Shown: positions 1 through 64,000, counted from the first letter of the stretch. The stretch is DNA of 64,000 nucleotides from Candidatus Magasanikiibacteriota bacterium (GCA_023246755.1 JAHFHU010000002.1:3702-67701); one strand, 5' to 3'. The notes: a model not told the origin generated them from the letters alone. Translations and numbers: made by a program.

Positions 1-7
1 GGTCACC

Positions 8-574
8 GTGCGGGGCAAGAAAAAAATGTACGTTGCGGAACCGCCCGAAATTTTAAAGCACCAGCAACAAATTAAAATGAAACGGCTCGACGGAATTCTC
101 GACGAACTCTCCGGACTGACGCACACCGGAACATTTAAGCCGGTTATCAAATTTTACGAAGGCCTTGAAGGAATTAAAACCGTATTCATGCAATCGCTCG
201 CCTGCAAAGAAAAAACACTCTATGCGGTCGCGGGAATTCAGCGACTTAATGTGCGCTCAAAAGCCCTTTTGGATTTTTGGCTTAATGATTTTGGCCCATC
301 ACGTATTGAAAATGGAATTACAACAAAATTAATCGCGCCTGACACTGAACAAGGGCTCGCGTACAAAAAAACCGACGTGGCGCTGCATCGCGAAACCCGT
401 TTATTGCCCGCCTCAACCTACAACTTTGAAAGCGAGTACCTTGTGTACGACAACGTACTTAATTTGTTTGTATATTCAGAGCACGAACAATTTGCAATTA
501 GCATCACAAGCCAAGCCATCGCCCAAACTATGAAATTGTTATGGCGAATTGCATGGAATCAAGGGTGGAAATAA
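8..574 (+). CDS. TrmB-family transcriptional regulator, C-terminal part (gene probably continues upstream of the window)
   Basis: Open frame continues to the window edge. It resembles the two full TrmB-like paralogs in this window (21529-22341; 47220-47969) in its C-terminal region. Confidence 0.5.
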   Translation: MRGKKKMYVAEPPEILKHQQQIKMKRLDGILDELSGLTHTGTFKPVIKFYEGLEGIKTVFMQSLACKEKTLYAVAGIQRLNVRSKALLDFWLNDFGPSRIENGITTKLIAPDTEQGLAYKKTDVALHRETRLLPASTYNFESEYLVYDNVLNLFVYSEHEQFAISITSQAIAQTMKLLWRIAWNQGWK

Positions 575-617
575 AATTTGATCGGATAAACGTGTTATAC
601 TAAATTTAGATAATTAT

Positions 618-1259
618 ATGAACTTAAACATCATTCCCACACGTCCAAGCGGAACTCCACGCTCCTACGAAACGCAGGAAATAGAAGAAGCAAATGAGCG
701 CCTCCTCGACGCGCAAAATTTACTATCCCAAGCGAGGCTTAATTACTACCACGTCTCTGATTTACGCGATAAAAATAAATCAATCTTGTGCGGCGTACAA
801 TCAAGTCCAGAAACCCCGCGACCCGGCACACTTTTTGATCGGATAAAACAGCATGACGCGGTAACCGAACATTTGGTCGCTCGCGGACACATCGCACGAT
901 CGAGCGACAACGACTTTACTCTCGCACATGCGGTCGCGAGCGCTGCGCATCTGTACAAAATGCAAGTTGCTGAGGAAGAACGAATGTTAAGAATCTATCC
1001 AAGAAAAAAAGAACTCGCGGATTTAAAAAAATTTATTCCGGAAATTATACGAGAAATTGAGTCACTACAAACAAAAATCGAGGTCTTATTTCACGAAGAT
1101 GCTGAACAGGAATTTTCTTTGCGTGGCATGCTCCAGCAAATTCGTGTGCGTTTGTCACTCGGCGAATACGAACCTGAACAAGCAGAAAAAATTCGTGGAG
1201 CGCTTGCGATATATGACGCAGCAATTCCGGATGACACGCAAAAAATTCAAGCTGTTTAA
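618..1259 (+). CDS. hypothetical protein (coiled-coil-like)
   Basis: 213-aa ORF with balanced composition and no recognisable motif. Confidence 0.45.
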   Translation: MNLNIIPTRPSGTPRSYETQEIEEANERLLDAQNLLSQARLNYYHVSDLRDKNKSILCGVQSSPETPRPGTLFDRIKQHDAVTEHLVARGHIARSSDNDFTLAHAVASAAHLYKMQVAEEERMLRIYPRKKELADLKKFIPEIIREIESLQTKIEVLFHEDAEQEFSLRGMLQQIRVRLSLGEYEPEQAEKIRGALAIYDAAIPDDTQKIQAV

Positions 1260-1303
1260 GTGCGATCTATTGACACCATCGCCCCGCTCGCGTATAGTGC
1301 GCC

Positions 1304-1377
1304 TGCGGGATAGAGCAGCCCGGCAGCTCGCCAGGCCCATAACCTGGAGGTCGTTGGTTCAAATCCAACTCCCGCAA
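1304..1377 (+). tRNA. tRNA-Met or tRNA-Ile2 (anticodon CAT), elongator type
   Basis: Manual cloverleaf: 7-bp acceptor TGCGGGA/TCCCGCA, D-arm GAGC/GCTC, anticodon stem CCAGG/CCTGG with loop CCCATAA (CAT at 1338-1340), T-arm GTTGG-TTCAAAT-CCAAC, discriminator A. A29:U41 argues against an initiator tRNA. No CCA encoded. Confidence 0.6.
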
Positions 1378-1380
1378 TTA

Positions 1381-1412
1381 AAAAACCCTCGTGCAAGCGA
1401 GAGTTTTTTAAT
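1381..1412. terminator. weak intrinsic terminator after the tRNA (short hairpin plus T-run), possibly bidirectional
   Basis: CTCG-tgcaag-CGAG hairpin followed by GAGTTTTTTAATT. It lies between a tRNA and a convergent gene. Confidence 0.3.
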
Positions 1413-1421
1413 TGTAGACAA

Positions 1422-3407
1422 TTACCATCCTCCACCGCCCCCGCCCCCTCCGCCACCACCAGATGATCCGCCGCCCGATGACCCTGATCTGCTGCCCGGA
1501 AACGCTGATGCAGAACTAATCGCGGATGAAAAATTTTGGAAACTATGGACAAAACCCATATCGCGCGCAAATCCATTTCGTTGTGTCCCGCTGCGTTCGA
1601 TCTCGGTGGCTGACGTCAAAACCGACTCAAACTGTTCGCCCCATTTTTGTTCAACACCGAGCGCGCACGCAAAACCCAAGTTCTCTTGAAACAATTCTGG
1701 CGTTCTTTCGGGTGGATGATGAAACTCGAGCCGATCTTTTTCGGTCGCATTCAAAAAAAGTTTAAACCCCGCAAGATGTTCGACGTATGCAGCGCCTTCA
1801 ACTGAATATCGTGGCATGAGTTTCGCAAAAACAACAATGACGACGAGCAGCGCGACTAAAAACCCAACATGAATCGGACCAGCGATTCCTAAAAAAATAA
1901 TGACGATCACAATCGTCGTTGCTAAATATCCAACGATCCCGATCATCAGCATCGCGCAACCCGTCAATAATTTTGTCACCAACTTCACCACGTTCTTCAT
2001 GAATCCCGTGCTTTCCATCAAACGAATTTTTTCAAATTTATTTGAAAATAATTTCGAAATGCAGAAATACGAAATCCCTGAGACAATCGCAAATAATCCA
2101 AACCACGCGCTACGACTCAAATATAATTCATTAACAACAGCAACAACGACCAACGCAAGGGGTGTCAACAAAAACGCGCCACGCAAAAATTCTTTATTAT
2201 TTTTGAAGAATAACTTGTCATCCACCGTTTCCTTAAAATGTTCCGTAAAAATTTTAACGACGCGGCGTAATAATCGTTTATCCGTTGTTTGAGAACTTGT
2301 GCCGCCATCGATCTCAATCGAATCCGCGTCTTTAAATAACGCTTCGAGCAAAATCTTGTCCTCAAGATAATTTTTCTTTGCAGTGTAAGCAATTTTTTTT
2401 ATCGTATAAACTTTTGAATCTTCAATTCTCTCTAACTGAATCAAACCACGCGACGCCATGTCAATTAATTGTGCGCCCAACACGCCATCGTCGTACGTTC
2501 GATGAAGTAGATAACGCGCGACTGCCGGTGACATATCTTTCGGCGGTTCGTATTGCGCGATAATCGTGCGCGCTTTCGGATCTCGCCCTTTTTGATGCCA
2601 CACAATAAAAAAATATGCGAGCATCATCAAAAATCCAATCGAGACACCAATCACGCTTACCTCGAAAGGAACGGGTTTAAAAATTTCCGGATCTGCGGGT
2701 GGCTGCACCGACGCCACGACGGGCTGCACCACATGTTTTTTTGGCCAACTCGCCACGATCGTCAATCCTTCAAACGGTTGCAGCTCCCGCGTTGTATCAA
2801 ACACCATGCGGGGATATTCACCAGACTCATTTGTTTTTTGTGCCTGATACGCAGTCTCGGTCGAACCCTGCAATCCGGTATATCCATCTGTGGCAACCGC
2901 AGCAATCGGAACTGTCGTCGGCAAACTCACGCGCGCTGATGCGTGCATGATCGGGAAAACCCACCCATTTCCCGTCACGTTCCAATACAATTCATCATGA
3001 TCCTCAAAATATCCGAGCACATTCTTCATCTTATATGCGATTGTGTAGATGTGCTGTCCCGATGAAACAAACGTATTTTTATCGCCGATATAAATTCGAA
3101 TACCATTCGCGCGGGATTCTGTGTGATGCGCACTATCAACCCCATCGCTCAAAATTTTTTGCAAAGAAAATCCAACATCAAACGTCGTTCCATCATTTTT
3201 TTGATACTCCGTCGGAATATCTCGGTAAATTCCGTGCTTGATTTGATTCTGCTCCGCGGTCACAATAATTTTTTCTTCAACATCAATCGAGCCATCAACA
3301 TTTACCACGATATCGGAATGAAAGTCGTTAATAATTTCCGCCGCATCGGCACGTGTTGTTACACAAAACAACGTCGCGAAAACAAAAAAATAAAATAATT
3401 TTTTCAT
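1422..3407 (-). CDS. DUF2207-family membrane protein with Gly-rich C-terminal tail
   Basis: Signal peptide, beta-rich N-terminal domain, central TM segments, and a C-terminal SGGGSSGGGGGGGGGGGW tail typical of DUF2207 (YciQ-like) proteins. Confidence 0.65.
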   Translation of the reverse strand: MKKLFYFFVFATLFCVTTRADAAEIINDFHSDIVVNVDGSIDVEEKIIVTAEQNQIKHGIYRDIPTEYQKNDGTTFDVGFSLQKILSDGVDSAHHTESRANGIRIYIGDKNTFVSSGQHIYTIAYKMKNVLGYFEDHDELYWNVTGNGWVFPIMHASARVSLPTTVPIAAVATDGYTGLQGSTETAYQAQKTNESGEYPRMVFDTTRELQPFEGLTIVASWPKKHVVQPVVASVQPPADPEIFKPVPFEVSVIGVSIGFLMMLAYFFIVWHQKGRDPKARTIIAQYEPPKDMSPAVARYLLHRTYDDGVLGAQLIDMASRGLIQLERIEDSKVYTIKKIAYTAKKNYLEDKILLEALFKDADSIEIDGGTSSQTTDKRLLRRVVKIFTEHFKETVDDKLFFKNNKEFLRGAFLLTPLALVVVAVVNELYLSRSAWFGLFAIVSGISYFCISKLFSNKFEKIRLMESTGFMKNVVKLVTKLLTGCAMLMIGIVGYLATTIVIVIIFLGIAGPIHVGFLVALLVVIVVFAKLMPRYSVEGAAYVEHLAGFKLFLNATEKDRLEFHHPPERTPELFQENLGFACALGVEQKWGEQFESVLTSATEIERSGTQRNGFARDMGFVHSFQNFSSAISSASAFPGSRSGSSGGGSSGGGGGGGGGGGW

Positions 3408-3410
3408 AAT

Positions 3411-4322
3411 TTATTCAGTAAGATATGGTTGACTCTCGTTATTGATTTTATACGGAATTGTTTTAAACACAGATCTCACGCCACCGCCATCGCGCACCAA
3501 ATCAATCGCGACCATCACGCCCTCCATCGTTTCTTTTGAAAAATATTGATCGAAAATAAAATTACCTAAACTATAATAAATTGGACGGCCTTTATATTGC
3601 TCGACCGTTTCAACAACATGCGGGTGGCCGCCGATTACTACATCCGCGCCCGCATCAATAAACCGATGCCCCGCCACAATCTGCGCACCGGATGGCTTCG
3701 GTTTATATTCAACACCCCAGTGTGGCATCACCACAATAAAATCAGCTCCGTTCGTGTGCGCATCGCGAATCGCACGCTCAACAATCGGCACTGCAATTTT
3801 TTCCGGCACCGAAAATGCATGATACCCAACAAATGCGATTTTAAATCCATTTTTTTCAATCACATAACTCACCATCCCCACACGATTGAGTGGATCACCA
3901 AAATATTTTACCCCCGCAGCGCTCAAAAATTTTTTCGTTGCCTGCAGCCCAGCTTCATTAAAATTATACGTGTGATTATTCGCGAGTGAAACAACATCAA
4001 AATATTTCGCGAGCGCCGGCGCAAAATTTGGATTAAACGTAAACGACATTCTTTCAGCGCGCTTCATATTAAATGAAGTCGTAGTTATCGGACCTTCTAA
4101 ATTTCCAACACGCACATCATAGCCCGCGAGGTGCGAAGCAATTTTCAAAAATGGAAACTCATAATTGAAGTCAGCCCGCTTGACCGCACCAAATACCTTG
4201 CGATCAAGCATGATATCCCCAACAAAAATCATCGAAACATGTTCATCGGCCGCGCGAACCACATTCGCACTGCAATTAAAAAATATTCCGCACACCAGTA
4301 TCAAAGCTAAAAAAATTTTCAT
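3411..4322 (-). CDS. CapA/PGA_cap-family metallophosphatase (poly-gamma-glutamate capsule synthesis-like)
   Basis: Signal peptide. Motifs GDIMLDR, NLEGP, ANNHTYNF, HWGVEY and GGHPHV match the CapA/YwtB metallophosphoesterase family. Confidence 0.7.
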   Translation of the reverse strand: MKIFLALILVCGIFFNCSANVVRAADEHVSMIFVGDIMLDRKVFGAVKRADFNYEFPFLKIASHLAGYDVRVGNLEGPITTTSFNMKRAERMSFTFNPNFAPALAKYFDVVSLANNHTYNFNEAGLQATKKFLSAAGVKYFGDPLNRVGMVSYVIEKNGFKIAFVGYHAFSVPEKIAVPIVERAIRDAHTNGADFIVVMPHWGVEYKPKPSGAQIVAGHRFIDAGADVVIGGHPHVVETVEQYKGRPIYYSLGNFIFDQYFSKETMEGVMVAIDLVRDGGGVRSVFKTIPYKINNESQPYLTE

Positions 4323-4399
4323 ATCAGTGTAAGCACAACCCCGTTATTGTAACATAATGCCCTGCTCGATGGCAGGGCATTATTTCTCAACAACTCAAT

Positions 4400-6661
4400 T
4401 TAGAATCTTCCGCGTCCGCCGCCGCCACCTCCATGTGGTCGCCCCCCGCCCCGGCCTCCGCGATCTCCTCCACGTCCGCCGCCATGCCCCGAACGATCAT
4501 CGCGCTCTCGGGGCGCACGCTCCTGAAAATCAGCTGGCGGCGCAGTTAATCGCTTCATCGACAACGAAATACGGCCCTGCTCATCAATTTCTTTGACAAT
4601 CACCTTAACGTGATCACCGATCTTGAACAGATCATGCGGCGACTCAACGCGCTGCCATGACATTTCCGAAACATGCACCATACCATCCTGTTTTGGCAAC
4701 ACTTCAACGAAAATTCCGTAATCTTCAACGCGCGTGACCGGCACATCTTCAAAAATTTCGCCCGACTCAACGACACGCACAATATTTTTAATCCAATCAA
4801 CCGCCTTCTCGAGCTGCGCACCCGGTGGCGCTGTAACTGAGACTTGACCCGTTTGTTCGATATCAATTTTCACACCACAGGTATCAATAATTTCGTTGAT
4901 CACCTTTCCGCCCGGACCGATCACCTCGCGAATCTTATCAACTGGAATCATGAATGTCACAATCTTTGGCGCGTATGGAGACAAATCAGCACGCGGCTCT
5001 GGCAAACAGGCATGCATGACATCGAGAATTTGCATACGTGCCTCGCGTGCCTGCGCAAACGTGTCACGAATAATATCTGCGGTGATGCCGTCAGTCTTTG
5101 TATCCATCTGGATTGCCGTAATGCCCGCTCGAGTACCTGCAATTTTGAAATCCATGCCGCCCGGACCGTCTTCTAAGTCCTGTAGATCAGTCAAAACAAC
5201 ATATTTACCCGCTTTATTTGATGCGAGACCCATTGCCATACCTGCAACAGGTGCAGTGAGCGGAACGCCTGCGTCCATCAAAGCCAATGTTGAGCCACAG
5301 GTCGACGCCATAGACGATGAACCGTTCGACGACATCACTTCCGACACAACACGAATGGTGTAGGGAAATGTTTCTTTCGGTGGAAGCACCGGAAGCAAAG
5401 CCTTTTCCGCGAGCGCGCCATGTCCAATTTCACGGCGACCCGGGCCACGATTTGGGCCAGTCTCACCGACCGAATATGCAGGAAAATTATAGTGATGCAT
5501 GTAACGCTTTTTGCTTTCACCCTCAATACCCTGCAAAATTTGCTCGTCACCGGGCGAGCCAAGCGTCACAATTGAAAGTACGTGCGTTTCGCCCCGCTGA
5601 AAAAATCCAGTTCCGTGTGTACGTGGTAGTACAGCGACTTCTGAAACGAGCTGACGAATTTCTTTGAGCCCGCGACCGTCAACGCGACGCCCATGCTCAA
5701 TGACTTCTTCAGTAATAAATTCCTCAACAATATGTTTCAATTTATTGAACGCAATCTTGCGACGATCTTTTGAAATATTTTCGCGCGTGAAATACGCGTC
5801 GAGCAATTCTTTCATCTTGCCAAACGACTCCATACGTTCCGCTTTCGAACGCTTGGGCGCATCGTAAAAAATTTCACCCGCATGTTTTGCGATGAACGCG
5901 TGCGCAAGTTCAAGAATTGCAACATCAGTAATTTCACCTTCTGCAACTTCCGCCGCGCCCGAAGTCGCCGCGCGTTTTTCTTTTCCAACTGCCGCGCGCA
6001 CTTCTTCGATCAATTTCATCGGCTCCTTCATGTGTTTGCGCGCAAAGTCCATTGCTGCAACAAACACTTCTTCTGGAACTTGATTTGCCGCTGCTTCAAT
6101 TTGTGTAATTTTTTCTGTTGTACCGGTCACGAGCAAATCCAAAACAGATTTATTCAACGCTTCAGCCGTCGGATTAATCACCCACTCACCTTCGATCTGA
6201 CCAACGCGGATACCCGCAACCGGCCCGTTCCATGGAACGTCTGAAATCGTGAGCGCGCAACTCGCCGCGATCACGCACAACGCCTCGTGATCATTTTCAT
6301 TGTCATACGACAAAACCGTTGTTACAACCTGCACCTCGTTACGCATCGCATCGTTGAAGAGCGGACGAATGCCGCGATCAACCATGCGTCCGGTCAAAAT
6401 CGCTTCATCAGACGGCCGACCTTCGCGCTTAATAAAACGCGAACCTTTAATAATACCGGCCGCGTACAATTTTTCATCAAAATCAACCGAGAGCGGAAAA
6501 TAATCGATCCCGTCGCGCGTTCGATCGCTCATCGTTGCGGTTCCCATCACGACCGTGTCGCCGTAGCGAACGGTGCATGAACCACCTGCCTGCGGAGCAA
6601 ACTTTCCTACTTCAATCGTGAGGGTTCGGCCGCCCCACTCGGTGCTAAATTTTTGTGACAT
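4400..6661 (-). CDS. pnp: polyribonucleotide nucleotidyltransferase (PNPase) with C-terminal RGG-repeat tail
   Basis: Full-length PNPase architecture (two RNase PH domains, KH, S1). Conserved blocks such as FFQRGETHVLSIVTLGS and GSSSMASTCG are present. Extra tail GHGGGRGGDRGGRGGGRPHGGGGGGRGRF. Confidence 0.95.
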   Translation of the reverse strand: MSQKFSTEWGGRTLTIEVGKFAPQAGGSCTVRYGDTVVMGTATMSDRTRDGIDYFPLSVDFDEKLYAAGIIKGSRFIKREGRPSDEAILTGRMVDRGIRPLFNDAMRNEVQVVTTVLSYDNENDHEALCVIAASCALTISDVPWNGPVAGIRVGQIEGEWVINPTAEALNKSVLDLLVTGTTEKITQIEAAANQVPEEVFVAAMDFARKHMKEPMKLIEEVRAAVGKEKRAATSGAAEVAEGEITDVAILELAHAFIAKHAGEIFYDAPKRSKAERMESFGKMKELLDAYFTRENISKDRRKIAFNKLKHIVEEFITEEVIEHGRRVDGRGLKEIRQLVSEVAVLPRTHGTGFFQRGETHVLSIVTLGSPGDEQILQGIEGESKKRYMHHYNFPAYSVGETGPNRGPGRREIGHGALAEKALLPVLPPKETFPYTIRVVSEVMSSNGSSSMASTCGSTLALMDAGVPLTAPVAGMAMGLASNKAGKYVVLTDLQDLEDGPGGMDFKIAGTRAGITAIQMDTKTDGITADIIRDTFAQAREARMQILDVMHACLPEPRADLSPYAPKIVTFMIPVDKIREVIGPGGKVINEIIDTCGVKIDIEQTGQVSVTAPPGAQLEKAVDWIKNIVRVVESGEIFEDVPVTRVEDYGIFVEVLPKQDGMVHVSEMSWQRVESPHDLFKIGDHVKVIVKEIDEQGRISLSMKRLTAPPADFQERAPRERDDRSGHGGGRGGDRGGRGGGRPHGGGGGGRGRF

Positions 6662-6706
6662 ACATTTTATTAAACGCTACGTACCTTATGGCACGATCGT
6701 TACGAT

Positions 6707-7402
6707 TTACATGATGGTGCGCTTATTGCGCCGTTGATTTTTTTTATTGTCGACGTTCGACGAAGCAACCCGTTCTTCTGGAATCTGCTGTGTATCCCCC
6801 ACAATTTCTTCCTCCGTATCAACTGCTGGCTGATGCGTCGAGGGACGATGTTGCGCAGCACCGCCTCCGTTCTGTTGAATCAAATACTGGTCCGCGTGTT
6901 CCGCAAGATCAATAAAATCATCGACAGTCTCGATAAGTCGACTTGATGAAGTATGACGAAACGCCATCACTTCAACGCGACATCCTTTGTGCTGAAGATA
7001 CTCAACCAACGGAATGTAATCTCCATCACCCGATACGATCACAATCACGTCAACTTTGTCGCTCATGCGAATCGCATCAACCGTAATCCCCACATCCCAA
7101 TCCGCTTTCTTAACGCCGCTCGAAAAAACTTGCAAGTCGCGCTCTTTAAGCTCAATCCCTTGCAAACGCAGCGCATCAAGAAACCGAACTTCGTGCTGCT
7201 GTGGTGTTTCAACAACATACGCCGTCGCACGGATCAAATTTCGATCACGAATCGCGCCTTTCACCACGTTGATGAAATTAACTTTTGCGCCAAACAAATT
7301 TTTAGCGCTGTAATACATGTTCTGCACGTCAATAAAAATACCGACGCGTTGTGCAGTGTAATTAATCTGCACCGGCATGTCCTGTTTTTCTGTTTTTTTC
7401 AT
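6707..7402 (-). CDS. NYN/LabA-like (DUF88) domain protein
   Basis: GIFIDVQN...VIVSGDGDY matches the NYN ribonuclease-like fold family. It is inserted between rpsO and pnp with 12-nt and 45-nt gaps (same operon). Confidence 0.7.
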   Translation of the reverse strand: MKKTEKQDMPVQINYTAQRVGIFIDVQNMYYSAKNLFGAKVNFINVVKGAIRDRNLIRATAYVVETPQQHEVRFLDALRLQGIELKERDLQVFSSGVKKADWDVGITVDAIRMSDKVDVIVIVSGDGDYIPLVEYLQHKGCRVEVMAFRHTSSSRLIETVDDFIDLAEHADQYLIQQNGGGAAQHRPSTHQPAVDTEEEIVGDTQQIPEERVASSNVDNKKNQRRNKRTIM

Positions 7403-7414
7403 GTGAAAAAATGG

Positions 7415-7744
7415 TTACGCCACTTCTTCCACAATGTCGTCTACGTTGTCAACTTTATCGAGATCAGCAAACTGTTTTGCGGCCTTCAAATTAAGTGCCT
7501 TTACAAGTTTTTCAAAGCTTTGCGCATTCTCACGCTGGAGAAAGCGAAGCAAACGGCGACGCTCACCGACTTTGCGGAGTAAACCGCGGCGCGACGAGTG
7601 GTCTTTGCGATGTGACTTTAAATGGCCGATGAGTTCATCGATTTCTGCTGTCAAAATAGCGACCTGCACCTCAGGCGACCCGGTGTCACCCGCGTGCGTG
7701 CGGAATTTGGCAATGATTTTTTGTTTCTTATTTTTATCTAACAT
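7415..7744 (-). CDS. rpsO: 30S ribosomal protein S15 with acidic C-terminal extension
   Basis: Strong S15 similarity (…GDTGSPEVQVAILTAEIDELIGHLKSHRKDHSSRRGLL…). The ~20-aa extension is acidic. SD GAGG precedes the ATG. Confidence 0.9.
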   Translation of the reverse strand: MLDKNKKQKIIAKFRTHAGDTGSPEVQVAILTAEIDELIGHLKSHRKDHSSRRGLLRKVGERRRLLRFLQRENAQSFEKLVKALNLKAAKQFADLDKVDNVDDIVEEVA

Positions 7745-7837
7745 ATACCTCGCATGCTAATTTCCGCGGCGGGCCAACGCGAGTGTCAGCAGCTGCGGGC
7801 CGAATTTTACCGTTCGGCGAGAATTAAATTGGTTTCG

Positions 7838-7866
7838 ACTGTATCACGCAGCAACAGTTTTGTCAA
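7838..7866 (-). promoter_or_regulatory. putative proximal rpsO promoter (TTGACA-17-TACAGT)
   Basis: Minus strand: TTGACA at 7866..7861, 17-nt spacer, TACAGT at 7843..7838. It gives a ~85-nt hairpin-containing leader before rpsO. Confidence 0.4.
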
Positions 7867-8139
7867 ATAAAAACAACCCTTGCAAAGCTTACCGCATCTT
7901 TCTTAAAAAACTGTCGCAGGCGAGCGACGAAAGATGGAAGTGTTCAGCCACACGTAGGGGCGGGAGAACAAAGCTTGATACAAGGGTTGGAGGCCTGAAT
8001 TTGTGCGTACTCGTTTCTGCCACGAGACCGCCTACTGCGTCAACGGCTCACCGGGGTGTGAGCCGCTGGAAATAGTCGGGAGTAGCTGCAACTCTGGGGA
8101 AGTCGCAGATCACATAATTCAGCTCTGTAGCATTCAGTA
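7866..8139 (-). ncRNA. candidate ~270-nt structured sRNA (family unassigned) between the THUMP-methylase gene and rpsO
   Basis: Minus strand: consensus promoter TTGACA (8174..8169)-17-TATGCT (8151..8146). No ORF. Nested helices: CAACCCTTG/CAAGGGTTG plus AAGCTT/AAGCTT closing helix, CATCTTTC/GAAAGATG, GTCGC/GCGAC, CGGCTCA/TGAGCCG, CTCGT/ACGAG. It ends in the long helix followed by TTTTTATTT. Confidence 0.35.
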
Positions 8140-8145
8140 AGACGT

Positions 8146-8174
8146 AGCATACACGCTGCACAAGACTTTGTCAA
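8146..8174 (-). promoter_or_regulatory. sigma70-type promoter (TTGACA-17-TATGCT) firing toward rpsO
   Basis: Read from the sequence on the minus strand. The -35 overlaps the stop codon of the upstream methylase gene. Confidence 0.55.
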
Positions 8175-9355
8175 GCATTTCGAACCAACCGCACAATCTG
8201 TCGCCCCGTCCGCTGATCCGACCGCATATATAGAAGCGTCTTTTGTTCCGGCAAGAGCGGATCGATCGTAAAACCCGTTTCCGCGATAATCTCGTGGAGC
8301 GGCAACAACTCGCGCGGCGTAATTTGAAACGGCAATGAAAAAACGAGCCGACAATCCTGTTTCATCGCCGGCGCAAGCGCGCGCAGTGTTTTATTGTACA
8401 GCGCGACGAGCGCGTTTTTTTCCGACGCACTCAACGCCTCGCCTTTTTTGAGCGGACGCCCTAAAAATGGTTCGCTCGCGACAAAATCGATCGAAGCCGG
8501 CTTAAGATGTTGCGCCCGCGCCGACGCGTCGTGTTTAAAAACATCGAACTCGGTCGCATCAAGCCCGAACTGCGTGCGCGCCCACGCGAGCGAGGCTTTC
8601 GTGTCGTCAACCGCCTGTTTCAAAATATCAGACCCAAAAACGCGACCAAAATTCATCAGCGCCGCTTCGGTCAAAACAGTTCCCGAGCCACAAAACGGAT
8701 CGTACACCGCGCTTGAACTTGACTCCATGGCTCCCTGCGCGAGGTTGATCATGATTTTTGCAAGTTTCGGCGGCAACATCCCGCGCTTGGCGTCGCGTCC
8801 GGGCCGGCCATAATCGCGAAACGACCATTCATCAAATGGTTGAACTGCAACGGTCTGGCACGCAACAACATCCGAACTATCTTTAAGAATCGTCAGATCA
8901 ACGCCGTCCGGCGGCAGCAATTTTTCAAGTTGCACGCTTGCGCTCGACAAAATCGGGTCGCGGCTGATCACCGAGCGCACCGGTCGGTCGGTTTGCGCCT
9001 GAATTTCGCGCTTCAACGCGATGCCGAGCCCTTTGAATTCGGACGCGTTGACGATCGAAACACCGAATGTGACCTTGTTGCGCGCGGTGTTGGCACGAAT
9101 CACGTGGTCCGCGAGGTGCGCGACAAGCTCGTCGGGTTTGCGCGAGAGGCCTTCGACCACTTCAAGAATTTTGACCACGCCGCCAAGCTGCCCCATGAGC
9201 CACGCCGGCGATTCGCTGCATTCCACGACAAAAAATCGCTCGGCAAGCAAACGGCCGTGCGCCAAATTCGGAAACCGGCTGACCAATTCCGCCTGCGAAA
9301 GCGCCGGATGGGAGCCAAATTGAAAAACAAGTTTCATAAATGCAGCGTAGCGCAT
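8171..9355 (-). CDS. THUMP-domain-like RNA (guanine/adenine-N) methyltransferase, UPF0020/Trm11/RlmL-like
   Basis: VYDPFCGSGTVLTEAA (DPFCGSGT) and downstream SEPF…GRPL (NPPY-like) motifs of N-methyltransferases, preceded by an RNA-binding-type N-terminal domain. Confidence 0.6.
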   Translation of the reverse strand: MRYAAFMKLVFQFGSHPALSQAELVSRFPNLAHGRLLAERFFVVECSESPAWLMGQLGGVVKILEVVEGLSRKPDELVAHLADHVIRANTARNKVTFGVSIVNASEFKGLGIALKREIQAQTDRPVRSVISRDPILSSASVQLEKLLPPDGVDLTILKDSSDVVACQTVAVQPFDEWSFRDYGRPGRDAKRGMLPPKLAKIMINLAQGAMESSSSAVYDPFCGSGTVLTEAALMNFGRVFGSDILKQAVDDTKASLAWARTQFGLDATEFDVFKHDASARAQHLKPASIDFVASEPFLGRPLKKGEALSASEKNALVALYNKTLRALAPAMKQDCRLVFSLPFQITPRELLPLHEIIAETGFTIDPLLPEQKTLLYMRSDQRTGRQIVRLVRNA

Positions 9356-9383
9356 GTTGCGGCAAAAATCAAGGCGCCACGCT

Positions 9384-9412
9384 TGACAAAATCACCTCAA
9401 TTTGGTTAAATA
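9384..9412 (+). promoter_or_regulatory. promoter for the 9458 gene (TTGACA-16/17-TTAAAT) plus SD AAGGAAGG
   Basis: cTTGACAaaatcacctcaatttggTTAAATa. A strong SD sits 6 nt before the ATG at 9458. Confidence 0.5.
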
Positions 9413-9457
9413 CAGCTCAACCCAACACGCCCGAAGTGGGCAAAGGAAGGCACATAA

Positions 9458-10240
9458 ATGGAGGCTCCCATCGTCACGGCGTTGTACATGGTAGATAACT
9501 GGCTCGCACGGATTGGCAAAAAACAGAGCGATCTGATGCCCCACAACTGGAAGCGCCTCGCCGAAAACGCACTTTTCATGATGCAACTCGCTGGAGAGAC
9601 CGCTGATTCTCTGCTTGGGTTCGTGAACATGCACCGAGCACCAGAACAGACCGTGACTCTCAACCAACTGCGCAAAATGATCACGTCAGGAGACGATGGT
9701 GATTTGATGGCGCTGTGTACGGTCGCGTTCATGTGCAAGTTTGAACCACAAGCACTCTTTGTTTCTGACCTGAAAGCCAAGTTGGCCGAGTCCGCAAAGA
9801 CCGAGGCACTTCGCCTTGTCCAAGACATCACATTCAAGTCAAGCATCATCGGGGACATCCACAGTTGCCCCAAATGTGCGTTCATCCATAAGGAAATTGT
9901 TCCAGCCGCGAAGTTCTGTCCCCAGTGCGGCATGAGTCTCGCTACGGGCGTAGCACCGCAGGCGAACAATGTAGTCAACGCAGTGCGGATTCCGGTGGGT
10001 GATTCGCAAATGCCGCTGCTCGATCGCAGCTGCAATAGCCTTGAATTTTCGGTGCGTGTATGGAACTGCTTGCAAAATACCAATATACGCTTTGCTGGAG
10101 AGCTTGTGCAGAAAACCGAATCAGAGCTGTTGAAAATCGAAAATTTTGGCCGCGAGTCGCTCGGGGTAACCAAAGACGCGCTTGCGGAGCTGGGCCTCAC
10201 GCTCGACATGGACGTCCGCGGTTGGAAACCTCCGACCTGA
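9458..10240 (+). CDS. zinc-ribbon protein with RNA polymerase alpha-subunit C-terminal-domain (alpha-CTD)-like domain
   Basis: The C-terminal ~65 aa (LLDRSCNSLEFSVRVWNCLQNTNIRFAGELVQKTESELLKIENFGRESLGVTKDALAELGLTL) follows the helix-hairpin-helix alpha-CTD pattern. CPKC…CPQCG zinc ribbon. The N-terminal domain is unknown. Confidence 0.5.
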   Translation: MEAPIVTALYMVDNWLARIGKKQSDLMPHNWKRLAENALFMMQLAGETADSLLGFVNMHRAPEQTVTLNQLRKMITSGDDGDLMALCTVAFMCKFEPQALFVSDLKAKLAESAKTEALRLVQDITFKSSIIGDIHSCPKCAFIHKEIVPAAKFCPQCGMSLATGVAPQANNVVNAVRIPVGDSQMPLLDRSCNSLEFSVRVWNCLQNTNIRFAGELVQKTESELLKIENFGRESLGVTKDALAELGLTLDMDVRGWKPPT

Positions 10241-10264
10241 AACCACGGCTCAAACCCATCCCAA

Positions 10265-10307
10265 CCCACCGCATAGAGAATTGTCTCGTGCGGTGGGCTG
10301 TTTTTTT
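10265..10307. terminator. intrinsic terminator (bidirectional: A-run/T-run flanks)
   Basis: CCCACCGCA…TGCGGTGGG 9-bp stem followed by CTGTTTTTTT. Confidence 0.6.
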
Positions 10308-10527
10308 AAAAAAACAGTTCGGCACTCACGGGTGTACCCCTCCCTGGTACACCAGCAAACGCCGAACTTGGTTCAAGTTACCATTTATAAACACAGTAAG
10401 TCAAACGATATTGTCAAAAATATGTCTATACTACCGTATACAGTGTTGATAAACCTGTGGAAAAGTAGTGCATATCTGTGGAAAACTCAATGTTTTTCGA
10501 AGTTTTTAAAAATTGTACACGCTTTCG

Positions 10528-10556
10528 TTGACAAAATCGTTTTTTTATGGTATAGT
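10528..10556 (+). promoter_or_regulatory. consensus sigma70 promoter TTGACA-17-TATAGT with no ORF downstream
   Basis: cgTTGACAaaatcgtttttttatggTATAGTatc. Predicted TSS ~10563. Confidence 0.55.
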
Positions 10557-10562
10557 ATCTTC

Positions 10563-11020
10563 GTGCTCATGAAAGCTTGATCGAGTTACGGTCCGAGAGA
10601 CGCTGTAACTCTCGCTCTCATCACACACCCTATAACGACTTCCTCATCGGAAGATCAAAATAGTTCTTTTGCACGAGTTCCACCACATAGTTCTTTGCCC
10701 GCGCATTCGTCCATCGTTCACATTTCAAATCGTTCCACTTTTCTTTCAACGAGAAAGGCGTGAATACTGGTAGAACGGTCTTTCGAGACAGTTCCCACTC
10801 ACGATCCGGTGTTACCTCGCAAAATTATGAGGTCAATTAACACCACGCAGAAGGATTAGATGCGAACAACAACAACACAACCCGCAAGATCGATATCCTC
10901 GAGGTCGTCTCACGATGTACCTCAAGTAGTGTCCGTCTTGCACAAGGCTCGTGGCTCACCGATTAACTACATTGTTTCGGGTGATTGCCCGAGCCTTTGC
11001 TATTTTATACAGGTTTTTTA
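10563..11020 (+). ncRNA. candidate large ORF-less transcript (unassigned ncRNA or long leader)
   Basis: ~460 nt downstream of a consensus promoter with no ORF >60 aa. Local hairpins (GAGTTAC…GTAACTC, CTTCC-TCATC-GGAAG). It ends in a weak T-rich hairpin before the dksA promoter. Confidence 0.25.
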
Positions 11021-11038
11021 TTTTCGCCGCCGCTGGTG

Positions 11039-11067
11039 TTGACATGTGCCGCCGGTAAATCTATACT
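11039..11067 (+). promoter_or_regulatory. promoter TTGACA-17-TATACT for the dksA-like/lspA unit
   Basis: gtTTGACAtgtgccgccggtaaatcTATACTgc. Confidence 0.55.
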
Positions 11068-11098
11068 GCAGTAATATTCGTCATTTGTTGCGCGCATT

Positions 11099-11464
11099 AT
11101 GAACTCATCATTTTCAAAAGAATTTCTTGCAGAAACCAAAGAGACGCTTGAAAAACAAAAAATCCGCCTCGAGCGGCAAATTGGTGACCTCACCAACAAA
11201 GAAACCGGCTCAGCATTCCCGAGCTATGGCGAAGGTGAGGACGAAAGCGCCGAAGAAGTCGCGACATACGACGCGAATCTACAATTGCTCGATGCAAATC
11301 AGTCGGAATTGCGTGATGTCAATGAGTCAATGGTTCGTCTTGAAAAAGGAACCTACGGCATTTGCAAATATTGCAACAACCCCATTGACGAGCAGCGACT
11401 TCGGGCGCGCGCAACCTCGAGTTCGTGTGTGGCGTGCAAAAAAGCTTTAACGCAGGAGCTGTGA
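11099..11464 (+). CDS. DksA/TraR-family C4-type zinc-finger protein
   Basis: Coiled-coil N-terminus, then C-terminal GTYGICKYCNNPIDEQRLRARATSSSCVACKK C4 zinc finger as in DksA/TraR. Confidence 0.6.
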   Translation: MNSSFSKEFLAETKETLEKQKIRLERQIGDLTNKETGSAFPSYGEGEDESAEEVATYDANLQLLDANQSELRDVNESMVRLEKGTYGICKYCNNPIDEQRLRARATSSSCVACKKALTQEL

Positions 11465-11487
11465 CACAAACACGAAGGGGGGGAACA

Positions 11488-11913
11488 ATGTTACGTTTGG
11501 CGACGGCGGCAGGCCCAATTTTTTTGGTCGCAATCGACCGTTTGCTCAAGATGGCTGTCGAACAGCCTTTTTTTGATGGCAGTTCAGCCCGAATCGGCTG
11601 GCGATTTTTTGCATTTGAACGATTTCATAACAGCGGCGTCGCATTTGGCTTACCGGTTCCATTCTGGATCGTGTTGCCGCTCACCGCAGTTTTTCTTGTA
11701 TGGCTCGTCGTCTGGGCTCGACAAACGCGCGCACGTCACGCACACGCCGCGCTTGCTGCGATTTTTTTCGGCGCCGCATCCAACGCGTTTGATCGAATAA
11801 TGTATGGCTACACCATCGATTACCTCCGAATTATCGATAGCATCATCAACTGTGCAGACGTAATGATTGTGGGCGGGATTTTTTTGCTCATTTTTTATAA
11901 AAGACAAACGTAA
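11488..11913 (+). CDS. lspA: lipoprotein signal peptidase II
   Basis: Four TM segments. NSGVAFG and NAFDR…DY motifs of LspA. Start chosen at MLRLATAAGP. Confidence 0.7.
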   Translation: MLRLATAAGPIFLVAIDRLLKMAVEQPFFDGSSARIGWRFFAFERFHNSGVAFGLPVPFWIVLPLTAVFLVWLVVWARQTRARHAHAALAAIFFGAASNAFDRIMYGYTIDYLRIIDSIINCADVMIVGGIFLLIFYKRQT

Positions 11914-11930
11914 CTTAATTTTAGGGGGGT

Positions 11931-13397
11931 ATGATTACACAGCTCTGCAGCGCAACGCTCGTTGGTATCGGCGCGCAATTGATCACTGTTGAGGCCGAAG
12001 TCACGAGCGGGCTTTCGCATTTCATCATCGTCGGACTGCCTGACACACGCATTCAAGAGGCGCGCGACCGCATTCGCTCAGCGATTAAACAGTCGGGATT
12101 CATATTTCCCTATAATTTTCGGATCACGGTTAATTTGGCGCCATCGGATTTACGCAAAGAAGGAACATGGCTCGATCTGCCGATTGCGCTCGCGATTTTG
12201 AGCAAACAACTCGAACTGTCATCTCAAGCGCTCGAGGATTCTGTTTTTGTCGGCGAACTCGCGCTCGACGGATCGGTGCGATCGGTGCGTGGAGTTTTGG
12301 CGGCAGCAAAAGCTGCGGCGGCCGCGGGCAAACACGTCGTATACGTCCCCTGCGAGAACGCAGACGAGGCAGCGCTGGTTGACGGCGTTGTTGTGTATGG
12401 AGTTGCAACGCTCCACGCGTGCATCGCGCATCTTCGGGGCAACATCGTGCTCGCCGCGCACCCCGCAGCAACGACGGCGTCGCGACCTGACGACGCAACG
12501 ACGCCAGCAGCAACCATCGACATGGCAAACATCGTCGGTAACGAGTTTGCGAAACGCGCACTCATGATCGCGGCGGCGGGCCGATACCATTGTTTGCTTT
12601 CCGGACCGCCCGGCGTTGGAAAAACAATGCTCGCCCGTGCGTTTGTTGGGATATTGCCACCGCCCTCATCGCGTGAGATTCTCGAAATAACCGAGATTTA
12701 TTCGTCGCTCGGAATTGGTGTGGCTACGTCACGGCCATTTCGCGCGCCGCATCACAGCGCATCAACATCGGCGCTCGTCGGTCGTTGGGGCGGACATCGA
12801 TTAAAACCGGGCGAGATGACACTCGCGCATCGGGGCGTACTTTTTCTCGATGAGCTGCCGGAATTTGCGCGCAATGTTCTTGAACAATTGCGTCAACCAC
12901 TCGAATCCGGGGCGTTAAATTTGTCGCGCGCGGAAAATTCTGTGTCACTCCCCGCGCAATTTATTTTAATCGCAGCGCAAAATCCGTGTCCGTGTGGTTT
13001 TTTGAACGATCCTGCGCGTCAATGCACCTGCACGCTTCAACAAAAACGCGTATACGATAAAAAAATTTCTGGTCCGCTGCTCGATCGCATCCACATTCAT
13101 TGCGAAGTTGCGCAAACGAATCTTTCGCAAATTGCGCACCCTCAAAAAACGCAGTCAAGCGCTCAATTGCGCGAGATGGTCATCACCGCGCACAAATTTG
13201 CCGCCGCCCGCCACGGAGCAGACACAATCCCCGCAAAAACACACGAATTTGCCGTTGCGGCTGCGGAAAAATTGCAACTTTCAACGCGAGGGCTTTTTCA
13301 ATTACTTAAAATCAGTCGCACGATCGCAGATCTTGCGTGCAGCCCGACCGTCACGCACGCGCACGTTGCCGAAGCGCTTCAGTATTGTCGGCGGTGA
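11931..13397 (+). CDS. comM: YifB/ComM-family Mg-chelatase-like AAA+ ATPase
   Basis: N-terminal Lon-like domain (…VEAEVTSGLSHFIIVGLPDTRIQEARDRIRSAI…), Walker A GPPGVGKT, and C-terminal ChlI-like region. Confidence 0.85.
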   Translation: MITQLCSATLVGIGAQLITVEAEVTSGLSHFIIVGLPDTRIQEARDRIRSAIKQSGFIFPYNFRITVNLAPSDLRKEGTWLDLPIALAILSKQLELSSQALEDSVFVGELALDGSVRSVRGVLAAAKAAAAAGKHVVYVPCENADEAALVDGVVVYGVATLHACIAHLRGNIVLAAHPAATTASRPDDATTPAATIDMANIVGNEFAKRALMIAAAGRYHCLLSGPPGVGKTMLARAFVGILPPPSSREILEITEIYSSLGIGVATSRPFRAPHHSASTSALVGRWGGHRLKPGEMTLAHRGVLFLDELPEFARNVLEQLRQPLESGALNLSRAENSVSLPAQFILIAAQNPCPCGFLNDPARQCTCTLQQKRVYDKKISGPLLDRIHIHCEVAQTNLSQIAHPQKTQSSAQLREMVITAHKFAAARHGADTIPAKTHEFAVAAAEKLQLSTRGLFQLLKISRTIADLACSPTVTHAHVAEALQYCRR

Positions 13398-13414
13398 GAT
13401 GAAACCGCGCGCAC

Positions 13415-14827
13415 CTAACGAATATATTTAATCGGATTCACCCGACGACCGCCGATGATAACTTCGAAATGAAGATGCGAACCGGTTGAGCGACCGGTGG
13501 TACCAACCATTGCGATCACAGATCCCCGAGTCACTTGCTGGCCCGTTGCGACAAAAACTTTGCTGTTGTGGCCGTATCGAGTAAGCATGCCGTTGCCGTG
13601 ATCAATTAAAATCATGTTGCCGTAACCACTATTGTTCCATCCTGAAAAAACAACGGTGCCATCATCCGCAGCATACACTTGATCCGTGTAATCACCATTA
13701 ATATCAACGCCCGGATGGCCACCACTAAAAAATTGCGTGATGCTGTGCTGACGTGTTGGCCAAAATAATTTTTCGCCGGGCGCGAGCGGTGCGCGCTGAA
13801 TCACCTCGGGATGGTCTTGTGGTGTCTCCGGAGTAACGGGTTGAAAATCCGTGGTTTCCGACGTAGCCGCAGGTGCCGTTGATGGTGATGCGTCCGGCTG
13901 CTCATTTGATTCCGGAATCGCGGCCGGCTCTGGCTTCGCTGGCTTTGGTTGTGGGGCCGCTGCAACCGCGACCTGCACACCCGGAATGACGAGTGACTGT
14001 CCTTTTTTCAATTGCGCAGTCGCGAGTAAATCGTTTGCGAGCGCGATCTGTTTACTCGTCAACTTAAACTTTTTTGCAACATCCGCAACAGAGCCCCCAT
14101 TTTTCACGGTGTAAACAACGCCATCTGTTCGCGGAACAATAATCGTATCGCCTTGATGCAACACGCTTGCTGCCTTCAAATTGTTCGCCCACAATAACGT
14201 CTCAATTTTCAAACCAAACTTTTTTGCGATTCGTGCGAGTGTGTCACTCCGCTGCACGGCATAATGTTCGATTGGTTTTTTTTGCGCTACCGTCGGCTCC
14301 TCCGGTGGCGGCTCTTCCGCGCCGAGCGGAGCCTTTCCAACATTTCCGGTATACGGAAACACGTATGCAACCGCACCGCCGTTATGATAAATCGTCGTTG
14401 GAATTTGCTCCGTGAATTCATTAAGATCGATGCTCGATGTAACATCCGATGCCTGCCAATCAATTTCTGATGAAATCAGTTTCGTTAAAAATAAGCTGTG
14501 CGAACCGACGATCACACCCGGAGCTGTTGACGCATTAACCGAGCTGAGGGTGAGAAAAAAAACCATCGCCGTTGCAAAAATAAAAACCGACGTGCTGTTG
14601 CTGAAAAAAATTTTTCGTCGCGTCCACGGATCTTCGGAAAGTTCGTTATACGCGCGCCACTGACGTCGCGTGATTTGATAAATCGGAGCGATAACGAGCG
14701 GGATGAGCGGATTCAGGACTACGATCAAAAATCGTCCGGTAGTTTGTCCGAACCACACAACAAGACGCTTGAGTAAAACAAGCGCCCGCACCAGCGATAG
14801 AAGGACTTTGAAGAAATGACGCTTCAC
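13415..14827 (-). CDS. LysM-domain M23 family metallopeptidase
   Basis: Two LysM repeats (YAVQRSDTLARIAKKFG…; YTVKNGGSVADVAKKF…). C-terminal M23 motifs HPGVDI…HLHFEV. Confidence 0.8.
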   Translation of the reverse strand: MKRHFFKVLLSLVRALVLLKRLVVWFGQTTGRFLIVVLNPLIPLVIAPIYQITRRQWRAYNELSEDPWTRRKIFFSNSTSVFIFATAMVFFLTLSSVNASTAPGVIVGSHSLFLTKLISSEIDWQASDVTSSIDLNEFTEQIPTTIYHNGGAVAYVFPYTGNVGKAPLGAEEPPPEEPTVAQKKPIEHYAVQRSDTLARIAKKFGLKIETLLWANNLKAASVLHQGDTIIVPRTDGVVYTVKNGGSVADVAKKFKLTSKQIALANDLLATAQLKKGQSLVIPGVQVAVAAAPQPKPAKPEPAAIPESNEQPDASPSTAPAATSETTDFQPVTPETPQDHPEVIQRAPLAPGEKLFWPTRQHSITQFFSGGHPGVDINGDYTDQVYAADDGTVVFSGWNNSGYGNMILIDHGNGMLTRYGHNSKVFVATGQQVTRGSVIAMVGTTGRSTGSHLHFEVIIGGRRVNPIKYIR

Positions 14828-14921
14828 AATGTGCTTTTAAGCATACTATGGTATCATTTGGACGTCAACCGCGTTCAGGGCAAAAAAGAAATTAATTTGG
14901 CTAATTTGAGATAAAAAAACT

Positions 14922-16148
14922 ATGATCCCTGCAATTATTTTTTCAACTTTTATCGCCGTCTGCACCATCATTGCCGCGCTGTGGCTCTCTGAATTTCGCC
15001 GCGCGCCCGATGAGACGATTCCCGCAACAATTCACCCGATTCTTCCCGCGATCGGCGTCGTGCTCATCATCGCGATTCCGGCGCTCGGGTATTTTTTTTC
15101 AATCGGCGTCGCAATCGTTTTCATTCTTGGTATGATCGCATCATCGATCATCGAATATTTTGCAAAAAAAATCCACGCAGAAAATTCTAAACACTCACTG
15201 TTTCCCTTGTGTGCGCTCGCGTGTTCGATTCTTGTGTACTCGCTACTTTGGACTATCGCCGGCACAGGAACAGCTCTCGTTGCGCTCGCGACGGGCGCGC
15301 TAACCATTTCGTTTTTAACGCGCGCGACAAACGAACTCCAGCCGTTTCTTGTCACCACAGTCGGCGTGCTCGGTGCACATTTTTTTTATGCGGGGTCAGA
15401 ACGTGCGGTTGGATTTACGCTCGCCTTACTTGCCGTCGGCTGCGCCTCAACGTTGATCAGTATTTTTGTTGCAACGCATTACGCATGGAAAACCCCGCAG
15501 CAGATGTTTCACGGTGCGTGCATTGCATTTTTTTTATTCGGACTCACGACGACATCGTGGCTGCTCGAATTTAAACCACTCATGATGGTCGCATGTGTTG
15601 GCGTTGGGCTTGTGTGCGCAATCGCATGCACGCGCATACACAAACCATGGATCCCCCTCGCCTGTATTTTTGTTGGATTGAGCGCGGGCTACTCTCTCGC
15701 AGAATTTTACGGCATCATCATCGTGCTCCTTGCGTTTTATGCGTTAATCGGAAATATTCGTCTGCTAAAATTCACAGAGCACCGTGTCAGCATCGATATT
15801 TTTTTGCTCCTCACCATTTTCATTTTGTTTGTTCACAGCATCACCGTCGCCGGACGCTCGATTTTATTCGAGCTCAACGACCCGTACATTCTTGCAGGAA
15901 TTTTAATGAGCGGCGCACTCATGTACGTGTCTGCCTCACAACGAGAAAAACCGCTCATGCTCATCGCTCCTGTTGTTCTCACGTGCATCAGTATCGCGCT
16001 ATTTCAAAAAACGCACGGCGTCGTCGTGTTGTGTGGCATGTTGTTTGGCTTAGTAGTTCGTGATATTTTTGAACGCACGATCACGCCGCTGATCCAAACC
16101 TATCTGTTCATCGGAATGCTGCTCGTTGCGGTGGTTTTTCGTCCATAG
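14922..16148 (+). CDS. polytopic integral membrane protein, function unknown
   Basis: About 12 hydrophobic segments. No catalytic motif recognised. Confidence 0.5.
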   Translation: MIPAIIFSTFIAVCTIIAALWLSEFRRAPDETIPATIHPILPAIGVVLIIAIPALGYFFSIGVAIVFILGMIASSIIEYFAKKIHAENSKHSLFPLCALACSILVYSLLWTIAGTGTALVALATGALTISFLTRATNELQPFLVTTVGVLGAHFFYAGSERAVGFTLALLAVGCASTLISIFVATHYAWKTPQQMFHGACIAFFLFGLTTTSWLLEFKPLMMVACVGVGLVCAIACTRIHKPWIPLACIFVGLSAGYSLAEFYGIIIVLLAFYALIGNIRLLKFTEHRVSIDIFLLLTIFILFVHSITVAGRSILFELNDPYILAGILMSGALMYVSASQREKPLMLIAPVVLTCISIALFQKTHGVVVLCGMLFGLVVRDIFERTITPLIQTYLFIGMLLVAVVFRP

Positions 16149-16155
16149 CCGAGTC

Positions 16156-16184
16156 TTGCCAAGTTCGCACCTGCGTGCTAAAAT
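16156..16184 (+). promoter_or_regulatory. promoter TTGCCA-17-TAAAAT upstream of tig
   Basis: tcTTGCCAagttcgcacctgcgtgcTAAAATac. Confidence 0.5.
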
Positions 16185-16210
16185 ACGCCTACTTTTAGAA
16201 TTTTCTTCTT

Positions 16211-17500
16211 ATGTCTGCCATCATCAAACAACTTCCAAAATCACAAATCGAACTCACGATCACGGTCGCGCCGGAACAGATGCAGCCTTATCTCATGGCC
16301 GCAGCGAAAAAAATTTCCGAGGAAATTAAAATCGCGGGATTTCGTCCGGGCTTTGCACCCTATGATGTTGTTGCTGCGCAGGTTGGCGAAATGAAAATTT
16401 TGGATGCCGCACTCGAACATGCGGTGCGCGAAACGTTTGTCGAAGCAATACGCTCACACGAACTCCGCACAATCGGCACACCTGATATCGCAATTGAAAA
16501 AGCTGCGCCGAAAAATGAATTTATCTATCGCGCGACTGTTTCGGTTGTGCCTGCGGTGACGTTGCCAGATTTTTCGAAAATTTCAATCGCGATTAAAAGC
16601 GAGCTGGTGACTGATGCGGATATTGATGCGGTGATTGTTGATGTGCGCAAAATGCACGCAGCGCTCGAAGACACGCTGGACGCGGTTGGTGAACATGATC
16701 AGGTTACGGTTGATATGCATTTATTCGATGGCGCGGTTCCGCTCGAAGGCGGACAGGCGCTCGGTCATGTGGTGCCGCTCGACGAGCCGTATTACATTGC
16801 GGGCTTTGTTGAAAAATTAATTGGCGCGCACACGGGCGACGAGCTATCATTTGAATTACCATTCCCCGCTGATCATTATCAGAAATTATACGCGGGCAAA
16901 AATATTACGTTTAAAGTCAAGCTAACGAAGGTACAAAAACGCGCGTTGCCGGAAGTCACCGAAGAGTTTGCAAAAAAACTTGGTGTCGAATCGATTGCCG
17001 AATTGCGTGCGAACATTTCGAAAAATATTTTGGTCGAACACACACGCAAAGCTGAAGATGCGGCGGATATTGATATGCTGAAAGCGGTGATTGGCGCTGC
17101 AACGTTTGGCGAGTTGCCAGAAAATTTAATTGATGCGGAGCGACGCAAACTCATGCAAGATTTAATGCACAGTTTGCAACAACACGGCATCGCGGCTGAA
17201 CAGTATTTTTCTGACATGAAAAAATCTCCGGAAGAATTGCAAGCCGGTTTCACGGATCAGGCGATTGAGCGCGCGAAGATGGGTTTGGTCACACACATGA
17301 TTTCAGTTGAACACAAACTTGAGGCGACAAAAGCAGAACTCGAGGAGGAATTGAACGCAATTCGTGAGGCATACAAAAATAACGCGGACGCGATCAAGCG
17401 TTTGCAAACGCCGGATGTGCAAGAATCTGTTTTGAATTCATTGCGCAACCGAAAAGTGATGGAGTGGATGCGTGAAAAGATGATCGCCGCCGCACATTGA
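16211..17500 (+). CDS. tig: trigger factor
   Basis: Ribosome-binding N-domain, FKBP-like PPIase region and C-terminal arms. GFRPG motif. Confidence 0.85.
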   Translation: MSAIIKQLPKSQIELTITVAPEQMQPYLMAAAKKISEEIKIAGFRPGFAPYDVVAAQVGEMKILDAALEHAVRETFVEAIRSHELRTIGTPDIAIEKAAPKNEFIYRATVSVVPAVTLPDFSKISIAIKSELVTDADIDAVIVDVRKMHAALEDTLDAVGEHDQVTVDMHLFDGAVPLEGGQALGHVVPLDEPYYIAGFVEKLIGAHTGDELSFELPFPADHYQKLYAGKNITFKVKLTKVQKRALPEVTEEFAKKLGVESIAELRANISKNILVEHTRKAEDAADIDMLKAVIGAATFGELPENLIDAERRKLMQDLMHSLQQHGIAAEQYFSDMKKSPEELQAGFTDQAIERAKMGLVTHMISVEHKLEATKAELEEELNAIREAYKNNADAIKRLQTPDVQESVLNSLRNRKVMEWMREKMIAAAH

Positions 17501-17562
17501 CATTTTTTTGTTTTAGTTATAGGGTTTGGAAGGGAATCACTCCCTTTGAAAGGAAGTTGGCC

Positions 17563-17880
17563 ATGCCAAAGAAACCTCGTAAAGCAGAGAAGCCGATCAT
17601 AACGACATGGTTTGATCCGCAAAAAGACCTCGAAGGGTACACCGAACGTCGCGGCGCGTGGATCGCAAAGGTGATGCAGGATGGACGTTACCGGCTAGCC
17701 TGCGAACTAACCGAGGAGGGCGCTGTTATGCGTTTACTCAAGCTGCTTGCGGAGGAAAAGCTTCCCAGCATGCGGGATCAGTTTGTGATCGAACGACAGA
17801 AATCTTACAACGGCATCCAAACACCATCTGACGAAGTGCGTCCGTGGAAACGCATGCGCGAGCCAGACAAAATTGCATAG
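17563..17880 (+). CDS. hypothetical protein
   Basis: SD AAGGAAG before ATG at 17563. 105 aa with no recognised domain. Confidence 0.45.
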   Translation: MPKKPRKAEKPIITTWFDPQKDLEGYTERRGAWIAKVMQDGRYRLACELTEEGAVMRLLKLLAEEKLPSMRDQFVIERQKSYNGIQTPSDEVRPWKRMREPDKIA

Positions 17881-17888
17881 GAGGAATC

Positions 17889-18350
17889 ATGGCAGACCTT
17901 TGGGACAAAGATGAGTTTATTCGTTATGTTCGAAATTCAAATCTCGTTCGCGCTCTCGAGTACGCTCGGGAAAAAAATACGCCTGAAATGATTGTCCGGC
18001 ATTACTTGCGTGTTGAATTCTTTGATGCGCTGAACGCGTGCGAATATGTGGTTGCTTGTGGCATCTCATTATGCACGGGTGAGCGTTTTGATAAATTCCG
18101 GCTTGACGAGCTCACCGGCCTTCAACTCGTTGCCGTTCGCGGCTATATCAAAATGATCAACGTGATGATTGATCCGCGTGTCGAGGACGAATTTCAAGCC
18201 GTTCTCGCGTTGTCACAACCTGTTGACGGTCTCAAAAAGAAAGTCGCCGCGGCCATCAGCGAAATGCTGGCGATTGATGTCAAAACGCTCGCAGACAAAG
18301 TCAGGATCTATAACACGCTGTTGCCGCACCTCGTTTTGGCGACGAGGTAA
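17889..18350 (+). CDS. hypothetical protein
   Basis: SD GGAGG before ATG at 17889. 153 aa, no recognised domain. Followed by a terminator. Confidence 0.45.
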   Translation: MADLWDKDEFIRYVRNSNLVRALEYAREKNTPEMIVRHYLRVEFFDALNACEYVVACGISLCTGERFDKFRLDELTGLQLVAVRGYIKMINVMIDPRVEDEFQAVLALSQPVDGLKKKVAAAISEMLAIDVKTLADKVRIYNTLLPHLVLATR

Positions 18351-18381
18351 CGGGTAGAAAAATCTCAACAACCCACACAGA

Positions 18382-18430
18382 CGCCATCGCTTTTCCAACA
18401 TCGGATAAAGTGATGGCGGTCTTTTTATTT
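18382..18430 (+). terminator. intrinsic terminator
   Basis: CGCCATCGC…GTGATGGCG stem followed by GTCTTTTTATTTT. Confidence 0.6.
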
Positions 18431-18449
18431 TATCCACCAGTTATACACA

Positions 18450-18479
18450 TTGACAAGGAGAACGTATGTTCTCTATACT
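18450..18479 (+). promoter_or_regulatory. lexA promoter TTGACA-18-TATACT with embedded LexA (Cheo-type) box GAGAACGTATGTTCTC at 18458-18473
   Basis: Perfect 16-bp palindrome with core GAAC-N4-GTTC (the Gram-positive-type LexA operator consensus CGAACRNRYGTTYC). It sits in the promoter spacer immediately upstream of lexA. Confidence 0.75.
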
Positions 18480-18514
18480 CTGATTAAGAGTACGATCCTT
18501 CTTAACCATTTTTT

Positions 18515-19096
18515 ATGACACAGATTTTGTTTGAACAGCGCAAAAAGGAGTTGGTCAAATATTATCGCCGATTTCATCGACTTCCCTCGTATGATGAATT
18601 GGCTGATTTATATGGTGTAGAATCAAAAGGTTCGCTGCATAAATATGTAGAAAAATTCGTCGAGGAGGGATTGGTTTGCAAAACTGATGGCGGCCGATTG
18701 ATTCCTACAACTAAATTATACGGCTTGCGCGTTTTGGGAACGGTGCAGGCTGGTTTTCCGACCGCAGCCGAAGAAGAGCTGGTGGATACGTTAAGTTTGG
18801 ATCAGTTTCTGATCAAACATCCTGAGGCTTCTTATATGTTGACGGTTTCGGGCGACTCCATGATTGAGGCCGGCATCATGCCGGGTGACATGGTGATTGT
18901 TGAGCGCGGACGCGCGCCGAAGCCGGGAGAAATTGTTGTTGCCGAAGTTGACCATGATTGGACCATGAAATATTATTTGCGTCGTGGAGACGAGGTCATT
19001 TTGCGACCCGCAAATAAAAAATATCCGGACATTCGCCCGCGGCAAGAATTAAATGTTGCGGGTGTGGTGACAAGCGTGATCCGTAAATACAAGTGA
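18515..19096 (+). CDS. lexA: LexA repressor
   Basis: N-terminal winged HTH plus C-terminal S24 peptidase domain. The Ser in GDSM and the Lys follow LexA spacing. Confidence 0.9.
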   Translation: MTQILFEQRKKELVKYYRRFHRLPSYDELADLYGVESKGSLHKYVEKFVEEGLVCKTDGGRLIPTTKLYGLRVLGTVQAGFPTAAEEELVDTLSLDQFLIKHPEASYMLTVSGDSMIEAGIMPGDMVIVERGRAPKPGEIVVAEVDHDWTMKYYLRRGDEVILRPANKKYPDIRPRQELNVAGVVTSVIRKYK

Positions 19097-19097
19097 T

Positions 19098-20405
19098 ATG
19101 TCGATCGGTTTATGGGAAACTTCCGCTCATCTTCGGTCATTCCCCCGCGCCATCGCGCACGTTGATGGCGACGCATTTTTTGCGAGTTGTGAAACAGCGC
19201 TACATCCCGAGTTGCGTGGGCGCGTTGTCATAACCGGAAAAGAGCGCGGCATTGTTTCTTCGTTATCATATGAAGCAAAGGCACGTGGCGTTCGACGCGG
19301 CATGGTTTTGCATGAGGTCCGCAAAATTTGTCCGGATGCGGTTATTTTATCGAGCGATTACGAAACCTATTCCCTATTTTCCAAACGCATGTTCGCCATC
19401 ATGCGCCGATTCACCTCGCAAGTTGAGGAATATGGAATTGATGAGGGATTTGCGGATCTGACCGGCATGCAAGGGCCGCTTCATATGTCATACGAAGATA
19501 TTGCGCGTACAATGAAAAGGACAATCGATACGGAGCTGGGTTTTACTGTCTCTGTTGGTTTGGCGCCAACAAAATCACTTGCAAAAATTGCGTCCAAGTG
19601 GCAAAAGCCAAATGGATTTACGAGCGTGCCGGGGCGTGCAATTAAAGACTATTTAGGTGCGCTTGATGTAAGCAAAATTTGGGGAGTTGGCCCGAATACC
19701 GCAAAATACATGTACTCACTCGGAATACATACGGCGCATGATTTTATTTCTAAACCGTTTGAGTATGTTGCGGCGAAATTTAATAAACCACATCAAGAAA
19801 TGTGGCATGAATTAAATGGCAAGTCTGTGTGGCCGATCGTCGCGGAAGAAAAAACAACGTACGCATCAATTTCAAAAACAAAAACTTTCACGCCGCCATC
19901 GAACGATCCAGAATATGTGGTAGCGCAACTCACGCGTAACCTAGAAAACGCGTGCATCAAAGCGCGTCGCCACGGACTCGTCGCGCGCAAACTTGTGGTG
20001 TATTTGCGTACCCAACAATTCGAACACGCTGTCATGGAAGCAAAGATCACGCGCGCATCAAATTTCCCCCACGATTTATTGCCGCACATGCGCACATTGT
20101 GCGCGAAAATTTTTAAACGTGGCACACACTATCGCGCGACCGGAATCGTGCTCGCGGATCTGCAATCAGACACAGCAATCCAATCGTCTTTGTTCGAACC
20201 AGCAATTCAGATGGAAAAATTTCAACGCGTGTATGCGGCGGTTGACGCGCTCGACGAACAATTTGGAAAACACACCGTTCATTTGGGTGGATCCCAAAAA
20301 ACTTTCACACACACGCAACACGCGAGCGATCGCACGAAAAATTTATTTGTCGGAGAAAATGCAGGCCAGCATTTGAATATTCCGAAACTGGTGGTTGTTG
20401 TATAA
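19098..20405 (+). CDS. Y-family translesion DNA polymerase (DinB/UmuC-like), co-transcribed with lexA
   Basis: HVDGDAFFASCE catalytic motif, IDEGFADLTG, and helix-hairpin-helix region. The start codon lies 1 nt after the lexA stop. Confidence 0.85.
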   Translation: MSIGLWETSAHLRSFPRAIAHVDGDAFFASCETALHPELRGRVVITGKERGIVSSLSYEAKARGVRRGMVLHEVRKICPDAVILSSDYETYSLFSKRMFAIMRRFTSQVEEYGIDEGFADLTGMQGPLHMSYEDIARTMKRTIDTELGFTVSVGLAPTKSLAKIASKWQKPNGFTSVPGRAIKDYLGALDVSKIWGVGPNTAKYMYSLGIHTAHDFISKPFEYVAAKFNKPHQEMWHELNGKSVWPIVAEEKTTYASISKTKTFTPPSNDPEYVVAQLTRNLENACIKARRHGLVARKLVVYLRTQQFEHAVMEAKITRASNFPHDLLPHMRTLCAKIFKRGTHYRATGIVLADLQSDTAIQSSLFEPAIQMEKFQRVYAAVDALDEQFGKHTVHLGGSQKTFTHTQHASDRTKNLFVGENAGQHLNIPKLVVVV

Positions 20406-20457
20406 AAAATAAGCCCTACTCACATCGCGGTTGCAATGCTTTCGGGCTTGTTTATGT

Positions 20458-21321
20458 TTATTTTTTGCGTAATTCAAACAGGAGCATCGGCCAGTTCAAT
20501 GAAATGCAACCATCCTCAGCAATGTGGAATCCGAGAATTGATCCAAGATCGCTAATGATTTCAGCTTCCGTTAAATTATATGCATGCAGTGCCTTCATGA
20601 ACAGCGCCATTTCATTAAGCCCACTAAAGTTCCATACGATCGGAACGATTTCAGCGCGTACAAATTCCATGTCCGTGTCTTTGAGAAGTTCGCCGTGCAG
20701 ACGTTCCGGACTCAACCACTTTTCGTCATGACCCGTGAGACAGTGTTTCTTAACCGACTTTTCAAAGTGGAGCGCGAGCGCTGTACCAGCACCCACGTCA
20801 CCCGCAATGAAACGTCCACCACTTTTGAGCAGTTGGCTCACATTCTTAAACATCTCGTGCTGACGGTCCACACCATTTTTATCAGTCACATGGTGGATGC
20901 CGCCATAGCTCGTAACGTAATCAACAGTCCCTACAATTTCCTTGCAGTACCTGTACGTTGCTGCTTTAGAGAGATCTCCATGAACGGTAACAACGCGATT
21001 TTCCGGGCAACGACGCTTCAGCGCACCAAGCTGAATCTCACTCGGATCAATCGCGTAAACACGCGATTGAGACCACTCTGCCAAATGATGAGTCAAGAAT
21101 CCGGTCCCCGCCGCGATATCGATGCCGATTTCATTTTTAGACACACGTAACCATTCGCGCATGTATTCGATGTCCTGATCACGAGCTTTGGGTGCAAGAT
21201 CAAGCGCAAGCCGATACAGCTCGCCACGAATGTTAAAATCTTCTGAATCCTCGATCTTACTAGTCTTTGTGAGTTCAAGAATACGGACGATTTCGTGGTT
21301 GATTTGATCTTTTATGTTCAT
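20458..21321 (-). CDS. class I SAM-dependent methyltransferase
   Basis: IDIAAGTGFLTHHL (motif I), VTVHGDL, and GGRFIAGDV. Start set at the internal ATG (21321) with SD AGAGG. Confidence 0.65.
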   Translation of the reverse strand: MNIKDQINHEIVRILELTKTSKIEDSEDFNIRGELYRLALDLAPKARDQDIEYMREWLRVSKNEIGIDIAAGTGFLTHHLAEWSQSRVYAIDPSEIQLGALKRRCPENRVVTVHGDLSKAATYRYCKEIVGTVDYVTSYGGIHHVTDKNGVDRQHEMFKNVSQLLKSGGRFIAGDVGAGTALALHFEKSVKKHCLTGHDEKWLSPERLHGELLKDTDMEFVRAEIVPIVWNFSGLNEMALFMKALHAYNLTEAEIISDLGSILGFHIAEDGCISLNWPMLLFELRKK

Positions 21322-21445
21322 AATAACCTCTATGAAAGTTCGATTGCTGATTTTGCTTTGGTAAAGAGCTGTGTTCTCGTCACTCTCGATCATCACCTTT
21401 CGGGTTTCTCACTGTGACTAAGCACAATAACACGAAAATACTAAT

Positions 21446-21477
21446 TTGTCAATAGTATTTGGCTAATATATTGACAA
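21446..21477. promoter_or_regulatory. inverted-repeat operator TTGTCAATAgTA…TAtaTTGACAA overlapping the -35 of the TrmB-paralog promoter
   Basis: The 9-bp arms TTGTCAATA / TATTGACAA are separated by 14 bp. The right arm contains the -35 TTGACA. Confidence 0.45.
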
Positions 21478-21499
21478 AAATCAGTAATGCGTATATAAT
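21471..21499 (+). promoter_or_regulatory. perfect consensus promoter TTGACA-17-TATAAT for the TrmB-family gene
   Basis: taTTGACAaaaatcagtaatgcgtaTATAATtt. ATG at 21529. Confidence 0.65.
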
Positions 21500-21528
21500 T
21501 TATGTACGTTTAAATTTCAACAAACGCT

Positions 21529-22341
21529 ATGCTAAGCCAAAAAGAATTGCAAGAAATCTTATACGAATCCCTCGTGGAACTTGGACTTACTGAAAACGAA
21601 CGGGGTTTATACACACTCTCGCTGTCACTCGGTCCCGCAACTCTGACAAAGCTCGCTGAAATCATGGGGATGCCACGACCGAATGTGTACAAGGTAATCG
21701 AAGGACTCGAATCAAAAGGCTTGGCAAAATTTAGCGAACGCAAAAAATTTGCGCGCACATTTATAGTCGAAGCACCAACAACTATCACTGAACTTCTTCG
21801 CCACAAACACGAAAAAATTACGCGGTTTTGCACGCGTGTGACGCACGCGATGCCGGACTTGCTCGCAATGTATTCGCAAGGTGAATTACCAACAACTATC
21901 AAAGTGCTTCAAGGAACCGACGCATATCTTAATGTGTTTTATCAAATTCTTGATGAAGAAAAAACGTGCATTGATTTTTGTGGATCAGTTCAAGATTATT
22001 TGGAATTTTTGCCACAAGCCGACCAAGAACGTTGGACAAAAAAACGTGTTGCGCGTGGAACGCGTGTACGCGTGCTTTCGCTCCCGAGCCAAGAAACCGA
22101 ACGAATTGCATCTGTAGCACAACAGCAACTTCGCGAAATTAAATATTTGCCACCTGACAAAAAATTTGAAACTGCTTTTCAATTATTTGGAAATAAAGTC
22201 GTCGTGTGGCAACCGCGTGCTCCGCTCGCACTGCTTATTGAAGATCAATACATTGTAAAAATGCTGCGCATGCTGTTTGAAACAATGTGGGAACATGCCG
22301 AAAAAAATAAAACGGTACAGACGCAGAGAGCGACGCCGTGA
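21529..22341 (+). CDS. TrmB-family transcriptional regulator
   Basis: N-terminal winged-helix region (LYTLSLSLGPATLTKLAEIMGMPRPNVYKVIEGLESKGL) plus TrmB-type C-terminal domain. Confidence 0.75.
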   Translation: MLSQKELQEILYESLVELGLTENERGLYTLSLSLGPATLTKLAEIMGMPRPNVYKVIEGLESKGLAKFSERKKFARTFIVEAPTTITELLRHKHEKITRFCTRVTHAMPDLLAMYSQGELPTTIKVLQGTDAYLNVFYQILDEEKTCIDFCGSVQDYLEFLPQADQERWTKKRVARGTRVRVLSLPSQETERIASVAQQQLREIKYLPPDKKFETAFQLFGNKVVVWQPRAPLALLIEDQYIVKMLRMLFETMWEHAEKNKTVQTQRATP

Positions 22342-22363
22342 ATTTTTCCATGATATATACCTC

Positions 22364-23116
22364 CTAGATCTTTTTTCGTTTGTTGTACCGCATTCTTGGC
22401 CCGATAAATTTTCCCCACGTTCGCACACGTCGCCACAGTGGCGCGTACACATCTTCGCGCGGATCAATGTACAATTCTTTTTTGTCGACCTCCTCCACCC
22501 ATTCGACCGGTGCGTTTTTGATAATTGCCAGCGGCTGCGATTCGTTGCCTTCGCCCATCACGAGCACTGCCGCAGTTGCGAGACTGTCTGCAACATCGGT
22601 GCGCGAGTATGACATCACGCGTCCGTTCAAGTCCTGTGTACCGCGATATTCGCGAATGCCGCTGATCCCCGCATATCCCAACGCAATCCCGACAACGCCC
22701 GCACGCAGCGGAAGCAACCGACTGTCGGTTATGATCACGCCAAGTTTCTTGACGCCGTAGTGCGCGCAAAGCGCCGCGCGAATTTTTTCCGCTGACGCAT
22801 AACTGTCGCGCGGCAACAACACCAACCCACCGTGCGCATTCGACTCATCAACTCCGGCCGACCCAAGAATTGTGCCGTCTTTAATCGTGAGCCAGCAATA
22901 TTTTGTTTTCATCTGCCAATCGGATTCTTCGCGCACGAGTTCTGCTTTACGGCGCGCACTTGCGCTCGGCACCCACCGACCTTCGGCATACGCAACAATT
23001 TTTGACGTAACAACAACGATAATTTTTTCCTGCAATTTCGGAATGTGCATGATGATGTGCTTCATAAGATCGTCGCCGACCCGTACGACTGATGTCTTGA
23101 TAGGATTTACAATCAT
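22364..23116 (-). CDS. CofE-like gamma-glutamyl ligase family protein (F420-0:gamma-glutamyl ligase fold)
   Basis: GSAGVDESNAHGG…ITDSRLLPLRAGVVGIALGYAGI…GTQDLNGR resembles the CofE family. Confidence 0.45.
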   Translation of the reverse strand: MIVNPIKTSVVRVGDDLMKHIIMHIPKLQEKIIVVVTSKIVAYAEGRWVPSASARRKAELVREESDWQMKTKYCWLTIKDGTILGSAGVDESNAHGGLVLLPRDSYASAEKIRAALCAHYGVKKLGVIITDSRLLPLRAGVVGIALGYAGISGIREYRGTQDLNGRVMSYSRTDVADSLATAAVLVMGEGNESQPLAIIKNAPVEWVEEVDKKELYIDPREDVYAPLWRRVRTWGKFIGPRMRYNKRKKI

Positions 23117-23276
23117 AATTTGTGATTTGAGGAATTAAAAAAGCCGCCCGAAAGGCGGCCGCTGCGCGAAACGTCGGCGCAACAACAATCACCTCTCGTT
23201 TAAATGTGGAGGTTGTGTACAAAGCCTGACCATGTTTGAAAATTTTTCCTGATCAACATAATAAAGGTGGTTGTGC

Positions 23277-23513
23277 TCACACGCGCGCAGCGTTGGCTAG
23301 AAATTTTGCACGATGTTTTTTCAAAAAATTAAAGTGGTCACTAGCGTTAAGCAAAATTGCGTATGCGGGAATTCGCCACAACGAAACTTGCACAATTAAA
23401 TCACCAAACTCAACAGCATCATCGTATTTCAACGAATTAATCTTCCACGAAAGCACGTCGCCTTCGGGATCGTATTTAATGTGTCGCGTAAAAATGATTT
23501 GTTTATCGTTCAT
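23277..23513 (-). CDS. small hypothetical protein (78 aa)
   Basis: It reads more protein-like than the overlapping plus-strand ORF. A minus-strand hairpin plus U-run (23144-23169) lies downstream. Confidence 0.3.
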   Translation of the reverse strand: MNDKQIIFTRHIKYDPEGDVLSWKINSLKYDDAVEFGDLIVQVSLWRIPAYAILLNASDHFNFLKKHRAKFLANAARV

Positions 23514-23864
23514 ATTGTTTGCGTCTTCCCACGTATGTGGTAATTACCAAAATGTAGTTAAACTCACACCTGTATACTACCCGAAGCACATGAAATTCGT
23601 CAATTGGTCGTTGCGCGATAATTTGTGGGTGCCGCGAGGCGGTATCAACTCGTTCGGGTGACTCCAGCACTTTTTGTATCAAAACTTGGGTAACACAAAA
23701 GCCCAGTAGATTTGTTTCTTGAATACTTTCTTGTGCATGTGTGGTGTACCGAATAATCATCTACCACTGGGTTCCACAAACAAAAAATTTTGTCAAGCTC
23801 AGTGTGGTGGAAAACCTGTGCATAATTGACGCCACCACACAAAACAACTACACTAAAAAAATCT

Positions 23865-24470
23865 ATGGATAAAATTCAAAAAAATAATCGCAACTTTTAC
23901 GACTCACACGCCCAAAAATGGAGCGCGAACAAAACGTCCTCATTTTTTGAAGAAAAAGAATTCACCATTTTTGCAAAATATTTCTCTACGGGCGACACTA
24001 TCATTGACATTGGATGCGGACACGGCCGCTCTATTCCATTATTTCTTGGTATCGGACATAAACTTCGATATTTTGGTATCGACATTAGTAAAAAAATAAT
24101 GAGAATTGCAGCGCGTCGTTATCCGCAGCTAAAATTTCAATACACCGATCTAACAGATGCAAAAACATTGCCACGCAAAAAGTTTGATGGGTTTTGGGCT
24201 AACGCAAGTTTACAGCATATTCCGTTTGAACACTGGCCACTTGCGTGGAAAAATATTCGATCATTCAGTAAGCCGCGTGCTGTCGGCTACATTAAAATTC
24301 CCGAAGATCTTATGTCAGCGACAGATGAAGATCCGCGGCATTTCACAATACTGACTGATAAAAAGTTTCATGAATTCTGCAAGGCGAATAAAATTAATAT
24401 CCTAAAATCTGGTTTGAGTTCAACGGGTGAAAAAAAGCATGTGTGGCGGTGGTATATTATTCGGATGTGA
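23865..24470 (+). CDS. class I SAM-dependent methyltransferase (Methyltransf_11/25-like)
   Basis: IIDIGCGHGRSI motif I, and FGIDIS…FDGFWANASLQHI. Start at internal ATG 23865. Confidence 0.65.
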   Translation: MDKIQKNNRNFYDSHAQKWSANKTSSFFEEKEFTIFAKYFSTGDTIIDIGCGHGRSIPLFLGIGHKLRYFGIDISKKIMRIAARRYPQLKFQYTDLTDAKTLPRKKFDGFWANASLQHIPFEHWPLAWKNIRSFSKPRAVGYIKIPEDLMSATDEDPRHFTILTDKKFHEFCKANKINILKSGLSSTGEKKHVWRWYIIRM

Positions 24471-24721
24471 CAGATTTCCACGAACGCGTGCTCGCCGTAG
24501 TTGCTAAAATTCAGCGCGGCCGCACGATGACCTACAAAGAAGTTGCGGCTGCGGCCGGTTCGCCCCATGCAGCGCGCGCCGTTGGTTCGATTATGAAGTC
24601 AAATTATAACCCAAACATTCCGTGTCATCGCGTCGTGCGCAGCGACGGCACGGCGGGGAGATATAATCGCGGCGACGAAAATAAAATTAAAATTTTGAAG
24701 GAGGAAGGTGCGCTGAAATGA
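24443..24721 (+). CDS. methylated-DNA-protein-cysteine methyltransferase DNA-binding/active-site domain (short MGMT/Ogt-like)
   Basis: TYKEVAAAAGSPHAARAVGSIMKSNYNPNIPCHRVV carries the PCHRV active-site cysteine motif. Confidence 0.7.
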   Translation: MAVVYYSDVTDFHERVLAVVAKIQRGRTMTYKEVAAAAGSPHAARAVGSIMKSNYNPNIPCHRVVRSDGTAGRYNRGDENKIKILKEEGALK

Positions 24722-24749
24722 GACAACAAAAAGCCAACTCCCTCAATTA

Positions 24750-26651
24750 TCACTTCACGAGCGGCAAAAATAGCGCGCTTGGAACTACAAATTTTCCAGT
24801 CACGCAATTATTTTCGTACGATTTTTCCGTGAAAACTTTTTGCTCATTCACGCACACTTTAATTGAATGTTCGCCTGCGGTAAAATTTGTCGGCACGTCA
24901 CCCGAAAGATTAAAGTTCACAACACCATCTTTCTTTTCACCACCCGAATCATGCGCGCGGAACAAACTAAGCTCATCCGACTCATCGAAATATCCGACTG
25001 CATCAAACTTAATATTAGGCACTGATGCGTCGCCAACATTTCTGAACTTCGCACTCACGCGCAAAAAATTTCCACCAGTAATCGTTGATTTCGTCAGTGT
25101 TGTGCTGATGCTAGACCACGCAATATCCGGCTGAGGCTCTGCGATGGGCTCCGGAATTTCGATTTCTGTTTCTGCACAATTATTTTCAAAATTTGTTTCT
25201 TTGATTATTTCGTTTGGATTCAAACAGACCTTAATGGTGTGTGTGCCCGGTTCTGTAAGCGCGGTATTCGGCACCACAAACACAACCGCTGATTGTTTGT
25301 CTGCAGTCAATAATTTAAATTTCGGAACAACAATCGTTTCTGCCTCATTTGCTCCGTCAAAATAAATTGCAACATCTGGATTTTGTTTTGCATCTCCCGC
25401 ACCGATATTTGCTGTTGTAAATTTAAATCCAAGCGCTGTCGGCTTCACCGTAACTTCAAAAAATGGAATTGAAAAATCAGGATCGGGCGCGCCCAGCACT
25501 TCAAACTCAACATCAACACAATTATTTTCAACATTGCCTTCATCAATAATTTTCTTGGACACACTTGATTGATTTGCACATACCGTTGCCTGATACATGC
25601 CTGCCTCAATTGCAGGTATCTCAAAATAATTTACTAGTTTTATTTTTTTACCCGCCACAAGCGCCATCGGTTTTTGTGTTACAAACGTTAAATTCTTTCC
25701 TAAACTTTCGATAAAAATATTTGATGCGGGAACTTTTGTAACATCCGCCGCTCCCTGATTTGCAAGTTCTGTTACGATTTTTATTGTGGTTTGCCCGCCA
25801 TTTGCAGAATTAACTGCTGTCACCACAGGATCAACCAAAACTAAATCAGGTTGTGGTGGCGGAGAAACGAACAACGACAGCTCAAGACAATTATTTTCAA
25901 TCGATGATTCGGCAACATAATTTTTGCCACCCCATGCATTGATACAAATTTTTGTAGGATACGATCCCGCATCAACGTGTGGAATTTTAAATGTGTAAAT
26001 TTGTGTAATTGAAGCGCCCGCAATCAAACCAAGAGAACCCTTTGGTTCAAAGAAAAAAACTTTCGGAAAAACATCAGACTCGACTCCGAGCTTTGGTAAT
26101 TGCACAACATCGGCTGGCCCATCGTTGCGAACTGTTACAACCAATTTAATTTCAGAATTTTTTCCGTAATTCATGTCACTTATTTTAAACATTGACGCGC
26201 TATCAACTGACAAATCCGCAAGTGGCGCTGGCGGAATTACAATTTCAGTTGAACTGCAATTGTTTGTGTAGTCCGATTCTTTAACAGATTTTTTCTCGTT
26301 CAAACAAACCTTAAGTGTGTAAGTTCCGGATTGATACACACCATTGATCGACTTACCGATTTGAATTGTGTCCCCCGCTTTGAGCGTTGCGTACATCGCG
26401 AGATTCAACCCAATTGGATAATTTTCCAGGTAAACCGTTGTGAGTCCGATTGATTTTGCAGCTGCACTTCCATTATTAGCGAGCTTAACTTTCACCGAAA
26501 TATTTTGGACACCCGCAGTCCACGGTGTTACATTTGCCTGAACCTCGCTGATTGAAAGGTCGGGCGACTTTCCGGCGGCATGTGCGGCAGTTGCTGGAAA
26601 CAATACTGCAAAAACGATGACGAATAAAAATGTATAGCGCATAAAATTCAT
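24750..26651 (-). CDS. secreted protein with ~5 CARDB-like repeats ending in conserved ENNC motifs
   Basis: Signal peptide. Repeats of ~120 aa each end in TNNCSS, IENNCLE, VENNCVD, FENNCAE or YENNCVT. Beta-rich. Consistent with the CARDB cell-adhesion domain. Confidence 0.5.
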   Translation of the reverse strand: MNFMRYTFLFVIVFAVLFPATAAHAAGKSPDLSISEVQANVTPWTAGVQNISVKVKLANNGSAAAKSIGLTTVYLENYPIGLNLAMYATLKAGDTIQIGKSINGVYQSGTYTLKVCLNEKKSVKESDYTNNCSSTEIVIPPAPLADLSVDSASMFKISDMNYGKNSEIKLVVTVRNDGPADVVQLPKLGVESDVFPKVFFFEPKGSLGLIAGASITQIYTFKIPHVDAGSYPTKICINAWGGKNYVAESSIENNCLELSLFVSPPPQPDLVLVDPVVTAVNSANGGQTTIKIVTELANQGAADVTKVPASNIFIESLGKNLTFVTQKPMALVAGKKIKLVNYFEIPAIEAGMYQATVCANQSSVSKKIIDEGNVENNCVDVEFEVLGAPDPDFSIPFFEVTVKPTALGFKFTTANIGAGDAKQNPDVAIYFDGANEAETIVVPKFKLLTADKQSAVVFVVPNTALTEPGTHTIKVCLNPNEIIKETNFENNCAETEIEIPEPIAEPQPDIAWSSISTTLTKSTITGGNFLRVSAKFRNVGDASVPNIKFDAVGYFDESDELSLFRAHDSGGEKKDGVVNFNLSGDVPTNFTAGEHSIKVCVNEQKVFTEKSYENNCVTGKFVVPSALFLPLVK

Positions 26652-26671
26652 TTTATATAGTGTAGCACAAT

Positions 26672-27745
26672 TTAAATAAAGCATTTTTCCCATCCACGCA
26701 AATAGTCAGTCAAATACGCGGATTTACTTGGTAGTTGCGGTAAAATTTCCTGCACACAAACCCCACCCATCAAAATCCGTTCAACCGCAACGCAAAGCGC
26801 CGCGCCATCACCGACTGGAATAATCAAGCCGTTTTCACCATCACGAACAATCTCAGGGGCAACACCAACATCCGTAGTTATAATTGGAGTGCCGGCCGCA
26901 GCCGCCTCAACGATGGTGCGGCCATAACCTTCGTAGAGCGAGGTGTTGAGAAAAATGTCCGCGCCTTTGATATGTGGCACGACATCCGGCATCCAGCCAA
27001 GTGTACGCACAAACGAAAATTTTTCAAGCATTGTGCGCTCTGGCCCATCGCCCAAAATAATAATACCGACATCGGTGTGGTTTTTAATAATCGGTGCAAG
27101 CACGTTACACGCCCACGCAATTTGCTTTTCGTGTGTCAACCGCGATGCCATCAGAATAATTTTTTTGAATTGCGGAAAACGCGAATGAAGATCGATTGCA
27201 TCCGTCGTGACAATCGCTGCAACATCAACAAATATTGGAAGCACAGAAATTTTTTCCGTGGGCACACGTGTTACAATTGTTTTTTTGATTCGCTCACTCA
27301 CGACACGAACGCCATCTGCATATTTTAAAATTCGCCGCGCAATAAAATTTCGAATTCGATTTTTTATCGATTCATTGATGAAAAATTTATTTTCAAAATC
27401 CGTATGAATTTGCAATTGTAATTTGGTACCAAACTTTTTTTTCAAAAAAACGCCGATCAGCCCCAACTCAAATGGATCCTGACAACTGATAAGCATTTCT
27501 GTGCCACGTGCGGCGATGGTGCGGGCCACAATTTTGTATGCATCAAATACACGCTGCAATTTTTTTTCTGAATTTGTTGGATAGACATGAAGGTTTGTAT
27601 CATGAATTTCGATGCCGGATTTTTTCCCGCACAAAATCACGATGTGCAATTCTGCAACAAGCCCTGCATATTCACGCATCCGGATGTATGCCGCTGACCC
27701 AATTTCCAGTATATTCGTGTCTGTACTCAACATCAGAACCTTCAT
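26672..27745 (-). CDS. GT4-family glycosyltransferase
   Basis: C-terminal motif EGYGRTIVEAAAAGTPIITTDVG (E-x7-E GT1/GT4 signature). Confidence 0.75.
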   Translation of the reverse strand: MKVLMLSTDTNILEIGSAAYIRMREYAGLVAELHIVILCGKKSGIEIHDTNLHVYPTNSEKKLQRVFDAYKIVARTIAARGTEMLISCQDPFELGLIGVFLKKKFGTKLQLQIHTDFENKFFINESIKNRIRNFIARRILKYADGVRVVSERIKKTIVTRVPTEKISVLPIFVDVAAIVTTDAIDLHSRFPQFKKIILMASRLTHEKQIAWACNVLAPIIKNHTDVGIIILGDGPERTMLEKFSFVRTLGWMPDVVPHIKGADIFLNTSLYEGYGRTIVEAAAAGTPIITTDVGVAPEIVRDGENGLIIPVGDGAALCVAVERILMGGVCVQEILPQLPSKSAYLTDYLRGWEKCFI

Positions 27746-28749
27746 ATTTTTCGAACAATTATTAACAATTCATCCGCAATTTGTCCCCAGCTGTGGGTAA
27801 AATCATAACTTCGAACTTGCGCTCGCACGCGTGCATAATTGACGTCATCCACGAGCCACAAAATTTTTGCGGTCATATCATCGATAGACAGTGGATCACA
27901 CAACACCCCAACATTTTTTAATTTTTCCGCGAAACCTGATTCACGCGTCAAAATGAATGGCTTATTGCAACGAATCGCATCGAGAATTACATGTGGCGAA
28001 ACTTCGCCGAGTGACGGCATCACAACCGCATAACACGTTTCAATTTTTTTCATCAACGCATCATGCGAAAGTATGTGGCATGTCTCGAGCGAAATTTCAG
28101 GTTTTATTTCTTGCGCCGCTGCGAACGCTTTTTTAAAAGCTGAAATATTTTTATACACGATGTCACGCGTTGCAAAAATAAAATTTTTTGTAACCATGGG
28201 CTTATCACAAATTTTTTTATCAAAACGATTTTCAACGATAAAAATTTTCTGCGCCGCCAAATTATAAGGCTGCAAAAAAATATCACGCTGCCACTCTGTT
28301 GAAAATATAAGCGCGCTTACATTGCGCAGTGTCCACCGCGTCAACGCAAAAATTATTTTTTCTTTGCGTGAAAATGCGCGCGGCTCTAAATAAAATTTTG
28401 AGAGTAAAATCGATTCACCGGTGCGTTCAACAAATTGTTCGTATAAGAAATCACCGCCCGTGCGCAAAATAATTTTTCGGCCGAAAATTTTTGCTGCAAC
28501 CGTTGCGGGCCAACCAACGCTGAACGTGTCGAGCGCCACAACAAAATCCGCAGGTGCGATTCTCGACGCGACGCGCAAAAAATACAAAAAATGACGCGCA
28601 GCCGCAGGTAAGGCGCGCTCAAGCCGTCCGTACGTGACGACCGAAACGTGATGGCCACGCGCACCAAATTCGGCCTCCAACGCGGCCGCGTATTGTGCAG
28701 GCCCGCTGGTTGCCGGCGGGTAGATGCCGGTTGCGATACAAATTCGCAT
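27742..28749 (-). CDS. GT4-family glycosyltransferase
   Basis: N-terminal IYPPATSGPAQY (GT4 N-domain), C-terminal nucleotide-sugar binding fold. Overlaps the downstream GT4 gene by 4 nt. Confidence 0.7.
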   Translation of the reverse strand: MRICIATGIYPPATSGPAQYAAALEAEFGARGHHVSVVTYGRLERALPAAARHFLYFLRVASRIAPADFVVALDTFSVGWPATVAAKIFGRKIILRTGGDFLYEQFVERTGESILLSKFYLEPRAFSRKEKIIFALTRWTLRNVSALIFSTEWQRDIFLQPYNLAAQKIFIVENRFDKKICDKPMVTKNFIFATRDIVYKNISAFKKAFAAAQEIKPEISLETCHILSHDALMKKIETCYAVVMPSLGEVSPHVILDAIRCNKPFILTRESGFAEKLKNVGVLCDPLSIDDMTAKILWLVDDVNYARVRAQVRSYDFTHSWGQIADELLIIVRKI

Positions 28750-28808
28750 ATATGAGGCATCTTACTGCAATTGCCCCATAAAATCAAGGCTGGTATACTG
28801 GCCGCCAT

Positions 28809-29651
28809 ATGTTAATTGGTGCACATGTTTCAATGGCTGGCGGCGTGCAAAATGCTCCGGACAACGCAGGCGCGATCGGTGCCGAGTGTTTTCAGATGTT
28901 CACGCGCTCGCCGCAAGGTGGGCCGGCGCCCAAACTCACCCCCGAAATCATCGCGGATTTTTTGGCGCGCTGTAAACAACACAAAATCACCGAGTGGGTT
29001 GTGCACGCGCCGTATTACATCAACCTTGCGTCGGAAAAAGAGTCACTGCAAAAATCATCGGTGCGTGTTTTGCGCGAAGAGTTGGACCGCGATTCGCTCC
29101 TGCACGCAAAATATATGATGTTCCACCCGGGCAGCGCAAAAAATGTTGGCGCGGCGGCGGGCATCAAGTTTTCAATCGAAAATTGCCGACGCATTCTTGA
29201 TGGCTATGATGGACACACCGAGTTGCTCCTCGAAATTTCCGCGGGCGCCGGCGACGTTATTGGCGCAAATTTTGAAATTGTTGGTGAAATTTTGGCCGGC
29301 GTTGACGCGGACAAATCTTTGGCGCAAAAAATGAATGTGTGTTTCGATACGCAACACGCATTTGGTTCTGGATATGATTTGCGCGACGCGACGGCTGTTG
29401 ACGCGACGTTCAAAAAATTCGACAAGTTAATTGGCCTCTCGCGTTTAAAAATGTCGCACTGCAATGATTCGAAAATCGAGCTCGGCGGCCACAAAGATCG
29501 GCACGAGCATATCGGGGAAGGGTTGATCGGTGCGGCCGGTTTCAAAGCGATTTTGCACCACCCAAAATTGCAGCATATCAATTTATATTGCGAAACCGAG
29601 GGCACAAAAGTCGCCGACGATATCAAAAAATTAAAAAAGATGCGTGGATGA
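28809..29651 (+). CDS. nfo: endonuclease IV (AP endonuclease family 2)
   Basis: LIGAHVS…MFHPGS…TKVADDI follow the Nfo TIM-barrel metal-site pattern. Confidence 0.85.
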   Translation: MLIGAHVSMAGGVQNAPDNAGAIGAECFQMFTRSPQGGPAPKLTPEIIADFLARCKQHKITEWVVHAPYYINLASEKESLQKSSVRVLREELDRDSLLHAKYMMFHPGSAKNVGAAAGIKFSIENCRRILDGYDGHTELLLEISAGAGDVIGANFEIVGEILAGVDADKSLAQKMNVCFDTQHAFGSGYDLRDATAVDATFKKFDKLIGLSRLKMSHCNDSKIELGGHKDRHEHIGEGLIGAAGFKAILHHPKLQHINLYCETEGTKVADDIKKLKKMRG

Positions 29652-29868
29652 TATGAAAATTTCCGTGCGCGTTATTGCACATGCGAAACACAATTTAGTT
29701 GAAATCCAGCCCGATGGCTCATATCGTGTGCGGGTAACTGCGGCACCAACTGACGGAAAAGCAAATATAGCCGTGACGACCGCGCTTGCAAAATTTTTTG
29801 GATGTGCGAAATCGAATATTAAATTAATTTCTGGGGCAACGGCAAAAAATAAAGTTTTCCAGATTTAA
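29644..29868 (+). CDS. DUF167/YggU-family protein
   Basis: 74 aa with a GKANIAV…LAKFFG…ISGATAKNK pattern typical of UPF0235. Confidence 0.65.
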   Translation: MDDMKISVRVIAHAKHNLVEIQPDGSYRVRVTAAPTDGKANIAVTTALAKFFGCAKSNIKLISGATAKNKVFQI

Positions 29869-29890
29869 ACACATTAATTACCCAATATAA

Positions 29891-30145
29891 CTAAGCAAGA
29901 TCCTCCCCCCCGCGCGTAAATGGATTACATCTCAAAATTCTCCACAAGGCTCGCGCCCAACCGCCAAAAAAACCATATTTTAAAATTGCGAGGCGGCCGT
30001 ATTCGCTGCACGACGGCGAAAATTTGCAATAACCCGCAGGAAACGCGGCACGAAAAAAACCGTGGTCAGGCGAAATTGTTTTCTGATAGAGCCAAATGCC
30101 GAACACGCTTGCGCGCTGGGGCATCGACACAACAAAACGAATCAT
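29891..30145 (-). CDS. yidD: membrane protein insertion efficiency factor YidD
   Basis: CKFSPSCSEYG…RILRCNPFTRGGED signature. Adjacent to rnpA as in most bacteria. Confidence 0.85.
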   Translation of the reverse strand: MIRFVVSMPQRASVFGIWLYQKTISPDHGFFRAAFPAGYCKFSPSCSEYGRLAILKYGFFGGWARALWRILRCNPFTRGGEDLA

Positions 30146-30501
30146 ATTTTCCCCCGCGCCACAATCCCGACGCGTTCAAAAAAAATTTTAAAAAACTCTC
30201 GCCGCCGATCGTCCTCAACTCGAACAGCCGCGGCTCTAATCATCACAACCACATCGAGCGCACCGTTCATTGCACCACGCTCAACCGCAACACGCAACAC
30301 ATCGCGCGCCTGCCGCTTCACCCGATTGCGCACCACAGCCAGTTTTGAAACACCTCCCGCAACGATCACGCATACACGCGGCCGCCCCAGCGTATTGCCC
30401 GACACATACAAAGAACACTCGGGACAGCTAAACCGCTTTCCGAGTTTCAAAACCCGTTTAATATCCTTATCAGCTGCAATGCGAAATTCGCGTGCAAGCA
30501 T
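30142..30501 (-). CDS. rnpA: ribonuclease P protein component
   Basis: RNR motif region VVRNRVKRQARDV. Position between rpmH and yidD. Confidence 0.85.
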   Translation of the reverse strand: MLAREFRIAADKDIKRVLKLGKRFSCPECSLYVSGNTLGRPRVCVIVAGGVSKLAVVRNRVKRQARDVLRVAVERGAMNGALDVVVMIRAAAVRVEDDRRREFFKIFFERVGIVARGKI

Positions 30502-30513
30502 GTCAGGGTAAAA

Positions 30514-30663
30514 TTATTTTTCCGAAGAAACCGTGAGCTTCGTGCGGCCCTTTGTTCGGCGACGTGCCAAAACCTTACGGCCGTTTTTTGTGCTCATACG
30601 CTCGCGAAAACCGTGTGTTTTTGCGCGCTTTCGCTTCTTTGGTTGATATGTTCGCTTTGGCAT
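30514..30663 (-). CDS. rpmH: 50S ribosomal protein L34
   Basis: Hand-translated, it gives [49 protein letters not shown]. It is absent from the ORF track because it is under 60 aa. Confidence 0.9.
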
Positions 30664-30739
30664 AGTAATAAGTAGAAGGATTATAGCGGATTAGCTCAAT
30701 CTTGTCGACCCCCCAACACACCAAAGAGTTTTCAACAGA

Positions 30740-30778
30740 TTTTCCACAAGTTATACACAAAATATACACTTATCCACA
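30740..30778. promoter_or_regulatory. DnaA-box cluster upstream of dnaA (TTTTCCACA, TTATACACA, perfect TTATCCACA)
   Basis: Boxes at 30740-30748, 30751-30759 and 30770-30778, in the rpmH-dnaA intergenic region. Confidence 0.6.
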
Positions 30779-30822
30779 GTTGCTAACTGTGTTATATTAC
30801 CACCACTTCACCGAAAGACCCT

Positions 30823-32301
30823 ATGACACCACACGAATTATGGCACGCCGTACTCGGCGAGCTCGAATTAACGCTAAGCCAAGCCAATTTTAAGACGTGG
30901 TTCGGACAATCACAGCTGCAGAGCTTTGAACATGGGTCAGTTACGATCACCGTTCCGAATGGGGTTGCAAAGCAATGGCTTGAAAACAAATATCAAAAAC
31001 AGATAATTCACTCCATTGAGCGAATTCTTGAGCAGCCTGTTCAAAAAATAATTTTCAAGATCGAATCGCCCGCAAAACCAAGCCTCGCTGGATTTATTTC
31101 TCAAGAAATTGCGCCGCCAGCACCAACACAAACGCAGCCGCAGCAAACCCAACAAAATCAATACTTTGCACCTACACAACCACAACAAAAATCTCAATTC
31201 ATCACGCGCGCCGATGCGCCGCCATCGATGCAAACAACGGTCACCGAACGCATCGAAGCAAAAAATAAGTTTGGTCTCAACCCGCGTTACACATTTGAAA
31301 CGTTCATTGTTGGCAAAACCAACGAACTCGCGCATGCGGCCGCACAAGCAATCGCAAATCGTCCGGGCGAGGTCTACAATCCGCTCTTCATATATGGTGG
31401 CGTTGGACTCGGAAAAACCCACCTTATCCAAGCGATCGGCAACCGAATCTCCGCAAACGACCCAAACGTTCGAATTCTCTACATCTCATCAGAACGCTTT
31501 ACCAATGAATTTGTTGCTGCAATTCGCTCGGGCAGCATTAAACAATTTAAGGAAACATACCGCGGCATAGACCTTCTCCTCATCGATGACATCCAATTTA
31601 TCGCGGGAAAAACCGAAACGCAAGAGGAGTTTTTTCACACATTTAACGAACTACACCAAGCAAATAAACAGATTGTGATGACCTCCGATCGTCCGCCCAA
31701 GGCAATTCCGGGTCTCGAAGATCGTCTCCGGTCACGTTTTGAGTGGGGCATGATTGCGGATGTTGCGTCACCGGACCTTGAAACACGTGTTGCGATTCTC
31801 GAGTCAAAATGCGCTGAAAAAAAATGCAGCCTTTCAAAAGAGCTTTTGCAAGTAATCGCAACGCTGGTTAAAAGCAACATCCGAGAACTCGAGGGCGCGC
31901 TCAATAAAATTCTCGCACACCATCAACTCCGCGGCGAAAGTCCCTCAGTTGATTCAGTCAAAACGCTTTTATCAAGCTATGATGAGCAATCGTACAGGAA
32001 ATCACTAACCCCAAAGGAGCTCACCACGATTGTTTCGCAATATTTCGACGTGAGTATTGATGAACTCATGAGCCCAAACCGAGAAAAACGACTTGCGTTT
32101 CCTCGTCAAATCATCATGTATCTCTTGCGTGAGGAGTTAAAGTGTTCATTTCCATCGATCGGGCAGGAACTTGGTGGCCGCGACCACACCACCGCGATGC
32201 ACGCGTACGAAAAAATTACGCGCGAGCTTGAAAATGATATGAAGCTCAAACAGGATATCGCGGCCATCCGCCAGCGGTTATACACAATTGCACATGGATA
32301 A
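30823..32301 (+). CDS. dnaA: chromosomal replication initiator protein DnaA
   Basis: AAA+ Walker A GGVGLGKTHL, sensor motifs, and C-terminal DNA-binding domain. Q/P-rich linker. Confidence 0.95.
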   Translation: MTPHELWHAVLGELELTLSQANFKTWFGQSQLQSFEHGSVTITVPNGVAKQWLENKYQKQIIHSIERILEQPVQKIIFKIESPAKPSLAGFISQEIAPPAPTQTQPQQTQQNQYFAPTQPQQKSQFITRADAPPSMQTTVTERIEAKNKFGLNPRYTFETFIVGKTNELAHAAAQAIANRPGEVYNPLFIYGGVGLGKTHLIQAIGNRISANDPNVRILYISSERFTNEFVAAIRSGSIKQFKETYRGIDLLLIDDIQFIAGKTETQEEFFHTFNELHQANKQIVMTSDRPPKAIPGLEDRLRSRFEWGMIADVASPDLETRVAILESKCAEKKCSLSKELLQVIATLVKSNIRELEGALNKILAHHQLRGESPSVDSVKTLLSSYDEQSYRKSLTPKELTTIVSQYFDVSIDELMSPNREKRLAFPRQIIMYLLREELKCSFPSIGQELGGRDHTTAMHAYEKITRELENDMKLKQDIAAIRQRLYTIAHG

Positions 32302-32575
32302 GTTGCGGATAGACTCTGGACAAGTTCTTTATAAGTTCCGCAAAACCTGTTACAAAGTACGTGGATATCGTGGTGGATAACTCGTATTTTATACACAGAA
32401 ACTCCACACGCAAATTGCATACACCAACATATACACCGTTCATGCGGAATTCACGCACAGGCGATGTGCACCGGTGGATTGTCTGTATAACCGCATGGTT
32501 GCGCGCTCAAAAAGGCCTTATCCACTTTTCCACCGCCCCTACTACTATTACTAGAAATACATAAAGAAACAGAAT
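32302..32575. other. predicted oriC: DnaA-box cluster plus AT-rich unwinding element in the dnaA-dnaN intergenic region
   Basis: GTGGATAAC (32373-32381), TTATACACA (32389-32397), TTATCCACT/TTTTCCACC (32518-32534), a TGGATAT-like box, and the AT-rich stretch CTACTACTATTACTAGAAATACATAAAGAAACAGAAT before dnaN. Confidence 0.6.
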
Positions 32576-33691
32576 ATGAAATTCACGTGTACTAAAGAAA
32601 ATTTTTTACAAGGAATTCAAGCAGTCTCTTCGATTACCGGAAAGCAAGTTCACTTACCGATACTCAACAACATTTTATTATTAGCAGAACCAACAGGTCT
32701 CAAAGCGATCGGAACAAATCTGGAACTTTCTATCGTTGCAACAATTCGTGGTAAGGTTGAGATTGCCGGAACCTTTACTGTTCCTGCTAAGATGCTCGTT
32801 GAATATATTTCGCTGCTTCCGAATGAAGCGCATATCGATTGTGAATTAGATGGCGTTGAGTTGATTTTGAAATCAGGTCGTCAGCGTACGAAAATGAAGG
32901 GCGCGCCTGCGACGGATTTCCCCGCTGTGCCGCCGGTTGAAAAAAACAATGAACTTGTTTTTCCCGCGGATCGTTTAAAGCGCGCGCTTCAACGTGTACT
33001 CATGTCGGTTTCGCACAGTGAAGTTCGACCAGAGCTGCAAGGTGTTCTGCTTTTTTCAGAAAATACGGATCAGTTGCGTGCGACGCTTGCTTCAACCGAT
33101 AGCTACCGTCTTTCGGAAGTGCACGTTGAATTACTCAATCAATCGAGTGTCGCGGTGCGCGTTATTATTCCGCAAAAAGCTGCACAGGAAATCCACAGAC
33201 TTCTCCCCAACTCAAATGAACCGACCGCTCTCGTGCTCGGCGAGGGTCAGATTTCATGTGTGATTGGCGACGTTCATCTTGTTTCGCGACTGATCGATGG
33301 GACTTATCCCGATTATCGACAGATTATCCCCAAGACATGGAATACTGAATTGAAAGCGCCTGTTGAAGAAACGCTCAAGGCGATTAAAGCCGCCTCACTT
33401 TTTGCAACACAGGGTGTGAGCGCGGTTTCGCTCGAGCTCAAACCAGCTTCGGAAATTCTCAACATCACATCCGCCTCAACGCAGGCTGGCGAACACTCGG
33501 CTGACATTTCGGTTGAAGGCGTCGGGGTTGATAATAAAGTTATTTTGAACCATCGTTTTTTGGTTGATGGGCTTTTGTCGGTCGACGATGAGCGGGTAAT
33601 TTTAAAAGTGGTGAATAGTGAGTCGCCGTGTTTGCTGCAACCGGAAAAAACAGATGATTATTTATATATCATCATGCCGATTCGCCAATAA
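32576..33691 (+). CDS. dnaN: DNA polymerase III subunit beta (sliding clamp)
   Basis: Three-domain clamp pattern. Immediately downstream of dnaA. Confidence 0.9.
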   Translation: MKFTCTKENFLQGIQAVSSITGKQVHLPILNNILLLAEPTGLKAIGTNLELSIVATIRGKVEIAGTFTVPAKMLVEYISLLPNEAHIDCELDGVELILKSGRQRTKMKGAPATDFPAVPPVEKNNELVFPADRLKRALQRVLMSVSHSEVRPELQGVLLFSENTDQLRATLASTDSYRLSEVHVELLNQSSVAVRVIIPQKAAQEIHRLLPNSNEPTALVLGEGQISCVIGDVHLVSRLIDGTYPDYRQIIPKTWNTELKAPVEETLKAIKAASLFATQGVSAVSLELKPASEILNITSASTQAGEHSADISVEGVGVDNKVILNHRFLVDGLLSVDDERVILKVVNSESPCLLQPEKTDDYLYIIMPIRQ

Positions 33692-33701
33692 TTTACAATT
33701 A

Positions 33702-33750
33702 AAAAACGCACCATCTTTGTTCGAATACAAAATTGGTGCGCTTTTTATTT
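33702..33750. terminator. bidirectional intrinsic terminator between convergent dnaN and the 3D-domain gene
   Basis: AAAAAAC-GCACCA…TGGTGC-GCTTTTTATTTT. Confidence 0.6.
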
Positions 33751-34283
33751 TATTCAATGATCTGAACTCGGGTGTGTTTGACGCCGAAATGTTTTGCTGA
33801 TGCACGCGATGGCATCCACACGTCGAAACGACCTGACTCGTAGCGCGCGTTCATGCGATCGTTGACGGTGAAGACCTTGTCTCCGAAAATGTCGGGAATA
33901 CGAATTTTTGTGTTATACGGAAGCCAGTTTGCTGCGATCAACCCGTCGTACACGCGCTTACCATTTGAAGTGATAAAGGGTGTGTCGTCGGTTTGATCAG
34001 GGCTTGATGAGTATGCGGTCGCGGTGACGGTGATTGTTCGTTTAATCGTCACAAGCGACGGGGTACTTGGAGGCTCATCTCCTGAAAGCTCCACCGTTGC
34101 GTGATCAAAATCAGGTGTTTCAATTGTTTGGGCGCGAACAACCTGTGGTTTGATAGAATGGACGATGAGTGCAGCAAATACAGCACAAATAACAAGTTTT
34201 TCCGCTCTGTTAAGCTGTTTTATTGTTGTTGATCTCATAGTTTTGAGGAAGTAAATAGTATCACAAAACCTCGTTTTTGTCAA
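33750..34283 (-). CDS. 3D-domain (MltA/YocH-like) cell-wall protein
   Basis: TATAYSSSPDQTDDTPFITSNGKRV…NDRMNARY… carries the three conserved Asp of the 3D domain. N-terminal TM anchor. Confidence 0.65.
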   Translation of the reverse strand: MTKTRFCDTIYFLKTMRSTTIKQLNRAEKLVICAVFAALIVHSIKPQVVRAQTIETPDFDHATVELSGDEPPSTPSLVTIKRTITVTATAYSSSPDQTDDTPFITSNGKRVYDGLIAANWLPYNTKIRIPDIFGDKVFTVNDRMNARYESGRFDVWMPSRASAKHFGVKHTRVQIIE

Positions 34284-34336
34284 CGGGCCCGCTTTCTGCT
34301 ACCGTTAGAAGCGAGAATCTTTGTTTTTAATGTTAC

Positions 34337-36871
34337 ATGCAGAAAAAAAATAAAATCTTCAAAGAAAAAATTGTTAGATTGGGCGTTACGAATCACAACA
34401 GTCTTTGGAGTAAATTTCGCCATAATTTTACAATCGGTCGCCTATTGGGCGTTGCCGCAATTTTTTCGATTATCGGATTTTTTTGCATTACGATTTTTAT
34501 CGCGTGGCTCACCCGAGATTTACCAGATCCTGATCATCTACAAGATCGTGTCATCGTCGAAAGCACAAAAATGTTTGATCGAACGGGCAAGCATCTTTTG
34601 TATGAGTTGTACGATGAAAAAAAACGCACGGTGGTTGATGTTGCCGCGCTTCCCCGCTATATCATCGACGCGACTATTTCAATTGAAGACGCTCATTTTT
34701 ACGAGCACAAGGGTATTCGGTGGACAAGTTTGGTTCGTGCGATTGTTTCAGATGTGCTGCGTTTATCGAGTGGTCGCGGTGGCGCATCGACGTTGACCCA
34801 GCAACTCGTGAAAAACGCAATTTTGACGAATGAAAAAAGTTTGACGCGTAAAATTAAAGAAGGAATTCTCGCGTTGCAGATCGAGCGTATTTATTCGAAA
34901 GATCAAATTTTGAAATTATATTTCAACGAAATTCCATATGGTTCAACAAATTATGGCATTGAATCTGCGGCGCAAGCATATTTTGGGAAGTCGGCAAAAA
35001 ATTTAACACTCGCGGAAGCTGCTACCGTTGCTGCGATGCCACAGGCGCCGACGCGCTATTTGCAAAACCCAAAATTACTGCGTGGTCGACGTGACTACAT
35101 TCTTACAAAAATGCGCGAATATAATTATATAACCGAAGCACAGATGCAGGACGCGCAATCGCAAACTTCGGATGTGCACGTGGTTCAGGCAACATCAATC
35201 GCGCCGCACTTTGTGATGTATATCAAAGAGCAGTTGGTAAATGCGTATGGCGAAAAAAAGGTTGATCAGGGTGGGCTTCGAGTTACGACAACGCTTGATT
35301 TTGATGCGCAGGTTGCGGCAAACGCTGCGGTCGCACACGGAGTTGATGCGGCGGAAAAAAAATACGGTGCGACAAACGGCGCGCTGCTTTCGGTCGATGC
35401 GACAAACGGCGATATTTTGGCGATGGTTGGGTCGCGAAATTTTTCAGACGACGCACACGGCGGGCAATTTAACGTCGTAACACAGGGGGTTCGTCAGCCA
35501 GGCTCGTCGTTTAAACCAATTGTGTATTCCGCTGTGTTTGAAAAGGGTTTTCCCCCGGAAACGGTTTTGTTCGATGTTGAAACAGATTTTCCGTATGATG
35601 GAAAAACGTATCATCCACACAATTACGATGGCGCGACGCGCGGGCCTGTCACGATGCGACAGGCGCTTCAGGGCTCGCTTAATATTCCTGCAGTGAAAGC
35701 TGTTTTTCTTGTTGGCATCGACGGCGCGCTTGATTTTGCGCAACGACTCGGCTACACGACGTTTGGAGATCGATCACAATTTGGGCCTTCGGTTGTGCTC
35801 GGCGGCGGCGGTGTGCGTTTGATTGAGCATGTGCGTGCGTTTGACGCGTTTGCAAACGGAGGCAAGATGAATGAGCTGTTCGGAATTTTGAAAGTCGAAG
35901 ACCATAGCGGAGCCGACATCACGCCAAAGAAAAAAGATGCAAAACAGGTTTTGTCCCCCGAGCTTGCGGCGACAATTTCGAGTGTGCTTTCGGATAATCC
36001 GTCGCGCGCATATATTTTTGGAGAGAAAAATCATTTAACGTTGGGCGATCGGCCGGTTGCGGCAAAGACGGGTACGACGAATGACTATCATGACGCATGG
36101 ACCATGGGTTACACACCGCAAATTGTGACCGGTGTTTGGGTTGGAAACAACGATAATTCGGTGATGAAGCGCGGCGCGGACGGATCTGTGGTCGCAGCGC
36201 CAATCTGGCAAGAGTTTATGGCGGCCGCGACAAAAAAATTGCCGATCGTTTCGTTTCCTGACGCGCCCGCGAATGTCGCAACTAATCCGATGCTGCAAGG
36301 TTTGGTTGGTGGCGGAATTACCGTTGCGATTGATACCGTGACGGGTAAACGCGCGACTGAATTTACGCCGCCCGAAACAACGATTAAAAAAGTTTTTATT
36401 CCTGCGCACGATATTTTATTTTACGTCAATCCGGAAGATCCGCTGGGCGCTTCGCCGAGTGATCCGTCGGTGCACCCTGAATATGCCGCATGGGAGGCGG
36501 GTGTTCAAAAGTGGGTTGCCGCAAAAGCCGGAAGTGGAACCGTATTTGGTGAGCCGCCAACAGAATTTGATGACGTTCATAAAAAAGAATTTCAGCCGGT
36601 TATTTTAATTACCGCGCCGCAAGCCGGCGGTTCGGTTAGCGGTTCAATTATTGTGCCACAAGTTACGGTGACGTCTGTGCGTGGCGTTCAGCGCGTTGAA
36701 TATCGAATTGATGGGCAGCTCGTTGGAACCGTTAATTCGTTTCCGTATACTTTAACGATCCCCGCGGCAGGAATCAAGCAGGGCATCCACACACTCGAAG
36801 TTTCAGCGTTTGACGATGTTGGAAATAAGTCCGTGCAGAGTCTAGAGTTTCATTATTCCGAGAACGGATAG
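34337..36871 (+). CDS. class A penicillin-binding protein (bifunctional transglycosylase/transpeptidase, PBP1A-like) with C-terminal Ig-like domain
   Basis: GT51 motifs EDAHFYEHKGI, GASTLTQQL and RKIKE. Transpeptidase SSFKP, SLN-like and KTGTT. N-terminal TM anchor. Confidence 0.9.
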   Translation: MQKKNKIFKEKIVRLGVTNHNSLWSKFRHNFTIGRLLGVAAIFSIIGFFCITIFIAWLTRDLPDPDHLQDRVIVESTKMFDRTGKHLLYELYDEKKRTVVDVAALPRYIIDATISIEDAHFYEHKGIRWTSLVRAIVSDVLRLSSGRGGASTLTQQLVKNAILTNEKSLTRKIKEGILALQIERIYSKDQILKLYFNEIPYGSTNYGIESAAQAYFGKSAKNLTLAEAATVAAMPQAPTRYLQNPKLLRGRRDYILTKMREYNYITEAQMQDAQSQTSDVHVVQATSIAPHFVMYIKEQLVNAYGEKKVDQGGLRVTTTLDFDAQVAANAAVAHGVDAAEKKYGATNGALLSVDATNGDILAMVGSRNFSDDAHGGQFNVVTQGVRQPGSSFKPIVYSAVFEKGFPPETVLFDVETDFPYDGKTYHPHNYDGATRGPVTMRQALQGSLNIPAVKAVFLVGIDGALDFAQRLGYTTFGDRSQFGPSVVLGGGGVRLIEHVRAFDAFANGGKMNELFGILKVEDHSGADITPKKKDAKQVLSPELAATISSVLSDNPSRAYIFGEKNHLTLGDRPVAAKTGTTNDYHDAWTMGYTPQIVTGVWVGNNDNSVMKRGADGSVVAAPIWQEFMAAATKKLPIVSFPDAPANVATNPMLQGLVGGGITVAIDTVTGKRATEFTPPETTIKKVFIPAHDILFYVNPEDPLGASPSDPSVHPEYAAWEAGVQKWVAAKAGSGTVFGEPPTEFDDVHKKEFQPVILITAPQAGGSVSGSIIVPQVTVTSVRGVQRVEYRIDGQLVGTVNSFPYTLTIPAAGIKQGIHTLEVSAFDDVGNKSVQSLEFHYSENG

Positions 36872-36908
36872 TTGCCGGATCCTGCACCATTCGATAGAAT
36901 AGTGCTGC

Positions 36909-36980
<72 letters not shown>

Positions 36981-36985
36981 TTAAA

Positions 36986-37014
36986 GCCCCTCACCTTTGC
37001 GGTGAGGTTTTTTA
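36986..37014 (+). terminator. intrinsic terminator after tRNA-Cys
   Basis: CCTCACC-tttgc-GGTGAGG followed by TTTTTT. Confidence 0.65.
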
Positions 37015-37022
37015 ATTCCCGC

Positions 37023-37051
37023 TTGACACTTTGTGCCTTTCGCATTATAAT
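37023..37051 (+). promoter_or_regulatory. perfect consensus promoter TTGACA-17-TATAAT driving the GC-rich two-gene cassette
   Basis: gcTTGACActttgtgcctttcgcatTATAATctc. Confidence 0.65.
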
Positions 37052-37146
37052 CTCGCCCACTTGTCTGAAGCCGTGCATGCCCGCTGTGGGTTTGTGAGGT
37101 GGATGCTTTTGCGGACCGCTCCGTGTAGCGGCCGTTGGGTGTATTG

Positions 37147-38085
37147 ATGAATTTCAATCAATTTCCTTCGTTCAAGATCGCGAGCCTCATGGTTCATTTC
37201 AATGATCCAAAGTTTGCGGGTACCAGCTTGGTCGCGTCCAACATCGGCGCTGTGCTGATCGATCGGGTGATTTCGGGCAACATCGTTGCGGTTCCACTTG
37301 GCGAGCAGGCCACGAGCGACGACAAGTCTGGTAAGTTTCTGCTCCAAACTGCAGCACAGATCGTTCTCGAGGGCCAGCCGTTCACCCTGATCACGATGAT
37401 CGGTGATCGCCAAATCGGCGCGCCGTCGGATCACCTCTTCGTTGCGGCCTCTGCGTTCGTCAAAGGAACAGAGGGAAACAACCTCTCGGGCGATCACACG
37501 TTGAGCGACGGCCGCGATGGCGTGCAGCACAGCGCGCTGATCGACAAGGACGGTGTTGTCTTTGCAATGCCGGATGTGCGCGACGTTACGCAGTTTGAGT
37601 TCGGCAACACGTCGTACGCGCTTGCGTTGACCGATAACGCGATCAAACTGGTTGTTGGCGTTCGTGCGGGCAAGGTTCGCTACAGCAACGCTGCGTTGTT
37701 GCAATCGGGTGGCGCGTTGAACCTGCGCGCGGTCGCTTCGATGGGCCGCTTGATCGAGGTTGACGGCGAGAAACGGGCTGTTTCGATTCTCAACATGCGC
37801 ACTCAGCCGGACACGGTTTGCGAACAGGGACAGTTCGTGGTTCTCGAGACTCGTCGGATCGGCGCAAACGGTTTCAAGATGCGCATCATCGGGACCATGA
37901 ACATGGACAGCGGCGTGAAAGTCGCCTACGGGCCGGTGACGGGTGATCCGGAGCGCTTTGCGTTCGGTGCGCAGGACGGCGAGATTCAGCTCACCTTGAC
38001 CCGTGTGGTGCTCGCGGAGATGATTGCGGCGGAAAAACTCAGCGCGCAGCCGCAGCCACAGCCACAGCAGCACATCGGTTTTTAG
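37147..38085 (+). CDS. hypothetical beta-rich protein (GC-rich cassette gene 1)
   Basis: 312-aa ORF with balanced composition. The antisense 417-aa ORF is Arg-rich, as expected for an antisense frame in GC-rich DNA. ~60% GC, against ~47% in flanking genes. Confidence 0.5.
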   Translation: MNFNQFPSFKIASLMVHFNDPKFAGTSLVASNIGAVLIDRVISGNIVAVPLGEQATSDDKSGKFLLQTAAQIVLEGQPFTLITMIGDRQIGAPSDHLFVAASAFVKGTEGNNLSGDHTLSDGRDGVQHSALIDKDGVVFAMPDVRDVTQFEFGNTSYALALTDNAIKLVVGVRAGKVRYSNAALLQSGGALNLRAVASMGRLIEVDGEKRAVSILNMRTQPDTVCEQGQFVVLETRRIGANGFKMRIIGTMNMDSGVKVAYGPVTGDPERFAFGAQDGEIQLTLTRVVLAEMIAAEKLSAQPQPQPQQHIGF

Positions 38086-38286
38086 TAGCCTCGGCTCAGG
38101 TCCCACGTCGGCCATCGGCTCAGGTCGCCTCTCCACAAAAGAAGTGCGTAGTCGGCAGGGTTTTCTCTGCTGCACACACTTTTTTTGTGGGAGGTGTTTT
38201 TTGTTTATGCGGGCTATGGACAATTTTGAATATATGCCGTATACTTCCTCCCCCCCCCACTTACATTGTCGACAAGGAGTCGTTTC

Positions 38287-39150
38287 ATGGTATTTCATCG
38301 GGTTCGGTCACTGCTGTTCAGTCAAGTTAGGTCTCGCGAAGAAATGCATTTATTGCCGCTCACCGCGAGTCATTGGCTTGATCCGGCTGAAATTACTGCG
38401 GTTCTCATCGATCTGCATAGTTACAAAGCGTTTTACTCGACTTCCCCCGAGATCGAAATTTCGGCTCGCTTTGCGACGATTCAGTCGCTTCAGCGGATTC
38501 GATTGGTCAGTCAAGGCACCTTGCCGCTGAATCGCGAACAAACGTTTGTGACGATCGGCATGTGGGATCCGTGTTTTGAGATTAATCAAATCGCGCTGGA
38601 GGACGCGATTGGTCTCATCAGCGGCGTGATTTCAGGCGATTCGTTTGCGGGACTTGGACATTTCAATCGTCAAACGACCATGAGCTACTGTTATATAAGT
38701 GGCTATTTGTACCATGAGCGCTGCACGCTTGATTACGGTCGACTTTTTGTTGACTCACCCGCCGAAACACTTGTGCGTCGTAAGCCGAGTGGTTTCGAGA
38801 CTCTGTCTAAAATCGGTGTTTGGTCGCCCGTTCAGATGGGTGAATTGAATTCGGATTTTATCACGGGTTGTTGGCTGATGGGTCGTCAGGAATTTGCCGA
38901 ATCGGGCGGTTCAGATCGCGCGGTGGTGCGTTTGAGCAATGGTCGGATGCGCGGGGTTGATGTTATGTTTCGGTGCGACGCAGGGCTGATTCGGGTTCAT
39001 GAGCTCGGCGGACCACTGAGCTTGCCCGGAATTTATTTGGGGCATCGCGCAGGTCAGCGGAATCAGGATTTGCCGCGGAGCGTTATCAGTGTGCATCGGG
39101 GTGGTCGATTGACGCGTTCAGGCGTGTTTGCGTTGTCGGTTGCCAAGTGA
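38287..39150 (+). CDS. hypothetical protein (GC-rich cassette gene 2)
   Basis: 287-aa ORF starting at ATG preceded by AGGAG. No recognised motif. Confidence 0.45.
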   Translation: MVFHRVRSLLFSQVRSREEMHLLPLTASHWLDPAEITAVLIDLHSYKAFYSTSPEIEISARFATIQSLQRIRLVSQGTLPLNREQTFVTIGMWDPCFEINQIALEDAIGLISGVISGDSFAGLGHFNRQTTMSYCYISGYLYHERCTLDYGRLFVDSPAETLVRRKPSGFETLSKIGVWSPVQMGELNSDFITGCWLMGRQEFAESGGSDRAVVRLSNGRMRGVDVMFRCDAGLIRVHELGGPLSLPGIYLGHRAGQRNQDLPRSVISVHRGGRLTRSGVFALSVAK

Positions 39151-39195
39151 GATCGGTAGGAACTTTGCGCGCGAGACATTTGCGCGCAGTGTGTT

Positions 39196-39238
39196 GGTGT
39201 GGGTCTGCGAACTGCGGGCCCACACCTTCTTTTTTTTA
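39196..39238 (+). terminator. strong intrinsic terminator closing the GC-rich cassette
   Basis: GGTGTGGG…CCCACACC 8-bp GC stem followed by TTCTTTTTTTT. Confidence 0.7.
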
Positions 39239-39265
39239 GCGCGCCCTGCTACACTGGGTTTCGAT

Positions 39266-41980
39266 ATGTCACACAAAATCACGACTTCTGAACCAACGCG
39301 CCGTTTACTAATTTTTGACGGCAATGCGATTATTCATCGGTGTTTTCATGCGATTCCCCCACTCGCGACAAAGGATGGGGTTTTGGTCAACGCCGTGTAC
39401 GGTTTTTTGATGATGTTTTTGAAAGCGGTGAAGGATTTGAAGCCGACGCACGTGGTGGTGACGTTTGATATGGCGGGGCCGACGTTTCGCCACGAGGAGT
39501 TTGCCGAATATAAAGCAACACGCGTCAAGCAAGCGCCGGAGTTGTACGCGCAAATTCCGATTACGAAAGAAGTTTTGGGCGCGATGGGCGTGCAGATTTT
39601 TGAGAAAAAAGGTTTTGAGGCGGATGATGTGATTGGAACGATTGCGACGTTGGCGCGGCACGAACGACCGACGGTTGAGTCGATTATCGTGACCGGTGAT
39701 ATGGATGCGTTGCAGCTCATCAACACGACGACACGCGTGTACACGATGCGCCGCGGAATTTCGGACACGCTGATTTTTGATGCGGCCGCGGTGCGCGAAA
39801 AGTTTGGGTTTGATCCGGAGTTTGTTGTTGATTATAAAGCGTTGCGGGGTGATGTGTCGGATAATATTCCGGGAGTGAAAGGTGTGGGCGAAAAAACGGG
39901 CATGGAGTTGGTGAAAAAGTTTGGGACGATTGAAAAAATGTATGCGGCGCTCGATGTTGGTGAAAAAATTGAGGGTGTGAGCGAGCGGATGCGCGGATTG
40001 CTGGTTGAGAAAAAAGCGGATGCGATTCAAAGTAAGCGACTCGCGACTATTGTGTGTGATGTGCCGCTTGATTTTTCGTTTGGAAAAACCGCGTATGTGC
40101 CGGTTGAGCGCGATGCGATTTTTCCGGTATTTCAAAAGTTGGGATTTTTGTCGTTGCTCCAGCGGTTGCCGAGTTCGACTGCGGGCGTGACCGAAGTTGT
40201 TGAGCCGAAAAAGAAAATACAATTGATTGTTGCGAAAGATGTGGTGAAGACGCGCGCGGTTGTTGAAAAAATGTTGAAGCAGCGCGCGGTTGCGGCATAT
40301 TTGATGAAGCCGGTGCAGCAGGATTTGTTTGGTGCGTCGGCGCCGATGCTTGGGTTTGCGTGGGAGGGCTCGATTGCAGCCGTTGAGGTGAATTTCGAAT
40401 CGCAGTGGGATGAGATTGGTCGATTATTTTTGGATAAAAAATGTGCGCTCGTTGCACATGATGTGAAGCAATTGATGCATGAATTGGCGCAGCATGGAAT
40501 TCGGGTGGGCGGTGAAATTTTTGATGTGATGATTGCGGCATATGTGTTGCAAGCCGGAACGCGTTCGCATGATCTGCCAAATTTGGTGATTACTGTTTTG
40601 GGTGAGGATGTGCCCGTTGTTGAGTGGGCGTATGGCGATCCGACACGTGCGGCGCGCGGGGCTGAACGTGTGTGGCGCGTTGCGGAAAAATTGCGCGTGG
40701 AAATTAGCGAAAAGGGTTTTGCAAAATTATTTGATGAAATTGAAATGCCGCTCGTTGCGCCGCTTGCACGCATGGAACGATATGGGATCGAAGCGGATGG
40801 AAAATATTTGACGAAGCTTGATAAAAAATTGAGTGGCGAGTTGGAAAAAATTTCAAAGCGAATTTATAAAATGGCGGGGCGAGAATTTAATATTGCATCG
40901 CCGCAACAAGTTTCGGAAATTTTATTTGATGTGTTGAAATTGTCCGCTGCGGGAATTAAGCGCGGGAAAACGGGTGGAATTTCAACGGCAGCGGGTGAGC
41001 TCGACAAGTTGCAGGGCACCCATGAAATTATCGATTCGATTTTGGAGCATCGCGAAATTTCGAAATTGTTGAACACATATGTTGAGGCGTTGCCAAAATT
41101 GATTGCGGCGGATGGACGCGTGCACACGACATTCAATCAGGCCGTTGCGGCGACAGGCCGGTTGTCGTCATCGAATCCAAATTTGCAAAATATTCCGGTG
41201 CGCACGGAGTTGGGGCGCGATATTCGGCGTGCGTTTGTTGCGGCGGATGGGTATGAATTGTTGTCGTGCGATTATTCGCAATTTGAGTTGCGTATCGCAG
41301 CACATTTGGCGCGTGATAAAAAACTGATCGAAATTTTTGAGGCGGGGCTCGACGTGCATACGGCAACGGCAGCGGAAATTCACGGCGTGCCGCTTGCGGA
41401 GGTGACTAAGGAGATGCGATTTTCGGCGAAGGAGGTCAATTTTGGGGTGATGTATGGAATGGGTGCGTGGGGTTTGGCCGGCCGCACGGGTTTGTCACGC
41501 GAGGAGGCACGCGCATTTATCGACAAATACATGGCGACGTTTAGCGGGGTTGCGGCGTATCTCGAAGAAACGAAGGTTATTGCGCGCAAACTTGGTTATG
41601 CGGAAACAATGTTTGGACGACGACGCTATTTGCCGGAATTGTCGTCGGGCGTTGCGGCGGTGCGCGCTGCGGGTGAACGCATGGCGGTAAATATGCCGAT
41701 TCAAGGGACGCAGGCGGATATTTTGAAAATTGCGATGATTGAAATTGATGCATTATTGGCGCGTGAGTATGGATTTGGATTCGGGGTGACGGTTGAAGAG
41801 CGCGCGTGTCCAGCGCGAATGCTTTTGCAGGTGCATGATGAGTTGATTTTTGAAATTAAAAAAGGGCTGGCCGCGGAATTGGCGCCACGGATTTTGGAAA
41901 TTATGTCGGGTGTGGTGAAGTTGGTGGTGCCGGTTAAAGTTGATTTTGAGGTTGGAGGGAATTGGGCGGATTTGGATTAA
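39266..41980 (+). CDS. polA: DNA polymerase I (5'-3' exonuclease, 3'-5' exo-like and polymerase domains)
   Basis: N-terminal FEN domain (LLIFDGNAIIHRCFHA). Pol A motifs DYSQFELRI, RRAAKEVNFGVMYG-like, and QVHDELIFE. Confidence 0.95.
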   Translation: MSHKITTSEPTRRLLIFDGNAIIHRCFHAIPPLATKDGVLVNAVYGFLMMFLKAVKDLKPTHVVVTFDMAGPTFRHEEFAEYKATRVKQAPELYAQIPITKEVLGAMGVQIFEKKGFEADDVIGTIATLARHERPTVESIIVTGDMDALQLINTTTRVYTMRRGISDTLIFDAAAVREKFGFDPEFVVDYKALRGDVSDNIPGVKGVGEKTGMELVKKFGTIEKMYAALDVGEKIEGVSERMRGLLVEKKADAIQSKRLATIVCDVPLDFSFGKTAYVPVERDAIFPVFQKLGFLSLLQRLPSSTAGVTEVVEPKKKIQLIVAKDVVKTRAVVEKMLKQRAVAAYLMKPVQQDLFGASAPMLGFAWEGSIAAVEVNFESQWDEIGRLFLDKKCALVAHDVKQLMHELAQHGIRVGGEIFDVMIAAYVLQAGTRSHDLPNLVITVLGEDVPVVEWAYGDPTRAARGAERVWRVAEKLRVEISEKGFAKLFDEIEMPLVAPLARMERYGIEADGKYLTKLDKKLSGELEKISKRIYKMAGREFNIASPQQVSEILFDVLKLSAAGIKRGKTGGISTAAGELDKLQGTHEIIDSILEHREISKLLNTYVEALPKLIAADGRVHTTFNQAVAATGRLSSSNPNLQNIPVRTELGRDIRRAFVAADGYELLSCDYSQFELRIAAHLARDKKLIEIFEAGLDVHTATAAEIHGVPLAEVTKEMRFSAKEVNFGVMYGMGAWGLAGRTGLSREEARAFIDKYMATFSGVAAYLEETKVIARKLGYAETMFGRRRYLPELSSGVAAVRAAGERMAVNMPIQGTQADILKIAMIEIDALLAREYGFGFGVTVEERACPARMLLQVHDELIFEIKKGLAAELAPRILEIMSGVVKLVVPVKVDFEVGGNWADLD

Positions 41981-42001
41981 ATTTTTGCATTGCGGTAAGA
42001 T

Positions 42002-42976
42002 GTGGGCGCTATGGTTTTGTATGTGTACGGGCCGGACACGAAGCGTTCGCGCGAGCATCTCGACAAATTGATCGAGAAATTTTATCGTGAGCGCGATCCG
42101 CAGAAATTGAATGTGAAGCGTGTGGTGGTTGGCGACGCTGATGATGGGTGTGATGTGCGGGGTGAGTTGATGACCGCGCCGTTTTTGGCCGAGAAGCGCA
42201 TGGTCGTGCTGGAACGGATGCTTGAACGCGGCGACGCGGATCTGCTTGCGTGGTTTGAAGCGCGATGTGTCGAGCGTGAACCGCCGAGCGACACGATTAT
42301 TGTTGTCTGGGAGGAAGAGCCGGTTAAAAAAGCGCGCGCGGCGAGTGAAAAGTTGCACGCGCGACTCGTGGAGTCAAAATTTGCGCAGGAGTTTACGACG
42401 CTTGAGGGGAAAAAACGTGAGGCGTGGGTTGTGCGCGCGATTGCGGAGCGCGGCGGTTCGATTTCGGCAGATGCGGCGAGTGAATTGACACGGCGTTTGT
42501 CGGATGAGTATGAAGTATCAAACGCGATTGATGTGTTGGTTGCGTATGCGGGTGGCGCGCGCGTGATTGGTGTGCGTGATGTTGATTTATTTTTACCACC
42601 AGATGTTGAAAGTAAAATTTTTGAGGCAATGGATTTGTTGTCGATGAAAAAACATGGTGCTGCGATGAAGCAATTGGCGAATGTGTGGTTTGTGGACAAT
42701 GATCCGGTGTACATTTTTGCGATGCTGCATCGTCAGGTTCGGTTGTTGTTTCAGACGCGCGAGCTGCTCGATGATAATCCGAACGTGAGCGATATGGCGA
42801 TTTCAAAAACGCTCGGCGTGCATGCGTTTGTCGCGAAAAAAATGTTGGGGCAGGCGCGATTGTGGACGCGCGTCGAACTGATTGCGTGGTACGATCGGTT
42901 GATTGAGATTGATTATGCGATCAAACACGGCACGGTTGATGCGCGCGTTCTTATCGATAAATTTGTTGCGGTTTGA
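42002..42976 (+). CDS. holA: DNA polymerase III delta subunit-like (clamp-loader, HolA family)
   Basis: Size and N-terminal AAA+-like fold pattern (LYVYGPD…). Position directly after polA. Confidence 0.55.
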   Translation: MGAMVLYVYGPDTKRSREHLDKLIEKFYRERDPQKLNVKRVVVGDADDGCDVRGELMTAPFLAEKRMVVLERMLERGDADLLAWFEARCVEREPPSDTIIVVWEEEPVKKARAASEKLHARLVESKFAQEFTTLEGKKREAWVVRAIAERGGSISADAASELTRRLSDEYEVSNAIDVLVAYAGGARVIGVRDVDLFLPPDVESKIFEAMDLLSMKKHGAAMKQLANVWFVDNDPVYIFAMLHRQVRLLFQTRELLDDNPNVSDMAISKTLGVHAFVAKKMLGQARLWTRVELIAWYDRLIEIDYAIKHGTVDARVLIDKFVAV

Positions 42977-43003
42977 TTCGTCCCTCACTATACTGCACTG
43001 TAT

Positions 43004-44872
43004 ATGAATATTAGGGTATTTCCCCGCATGTTGAGCTTTGTTTTTGCGTTTTTGCTCAGCATACCTTTTTTTGTTGCCAATGATTTTTTGTTACCATTAT
43101 CGACTATTCGTGTGACTGCGTGGGCTGTAGGTATCATCGCATTGTTCGTCATATTTTTATTTTGGATATTCCGTAGTGCGACCGTGCGGATTGAGCTGAA
43201 CAGTGTTTTACAGCATCCGGTTGTGATTTGTTATGCGGCTTTTCTTGCTTGGTTGACGGTGCGGTCAGCATTTGTTTGGTCTGAATATACGTGGTGGGGC
43301 ACGTGGGCTCGTGGCGATGGTTTGTGGATGCAGTGGTCATGGCTAATCGTGTTAATCATTGCTGTTATTTGGCATCGCGTATCGCCCATAGTTTTTTCAA
43401 AAATTTTGATGTATGCGGTATCTATTTTAATAACAACCACCATAATTTCACGATTTGGTGCCACAGGTGTTCAATCAGATCGGTGGTCCGGTTTTGTTGG
43501 AAACCCACTTTATTTCTCCGCCTTGGTTTTATTTATTCCATGGTTTGCGTACGCGGCGTCTGCGCAGATAATTCATAAGACACACAGAAAATTTTTTATC
43601 ACGAGCATGCTAATTGTTACGGGTCTGCTTCTGTATTTTTCTGGTTCACGTGGTGCATTAGTCGCTGCTGCTGCCGGTGTTTTTATTTGGGCCATTGCTC
43701 GAGTTGCAAATCAAAAATACCGGGTAATCATTTTTGTGTTTATGACCCTGTATGTTTTTTTTGGGTATAAGTATTTTTTGATTGCTGATCGAAGTAGTAC
43801 GATTTATTCTCGTCTTGCATTGTGGAGTGCTGCACGCGATGAATTCAAAAATAGGCCAATCATTGGCTATGGATTTGGTGAACATCTCAACGTAATTTCG
43901 CATAACCTAATTCCATTATTTCGGGTTATGCCCAGTGAACAAGTGACAGATACTACGCACTCATTATTCATTGATGTTGCACTCGCGGGTGGCTTAGTCG
44001 CGCTCACGCTATTAGCTCTCTGGATATTTTTTTCTGTTCGATCGATTAATGCGCTTGGTATAGATGATCGTGGTGTTGCGCTGGCGACATTTTTTGCGTA
44101 CTTATTTTTTGGTATCTCTTTTATTTGGAGTCCGTGGTCGCAGATATTTTTATTATTTATATTGGTACCGATTATAGCAAAAACACTGAACATTACTAAA
44201 AATAATAATACATCATTTATATTTTTTCTGGTCATGATTATCATTTTTTGTTCATCCGTGTTTGTTATTTTGACGTTACCTGTTCAGGCGGCTGTTGGTT
44301 ACCGTGCAGCAATTAATCCACAACAGATGAATGATGCGACTGGGATGATGCCGTTCAGTCGTGATCGCGATGGCATTTTGGCGCGCCAGTTTGCAAAATT
44401 TTTGGATGCACAAAATGAGGGTGTTATTGGTCAAGATCTATTGGCGCGTTTTGAGCTGCGTGCCCATGAGCGTGAAACACTTGTAGCAGACCGTCACGCA
44501 TTTGCAGTTGTTTTTTTTAAGCTTGCGCAGAAGTCTGCGGCGCATCAAAATTTGTATGCGTTAGCTGAAGAGTCGTTGCGCGCTTGTCTTGTTCAAAGTA
44601 TCGATCGTCCCGCATCTGTATTTCAGCTCGCGATCGTTCTTTTTTCCGAGGGCAGGTTTACAGAGTCACTAGATCTTTTGAAAAAATTTCGAGATATACA
44701 CGCAGATATTCCAGAGGCATTTATCTTTTATGGACTACTTGCTGATGTATCAGGCAAAAGTGATGAAGCTCATGTTGCAGCACAGCAAGCAGTTGTGCTT
44801 CGACCACTTGATGCGGGTTGGGACGATAATTATTTGTTGTGGCTCAAGGATATATTGGGTCGGCATCGTTAA
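43004..44872 (+). CDS. O-antigen ligase/Wzy_C-family membrane protein with C-terminal TPR-like domain
   Basis: About 12 TM segments. LLLYFSGSRGALVAAAAGVFIWA matches the Wzy_C conserved loop. The last ~190 aa are soluble and helical. Confidence 0.6.
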   Translation: MNIRVFPRMLSFVFAFLLSIPFFVANDFLLPLSTIRVTAWAVGIIALFVIFLFWIFRSATVRIELNSVLQHPVVICYAAFLAWLTVRSAFVWSEYTWWGTWARGDGLWMQWSWLIVLIIAVIWHRVSPIVFSKILMYAVSILITTTIISRFGATGVQSDRWSGFVGNPLYFSALVLFIPWFAYAASAQIIHKTHRKFFITSMLIVTGLLLYFSGSRGALVAAAAGVFIWAIARVANQKYRVIIFVFMTLYVFFGYKYFLIADRSSTIYSRLALWSAARDEFKNRPIIGYGFGEHLNVISHNLIPLFRVMPSEQVTDTTHSLFIDVALAGGLVALTLLALWIFFSVRSINALGIDDRGVALATFFAYLFFGISFIWSPWSQIFLLFILVPIIAKTLNITKNNNTSFIFFLVMIIIFCSSVFVILTLPVQAAVGYRAAINPQQMNDATGMMPFSRDRDGILARQFAKFLDAQNEGVIGQDLLARFELRAHERETLVADRHAFAVVFFKLAQKSAAHQNLYALAEESLRACLVQSIDRPASVFQLAIVLFSEGRFTESLDLLKKFRDIHADIPEAFIFYGLLADVSGKSDEAHVAAQQAVVLRPLDAGWDDNYLLWLKDILGRHR

Positions 44873-45016
44873 CGAATAACATGTGATTAATTTTCTCGTT
44901 ACGGTTCTTATGGTACAATGATGAGTGCTGTGGTGGTATTTTATTTTGTAATCACTCACACAGCGTTTGATTATTCGAAACCGTAGTGGAGGGTAGGATC
45001 TAACTTACTAAAAAAT

Positions 45017-45628
45017 ATGAAAAATACACACTTCGTTTTTTTGTTCGCGACACTATTATTCGCTGGTTCTGGATGTGGGGATTCGGCACCGGCCACAACA
45101 GCTCCGTCTGAAAAAGCGTCCGCTTCACAGCAGGCACAGAATCCGACGCCAACAGCTCAAATCGCGCAACGCATGCCTCGATACACGCATACCAAGTATG
45201 GTTTCTCGATTGAACCGCCGCTCAATTGGAAGGTTGATGAATCTAAGCCGGGCCTGGCACTCATGATTTCGAGTGATCATGCAGATGAGGCATCTGCAAA
45301 ATTTAATTATCGTGCAAATATTAATGTGCAGGTTACGCAACTAACCAATGGTTCGGTTGCTGAAACCGCAAAAAAATTCGTGAGCTCATTTGGAAGTTCG
45401 TGGAATTCGGTTAAGGTTCTCGAAGAGGGGCCGGCAAAAGTTGGTGACGCCGAGGCATACAAGGTTGTCGTTGATTTGGCTGGTGACGATTATTCTCCAC
45501 GCGGAGAGTGCTTTGTTGTGCGAGCGGATGCGATTGATGGCGCGGTGGTATGTGGATACGCTTTGGACTCAAAGTGGGCTGAAAATAAGGACATTCTTGA
45601 GTCGTCTCTCGCAACGTTCAAACCATAA
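45017..45628 (+). CDS. putative lipoprotein
   Basis: Signal peptide with lipobox-like LFAGSGC. Soluble beta-rich domain. Confidence 0.45.
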   Translation: MKNTHFVFLFATLLFAGSGCGDSAPATTAPSEKASASQQAQNPTPTAQIAQRMPRYTHTKYGFSIEPPLNWKVDESKPGLALMISSDHADEASAKFNYRANINVQVTQLTNGSVAETAKKFVSSFGSSWNSVKVLEEGPAKVGDAEAYKVVVDLAGDDYSPRGECFVVRADAIDGAVVCGYALDSKWAENKDILESSLATFKP

Positions 45629-45630
45629 TA

Positions 45631-45659
45631 TTGACTAGTTTGGATCGGTTTGCTAAACT
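45631..45659 (+). promoter_or_regulatory. promoter TTGACT-17-TAAACT upstream of rpsT
   Basis: atTTGACTagtttggatcggtttgcTAAACTac. Confidence 0.45.
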
Positions 45660-45703
45660 ACGGACACGCAAAACTTTATTACACGCTCATGTAACTAACG
45701 GTT

Positions 45704-45964
45704 ATGCCAAATTTGGCTCAAGCAAAAAAAGCACTTCGTAAATCGAAAAAAGCGTTTATTCGCAATGAGGCGATTCGCGATGGTGTTCGTAAATTAAAAA
45801 AAGCCGCTCGTGTCGCGGTTGACGGGAAAGATAAGTCAGGCGCGGCAAAAGCAGCGCACGAATTACAAGTCGCTGTCGATAAGGCAGCAAAGCGCGGAAT
45901 TCTTCATAAGAATAAAGCGGCTCGTCTCAAATCACGTTTGGCAAAAAAGATTCGTTCACTCTAA
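45704..45964 (+). CDS. rpsT: 30S ribosomal protein S20
   Basis: MPNLAQAKKALRKSKK…RLKSRLAKKIRSL, a typical S20. Confidence 0.9.
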   Translation: MPNLAQAKKALRKSKKAFIRNEAIRDGVRKLKKAARVAVDGKDKSGAAKAAHELQVAVDKAAKRGILHKNKAARLKSRLAKKIRSL

Positions 45965-45980
45965 ACAGTGAAATAAAAAA

Positions 45981-46008
45981 TCTCCGGTGATAAGCCGGAG
46001 ATTTTTTT
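45981..46008. terminator. bidirectional intrinsic terminator between rpsT and convergent rmuC
   Basis: AAATAAAAAA-TCTCCGG-tgataa-CCGGAGA-TTTTTTT. Confidence 0.7.
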
Positions 46009-47068
46009 ATTCTTCTGATTGACCTGTCGGTAATTCAGCGAGTTCAATTTGCGCAACTTTTTCAAATTTAGAATCAAATTTTTCGAGACGTTTGCGCGAA
46101 TCATCAAATGCGCGTGCGGCATTGGTCAGGTGTTTTCCAACGAGACCATAATCGCCATTGAATCGCTCGAGATCACCTTTGAGACGCGAAAGATTTTGCA
46201 TCATTTCGCGCGCGCTCGATTCAATTTGCATCCCGCGAAGTCCGAGTAAAATTGTTTGCAGATAAACATAAAAACTGTTCGGCGAAACAGGAATTACGTT
46301 CCGACTATGCGCATAATGCACCAAATCATTCTCCTCGACCCCCTTCACAATTGTTTCGTAGTAAACATTTTCGGCAGGAATATACATGAGTGCAATATTG
46401 AGCGTGCCCTCGTCAGGTAAAATATATTGCTTTGCAATTTTATCAATGTGCTTTTTTACATCGCTCACAAACATTTTTTTGTGTACATCTTTTTCCTCGT
46501 CGGGAGCGGCCAGCATTTTCTGAAAATTTTCGAGTGGAAATTTTGAATCAACAGGTACGAGCATGTTATCGCGCAACTTCACAACCGCATCAACAACCTC
46601 ACCAGATTGAAAACGATGTTGTTCTGTGTAATGTTCAGATGGTAAAATCTGCGCTAATAAATTTCCAAGAAAAAATTCACCAATAGTTCCACGCAATTTT
46701 GGCGATCGTAAAATTTCTTGTAACGACGCAATATCTTTTCCAACATCGTAGATCCGTTTGTTTGCTTCTTCGAGTTGTGCGAGTTTGTTGGTGACAATCG
46801 CGTACGACCGCGCAGCAACATCAAGCCGCTCCCCCATTGTTTGATTTGTGTGCTGCTGCGATTGCGTATTTTCCCGCAGCCGATCATTCATTTGTTTGGT
46901 GATCGCATTCAATTGTTGTAAAACAGTTTGTGTTGTATTCTGTAGCTGCCGCTCAAGATGCGCATCCCCACCTTGATTATTTTTGTGAAACCGATATAGT
47001 ATTGCAAGTGCGACACAGAGCGCGGCGCACAAAATGACGAATGCGATTGTAAGGATTGTTGTAAACAT
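46007..47068 (-). CDS. rmuC: DNA recombination protein RmuC
   Basis: N-terminal TM anchor, long coiled coil, and C-terminal RmuC nuclease-like domain pattern. Confidence 0.7.
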   Translation of the reverse strand: MFTTILTIAFVILCAALCVALAILYRFHKNNQGGDAHLERQLQNTTQTVLQQLNAITKQMNDRLRENTQSQQHTNQTMGERLDVAARSYAIVTNKLAQLEEANKRIYDVGKDIASLQEILRSPKLRGTIGEFFLGNLLAQILPSEHYTEQHRFQSGEVVDAVVKLRDNMLVPVDSKFPLENFQKMLAAPDEEKDVHKKMFVSDVKKHIDKIAKQYILPDEGTLNIALMYIPAENVYYETIVKGVEENDLVHYAHSRNVIPVSPNSFYVYLQTILLGLRGMQIESSAREMMQNLSRLKGDLERFNGDYGLVGKHLTNAARAFDDSRKRLEKFDSKFEKVAQIELAELPTGQSEE

Positions 47069-47144
47069 AGAAACGCAAGTATAACACGTTCGGGATTTGT
47101 TCGGTAGATGTGTATAACTTGTGGATGATTTGTGTACAAAACGT

Positions 47145-47217
47145 GTCCCTGTAGTTCAACTGGATAGAACTGCCCCGTCCTAAGGGGTTAATGGGTGTTC
47201 AAATCACCCCGGGGGCA
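47145..47217 (+). tRNA. tRNA-Arg (anticodon CCT)
   Basis: Manual cloverleaf: acceptor GUCCCUG/CGGGGGC (two G·U pairs), D-arm GTTC/GAAC, anticodon stem GCCCC/GGGGT with loop GTCCTAA, T-arm GGGTG-TTCAAAT-CACCC, discriminator A. Confidence 0.6.
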
Positions 47218-47219
47218 AA

Positions 47220-47969
47220 TTAACTTTTTCTTTTCGATTGCTCATTTTCCCATGCGAGATCAAAAAGTGCTTGCACGGTATCTGCAATTTCTTGACTTTC
47301 AATAATAACGGTAATAATTTTGCCATCGAGCGTTGAAAACGCGACTTTATTTCCATAGATAAAAATGTCACCACCAAATTTTTTGTGTGGCTGTGTCACT
47401 TTAATGGTATCGACTTCTTTTCTGGGCGGCGCCATAAGTGTTCCCGTGTGGAGTGCACGCCCATGCACGTTGAGTTTTGCCATGTTTGCACGCAATGGCT
47501 GAAGATCCTGTGGTGTGAACACTTTAAAAACAGTGTCTGCATTATACAATTCGCAGGTGTTATTTGGCTTTGTTGCGACAACGTCCTCGAGGTATGTTTT
47601 GAGGCCTTCGATTCCCTCAAGCAATTTAACTGTTGGTTTTTCGCCACGTTGTTTAAGTTTGAGTTCATCAATCGATGATTGAATTTCATGTAGTATGTTT
47701 TCAACATCACCAACCTTGCTTTGTACAAACGAAATAAGCCGCTCGGGATTTTCTGCGGTATAGAGCGTTTTTTTGCCGGTTTGCATCGAGCTCATTAATC
47801 CACGCATTTTAAGCGATTCGATCGCTGTATAGGTTGTCATGCGAGAAACTCCGGCCTTTTTGGCGATATCTTGAACGGGTGTGGGTCCAAGTTCAAGTGA
47901 AAGCAGGTAAATAATTGCCTCACTATCGGTTAGTCCGAGAGATTTGAGAATTTTTTTCCATTGTGCCAT
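47220..47969 (-). CDS. TrmB-family transcriptional regulator
   Basis: wHTH (…DIAKKAGVSRMTTYTAIESLKMRGL…) plus TrmB C-terminal domain. Start set at MAQWKK. Confidence 0.7.
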   Translation of the reverse strand: MAQWKKILKSLGLTDSEAIIYLLSLELGPTPVQDIAKKAGVSRMTTYTAIESLKMRGLMSSMQTGKKTLYTAENPERLISFVQSKVGDVENILHEIQSSIDELKLKQRGEKPTVKLLEGIEGLKTYLEDVVATKPNNTCELYNADTVFKVFTPQDLQPLRANMAKLNVHGRALHTGTLMAPPRKEVDTIKVTQPHKKFGGDIFIYGNKVAFSTLDGKIITVIIESQEIADTVQALFDLAWENEQSKRKS

Positions 47970-47983
47970 ATTTTGTCTAGTGA

Positions 47984-48307
47984 TTAGACAGATTTTAGCA
48001 CATCGCTCCTCCATTGTAAATAGCACAGGAGTTTTGGCCCATATAATCGGTCATCGATAAATGGGATGACGCAGCCGAGTAGTTTTTTACGCGATCTGGT
48101 TATAAGCAAGAGATACTCCGTATTTTTTTCTCGATATAATCTCGGCTTTTGATTAAGATTTAGTGATCGCGCAACATAATCGAGCAATTCAAAATTTTCT
48201 GGTGACATTTTTATTTGAAAACCGAATTGTTCTGTACGTGCGGACTTAATATGTATAAATGTGCCACATACGGAAATTACGCCTGCGACGAAATCTGGTG
48301 AGAGCAT
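47984..48307 (-). CDS. LAGLIDADG-like ORF with degenerate (non-acidic) motif
   Basis: FVAGVISVCGTF aligns to the LAGLIDADG motif, but both catalytic Asp/Glu positions are replaced. The downstream architecture matches a half-site homing-endonuclease fold. No SD. Overlaps the N-terminal extension frame of the TrmB gene. Confidence 0.35.
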   Translation of the reverse strand: MLSPDFVAGVISVCGTFIHIKSARTEQFGFQIKMSPENFELLDYVARSLNLNQKPRLYREKNTEYLLLITRSRKKLLGCVIPFIDDRLYGPKLLCYLQWRSDVLKSV

Positions 48308-48323
48308 ATTTTATTGGTATTTC

Positions 48324-48345
48324 AATGTTTCACGTGAAACATTGA
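48324..48345. promoter_or_regulatory. perfect 22-bp palindrome CAATGTTTCACGTGAAACATTG (candidate operator)
   Basis: Read from the sequence. It shares the core GTTTCAC·GTGAAAC with a second palindrome 73 bp downstream. Confidence 0.5.
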
Positions 48346-48396
48346 AGCTTAAATCTGTTGTTTTAATAATTTTGAAACTACAAGCAAAGAGTTTTT

Positions 48397-48416
48397 TGGT
48401 TTCACGTGAAACCAAA
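48397..48416. promoter_or_regulatory. perfect 20-bp palindrome TTGGTTTCACGTGAAACCAA (candidate operator)
   Basis: Second copy of the GTTTCACGTGAAAC core. A perfect DnaA box TTATCCACA at 48497-48505 and an extended -10 (TGcTATAAT, 48538-48546) follow. Confidence 0.5.
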
Positions 48417-48585
48417 AGCTAATTTTGTATACAATAATGTTACCAAACGGAACTAAAAAAATCAATTAACATGATTTACACACAGAAATCACAGGTTTAT
48501 CCACAAACTTATCAACATACTAGGAGCGCTATTTTTTTGCTATAATTAGCCGAGTCCGAACAAAACTCGGGCGCTGCTGTACTTT

Positions 48586-51500
48586 ATGTCTCTCCGGCAG
48601 TGGTTCAATAGAAAAAACCCTTTAAATAAAAAGAAAAATAAGACCGCCAGCACCAATTTTAATGATGCCGACGTTCTTTTTTATACACAAATAGATCCCG
48701 AAAAACCCCAATCTCTCGAAGAGAAATTCTGGGTAGTCGTTTTTGCGTGTGCTCTGGCCCTGTTTTTTTTGCCAATCATCTATCTCATACCGCGGATACA
48801 TGATTTAGTTAACGCAACCACATGGGTTACAACCGAAGATATAGAAACAACAGACGATGTGGGTGCATATGGCAACATCGTTCTTAATTCGTCTAATCTC
48901 CCTGATGCGGTTTTTTACGATAAAACAAATCGAAGAGTTCGATGGGCAACACGCTCTGCTGGCGGAACATGGGCGGCAGAATCGATTGAAACACTGCCAA
49001 ATGAGTACAATTTTGGCAACACAAACAACATAAAAATGGGTATAGCCATCGATCCGACCGATAATAAGCCATCGGTGCTTTACTGTAATTATGGCTACGG
49101 CGGCGGCGCTGCAAATTCGCAATTGCGTTTTGCACATCGGGTTGGCGGCGGCGCAGGGAATTGCGGTACGAGCAATAATTGGACATGTTCGAGCGTGGGC
49201 GACATAAGTGATTCGTGTGGTATGCGCATGGTTACGCTTGGGTTCCACGTGACGAGCAGTCAGCCGATCGCATCATATTCGCAAGACAGTGGCGCGGGTA
49301 CTCGCATAAAATACGCTGAGTACGACGGTTCCGCATGGACAATAACGACGATTGCGGGGAATGAGTCAACAGGATATTATGACCTACAACAAACCGCACT
49401 TTCGTTTACAACAAGCAGCGAGCCGGTTATTTTTTTCCCGCGTCAATACGACGGCTCAATCGATCAGGTTATGTATTCCTATCGCCGCGCATCGGATTGG
49501 GCGTGGCAAACACCGGTCGTCGTCGATAGCGTTCGACATATAAATGCACCCGCAACATTCATGTCGGCAACAAAAGACAGTAACGGGTATATTTGGGCCA
49601 CATATTCAACGGCATACGGCGGACTTAGCTACGCAAAACTTATCGGCGGCACGCTCACGACCTCGACGCTTGATCAAACCGTCAGCAGCACATGGAATTC
49701 GATCGCGATTATAAACAGTAATCCGGCGGTTGCGTGGTATGATTCGACCAACAGCGATCTTAAATATTCAATATACACTGCTGGTATATGGACGGGAGAA
49801 ACGGTTTCTTCAACGGGCGATGTTGGGCAATATGCCGCGCTTGCCTCAACGGGCGGCCTGCCATTTATTTCTTACTACGACCGCACGAACGGCAACGCCA
49901 GCTTCATTTCGGCAACAGCGTTTAACACGGCGCCAACTGCCCCGACCGTGCCATATTCGAACTCAACAACTGCGCAATCTGGTTTAGCTAATCCAACGAA
50001 TCTTGCAACAAGCACGCCGGCATTTTCCGCCCTGTTTAATGACGCAGATGGGAGTGACACGGGCCAGAAGGCTGAAATTCAGGTGACAACGAGCACGGAT
50101 GGTTTTGCAACCGTCACGCACTGGGAGTCTGGTGCATCCGGTAACACCTATTCTCCAAACACAACAAATGGCGCTCGTTCAATTGATTTTGGCTACAATA
50201 ACTTCGGAAGCGCCGCAACAAAATCTATCAGTTTTCCGGACGACGGAACGGAGGGCGGCACCAACACCACGTATTATTGGCGAATTCGATTTTGGGATGC
50301 GAGTGTTGCGGGCACATGGTCGGCGACCGCAACATTTTCGATCTTGGATCTTCCCGCTGCGCCGTCATCACTCCTTGCGCCGTTAAGCGAAACAAGTGCT
50401 GTCGCAAGTTGGACGGATAATTCTTCGATTGAGCGCAGTTTTGCGCTCGCGCAATCAACGGACAACAGCACGTACACACACGCCGCAACATCATCGGCGA
50501 ATGTCGCAACCGCAACCGCGTCAACTTTGATTCCGAACACACTTTATTATTTTAAGGTTCGTGCGTACAATCTTGCGGGTTATTCATCCTATTCGACCGC
50601 AACGAGCGGCTACACACTTGCAAATATTCCGGCGACAGTGATGGCAAGTTCATCCGCGTACGATCGCGTGAGTCTTTCGTGGAGCGCAAATAGCAACTCA
50701 GCCGGAACCGAATATGATGTGTTGAATGTAACCGCGAGCACAAATTCTGGATTCGCTGCAGGAACAAACGCGACAATCACGGGCCTGCAGGGTGCAAAAT
50801 CATATACGTTTCAGGTTCGAGCTCGAAATTCGGCACTCATCAACACGAGCTATTCTTCCGTTGCGACAACGACCACGCTTCCGAACGATCCCGCGAGCCT
50901 CACCGCTACACAAAGCGGCACGTCGGTCGTGCTCGCGTGGAGCGCAAATGGTAATAGCGCCTCGGCGAATTATATTGTCGAAAATATCACAACCGGTCTG
51001 ACATCAGGCCTGATTAGCGCAACAACGTACACGTTTACCGGTTTGACCACCGGCTCAACATACCAATTTCGTGTTAAGGCATACAACAGTGATTCGATGG
51101 CGTCTGGTTATTCGGGCACCACATCCATCACGCTCACCGCGAGTTCTTCGGGGAGCGCGGGCGGGGCAGCGTCGCAAGGTCGCGCCGAACAACAGGCGCA
51201 GCAACAAGCGATCATCGCCGATGCGATGAGTGGAGCTTTTACCATTTCATCGATTGACAATGGCGTTACATCAAAAATGACGTCTTCGACGCAGGTGTAT
51301 CTGAATCTGACGTATTCTGCAAATGTTACCGACATGATGGTTTCAAATCAGCCCGGATTTGATGGTGAATCATGGATTAAGGCACAACAAAAGACGGCGT
51401 GGAATATTATTGGCGGAACAGGCACGCGCACCGTTTACGTTAAATTTCGAAGCAAAAAATTAAACACGAGCGACGTTTTTGCGCAATCAATCACACTCGA

Positions 51501-53889
51501 TCAGGTCGCGCCGGCGGTTCCAACGATCGCATCGCCGACGATGAATGAAAAATTAACCACTGAAAAAATTTCCTACAGTGGCACCGGAGAAAGTCAATCG
51601 CACATCATCCTCACTCTGCACAGCACGGTCAACGGAGTGACTGTCAGTCAATCGATCGGCGATGTTGTGGTCGATGAGCGTGGCGCATGGTCATACGATG
51701 CGCCAATTCCGCTTGCCACGGGCAACTATTCCGTATACGTGACTTCGTTCGACGCGGCGGGCAATAATGCAAAATCTGCGATGATTAGATTTTCGGTTGT
51801 TGATAATACGCCGCCGGCAACGCCCGACGTTTTGTTGCCCGAACAACATGGGGTTGTTGAGGGTGGTTTATTTTCCACCAATGGGTTCGCCGAGCCAAAT
51901 ACAAAAATTATCATTGTCCGCGACAATATTTTGACGTATCAGGCGGAAACACAACTCGATGGGACATGGAAATATCATTTTGTTGTGCCGCTCGGGGTTG
52001 GGACGCATTCGCTTGAATACACAGCAATTGACAGTTCAAGCAATCAGAGCGCCAAGCGAACCATTCTGTTTTCTGTGACCGGGCCCATCATAGCAGCGCC
52101 GATCATACCAGATCTGCCCATCGTTCAACCGCCAGCGTCGCCCTCACCAATTATTTCTCAAAAACCTCACAATCCAAAACCGGCTTTTTTTGATCAAACA
52201 GCAAGTGCACCAACAGGGAAATCAATCGCGGGTGGCACTGCAAATGTAAGTTCATCACCAGATTCACCAACAAATTCGACGTCGGACTCATCAGGCGCAG
52301 CCATCTCTGATGGAATTATTACGCTCGATCCGAAATCGCAAATTGACATTGTCGCGCAATCGTCGAACGAAAGCGTTTCGTCGGGAATTTTGAAGAACGC
52401 CGCCGCTGTCGTTAATGCAGCGTATGATCGGGCGCAGATCGTGGCGCGCCAAACGGCTGTTTCGGCAAAGCGAGCCGCACGTGTTGTTAAACAGGTTGCT
52501 GAAACTCCACAAGTGCAAGCCACCAATAAAATCGTCGTGGTTCCGACGACGTCGGCGATTGCGATTGCGTCGGTGGGTGGCGCGGTCAACAGTTCGCAAT
52601 ATTTGATTTATCTCAAATATTTGTTTACGCAACCATTTTCGTTGTTGCGGCGCCGGCGAAGAAAAGGGTGGGGGACGGTTTACAATGCATTGACGAAGTT
52701 GCCGGTTGATCTTGCGGTTGTACGCATTGTTGATGCGAAATCAAACCGCGTAGTTCAGTCGCGCGTAACGGATCGCATGGGCCGGTATCAATTTTTTGTT
52801 CAACCCGGCGAATACGCGATTGAATCAACGAAGCAAGACTTTTCGTTTCCGCCGGTATATATGAAGGGCCGAACGGAAGATGGGCGCTATACGGATGTCT
52901 ATGCGGGTGGCGCGCTCGCGCTTGAACAGCCAACGGCCGTGCGATACAACATTCCGCTTGATCCGGCTGGGATGGAAAAGCCCGCGTCCCAGATTTTGCG
53001 TGAGGCGGCAAAAAAACGTTTTGCGCAAATTGCGAGTTTGGGTGGCGTAATTATGACCGGCGTTTCATTCGCGGTGACGCCAACTCCAATTGTGGGTGCG
53101 TTTTTGGTTGGACATATCGGTAGTTACTTTGTTTTTCGCCGTCTGGCTCTTGGAAAAAAGCCGAACAATTGGGGGGTTGTCTATGATGCAGAAACAAAAT
53201 TACCCGTTGCAAAGGCGATCGTGCGCATTTTTGACACGCAATACAACAAACTTCTTGAAACACAAGTGACCGATGACAAAGGTCGGTATGCGTTTTTAGT
53301 CGGTAAAAATACGTATTATGTGATGGCCGAACACCAAGGTCATCAAAAATTTGTTTCACAACCCGTTGAAATACGCGAGGATGTTGAGGGAAGCGCCGTC
53401 GCACCGGACGTTATGCTTAAAGTCGAATCGGTTCTCGTTCCAGAAACGCTCTCATCGGTCCCCGTAACGGAAACGCCGGCGATTGCGGAAGCCGTCTTGC
53501 CGAGCGCTGATTCGGTTCAGCCTCAACAGCAACCGGTAAGTTACGCACCAAAAGCAATTGTTCCGTTACATGTCGACGCAGCGTCGGATCTCAGTCCATC
53601 GATTCTTTTTAAAAAAATTTCGTCCGAAAATAATAATTCCACGCCTATCGCCGAGGCACTTGCGAGTAAAACACAACAAACCGAACAGTTCGTGGTGTTT
53701 AAAAAAATTGAGCAACAAGCATCGGCGCAGCGCAAAATCGCTCCACTCGCAATTGCACACACAAATACATCTGGTTTGTTAGCGCCCATTTCATTGGCGT
53801 CCCGAAAATTAATCATAACCGGCTTGCCGCATGATATTGATGAGTTGCCTGAGCTCATCAACGACGGAAATTTTTTGCCACAGCGATAA
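48586..53889 (+). CDS. giant (1767 aa) cell-surface protein with N-terminal TM anchor, FN3-like and Ig-like repeats, and two carboxypeptidase-regulatory-like domains
   Basis: TM helix at residues ~50-70. FN3-like segments (…YYFKVRAYNLAGYS…, …YQFRVKAYNSDS…). Big/Ig-like repeats. Two CarboxypepD_reg-like modules (…VRIVDAKSNRVVQSRVTDRMGRYQF…, …VRIFDTQYNKLLETQVTDDKGRYAF…). Confidence 0.7.
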   Translation: MSLRQWFNRKNPLNKKKNKTASTNFNDADVLFYTQIDPEKPQSLEEKFWVVVFACALALFFLPIIYLIPRIHDLVNATTWVTTEDIETTDDVGAYGNIVLNSSNLPDAVFYDKTNRRVRWATRSAGGTWAAESIETLPNEYNFGNTNNIKMGIAIDPTDNKPSVLYCNYGYGGGAANSQLRFAHRVGGGAGNCGTSNNWTCSSVGDISDSCGMRMVTLGFHVTSSQPIASYSQDSGAGTRIKYAEYDGSAWTITTIAGNESTGYYDLQQTALSFTTSSEPVIFFPRQYDGSIDQVMYSYRRASDWAWQTPVVVDSVRHINAPATFMSATKDSNGYIWATYSTAYGGLSYAKLIGGTLTTSTLDQTVSSTWNSIAIINSNPAVAWYDSTNSDLKYSIYTAGIWTGETVSSTGDVGQYAALASTGGLPFISYYDRTNGNASFISATAFNTAPTAPTVPYSNSTTAQSGLANPTNLATSTPAFSALFNDADGSDTGQKAEIQVTTSTDGFATVTHWESGASGNTYSPNTTNGARSIDFGYNNFGSAATKSISFPDDGTEGGTNTTYYWRIRFWDASVAGTWSATATFSILDLPAAPSSLLAPLSETSAVASWTDNSSIERSFALAQSTDNSTYTHAATSSANVATATASTLIPNTLYYFKVRAYNLAGYSSYSTATSGYTLANIPATVMASSSAYDRVSLSWSANSNSAGTEYDVLNVTASTNSGFAAGTNATITGLQGAKSYTFQVRARNSALINTSYSSVATTTTLPNDPASLTATQSGTSVVLAWSANGNSASANYIVENITTGLTSGLISATTYTFTGLTTGSTYQFRVKAYNSDSMASGYSGTTSITLTASSSGSAGGAASQGRAEQQAQQQAIIADAMSGAFTISSIDNGVTSKMTSSTQVYLNLTYSANVTDMMVSNQPGFDGESWIKAQQKTAWNIIGGTGTRTVYVKFRSKKLNTSDVFAQSITLDQVAPAVPTIASPTMNEKLTTEKISYSGTGESQSHIILTLHSTVNGVTVSQSIGDVVVDERGAWSYDAPIPLATGNYSVYVTSFDAAGNNAKSAMIRFSVVDNTPPATPDVLLPEQHGVVEGGLFSTNGFAEPNTKIIIVRDNILTYQAETQLDGTWKYHFVVPLGVGTHSLEYTAIDSSSNQSAKRTILFSVTGPIIAAPIIPDLPIVQPPASPSPIISQKPHNPKPAFFDQTASAPTGKSIAGGTANVSSSPDSPTNSTSDSSGAAISDGIITLDPKSQIDIVAQSSNESVSSGILKNAAAVVNAAYDRAQIVARQTAVSAKRAARVVKQVAETPQVQATNKIVVVPTTSAIAIASVGGAVNSSQYLIYLKYLFTQPFSLLRRRRRKGWGTVYNALTKLPVDLAVVRIVDAKSNRVVQSRVTDRMGRYQFFVQPGEYAIESTKQDFSFPPVYMKGRTEDGRYTDVYAGGALALEQPTAVRYNIPLDPAGMEKPASQILREAAKKRFAQIASLGGVIMTGVSFAVTPTPIVGAFLVGHIGSYFVFRRLALGKKPNNWGVVYDAETKLPVAKAIVRIFDTQYNKLLETQVTDDKGRYAFLVGKNTYYVMAEHQGHQKFVSQPVEIREDVEGSAVAPDVMLKVESVLVPETLSSVPVTETPAIAEAVLPSADSVQPQQQPVSYAPKAIVPLHVDAASDLSPSILFKKISSENNNSTPIAEALASKTQQTEQFVVFKKIEQQASAQRKIAPLAIAHTNTSGLLAPISLASRKLIITGLPHDIDELPELINDGNFLPQR

Positions 53890-53950
53890 AACTTTACGTC
53901 GATGCGCGTGCGTGATAGGATTTTGCAGCGCTTGGCGTAAAATTTTTCTC

Positions 53951-54023
53951 GGGCCCTTAGCTCATTTGGTAGAGCGCTTCCATGGCATGGAAGAGGTGGC
54001 GAGTTCGAGCCTCGCAGGGTCCA
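53951..54023 (+). tRNA. tRNA-Ala (anticodon GGC)
   Basis: Manual cloverleaf: acceptor GGGCCCT/AGGGTCC with the G3·U70 alanine identity pair, anticodon stem CTTCC/GGAAG with loop ATGGCAT, T-arm GCGAG-TTCGAGC-CTCGC, discriminator A. Confidence 0.7.
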
Positions 54024-54052
54024 ATTTTTTGAAAAATCTCAGCAATTTTGCG

Positions 54053-54081
54053 TTGACAAAACACGTTTTTTGTGCTATTAT
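54053..54081 (+). promoter_or_regulatory. promoter TTGACA-17-TATTAT upstream of the QG-rich repeat protein gene
   Basis: cgTTGACAaaacacgttttttgtgcTATTATag. Confidence 0.5.
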
Positions 54082-54141
54082 AGTTAGGTAATTATTCATC
54101 TTCTAATCCTTCGTCTCTCAGGTTGGACTAAAAGATTTTTT

Positions 54142-55677
54142 ATGCAGTTCCTTACTAAGTGGTGCAAACATATGTGCACCGTACCCGCACGAGTATATTT
54201 CGTAGCATTTGTTTTTGCCCTCTCGACCGTTTACGTGTCGCAAGAGGTTGGCTCTGTTTTTGCGCAGAGCGTTGGTTCGGGTCCGATGCCGCCGCAGCCG
54301 ATGGGACCGCCACCAAATAACCAGATGGGTCCAAACCAGATGGGCGGGCAACAGGCCGGTGGTCCGCAAGGCGGCCAGTTCGGCAAAATGGATCAGGGCC
54401 AATTTGGTGGTCAGCCACAACAGCAACAGCCGATGCAGCAAGGCCCCAATCAAATGATGCCGCCGTTGAATGGCGGGCAGGGAATGCCACCAAGTCAAGG
54501 CGGTAAACCAGATTTTAATGGTGGACAGATGCAGTTTGGTCAACAGCCAATGCAAAAGATGGGAAAATTTGACAACAGCCAAATGGGTCCAAACCAGATG
54601 GGCGGGCAACAGGCCGGTGGTCCGCAAGGCGGCCAGTTCGGCAAAATGGATCAGGGCCAGTTTGGTGGTCAGCCACAACAGCAACAGCCGATGCAACCAC
54701 AACAGTTTCAGAACGATCAAAAACAGGGCGGCGTCATGGAAAAAGGACAGCACGAAGATTCAGACGCGCAGCAATCAAAAATGGAAGCGCAGCGCGCAGA
54801 GCAGATGAAAAAACAGTTTGCTCAAATGAAAAAGCAGTTTGGTCAGATGGGTTCTATGTTGAAAAAAGTTGAAGCGCGCGTAGCTGCTGTAGAAAAGCAG
54901 GGCGTAAAAGCTCCAACCGAACTTGCGGAAGCTCTCGCAAATGCAAAAATCGCGCTCGCAACGGTGCAGAACGCACAATCATTAGAAGATGATGGTGTGC
55001 AAGATGCGATGCAAGCGTTGCAAGAGAGCGGTCACACCTTGCAACAAGGTATGCAGCAACTTGAGATGCTTGGGCAAATGCCACAAATGTTAAAACAAGC
55101 TGCGTCAGAAATTAAAAAACTCGAAGCGTCATACACACGTTCACAGAAATTAGTGAGTCGCGCGAAAATCGATGTGTCAAGTCAGATGGCCGAATTTCGT
55201 AAGGCAATTGACACGATTAAAGCTGGCTACGCCAACGCGCAGCAACTCATCCAGAGTGGCGATGCGGAAGGCGCGAGCGAAGCGCTTAAAACAGATGTGT
55301 GGGATAATATGCAAGACGCATATCAGTATCCCGGCATGATCGAAGCGTTGAGCAATGTAAAAAAATATCTTACCAACTTCGACAAATTCATTGCGCGTGC
55401 CGCAAAGAGTAAGGCCGTTGGCGGAGACAGCGAAGCGAGCGCCGCGCTTCAGGACATGCGAACGAAAGTCGTTGAACTCAAGCAGTCAGCGACGCAAGCA
55501 ACAACAGATCCCGAAGAATTGAAATCCGCGATTAACGACATCTTTGAATTGCAATCAACGATTCAAGGTGTGTTGGGCACGAGCAATCCAATGAGTGCGC
55601 AATCGCGACAGAACGGAAATTCATCCTTTGACTTTTCAGCTTTTGGACAGGTGAACGATTCACAAGGGCAGCGGTAA
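54142..55677 (+). CDS. secreted low-complexity Q/G/P/M-rich repeat protein with coiled-coil C-terminal half
   Basis: Signal-peptide-like segment after an alternative ATG at 54172. A 38-aa unit (MGPNQMGGQQAGGPQGGQFGKMDQGQFGGQPQQQQPMQ) is duplicated. The C-terminal half is helical and K/E/Q-rich. Confidence 0.55.
   Translation: MQFLTKWCKHMCTVPARVYFVAFVFALSTVYVSQEVGSVFAQSVGSGPMPPQPMGPPPNNQMGPNQMGGQQAGGPQGGQFGKMDQGQFGGQPQQQQPMQQGPNQMMPPLNGGQGMPPSQGGKPDFNGGQMQFGQQPMQKMGKFDNSQMGPNQMGGQQAGGPQGGQFGKMDQGQFGGQPQQQQPMQPQQFQNDQKQGGVMEKGQHEDSDAQQSKMEAQRAEQMKKQFAQMKKQFGQMGSMLKKVEARVAAVEKQGVKAPTELAEALANAKIALATVQNAQSLEDDGVQDAMQALQESGHTLQQGMQQLEMLGQMPQMLKQAASEIKKLEASYTRSQKLVSRAKIDVSSQMAEFRKAIDTIKAGYANAQQLIQSGDAEGASEALKTDVWDNMQDAYQYPGMIEALSNVKKYLTNFDKFIARAAKSKAVGGDSEASAALQDMRTKVVELKQSATQATTDPEELKSAINDIFELQSTIQGVLGTSNPMSAQSRQNGNSSFDFSAFGQVNDSQGQR
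54325..54438 (+). repeat. intragenic direct repeat copy 1 (~114 nt)
   Basis: Near-identical (1-2 mismatches) to 54583-54696. Confidence 0.7.
54583..54696 (+). repeat. intragenic direct repeat copy 2 (~114 nt)
   Basis: Near-identical to 54325-54438. A recent in-frame duplication. Confidence 0.7.
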
Positions 55678-55748
55678 TCGCTCCCGATCGCACACGCAAC
55701 TGTCATGAAAGGTATCGTAATAAAATCCCCGTTTTTTCTGCGGGGATT

Positions 55749-57146
55749 TTAAATTTGATCTATGGTCTCTATGAAAATTTGAGCAAGTTTTTTAGTTGTC
55801 GCGATTGATTCTGTTCCAACGGAAATGCGCAAAAATGGTTGCGTGTCCTTGTCAGCATGAAGCGCGGTTAGATAGACGCGTGTCGTGTCCATGCCAAAAC
55901 TGGTTCCCGCAACGAGATCGACGCGATGTTTTTTTGCTAGAGCAATTGCACGCCGGATGAATTTTTTGTACAGTACGATTTTTGATTGATGCGATTTTGG
56001 GGCAAGCACAAAAAAACTGCCGTGAAATTTTTTTGAGCACGTCCAATCATATCCTGTGTATGTTGGTAACCCCGGATACACGACGTGTGAGAACGGCGAT
56101 TTTTTTTGTACGCGCAGATGTTCGTCGATTATGGCCGTGAGATACGATGCGTTACGTTGCATGCGCAGTATTCGGTTTTCGAGCAGTGCGCGATTTGGTT
56201 CGGGGAGGGCGAGCACCGACGCATCCGGCATGATTGTTCCAAAATGCATCCGCCAAAGCAAAAGTCGGCATGATGAAATTGCAGATGTCCATATCACACC
56301 ACCGGTTACCCGATCCAAACCAAACTGATGATATTTGTTGAGACTTTCGAAAACAATCAGAGTAAGTTTGCTCGGAACGAGTGGCATGTCTTTGAGCGGT
56401 TGATACATGATGCTCAAGCCGGTATTGTCGAGCACGAGTGTTGTGGGGCGCGTGATTTCTTTTGCAAGGCGCGTGATGATGCGTGTCAGGTCAGGCATCG
56501 CAATCGTTTCAGTGTTGCAGAGCGAATCTAAAAAAATCACAGACGGCTGAATTTTTTTGACTGCCGCGAGCAGTGCATCGACATCCATTTCGTCAACGTA
56601 GGTTAAATGCTCGCGGCAAAAACTTTCAAGGATTAATTTGCTCTCAAAATATGTCGAGACTCCGGCGACAACCGGCCCGTCGATCATTCCATCAAGTTGG
56701 AGGCTCAACAAAATGGTGGTGAATGCCGACATCCCGCTTGATGTTACTAAAACATTTGGCGGCAAGCGCAGCGGTGCGTCGATGTACGACGCGCGAAACG
56801 CACGTTCGTATTGTTCGGCGTCAAGGTGGCGATCACGTTTGTAATCATTGATTGTGCCATCGATTTTTCCCGTTTGACTGCCGGCTTTTGAGTTGATTGA
56901 GTGCGCATACGAAGGGGACTGCCAATCTGTCGAGGCAAGAATTGCCGCAGTGATGCCTTGTAATTCGCGTAGTTTTTCCGCAGATGAATTATCAAAATCC
57001 TGTTCAATTTTTTGGTATGCTACGATGGTTTCATCTAAAATTTTTGATGAAATTTTGTTGTTTTTTTTAAAATTTTCGAGACGTCGAAGTGCGGATGTGC
57101 AGAGAAATAATAGTTCATCGCACTCACTTCGTGCGTTTTTCTCCAT
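55749..57146 (-). CDS. PLP-dependent Cys/Met-metabolism-family enzyme (cystathionine gamma-synthase/beta-lyase-like) with N-terminal extension
   Basis: SGMSA, the PLP-lysine region FESLNKY, and the C-terminal RISVGTE motif characteristic of the Cys_Met_Meta_PP family. Confidence 0.55.
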   Translation of the reverse strand: MEKNARSECDELLFLCTSALRRLENFKKNNKISSKILDETIVAYQKIEQDFDNSSAEKLRELQGITAAILASTDWQSPSYAHSINSKAGSQTGKIDGTINDYKRDRHLDAEQYERAFRASYIDAPLRLPPNVLVTSSGMSAFTTILLSLQLDGMIDGPVVAGVSTYFESKLILESFCREHLTYVDEMDVDALLAAVKKIQPSVIFLDSLCNTETIAMPDLTRIITRLAKEITRPTTLVLDNTGLSIMYQPLKDMPLVPSKLTLIVFESLNKYHQFGLDRVTGGVIWTSAISSCRLLLWRMHFGTIMPDASVLALPEPNRALLENRILRMQRNASYLTAIIDEHLRVQKKSPFSHVVYPGLPTYTGYDWTCSKKFHGSFFVLAPKSHQSKIVLYKKFIRRAIALAKKHRVDLVAGTSFGMDTTRVYLTALHADKDTQPFLRISVGTESIATTKKLAQIFIETIDQI

Positions 57147-57552
57147 ATAAAATTTTGATAGAAAATATACATCCGCCGATGCCGTCGAATAATAAATCGA
57201 ACATGGTGTCGGAGTTGTTCAGCTGGAAGTGCGTGTTGAAAAAATAGTCATGTAAGAATTCGTACCACTCCCACGCAACGCCAAAAAGCATGACGAATGA
57301 GATGAGCAAAACAATTTGTCCAAGCAGCGGAATTTTTTTCCACCAAATCAACGACGGCGTTGCGGAAACATATTGATGGAACATGTGGGCGATCGCGAGG
57401 CCGCCGAGTCCATGCATGAGATGATCGATGCGCGGTTCAAATGCATAGATACGATCCATGAATGGCGTTTGGTTAATTAAAAACAGCGCGACGGGCGCCC
57501 ACATGATAGAAATTATTTTTTTCATAGATTTTTTGATATACTGAATTCCCAT
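57124..57552 (-). CDS. small integral membrane protein (VanZ-like?)
   Basis: Four hydrophobic segments. Weak resemblance to VanZ-like proteins. Confidence 0.4.
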   Translation of the reverse strand: MGIQYIKKSMKKIISIMWAPVALFLINQTPFMDRIYAFEPRIDHLMHGLGGLAIAHMFHQYVSATPSLIWWKKIPLLGQIVLLISFVMLFGVAWEWYEFLHDYFFNTHFQLNNSDTMFDLLFDGIGGCIFSIKILYGEKRTK

Positions 57553-58690
57553 GACGAGTGAAACTTTTTTTGAAAAATTATCTGATGCTCTGTTGCAACC
57601 GCCCGCGCACGCGTGGGATGGTCCGCAACCTGGACTTTCCGCGCAAGCTGATGAGCGTTGTCGTTATTATTTTTCGCAAAACACAGGACGACTGGAGCGT
57701 ATTGTACAGCATGATGCGACGGGTGCGCCAGCCGTGCAAGTTCATTATCGACATGTTGACTCCGGCGAAATTTCCGGTCAATCGCGGGCGCGCGCATTTG
57801 AAATTGAGCGATGGAATGGTGACGCGTTTGTTTCCGAAGGGGTGGTCGCACAAGACGGCCGTGTGATTCGGACGCACGCGCTTCCGCGCACGATGCTCAC
57901 CGAGCATGGAAAACAGGAGCCTATCCCGCGCGAGTCGGATATTTTTATCACACCATCCGGCGAGGTTGTTCGACTTTCGTCGCAAGGGACTTTTTTCGCA
58001 TCACCACGCGCTGCATATTTGGGTCGCGCAACAATTTTTAACGCAGCGCATCCGTTTGTCGTTAAAACACCATCGGGTGAGCATGAACTTTCCGTTGATT
58101 GTCGGGACACGGTGATTGATGTTGAAGGGAATGTGTTTGAATTTAAGTCGGAAGGTTTGGTTGCGATCGGAGAGCTTGTCATTCCCGAGTTAGATCACGC
58201 GGCGGATCAGGTGGGCACGCAGCATCTCGTTCATGATTTTTTTACGCTTTCGCTTGCGGATAACGCAGTTACCGTCGATTTTCATGACGCGAAAATTAAT
58301 GAAATGCTGGAGCGGCCGTTGCATCCGATTGGCGGGCGACACCCGTTTGTTCACGATGCGACGCCGGAACTTGTTGATATACACGGCAGCACGCTCGGTG
58401 AGGAGCGGTTACGCGAAGTTGAGCGCGCGGCGCTTGAGCTCGGGCTTGTGAGTTTTGCGCTTCGGAATGAGACGCGACGGCCTGCGCGCGCGGCGTTTTT
58501 GAAAGCGCAGCACGCGCTCGAAGATCGGTTGTGGCATCGGATTGATCGGCTCGAGGAGCTCGTCGGGATGGCGCGGCACACGCTCGTGAACCCGACGCAA
58601 ATTCGTGCGTGGATTGACCGCGCAGCCGAACATCCGCACGAAGCTTTGCTCGCGCTCAAAGCACATCAATCGTATGTTGCAGCTCGATAA
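57551..58690 (+). CDS. hypothetical protein (GC-rich module, ~62% GC)
   Basis: 379-aa ORF with no recognised motif. Composition is clearly distinct from its neighbours. Confidence 0.45.
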   Translation: MTSETFFEKLSDALLQPPAHAWDGPQPGLSAQADERCRYYFSQNTGRLERIVQHDATGAPAVQVHYRHVDSGEISGQSRARAFEIERWNGDAFVSEGVVAQDGRVIRTHALPRTMLTEHGKQEPIPRESDIFITPSGEVVRLSSQGTFFASPRAAYLGRATIFNAAHPFVVKTPSGEHELSVDCRDTVIDVEGNVFEFKSEGLVAIGELVIPELDHAADQVGTQHLVHDFFTLSLADNAVTVDFHDAKINEMLERPLHPIGGRHPFVHDATPELVDIHGSTLGEERLREVERAALELGLVSFALRNETRRPARAAFLKAQHALEDRLWHRIDRLEELVGMARHTLVNPTQIRAWIDRAAEHPHEALLALKAHQSYVAAR

Positions 58691-59639
58691 ACTCGCGGCG
58701 GAATTTTTGGACCATCTTGAGATCGAAAAAAATCGTTCGCTCCTCACGCGGCGGAATTACGAGTTATATTTGCGGCGATTTGTTGATTTTATCAAGCGTG
58801 CGTACAAAAAAAATAATCCCGACGCGATCACATTTGACGCGGTGCGTGCCTATCGGTTGTGGCTGCATCGGTTTGTCGACGCGCAGGGGAATGCGTTGTC
58901 AGCAGCGACACAAAATTATCATCTGATTGCGCTGCGGTCGCTTTTGAAATATTTATCAAAGCGCGAAATTAAATCACTTGCGGCCGAGCGCGTTGAGTTG
59001 GGCAAAATGCCGGAGCGGCACGTTTCGTTTTTATCCGGTGACGAACTTGCCCGGTTTTTGAACGCGCCGCTGCACGCGGATCAAAGCGAGTCATTGGCCG
59101 CGCGCGACAAAGCGATTCTTGAGTTGTTGTTTTCGACGGGTTTGCGTGTGTCGGAGCTCGTTGGTTTGAAGCGCGACGATGTTGAGTTGTCACGCGGAGA
59201 AATTGGCGTTGTTGGAAAGGGGCGCAAACGGCGTGTGGTGTTTGTATCCGATGAGGCGCGCCAGTGGGTGAAAAAATATTTGGGGCTGCGGCGCGACATG
59301 AGCCCATTTTTGTTCGCGAATCAGGATCGTGCGGCGGCAACACGCGAGAAGAAAAAATCGGGGAGCGCTGAAGCTGTTGAAGGTTTGACGCCACGCTCGG
59401 TGCAACGCATGGTTGAAAAATATGCGCGCGAGGCGGGGATTATGAAGACCGTGACGCCGCACGTGCTCCGCCATTCATTCGCGACGGATTTGTTGCACAA
59501 TGGCGCGGACATCCGCTCCGTGCAAGTCATGCTCGGCCACTCGTCAATCACGACGACGCAAGTTTACACACACGTCACGGATCCACAGCTCAAAAAAATT
59601 CATCAGAAATTTCATCATCGGGGGCAGGCGGGGGATTAA
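58674..59639 (+). CDS. tyrosine site-specific recombinase (XerC/XerD/integrase family)
   Basis: The catalytic region contains the C-terminal RHSFATDLL…GADIRSVQVMLGHSSITTTQVYTHV with the conserved R-H-R-Y residues. N-terminal core-binding domain. GC-rich like the upstream gene. Confidence 0.85.
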   Translation: MLQLDKLAAEFLDHLEIEKNRSLLTRRNYELYLRRFVDFIKRAYKKNNPDAITFDAVRAYRLWLHRFVDAQGNALSAATQNYHLIALRSLLKYLSKREIKSLAAERVELGKMPERHVSFLSGDELARFLNAPLHADQSESLAARDKAILELLFSTGLRVSELVGLKRDDVELSRGEIGVVGKGRKRRVVFVSDEARQWVKKYLGLRRDMSPFLFANQDRAAATREKKKSGSAEAVEGLTPRSVQRMVEKYAREAGIMKTVTPHVLRHSFATDLLHNGADIRSVQVMLGHSSITTTQVYTHVTDPQLKKIHQKFHHRGQAGD

Positions 59640-59704
59640 ATATCGGTTTTCCACAATTCATGCACATTGACAAAAGTTTCAGGCTATGGAACCCAGTGGG
59701 GTAT

Positions 59705-60169
59705 ATGTCTGAAAAAAATTTTGATGCGTGGTTTGTGCTTAAAAAAAGAGTGCATGACAGACATGCTTTTTCATCGCGTCCGGGTGGTGATCGATTTTTT
59801 CAGGTGCGCGATGTATGGTTTTGTTCAATTGGTGAAAATATTGGCCACGAACAGGATGGAAAGCACACGTACTTTGAGCGCCCTGTTTTGATTGTTCAAA
59901 AATTTAATCACGATATGTTTTGGGGTGTTCCACTCACCAGCAATCTTAAACAAGGCCGGTATTGCCTTGAGATTTTTTTTGCTGGTCGATACAGCTCAGC
60001 CATGCATTCGCAGTTGCGTTTATGGGACGCGCGCAGATTGTTGCGAAAAATCGATCGTATTTCTGAGAGTGATCACCGGCAGATTACAGAAAAAATAATT
60101 TCTATTTTAAAATTAAGCGGCTCCCCGCATGAGCGAGGAGCCTCGGAGCCCGAAGGCGTAGTGAAGTAA
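59705..60169 (+). CDS. MazF/PemK-like endoribonuclease toxin-family protein, paralog 1 (with C-terminal extension)
   Basis: FQVRDVWFCSIGENIGHEQDGK…ERPVLIVQK…GVPLTS follows the PemK/MazF/Kid pattern GEIWxVxLDPxxGxEQxGxRPxLIV…PxTS. Confidence 0.5.
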   Translation: MSEKNFDAWFVLKKRVHDRHAFSSRPGGDRFFQVRDVWFCSIGENIGHEQDGKHTYFERPVLIVQKFNHDMFWGVPLTSNLKQGRYCLEIFFAGRYSSAMHSQLRLWDARRLLRKIDRISESDHRQITEKIISILKLSGSPHERGASEPEGVVK

Positions 60170-60199
60170 CTATAGAATATTTTAAATTAGCTGTCAAAT

Positions 60200-60586
60200 A
60201 TGTCTGAAAAAAATTTTGATGCGTGGAACGAATACAAAAAAGAACTCGACGCGCACAGACGAAACCTTATTTTTCGGCCGGGTGAAGTTTGGTTTTGCTC
60301 AATCGGTGAAAATATTGGGCGCGAACAAAATGGGAAAAATAATTTGTTTGAGCGACCGATTTTAATCATAAAAAAATTCAATCGTGAGATGTTTTGGGGT
60401 GCGCCACTCACCTCGAAAGAGCATAGTGGCTCTTGGTATTATAATTTTTTTTACGACGGCATTTTAGAAACTGTTATTCTGGTCCAACTTCGTTTAGTTG
60501 ATATTGGCCGATTACAACGAAAATTGTTTCGGATAAATGTGGTTCACCGACTTGCGATTCGTGAAAAACTCAAGAACTTGTTATAA
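60200..60586 (+). CDS. MazF/PemK-like endoribonuclease toxin-family protein, paralog 2
   Basis: RPGEVWFCSIGENIGREQNGK…ERPILIIKK…GAPLTS. N-terminal 20 aa nearly identical to paralog 1 (MSEKNFDAW…). Confidence 0.5.
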   Translation: MSEKNFDAWNEYKKELDAHRRNLIFRPGEVWFCSIGENIGREQNGKNNLFERPILIIKKFNREMFWGAPLTSKEHSGSWYYNFFYDGILETVILVQLRLVDIGRLQRKLFRINVVHRLAIREKLKNLL

Positions 60587-60592
60587 CAAAAA

Positions 60593-60611
60593 ATCCCCGA
60601 AGGGATTTTTT
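60593..60611. terminator. intrinsic terminator (bidirectional flanks)
   Basis: AAAAAA-ATCCC-cgaa-GGGAT-TTTTTTG. Confidence 0.5.
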
Positions 60612-60749
60612 GTAAGTCATTCGGCTGCTTGCGCAGCCTCGGATGTGGACGAATCCACGATAGTAACGCAAGTATAAAACACGAGGCATGTTCTGTCAAA
60701 CGCCGAAATTTGAATTCACCCGAACAAGTGCTATACTTGCCTCTATAAT

Positions 60750-61634
60750 ATGAAAATTAGAAAAGCAATTATTCCGGTAGCGGGTTACGGGACGCGTTTT
60801 CTTCCGGCCACAAAGGCGCAACCAAAAGAAATGTTGCCAATTGTTGATAAACCGACGGTGCAATACGTGGTCGAGGAAATCGTTGCTGCGGGCATTACGG
60901 ATATTATTTTTGTGACGCGTCGCGGTAACCACATGCTTGAAGACCATTTTGACAGCAATATTGAACTCGAGCGCCAGCTTGAAGCGGCGGGGAAGCTCGA
61001 TCGTCTCAAACTCGTGCGCGACATCAACCACCTCGCACATTTTTACTACGTTCGTCAAACGCGTGACATGCCCTATGGCAACGGTACGCCGCTGCTTGCC
61101 GCGAAAGAATTGATCGGCGACGAGCCGTTCATCTATGTGTTTCCGGACGACGTAGTTGATTCGGCGGTGAGCGCGACGAAACAGCTCGTGCAGGCATACG
61201 AAAAACTCGATGATCCTGCCGCAATCATCGGTGTCCAGGAAATGCCGGATGAGGTTCTTCATCTGTATGGCGTGGTTAAGCCGAAAAAGGGCGCGCAAAA
61301 AATCGCAGGCGCGATGCGCGTTGAATCTGTGATCGAAAAACCCGCGGCCGGCACGGCGCCGAGCAATCTTGCGCAGTTTGGTCGGTTCGTTTTGACGCCC
61401 GACGTGATTCGCGCACTTGAGAAACAGCCGCTCGGCAAGGATAATGAGCTTTGGTTGACCGACGCTTTGATGGCTGTCGCAAAAAAGAAACCGGTCTACG
61501 CAAAAACTATCGACGGCACATGGTATACGACCGGTGATCCATTCAACTATCTCAAAGCAACGATTGCGTTTGGTCTCAAACATCCCAAAGTGGGAAAAGA
61601 GTTTACGCAATATTTGCGCGATTTGAAAATTTAA
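60750..61634 (+). CDS. galU: UTP--glucose-1-phosphate uridylyltransferase
   Basis: IPVAGYGTRFLPATKAQPKEMLPIVDKP N-terminal signature, and VEKP…G(R)FV motif. Confidence 0.9.
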   Translation: MKIRKAIIPVAGYGTRFLPATKAQPKEMLPIVDKPTVQYVVEEIVAAGITDIIFVTRRGNHMLEDHFDSNIELERQLEAAGKLDRLKLVRDINHLAHFYYVRQTRDMPYGNGTPLLAAKELIGDEPFIYVFPDDVVDSAVSATKQLVQAYEKLDDPAAIIGVQEMPDEVLHLYGVVKPKKGAQKIAGAMRVESVIEKPAAGTAPSNLAQFGRFVLTPDVIRALEKQPLGKDNELWLTDALMAVAKKKPVYAKTIDGTWYTTGDPFNYLKATIAFGLKHPKVGKEFTQYLRDLKI

Positions 61635-61637
61635 AAT

Positions 61638-63065
61638 ATGTTCAAGCGATCTTTGACAATCAGTTTACTCTTCGCAACGCTCGTCTTGACCGGCGCGGGA
61701 TGTGGCGCCGCGGCCGCGCCTGCAGCTCCGGTTGCGAACACGGGGCCGGTGACGCTTCAATATTGGGGTGTGTTCACTGACACGGATGACATGGCGATTT
61801 TGATCAATGTTTTTCAGAAAAAACATCCGAATATTCAAATTCAGTATCGCAAATTTCGTCCCGAGGAGTATGAGCAAAAATTGCTTGAAGCGTTTGCTGA
61901 TGATCGCGGCCCGGATATTTTCAGTATTCACAGCACGTGGCTTCAAAAATATAAATCAAAATTGAGCCCGATGCCAACAAAGATCAGTTATCCGGTGTTT
62001 ACAAAAACAGGGAGCGGCATGAGTGAAAAAACAGTTGTTACATCCGAAGATCGCGCGGGGCTCACGCTCAAACAGATGCGCGATCAGTTTGTGCAGACCG
62101 TTGAAGAGGACACGATGGACGAAGCGGTTGCGACGTCAACGGTAAAATCGATTTTTGCGCTGCCATTTTTTGTCGACTCGCTCGCACTTTATTACAACAA
62201 AGATGTATTGGCTGAAAATGCGATTACAAAGCCCGCAAAAGATTGGGACGGCTTGCGAGTACATGCGGAGACACTCACCAAGCGAATTAATGACACGGAT
62301 ACGATTACGCAAGCTGCAGTTGCGCTCGGGACCGGAACGACGGTGCATCGCGCTGCTGATATTTTGTTGGCGCTCATGGCGCAAAACGGCGCTCGCATCA
62401 CGAACGAGAAAAATCAATTTACATTTAATGGTCCCGGCAATACGATTCCAAATAAAGACGAAGCGCTTCCGGGTGCGCGCGCGCTTGAGTTTTATCTTGA
62501 TTTCGCAAATCCAAATACAAAAGCATACAGCTGGAATGACCAACAGGGCGATGCGCTCAATGCGTTTGCCGACGGCAAGCTCACGTATTATTTTGGGTAT
62601 TCCTATGATATGTCCGTGATTCGTTCGCGAAATCCGCGATTGAATTTCGACGTGACCGCGCTTCCGCAGCTTGAAAAACCAAAAAATATCGCGAATTATT
62701 GGATGGAGGCGGTCGCAAATAAATCAAAGCGCAAAAATGAGGCGTGGTTGTTTGTGCTCGAATCTGCAACAAATAAAGAAGCGCTGACGAAATTTTTGAA
62801 AGCAACGGGTCGCGCTTCGGCACTTACTGAATTGATCGCGTCTGAAATTGACGATATCGATCTTGGGGTTTTTGCGAAACAAAATTTGACCGCGCACACA
62901 TGGTACCACGGTTCGGATAGCAAGGTGGCGGAACAAATTATCGCCGAATTAATTGATGCGACGCGCGCTGCACTTGCAAATCCGAGTGGTGAAAAAATTG
63001 ATGCGGAGCAGATTGTGCAAGAAGCGATTGATCGGGCGGCGAAGCGTCTCAACAACACACTATGA
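61638..63065 (+). CDS. extracellular solute-binding protein (SBP family 1, sugar-type) lipoprotein, with no adjacent permease genes
   Basis: Lipoprotein signal LVLTGAGC. SBP_bac_1-type fold pattern. Confidence 0.65.
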   Translation: MFKRSLTISLLFATLVLTGAGCGAAAAPAAPVANTGPVTLQYWGVFTDTDDMAILINVFQKKHPNIQIQYRKFRPEEYEQKLLEAFADDRGPDIFSIHSTWLQKYKSKLSPMPTKISYPVFTKTGSGMSEKTVVTSEDRAGLTLKQMRDQFVQTVEEDTMDEAVATSTVKSIFALPFFVDSLALYYNKDVLAENAITKPAKDWDGLRVHAETLTKRINDTDTITQAAVALGTGTTVHRAADILLALMAQNGARITNEKNQFTFNGPGNTIPNKDEALPGARALEFYLDFANPNTKAYSWNDQQGDALNAFADGKLTYYFGYSYDMSVIRSRNPRLNFDVTALPQLEKPKNIANYWMEAVANKSKRKNEAWLFVLESATNKEALTKFLKATGRASALTELIASEIDDIDLGVFAKQNLTAHTWYHGSDSKVAEQIIAELIDATRAALANPSGEKIDAEQIVQEAIDRAAKRLNNTL

Positions 63066-63874
63066 CATTTATTTCCCGCTGGTTCATGAGCGCCGCCGTC
63101 ACGATGGTCATGATGAGCATGTTTATCGCGACGCCACTCGTTGCGCACGGCGCCGGATTGTTACCCGAACCAACAGGGAAGTGTCCCGAGAACTATCAAA
63201 ATGGAACGCAAGCGGATTTAAGCACGCCGTGCAAAGATGGTGGAGAGCGTGATTATGCGCTTGATGATATTAAATCGTTTCTCGCAATTATTGGCAACAC
63301 ATTGCTCGGCGTTTCCGGCGCGATCGTTTTATTTTGCTTTGTGCTCGGTGGATTTTTCTGGCTTGCGTCCGCGGGCAACGAAAAAATGGTCAGTCGCGGG
63401 AAAACACTCATTTCGAGCGCGGTGATTGGCCTCATCATTATTTTTACCGCATACACACTCGTCGTATTTGGGGTTAAAGAATTGACCGGCGAGCGAGCCG
63501 CTGAATTTATTCCTGCTCCACAAAATTCATCAACAGGCGGCGGCGCAAAAGCGGCCGGAGTTATCAAAGGTTCTATTTCAAAACCACCGTCGGGCATGGA
63601 GCCAACTGCGGTTTGTGCTGCAATCAGTGGCACCTGTATGTCCGCGAATAAATGTACGACCGCATATTCGATTTTGGGCGCATGCGCGTCAATTGGTTCG
63701 TCGCAACAAGAATGCTGTATGGAAATTGACCAAGGATCTCAGAAAACAGATTGCGGGAAAATCGGTGGTACATGCCAAGAAGAGAGCGTGACGTGCGCGG
63801 GTGCAGTTGTCAAAGGGTTGTGCAACGGAAAAGGGCAGGGGGCAAGCGTTCAGTGCTGCATCAAAACTTCGTAG
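63062..63874 (+). CDS. TrbC/VirB2-like pilin-type protein fused to a C-terminal Cys-rich domain
   Basis: Signal peptide, then two hydrophobic helices separated by a short polar loop (the VirB2/TrbC topology), then ~95 aa with ~15 Cys (CAAISGTCMSANKC…CCMEID…CGKIGGTCQEESVTCAGAVVKGLCNG…QCCIK). Confidence 0.4.
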   Translation: MTFISRWFMSAAVTMVMMSMFIATPLVAHGAGLLPEPTGKCPENYQNGTQADLSTPCKDGGERDYALDDIKSFLAIIGNTLLGVSGAIVLFCFVLGGFFWLASAGNEKMVSRGKTLISSAVIGLIIIFTAYTLVVFGVKELTGERAAEFIPAPQNSSTGGGAKAAGVIKGSISKPPSGMEPTAVCAAISGTCMSANKCTTAYSILGACASIGSSQQECCMEIDQGSQKTDCGKIGGTCQEESVTCAGAVVKGLCNGKGQGASVQCCIKTS

Positions 63875-63895
63875 TAGTGTATACTGTCAATAATA

Positions 63896-64000
63896 TGATG
63901 AAACAACGAACTATTTTTTTTGCGATCATCGCATCGATCGGAATTTTGTCTGCCGCACTTGTTTCGACACATGCTGTTTTCGCGGCTGATTCCGTTTCAG
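63896..64000 (+). CDS. signal-peptide protein, 5' fragment (continues beyond the window)
   Basis: MMKQRTIFFAIIASIGILSAALVSTHAVFAADSVS… open to the window end. Confidence 0.4.

Follow-up and report, generated by a model that had tools for sequence, protein, structure and literature searches.

Two tandem MazF/PemK-like toxin genes with probable small RNA antitoxins beside a core chromosomal xer gene in a Candidatus Magasanikiibacteriota bacterium

Two questions are raised by a locus in which two MazF/PemK-like genes follow a gene for a tyrosine recombinase: what keeps the toxins in check, and whether the recombinase makes the region a mobile element. The locus lies in a stretch of 64,000 nucleotides from a Candidatus Magasanikiibacteriota bacterium (GCA_023246755.1 JAHFHU010000002.1:3702-67701), here called the window. 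An earlier note, made from the sequence alone, had described four open reading frames, the first two overlapping by 17 nt, a terminator at the end of the module and an origin region within the window, and all of these were confirmed (Table 1); the terminator is a hairpin followed by a T-run, and dnaA (30823-32301) and dnaN (32576-33691) are located inside the window.

Table 1. Features of the locus, with positions counted from the first nucleotide of the window.
Feature	Position	Strand	Basis
379-aa conserved hypothetical protein, outside the toxin cassettes	57551..58690	+	ORF call
XerC/XerD-like tyrosine recombinase, syntenic chromosomal gene	58674..59639	+	PF00589, PF02899, synteny
Variable slot holding two toxin–RNA cassettes	59619..60747		BLASTN homology break
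MazF/PemK-like toxin 1, 154 aa, N-terminal helix extension	59705..60169	+	PF02452, 37.5 bits
Predicted sRNA-1, ~55-58 nt	60105..60162	-	Covariance model matches, folding; transcription start inferred from promoter position
sRNA-1 promoter, TTGACA (60197-60192), 17 nt, TATAGT (60174-60169)	60169..60197	-	11/12 consensus matches
MazF/PemK-like toxin 2, 128 aa	60200..60586	+	PF02452, 25.3 bits
Bidirectional terminator hairpin, A6-UCCC-CGAA-GGGA-U6	60586..60613		Sequence; fold on both strands
Predicted sRNA-2 body, divergent copy	60614..60664	-	Covariance model R2, folding
sRNA-2 promoter, TTGACA, 17 nt, TATACT	60671..60699	-	11/12 consensus matches
GalU-like nucleotidyltransferase, conserved right flank	60750..61634	+	PF00483, 1e-26; syntenic in L005-L007 and L010

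The recombinase belongs to the Xer family, as had been proposed, with matches to PF00589 (4e-44) and PF02899 that cover the catalytic and SAM-like N-terminal domains, and the catalytic R..K..HxxR..H..Y residues are legible in its translation (GLRVSE, GKGRKRR, HVLRHS, LGHSS and QVYTHV). The NCBIfam models TIGR02224 for XerC (242.3 bits, cut-off 335) and TIGR02225 for XerD (236.6 bits, cut-off 330) match it over their full length; since both scores are under the equivalog cut-offs, as expected of a deep-branching CPR lineage, we call it Xer-like. Its domain architecture, full-length match, catalytic residues and conserved chromosomal position are those of the XerC/XerD dimer-resolution recombinases, from which it differs in its sub-cut-off scores, in lying only ~27 kb from dnaA and in being always coupled to the 379-aa protein. 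No Xer paralogue was found within the 64-kb window. An integron integrase was considered and rejected, as TIGR02249 matched in two pieces with 137 bits against a cut-off of 265.

The 379-aa protein has no match in Pfam, NCBIfam or PADLOC, and its AF2 model (pLDDT 73), beta-rich in the N-terminal part and with a C-terminal helical bundle, gave no fold match in the PDB. We identified ten homologues with 47-57% identity, two of which bear the name Candidatus Magasanikbacteria, and wherever the contig extends to the downstream gene, this gene is an xer overlapped by the gene for the 379-aa protein directly upstream. The order DUF2238(-)/379-aa/Xer ... GalU/SBP/pilin is kept in several related Magasanikbacteria, as is the overlap of 11-17 nt; xer has the same neighbours in L005-L008 and L010-L012, and the nucleotide identity of the pair to its relatives (71-75%) is on par with that of flanking housekeeping genes. 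These comparisons suggest that the 379-aa gene is specific to the Magasanikbacteria lineage, is translationally coupled to xer and belongs to the core chromosome, and we consider vertical inheritance of the pair in Candidatus Magasanikbacteria likely, jointly with the reading of the toxin genes given below.

Variation among related Magasanikbacteria is confined to the 1.1 kb that separates xer from galU. BLASTN homology to L005 and L010 stops at 59618 and restarts at 60748 or 60730, and the slot is occupied in relatives by a PBECR1 nuclease gene (L005-L007) or by a methyltransferase gene, a small ORF and TrmB (L010). As this interval is the sole variable part, the integrase does not belong to a mobile element. 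The first two genes had been put at 62-65% GC, sharply different from their neighbours; the measured values are 54.4% for the 379-aa gene and 52.7% for xer, as compared with 47.6% in the whole window and 50.5-50.7% in neighbouring genes, and the compositional outliers are instead the MazF-like genes, with 43.4% (toxin 1) and 38.0% (toxin 2) between flanks of 51-54%. The mobile element or defence island seen in the earlier note at 57.5-60.6 kb, with an integrase, the 379-aa protein as accessory or antitoxin, and the toxins, is thus extremely improbable: the low GC of the cassettes and the nuclease/toxin-type cargo of the variable slot in relatives speak for it, but it is at odds with the syntenic chromosomal position of xer and the 379-aa gene in relatives, an outcome that the earlier note had itself named as refuting, and with the occurrence elsewhere of MazF-like cassettes that have neither an integrase nor a 379-aa neighbour. 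A search for flanking direct repeats or att-like sites found none, and the five proteins tested had 0 matches to the PADLOC-DB 2.0 defence-system models.

By profile and residue conservation, both small proteins belong to the MazF/PemK toxin family, in agreement with the earlier note, and would be toxic endoribonucleases. Their PF02452 scores are above the gathering score of 23.1 bits, they are 48% identical to each other and their genes have an exact 29-nt 5' end in common (59703-59731 and 60198-60226). The family profile matches solved MazF/EndoA/PemK chains (E=1e-6), and both paralogs and their relatives have an invariant catalytic arginine (in FERP) and a conserved PL(T/S)S motif, the counterparts being R29/T52 in E. 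coli and R25/T48 in B. subtilis. As to the anticipated SH3-like barrel, the AF2 model of toxin 1 is of low confidence (pLDDT only 56) because the alignment is shallow; its best 45 PDB matches are all MazF or Kid (TM 0.57-0.64, target-normalised). Compared with MazF of E. coli and B. subtilis, which lack both, the subfamily has an additional helix at the N-terminus and an insertion of 5 residues ahead of the catalytic arginine. The final ~19 codons of toxin 1 (…LSGSPHERGASEPEGVVK) are, as the earlier note had overlooked, the translation of a conserved non-coding element of the other strand.

A protein partner was sought and not found. The upstream gaps of 65 and 30 nt hold no credible antitoxin ORF, as previously stated, no usable small ORF is present at the locus, and no neighbour cluster is common to more than 3 of 64 related loci; the adjacent protein antitoxin gene in an operon that characterizes type II systems is absent. 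The 379-aa protein, which had been suggested as antitoxin, was rejected in this role, being present in relatives without MazF-like genes and missing from 80 MazF-like loci. The other suggestion, a non-canonical RNA antitoxin, fits what we observed, namely a conserved, covarying small RNA gene that converges on the 3' end of either toxin gene, and of the toxin genes of almost all relatives.

The two best promoter-like sites in 59500-60800 are those of sRNA-1 and sRNA-2. The sRNA-1 promoter shares its -10 box with the stop codon of toxin 1, and 2 nt separate the end of its -35 box from the ATG of toxin 2. The predicted sRNA-1 lies wholly within the ORF of toxin 1, in antisense to its 3' end, and is composed of a 5' hairpin with a UUCG loop (60157-60148), a UCCGAG linker, a 10-bp hairpin (60142-60119), which coincides with a minus-strand terminator-like site, and a U-rich tail. 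Its minimum free energy is -26.3 kcal/mol (z=-4.1), and the covariance models score 31.9 bits (R1) and 38.7 bits (R2, E=1.4e-12) at 60113-60162(-). In sRNA-2, a UUCG-loop hairpin (60658-60645) and a GCAA-loop hairpin (60638-60623) are joined by the linker CAUCCGAG; it folds with -33.3 kcal/mol (z=-5.1) and is a weak match, full-length for R2 at 60617-60661(-) with 15.9 bits (E=2e-6 in a 161-nt search) and with 8.3 bits for R1. The sRNA-2 transcript probably extends to the terminator at 60586, which is predicted to end the toxin transcript on the plus strand and sRNA-2 on the minus strand. In silico, the minus strand carries promoter, structured RNA and terminator, with sRNA-1 inside the ORF of toxin 1, which is the arrangement of type I systems. 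Pairing of the small RNAs with the translation-initiation regions of the toxins was no better than that of shuffled sequences, the complementarity being at the 3' end only.

We noticed the conserved element downstream of the toxin in essentially all 80 genome loci. It is outside the ORF in most of them, although tblastn reads it 'in frame' beyond stop codons in 16 loci, and it is non-coding, since its lengths are not multiples of 3. The covariance model places the RNA adjacent and convergent to the toxin in 57/80 loci, and the matches, including all 50 with E<=2e-5, lie opposite to the toxin strand. In the RNA alignment 97% of cells are paired, with double changes in 11 of the 12 pairs, a result equalled by none of 500 shuffles. 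The excess of G-U (26) over A-C (1) indicates a transcript from the opposite strand, and the UUCG and GNRA loops are found in the minus orientation only. In 24 aligned loci TTGACA is invariant and TAnnnT is conserved at the same place (TTGACA-N17-TAnnnT), and the CGAG of the linker, which reads (CA)UCCGAG in the window RNAs, is invariant across loci. One locus (L013) has four toxin copies, each with its own RNA. An integron attC site was discarded as a reading of the element, which has a promoter and an RNA-type G-U bias and accompanies the toxin in integrase-free loci. Rfam 15 yielded tRNAs only at gathering scores and, in relaxed searches, nothing relevant in 59500-60750 (E<=10) or in L014, L040, L056 and L001 (E<=1).

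A type I toxin–antitoxin system, cjrA/cjpT, has been published for the Campylobacter jejuni plasmid pVir (Shen et al., 2016, Mol Microbiol 101:909). Later citations name cjrA as its RNA antitoxin (PMC7826846; PMC10470494), and a 77-nt small RNA of this plasmid, CJpv3, was verified by dRNA-seq and Northern blot (Dugar et al., 2013; PMC3656092, Table S12). We infer that cjrA is CJpv3 and that cjpT is the PemK-like gene of pVir. The product of the latter belongs to the same subfamily as the window toxins, with the N-terminal helix F-D-x-W-N-x-x-K-K, the motif IG-x-N-IG-x-E-x-x-GK…F-x-RP and PL(T/S)S, and no protein antitoxin is annotated beside its gene. CJpv3 is likewise convergent to the toxin, is served by a separate TATAAT promoter and comprises two hairpins and, directly against the stop codon of the toxin gene, a terminal hairpin, whereas it is unrelated in sequence at the level of covariance models, has neither the UUCG loop nor the UCCGAG linker and has a longer 5' part. 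Covariance models built from the present loci fail to detect the Campylobacter or Nitratiruptor RNAs, and the homology of the pVir and window RNAs is therefore argued from their shared layout only. The settings also differ, a plasmid of an AT-rich epsilonproteobacterium as opposed to a chromosomal slot in a CPR bacterium, where the ORF of toxin 1 continues across the RNA gene and the cassette occurs as a tandem duplicate.

We propose, as the likely explanation, that the core 379-aa/xer pair is followed, in the variable 1.1-kb slot, by two tandem toxin–RNA-antitoxin cassettes, most likely acting by an antisense mechanism, and that the small RNA is very probably the missing antitoxin of each MazF-like toxin. 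The window cassettes would thereby enlarge a family that has hardly been described and is not catalogued. Each would consist of a gene for an N-terminally extended MazF/PemK endoribonuclease and a small RNA gene that has its own strong promoter, points towards the toxin gene and terminates at or within the 3' end of the latter. The small RNA, presumably made constitutively and very stable owing to its UUCG and GNRA-type loops, would base-pair with the 3' portion of the toxin mRNA to which it is complementary, which in toxin 1 is the final ~50 nt of the coding sequence. The resulting duplex would be cleaved or decay, or translation would not run to its end. Such antisense action is reported for type I cjrA/cjpT of C. 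jejuni pVir (PMC7826846; PMC10470494). Once RNA synthesis stops, for example by cassette loss or transcription shut-off, the toxin would accumulate and cleave cellular RNA.

Some features fit antisense action less readily. A cis-antisense RNA does not need a deeply conserved linker with invariant CGAG and closed tetraloops, and the toxin 2 mRNA may stop at the bidirectional terminator, which would leave only ~25 nt complementary, so that direct binding of the RNA to the protein fits better there. Type III ToxIN, CptIN and TenpIN systems likewise combine a Kid/MazF-class endoribonuclease with a small structured RNA, and the ToxN toxins of type III systems are structural relatives of Kid/MazF. 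The small RNA could, by analogy, neutralise the toxin protein directly, the antisense pairing being incidental: the single-stranded (C)CUCCGAG linker between rigid hairpins would fill the RNA groove of the MazF dimer as a pseudo- or slow substrate, and the N-terminal Lys/Trp helix and the GK…F insertion of the subfamily would be RNA-binding additions. Conservation of the linker and of the UUCG/GNRA loops across phyla in an element mostly outside the ORF, the co-occurrence of the two toxin additions with the RNA and, in cassette 2, the location of the conserved RNA part beyond the bidirectional terminator are all consistent with this possibility. We nevertheless regard it as unlikely, since complementarity between the RNA and the coding sequence of toxin 1 is perfect and the sole literature on a homologous locus speaks of type I antisense (PMC7826846; PMC10470494). 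Moreover, the window RNA is single-copy, downstream and convergent, with its own promoter, TRF found no type III-style tandem repeat array upstream of the toxin, and the window toxins match PF02452 and gave no ToxN Pfam match.

The negative search for a protein partner would also suit true orphan RNases, of low toxicity or with a housekeeping role, for which the conserved element would be just a bidirectional terminator or an mRNA-stabilising 3' structure. Hairpin 1 is able to act as a terminator, and MazF genes that stand alone are known from, for example, Myxococcus (PMC2701414). We find this very improbable, as a terminator has no need of its own conserved promoter, a second hairpin and a conserved linker, the G-U strand bias indicates a transcript from the other strand and the Campylobacter counterpart is an expressed RNA (PMC3656092).

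With the type II systems MazEF, PemIK and Kis-Kid these cassettes share PF02452, the catalytic Arg and Thr/Ser and, as far as a low-confidence model predicts it, the fold, but there is no MazE/PemI-type gene at the locus or in the 64 related loci, the toxins have the additional helix and insertion, and the partner is an RNA gene. The Rfam pemK RNA motif (RF02913), found upstream of pemK genes in Firmicutes, is also a structured RNA associated with such genes; it differs in that neither the window nor three strong-consensus loci have a match in Rfam 15, even at E<=1-10. In the Bacillus subtilis type I systems txpA/RatA and bsrG/SR4, toxin and small RNA are convergent and overlap at their 3' ends, the small RNA having a strong promoter and a terminator. 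The window cassettes show the same layout, with 128-154-aa RNases in place of small membrane peptides and with an RNA whose sequence and structure are conserved across phyla.

Both small proteins that the earlier note had taken for MazF/PemK-like toxins are, on their profile scores, genuine members of the PF02452 family, as both exceeded its gathering score in an HMM search. We searched 1.84 billion representatives with a subfamily HMM trained on both paralogs plus ten relatives, and at E<=1e-10 it retrieved 1,958 clusters (50% identity). Scanning species-representative genomes gave at least 528 toxin loci, the majority in CPR/Patescibacteria, and further loci were observed in MAGs labelled Rickettsiales, Gammaproteobacteria, Bdellovibrionales, Verrucomicrobiota, Omnitrophota, Caldilineaceae and Saprospiraceae; phage carriage was limited to one IMG/VR locus and some Campylobacter prophages. 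Both the catalytic arginine and the Thr/Ser motif known from the MazF proteins of E. coli and B. subtilis are retained in the subfamily. Features absent from those two proteins are a helix at the N-terminus (F-D-x-W-N-x-x-K-K) and five inserted residues (GK…F) ahead of the catalytic arginine. Confidence in the AF2 toxin model is low (pLDDT 56); its best structural neighbours are nonetheless all MazF or Kid.

In genome annotation the subfamily is labelled 'type II toxin-antitoxin system PemK/MazF family toxin', yet it comes without a protein antitoxin. For 64 related loci, we clustered all ORFs of at least 35 aa lying up to 700 nt from the toxin gene; no neighbour cluster was common to more than three of the loci, and there is no conserved protein antitoxin. 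Small ORFs of the window considered as antitoxin genes were artefacts overlying RNA genes, no ToxI-like repeats were found, and the 379-aa protein, also put forward as a possible antitoxin, was rejected on its distribution among its relatives and the 64 toxin loci. It was the passing suggestion of an RNA antitoxin that became the main point, since a conserved small RNA gene, convergent to the toxin gene, was found.

In tblastn searches, the alignments of 16 loci continued 'in frame' past the stop codon into, for example, KPPCGGFSEAEA or ISEPEG, and comparison of the DNA 3' of the toxin core across all loci revealed the same element nearly everywhere. On the toxin strand it reads as an A-rich stretch, a GC-rich hairpin (variable in sequence, with complementarity kept), (T)CTCGGAG, a short hairpin, AnTTTGTA, …TATAGCA… and TGTCAA. 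On the opposite strand this is a complete putative gene, with TTGACA (invariant across 24 aligned loci), a 17-nt spacer, TAnnnT and approximately 7 nt to the start, followed in the RNA by (A)AAU, a UUCG-loop hairpin, the linker UCCGAG, a second hairpin (usually with a GNRA loop) and a U-run. No match to the element was observed in Rfam 15, including its pemK motif.

Two covariance models were built: R1 (48 positions, 12 base pairs), seeded with five real and two length-adjusted artificial sequences, and R2, rebuilt from 50 real matches only, which gives the same picture. At E<=2e-5 there are 50 matches, and in every case the toxin gene is on the other strand; an adjacent convergent match is present in 57 of 80 loci, and control loci without a MazF-like gene gave no RNA model match. 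The covariation is strong: 97% of cells are paired, both-sided changes occur in 11 of the 12 pairs, and the same score was reached by none of 500 shuffles and by no slid control. UUCG and GNRA-type loops are RNA-specific stable tetraloops, and this reading holds on the minus strand only (UUCG in 35 sequences; GAAA, GCAA or GUAA in 31). An RNA on the plus strand is ruled out by these loop types, by the 26 G-U pairs against one A-C in the minus orientation, and by the weaker plus-strand fold of sRNA-1 (z=-2.4 vs -4.1). Since match lengths are not multiples of three (23/9/18 by remainder modulo 3), the element is not a peptide gene; the window copy also has no start codon.

Inspection by eye showed that the majority of the remaining loci carry a variant with a different linker. 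A variant that R1 and R2 miss in most cases, with CGUGUG or UCAGUG as its toxin-strand linker and a GGC-UAAU-GCC-type second hairpin before AAUUUGU, lies 3' of the toxin gene in related loci L023, L028, L029, L031, L036, L039, L041, L052, L054, L058, L068, L076, L084 and L085, from MAGs labelled Proteobacteria, Rickettsiales and similar.

In the window, two such RNA genes are predicted, sRNA-1 and sRNA-2, and their promoters are the best promoter-like sites of the region. The -35 box of sRNA-1 ends two bases before the toxin 2 ATG, and its -10 box and the toxin 1 stop codon overlap. The toxin 1 gene has lost the usual stop: its last 19 codons are antisense to sRNA-1, which folds as expected. 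This read-through explains the odd C-terminal tail that toxin 1 has in common with its closest relatives. sRNA-2 is a divergent copy 3' of toxin 2 (R2 15.9 bits, fold z=-5.1).

Coordinates of the features discussed, in the window and in related loci (L-handles)
Feature	Sequence	Coordinates	Strand	Remarks
Surface-type protein gene	Window	48586-53889		1,767 aa
511-aa protein gene	Window	54142-55677
PLP-enzyme-like gene	Window	55749-57146	-	PF01053, 58 bits
379-aa gene	Window	57551-58690	+
xer	Window	58674-59639	+
Slot between xer and galU	Window	59619-60747		Variable stretch
Toxin 1	Window	59705-60169	+	154 aa
sRNA-1	Window	60105-60162	-	Predicted
sRNA-1 model match	Window	60113-60162	-	31.9 bits and 38.7 bits
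sRNA-1 promoter	Window	60197-60192, 60174-60169	-	TTGACA, 17 nt, TATAGT
Toxin 2	Window	60200-60586	+	128 aa
Bidirectional terminator	Window	60586-60613
sRNA-2 body	Window	60614-60664	-	Predicted; UUCG hairpin, CAUCCGAG linker, GCAA hairpin, probably runs to bidirectional terminator
sRNA-2 promoter	Window	60699-60671	-	TTGACA-17-TATACT; 11/12 consensus matches
galU-like gene	Window	60750-61634	+
T4SS-pilin-like genes	Window	63062-63874 onward
Toxin locus	L002	10001-11492
Four toxin cassettes	L013	25-3864
Slot cargo	L005-L007	10202-10588 (L007: 9183-9569)		PBECR1 (barnase/EndoU/colicin-like) nuclease gene
Slot cargo	L010	5920-8291		Methyltransferase, small ORF, TrmB-like regulator gene

Tandem cassettes also occur elsewhere: a 4-kb stretch of a Kaiserbacteria contig (L013) holds four MazF-like genes, including a near-identical pair, and all four have a convergent sRNA match of their own behind them; loci L048 and L073 have two copies. 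Identical copies aside, toxin 1 is closest (68% identity) to a protein of locus L002, whose gene has other chromosomal surroundings: a RhuM/Fic-domain gene follows it immediately. This gene, too, reads through its own sRNA gene.

The two toxins of the window share 48% amino-acid identity; at the nucleotide level, their best-matching core segment is 76% identical. Amid this divergence, 29 nt are perfectly identical (59703-59731 and 60198-60226), made up of the two bases preceding the ATG and codons 1 to 9. A recent gene-conversion event is suggested by this, or else a constraint acting at the RNA level on translation initiation. Pairing of the sRNAs with these shared regions was considered and rejected, as duplex energies were no better than those of shuffled sequences, and no complementarity of the sRNA to translation-initiation regions was found.

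Subfamily members were also identified by tblastn on Campylobacter, Helicobacter and Nitratiruptor plasmids, including pVir of C. jejuni 81-176, all annotated as 'type II … PemK/MazF family toxin' and with no antitoxin gene alongside. Table S12 of Dugar et al. (2013; PMC3656092) lists CJpv3, a Northern-detected 77-nt RNA, on the pVir minus strand from 31119 to 31043. We mapped its start to six bases after a TATAAT box and its end to a hairpin located 5 nt past the stop codon of the toxin gene, the same layout as in the CPR element. Two articles (PMC7826846; PMC10470494) cite cjrA (Shen et al., 2016) as the antisense RNA antitoxin of a pVir type I system, and we infer that cjrA is CJpv3 and that its partner cjpT is the pVir PemK-family gene. 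The Campylobacter and Nitratiruptor RNAs were not detected by R1 or R2, so the likeness to the CPR element is one of architecture only. Our literature search retrieved no description of a MazF–sRNA family apart from cjrA. The window cassettes belong to a kind known from one Campylobacter plasmid, and the conserved RNA family, with its breadth in CPR and beyond, appears uncatalogued.

The best-supported reading of these loci is a toxin–RNA-antitoxin cassette, the small RNA being probably the antitoxin. A strong constitutive promoter would make a compact, stable RNA whose sequence complements the 3' portion of the toxin mRNA. Once paired, the duplex would be cleaved or would decay, or translation could not be completed. 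The RNA may instead bind the toxin directly, in a type III-like neutralisation, which would fit its invariant linker, its closed tetraloops (poor for loop-loop pairing), the extra N-terminal helix of the toxin and the location of most of sRNA-2 beyond the bidirectional terminator. Nevertheless, we rank direct binding below the antisense mechanism, mainly because the cjrA system is classified as antisense type I in the literature.

The conserved single-stranded linker CCUCCGAG resembles the 16S anti-Shine-Dalgarno sequence CCUCC. It is conceivable, although we consider it unlikely, that the N-extended MazF subfamily and its convergent sRNA constitute a phylum-spanning toxin-antitoxin class, in which a single-copy, promoter-bearing RNA neutralises a MazF-type RNase by direct binding, with this linker as a decoy for the natural target of the toxin. 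Such a class would combine a type III-like mechanism with a type I gene layout, and thousands of 'type II PemK/MazF toxin' genes would be mis-typed.

If the conserved small RNA is the partner, the 'orphan' toxins are explained and Rfam would gain an uncatalogued, strongly covarying RNA family, widespread in CPR/Patescibacteria, with variants in MAGs labelled Proteobacteria, Bdellovibrionales, Verrucomicrobiota and others. The idea that type I (RNA-antitoxin) systems are phylogenetically narrow (PMC5367252) would then need revision. The system is also a clean test case for antisense versus protein-binding neutralisation of a MazF-type RNase.

The chromosomal surroundings were partly misread in the earlier note, whose GC statement was wrong: instead of 62-65%, the 379-aa gene and xer have 54.4% and 52.7% GC (window 47.6%, neighbouring genes approximately 50.6%), and the compositional outliers are toxin 1 (43.4%) and toxin 2 (38.0%). 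It had correctly placed all four ORFs, as seen by ORF calling, the origin region (dnaA and dnaN at 30.8-33.7 kb) and the recombinase, which has the SAM-like and catalytic domains typical of the phage-integrase/Xer family and full-length matches to the XerC (242 bits) and XerD (237 bits) models, both under the equivalog cut-offs. Several independent relatives conserve the order DUF2238 gene (minus strand), 379-aa gene, xer (overlapping by 11-17 nt), variable stretch, GalU-like gene, solute-binding protein gene and T4SS-pilin-like genes. This synteny of xer refutes the proposed integrated mobile element or defence island, and the 379-aa gene and xer are, from gene order, core chromosome. In practice, labels such as phage or island integrase should be avoided when this recombinase is annotated.

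BLASTN identity between the window and two relative loci (71-75% through xer) ends at 59618 and returns at 60748 or 60730, the start of galU. The slot thus delimited holds other cargo in relatives and seems, from these comparisons, to be a hotspot for small toxin/accessory genes. No convincing att-like direct repeats flank the cassettes, the slot or the whole module, an integron/attC reading was rejected, and PADLOC gave no match to known defence systems.

The 379-aa protein has ten homologues (47-57% identity), and both of those with a named source come from Candidatus Magasanikbacteria, which places the window in this CPR lineage; its conservation is limited to Magasanikbacteria, and its gene always overlaps the xer start. 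This constant coupling suggests an accessory role. The predicted fold combines a beta-rich N-terminal part with a helical C-terminal bundle. With no family or PADLOC match, and no fold match in the PDB (best TM <=0.16), the protein is a candidate lineage-specific Xer partner.

Upstream of this gene lies a divergent Cys/Met-metabolism PLP-enzyme-like gene, far under all NCBIfam equivalog cut-offs, which is missing at that place in L005-L007 and present in L010-L012. The 511-aa protein is without a Pfam match, and relatives keep it in the corresponding place; its N-terminal half is rich in Gln, Gly, Pro and Met and contains an internal direct repeat (…GPNQMGGQQAGGPQGGQFGKMDQGQFGGQPQQQQPMQ… twice). 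Also syntenic in relatives are a giant surface-type protein with fn3, Big_13 and MG3-like domains, encoded further upstream, and the run of small T4SS-pilin-like genes 3' of the solute-binding protein gene.
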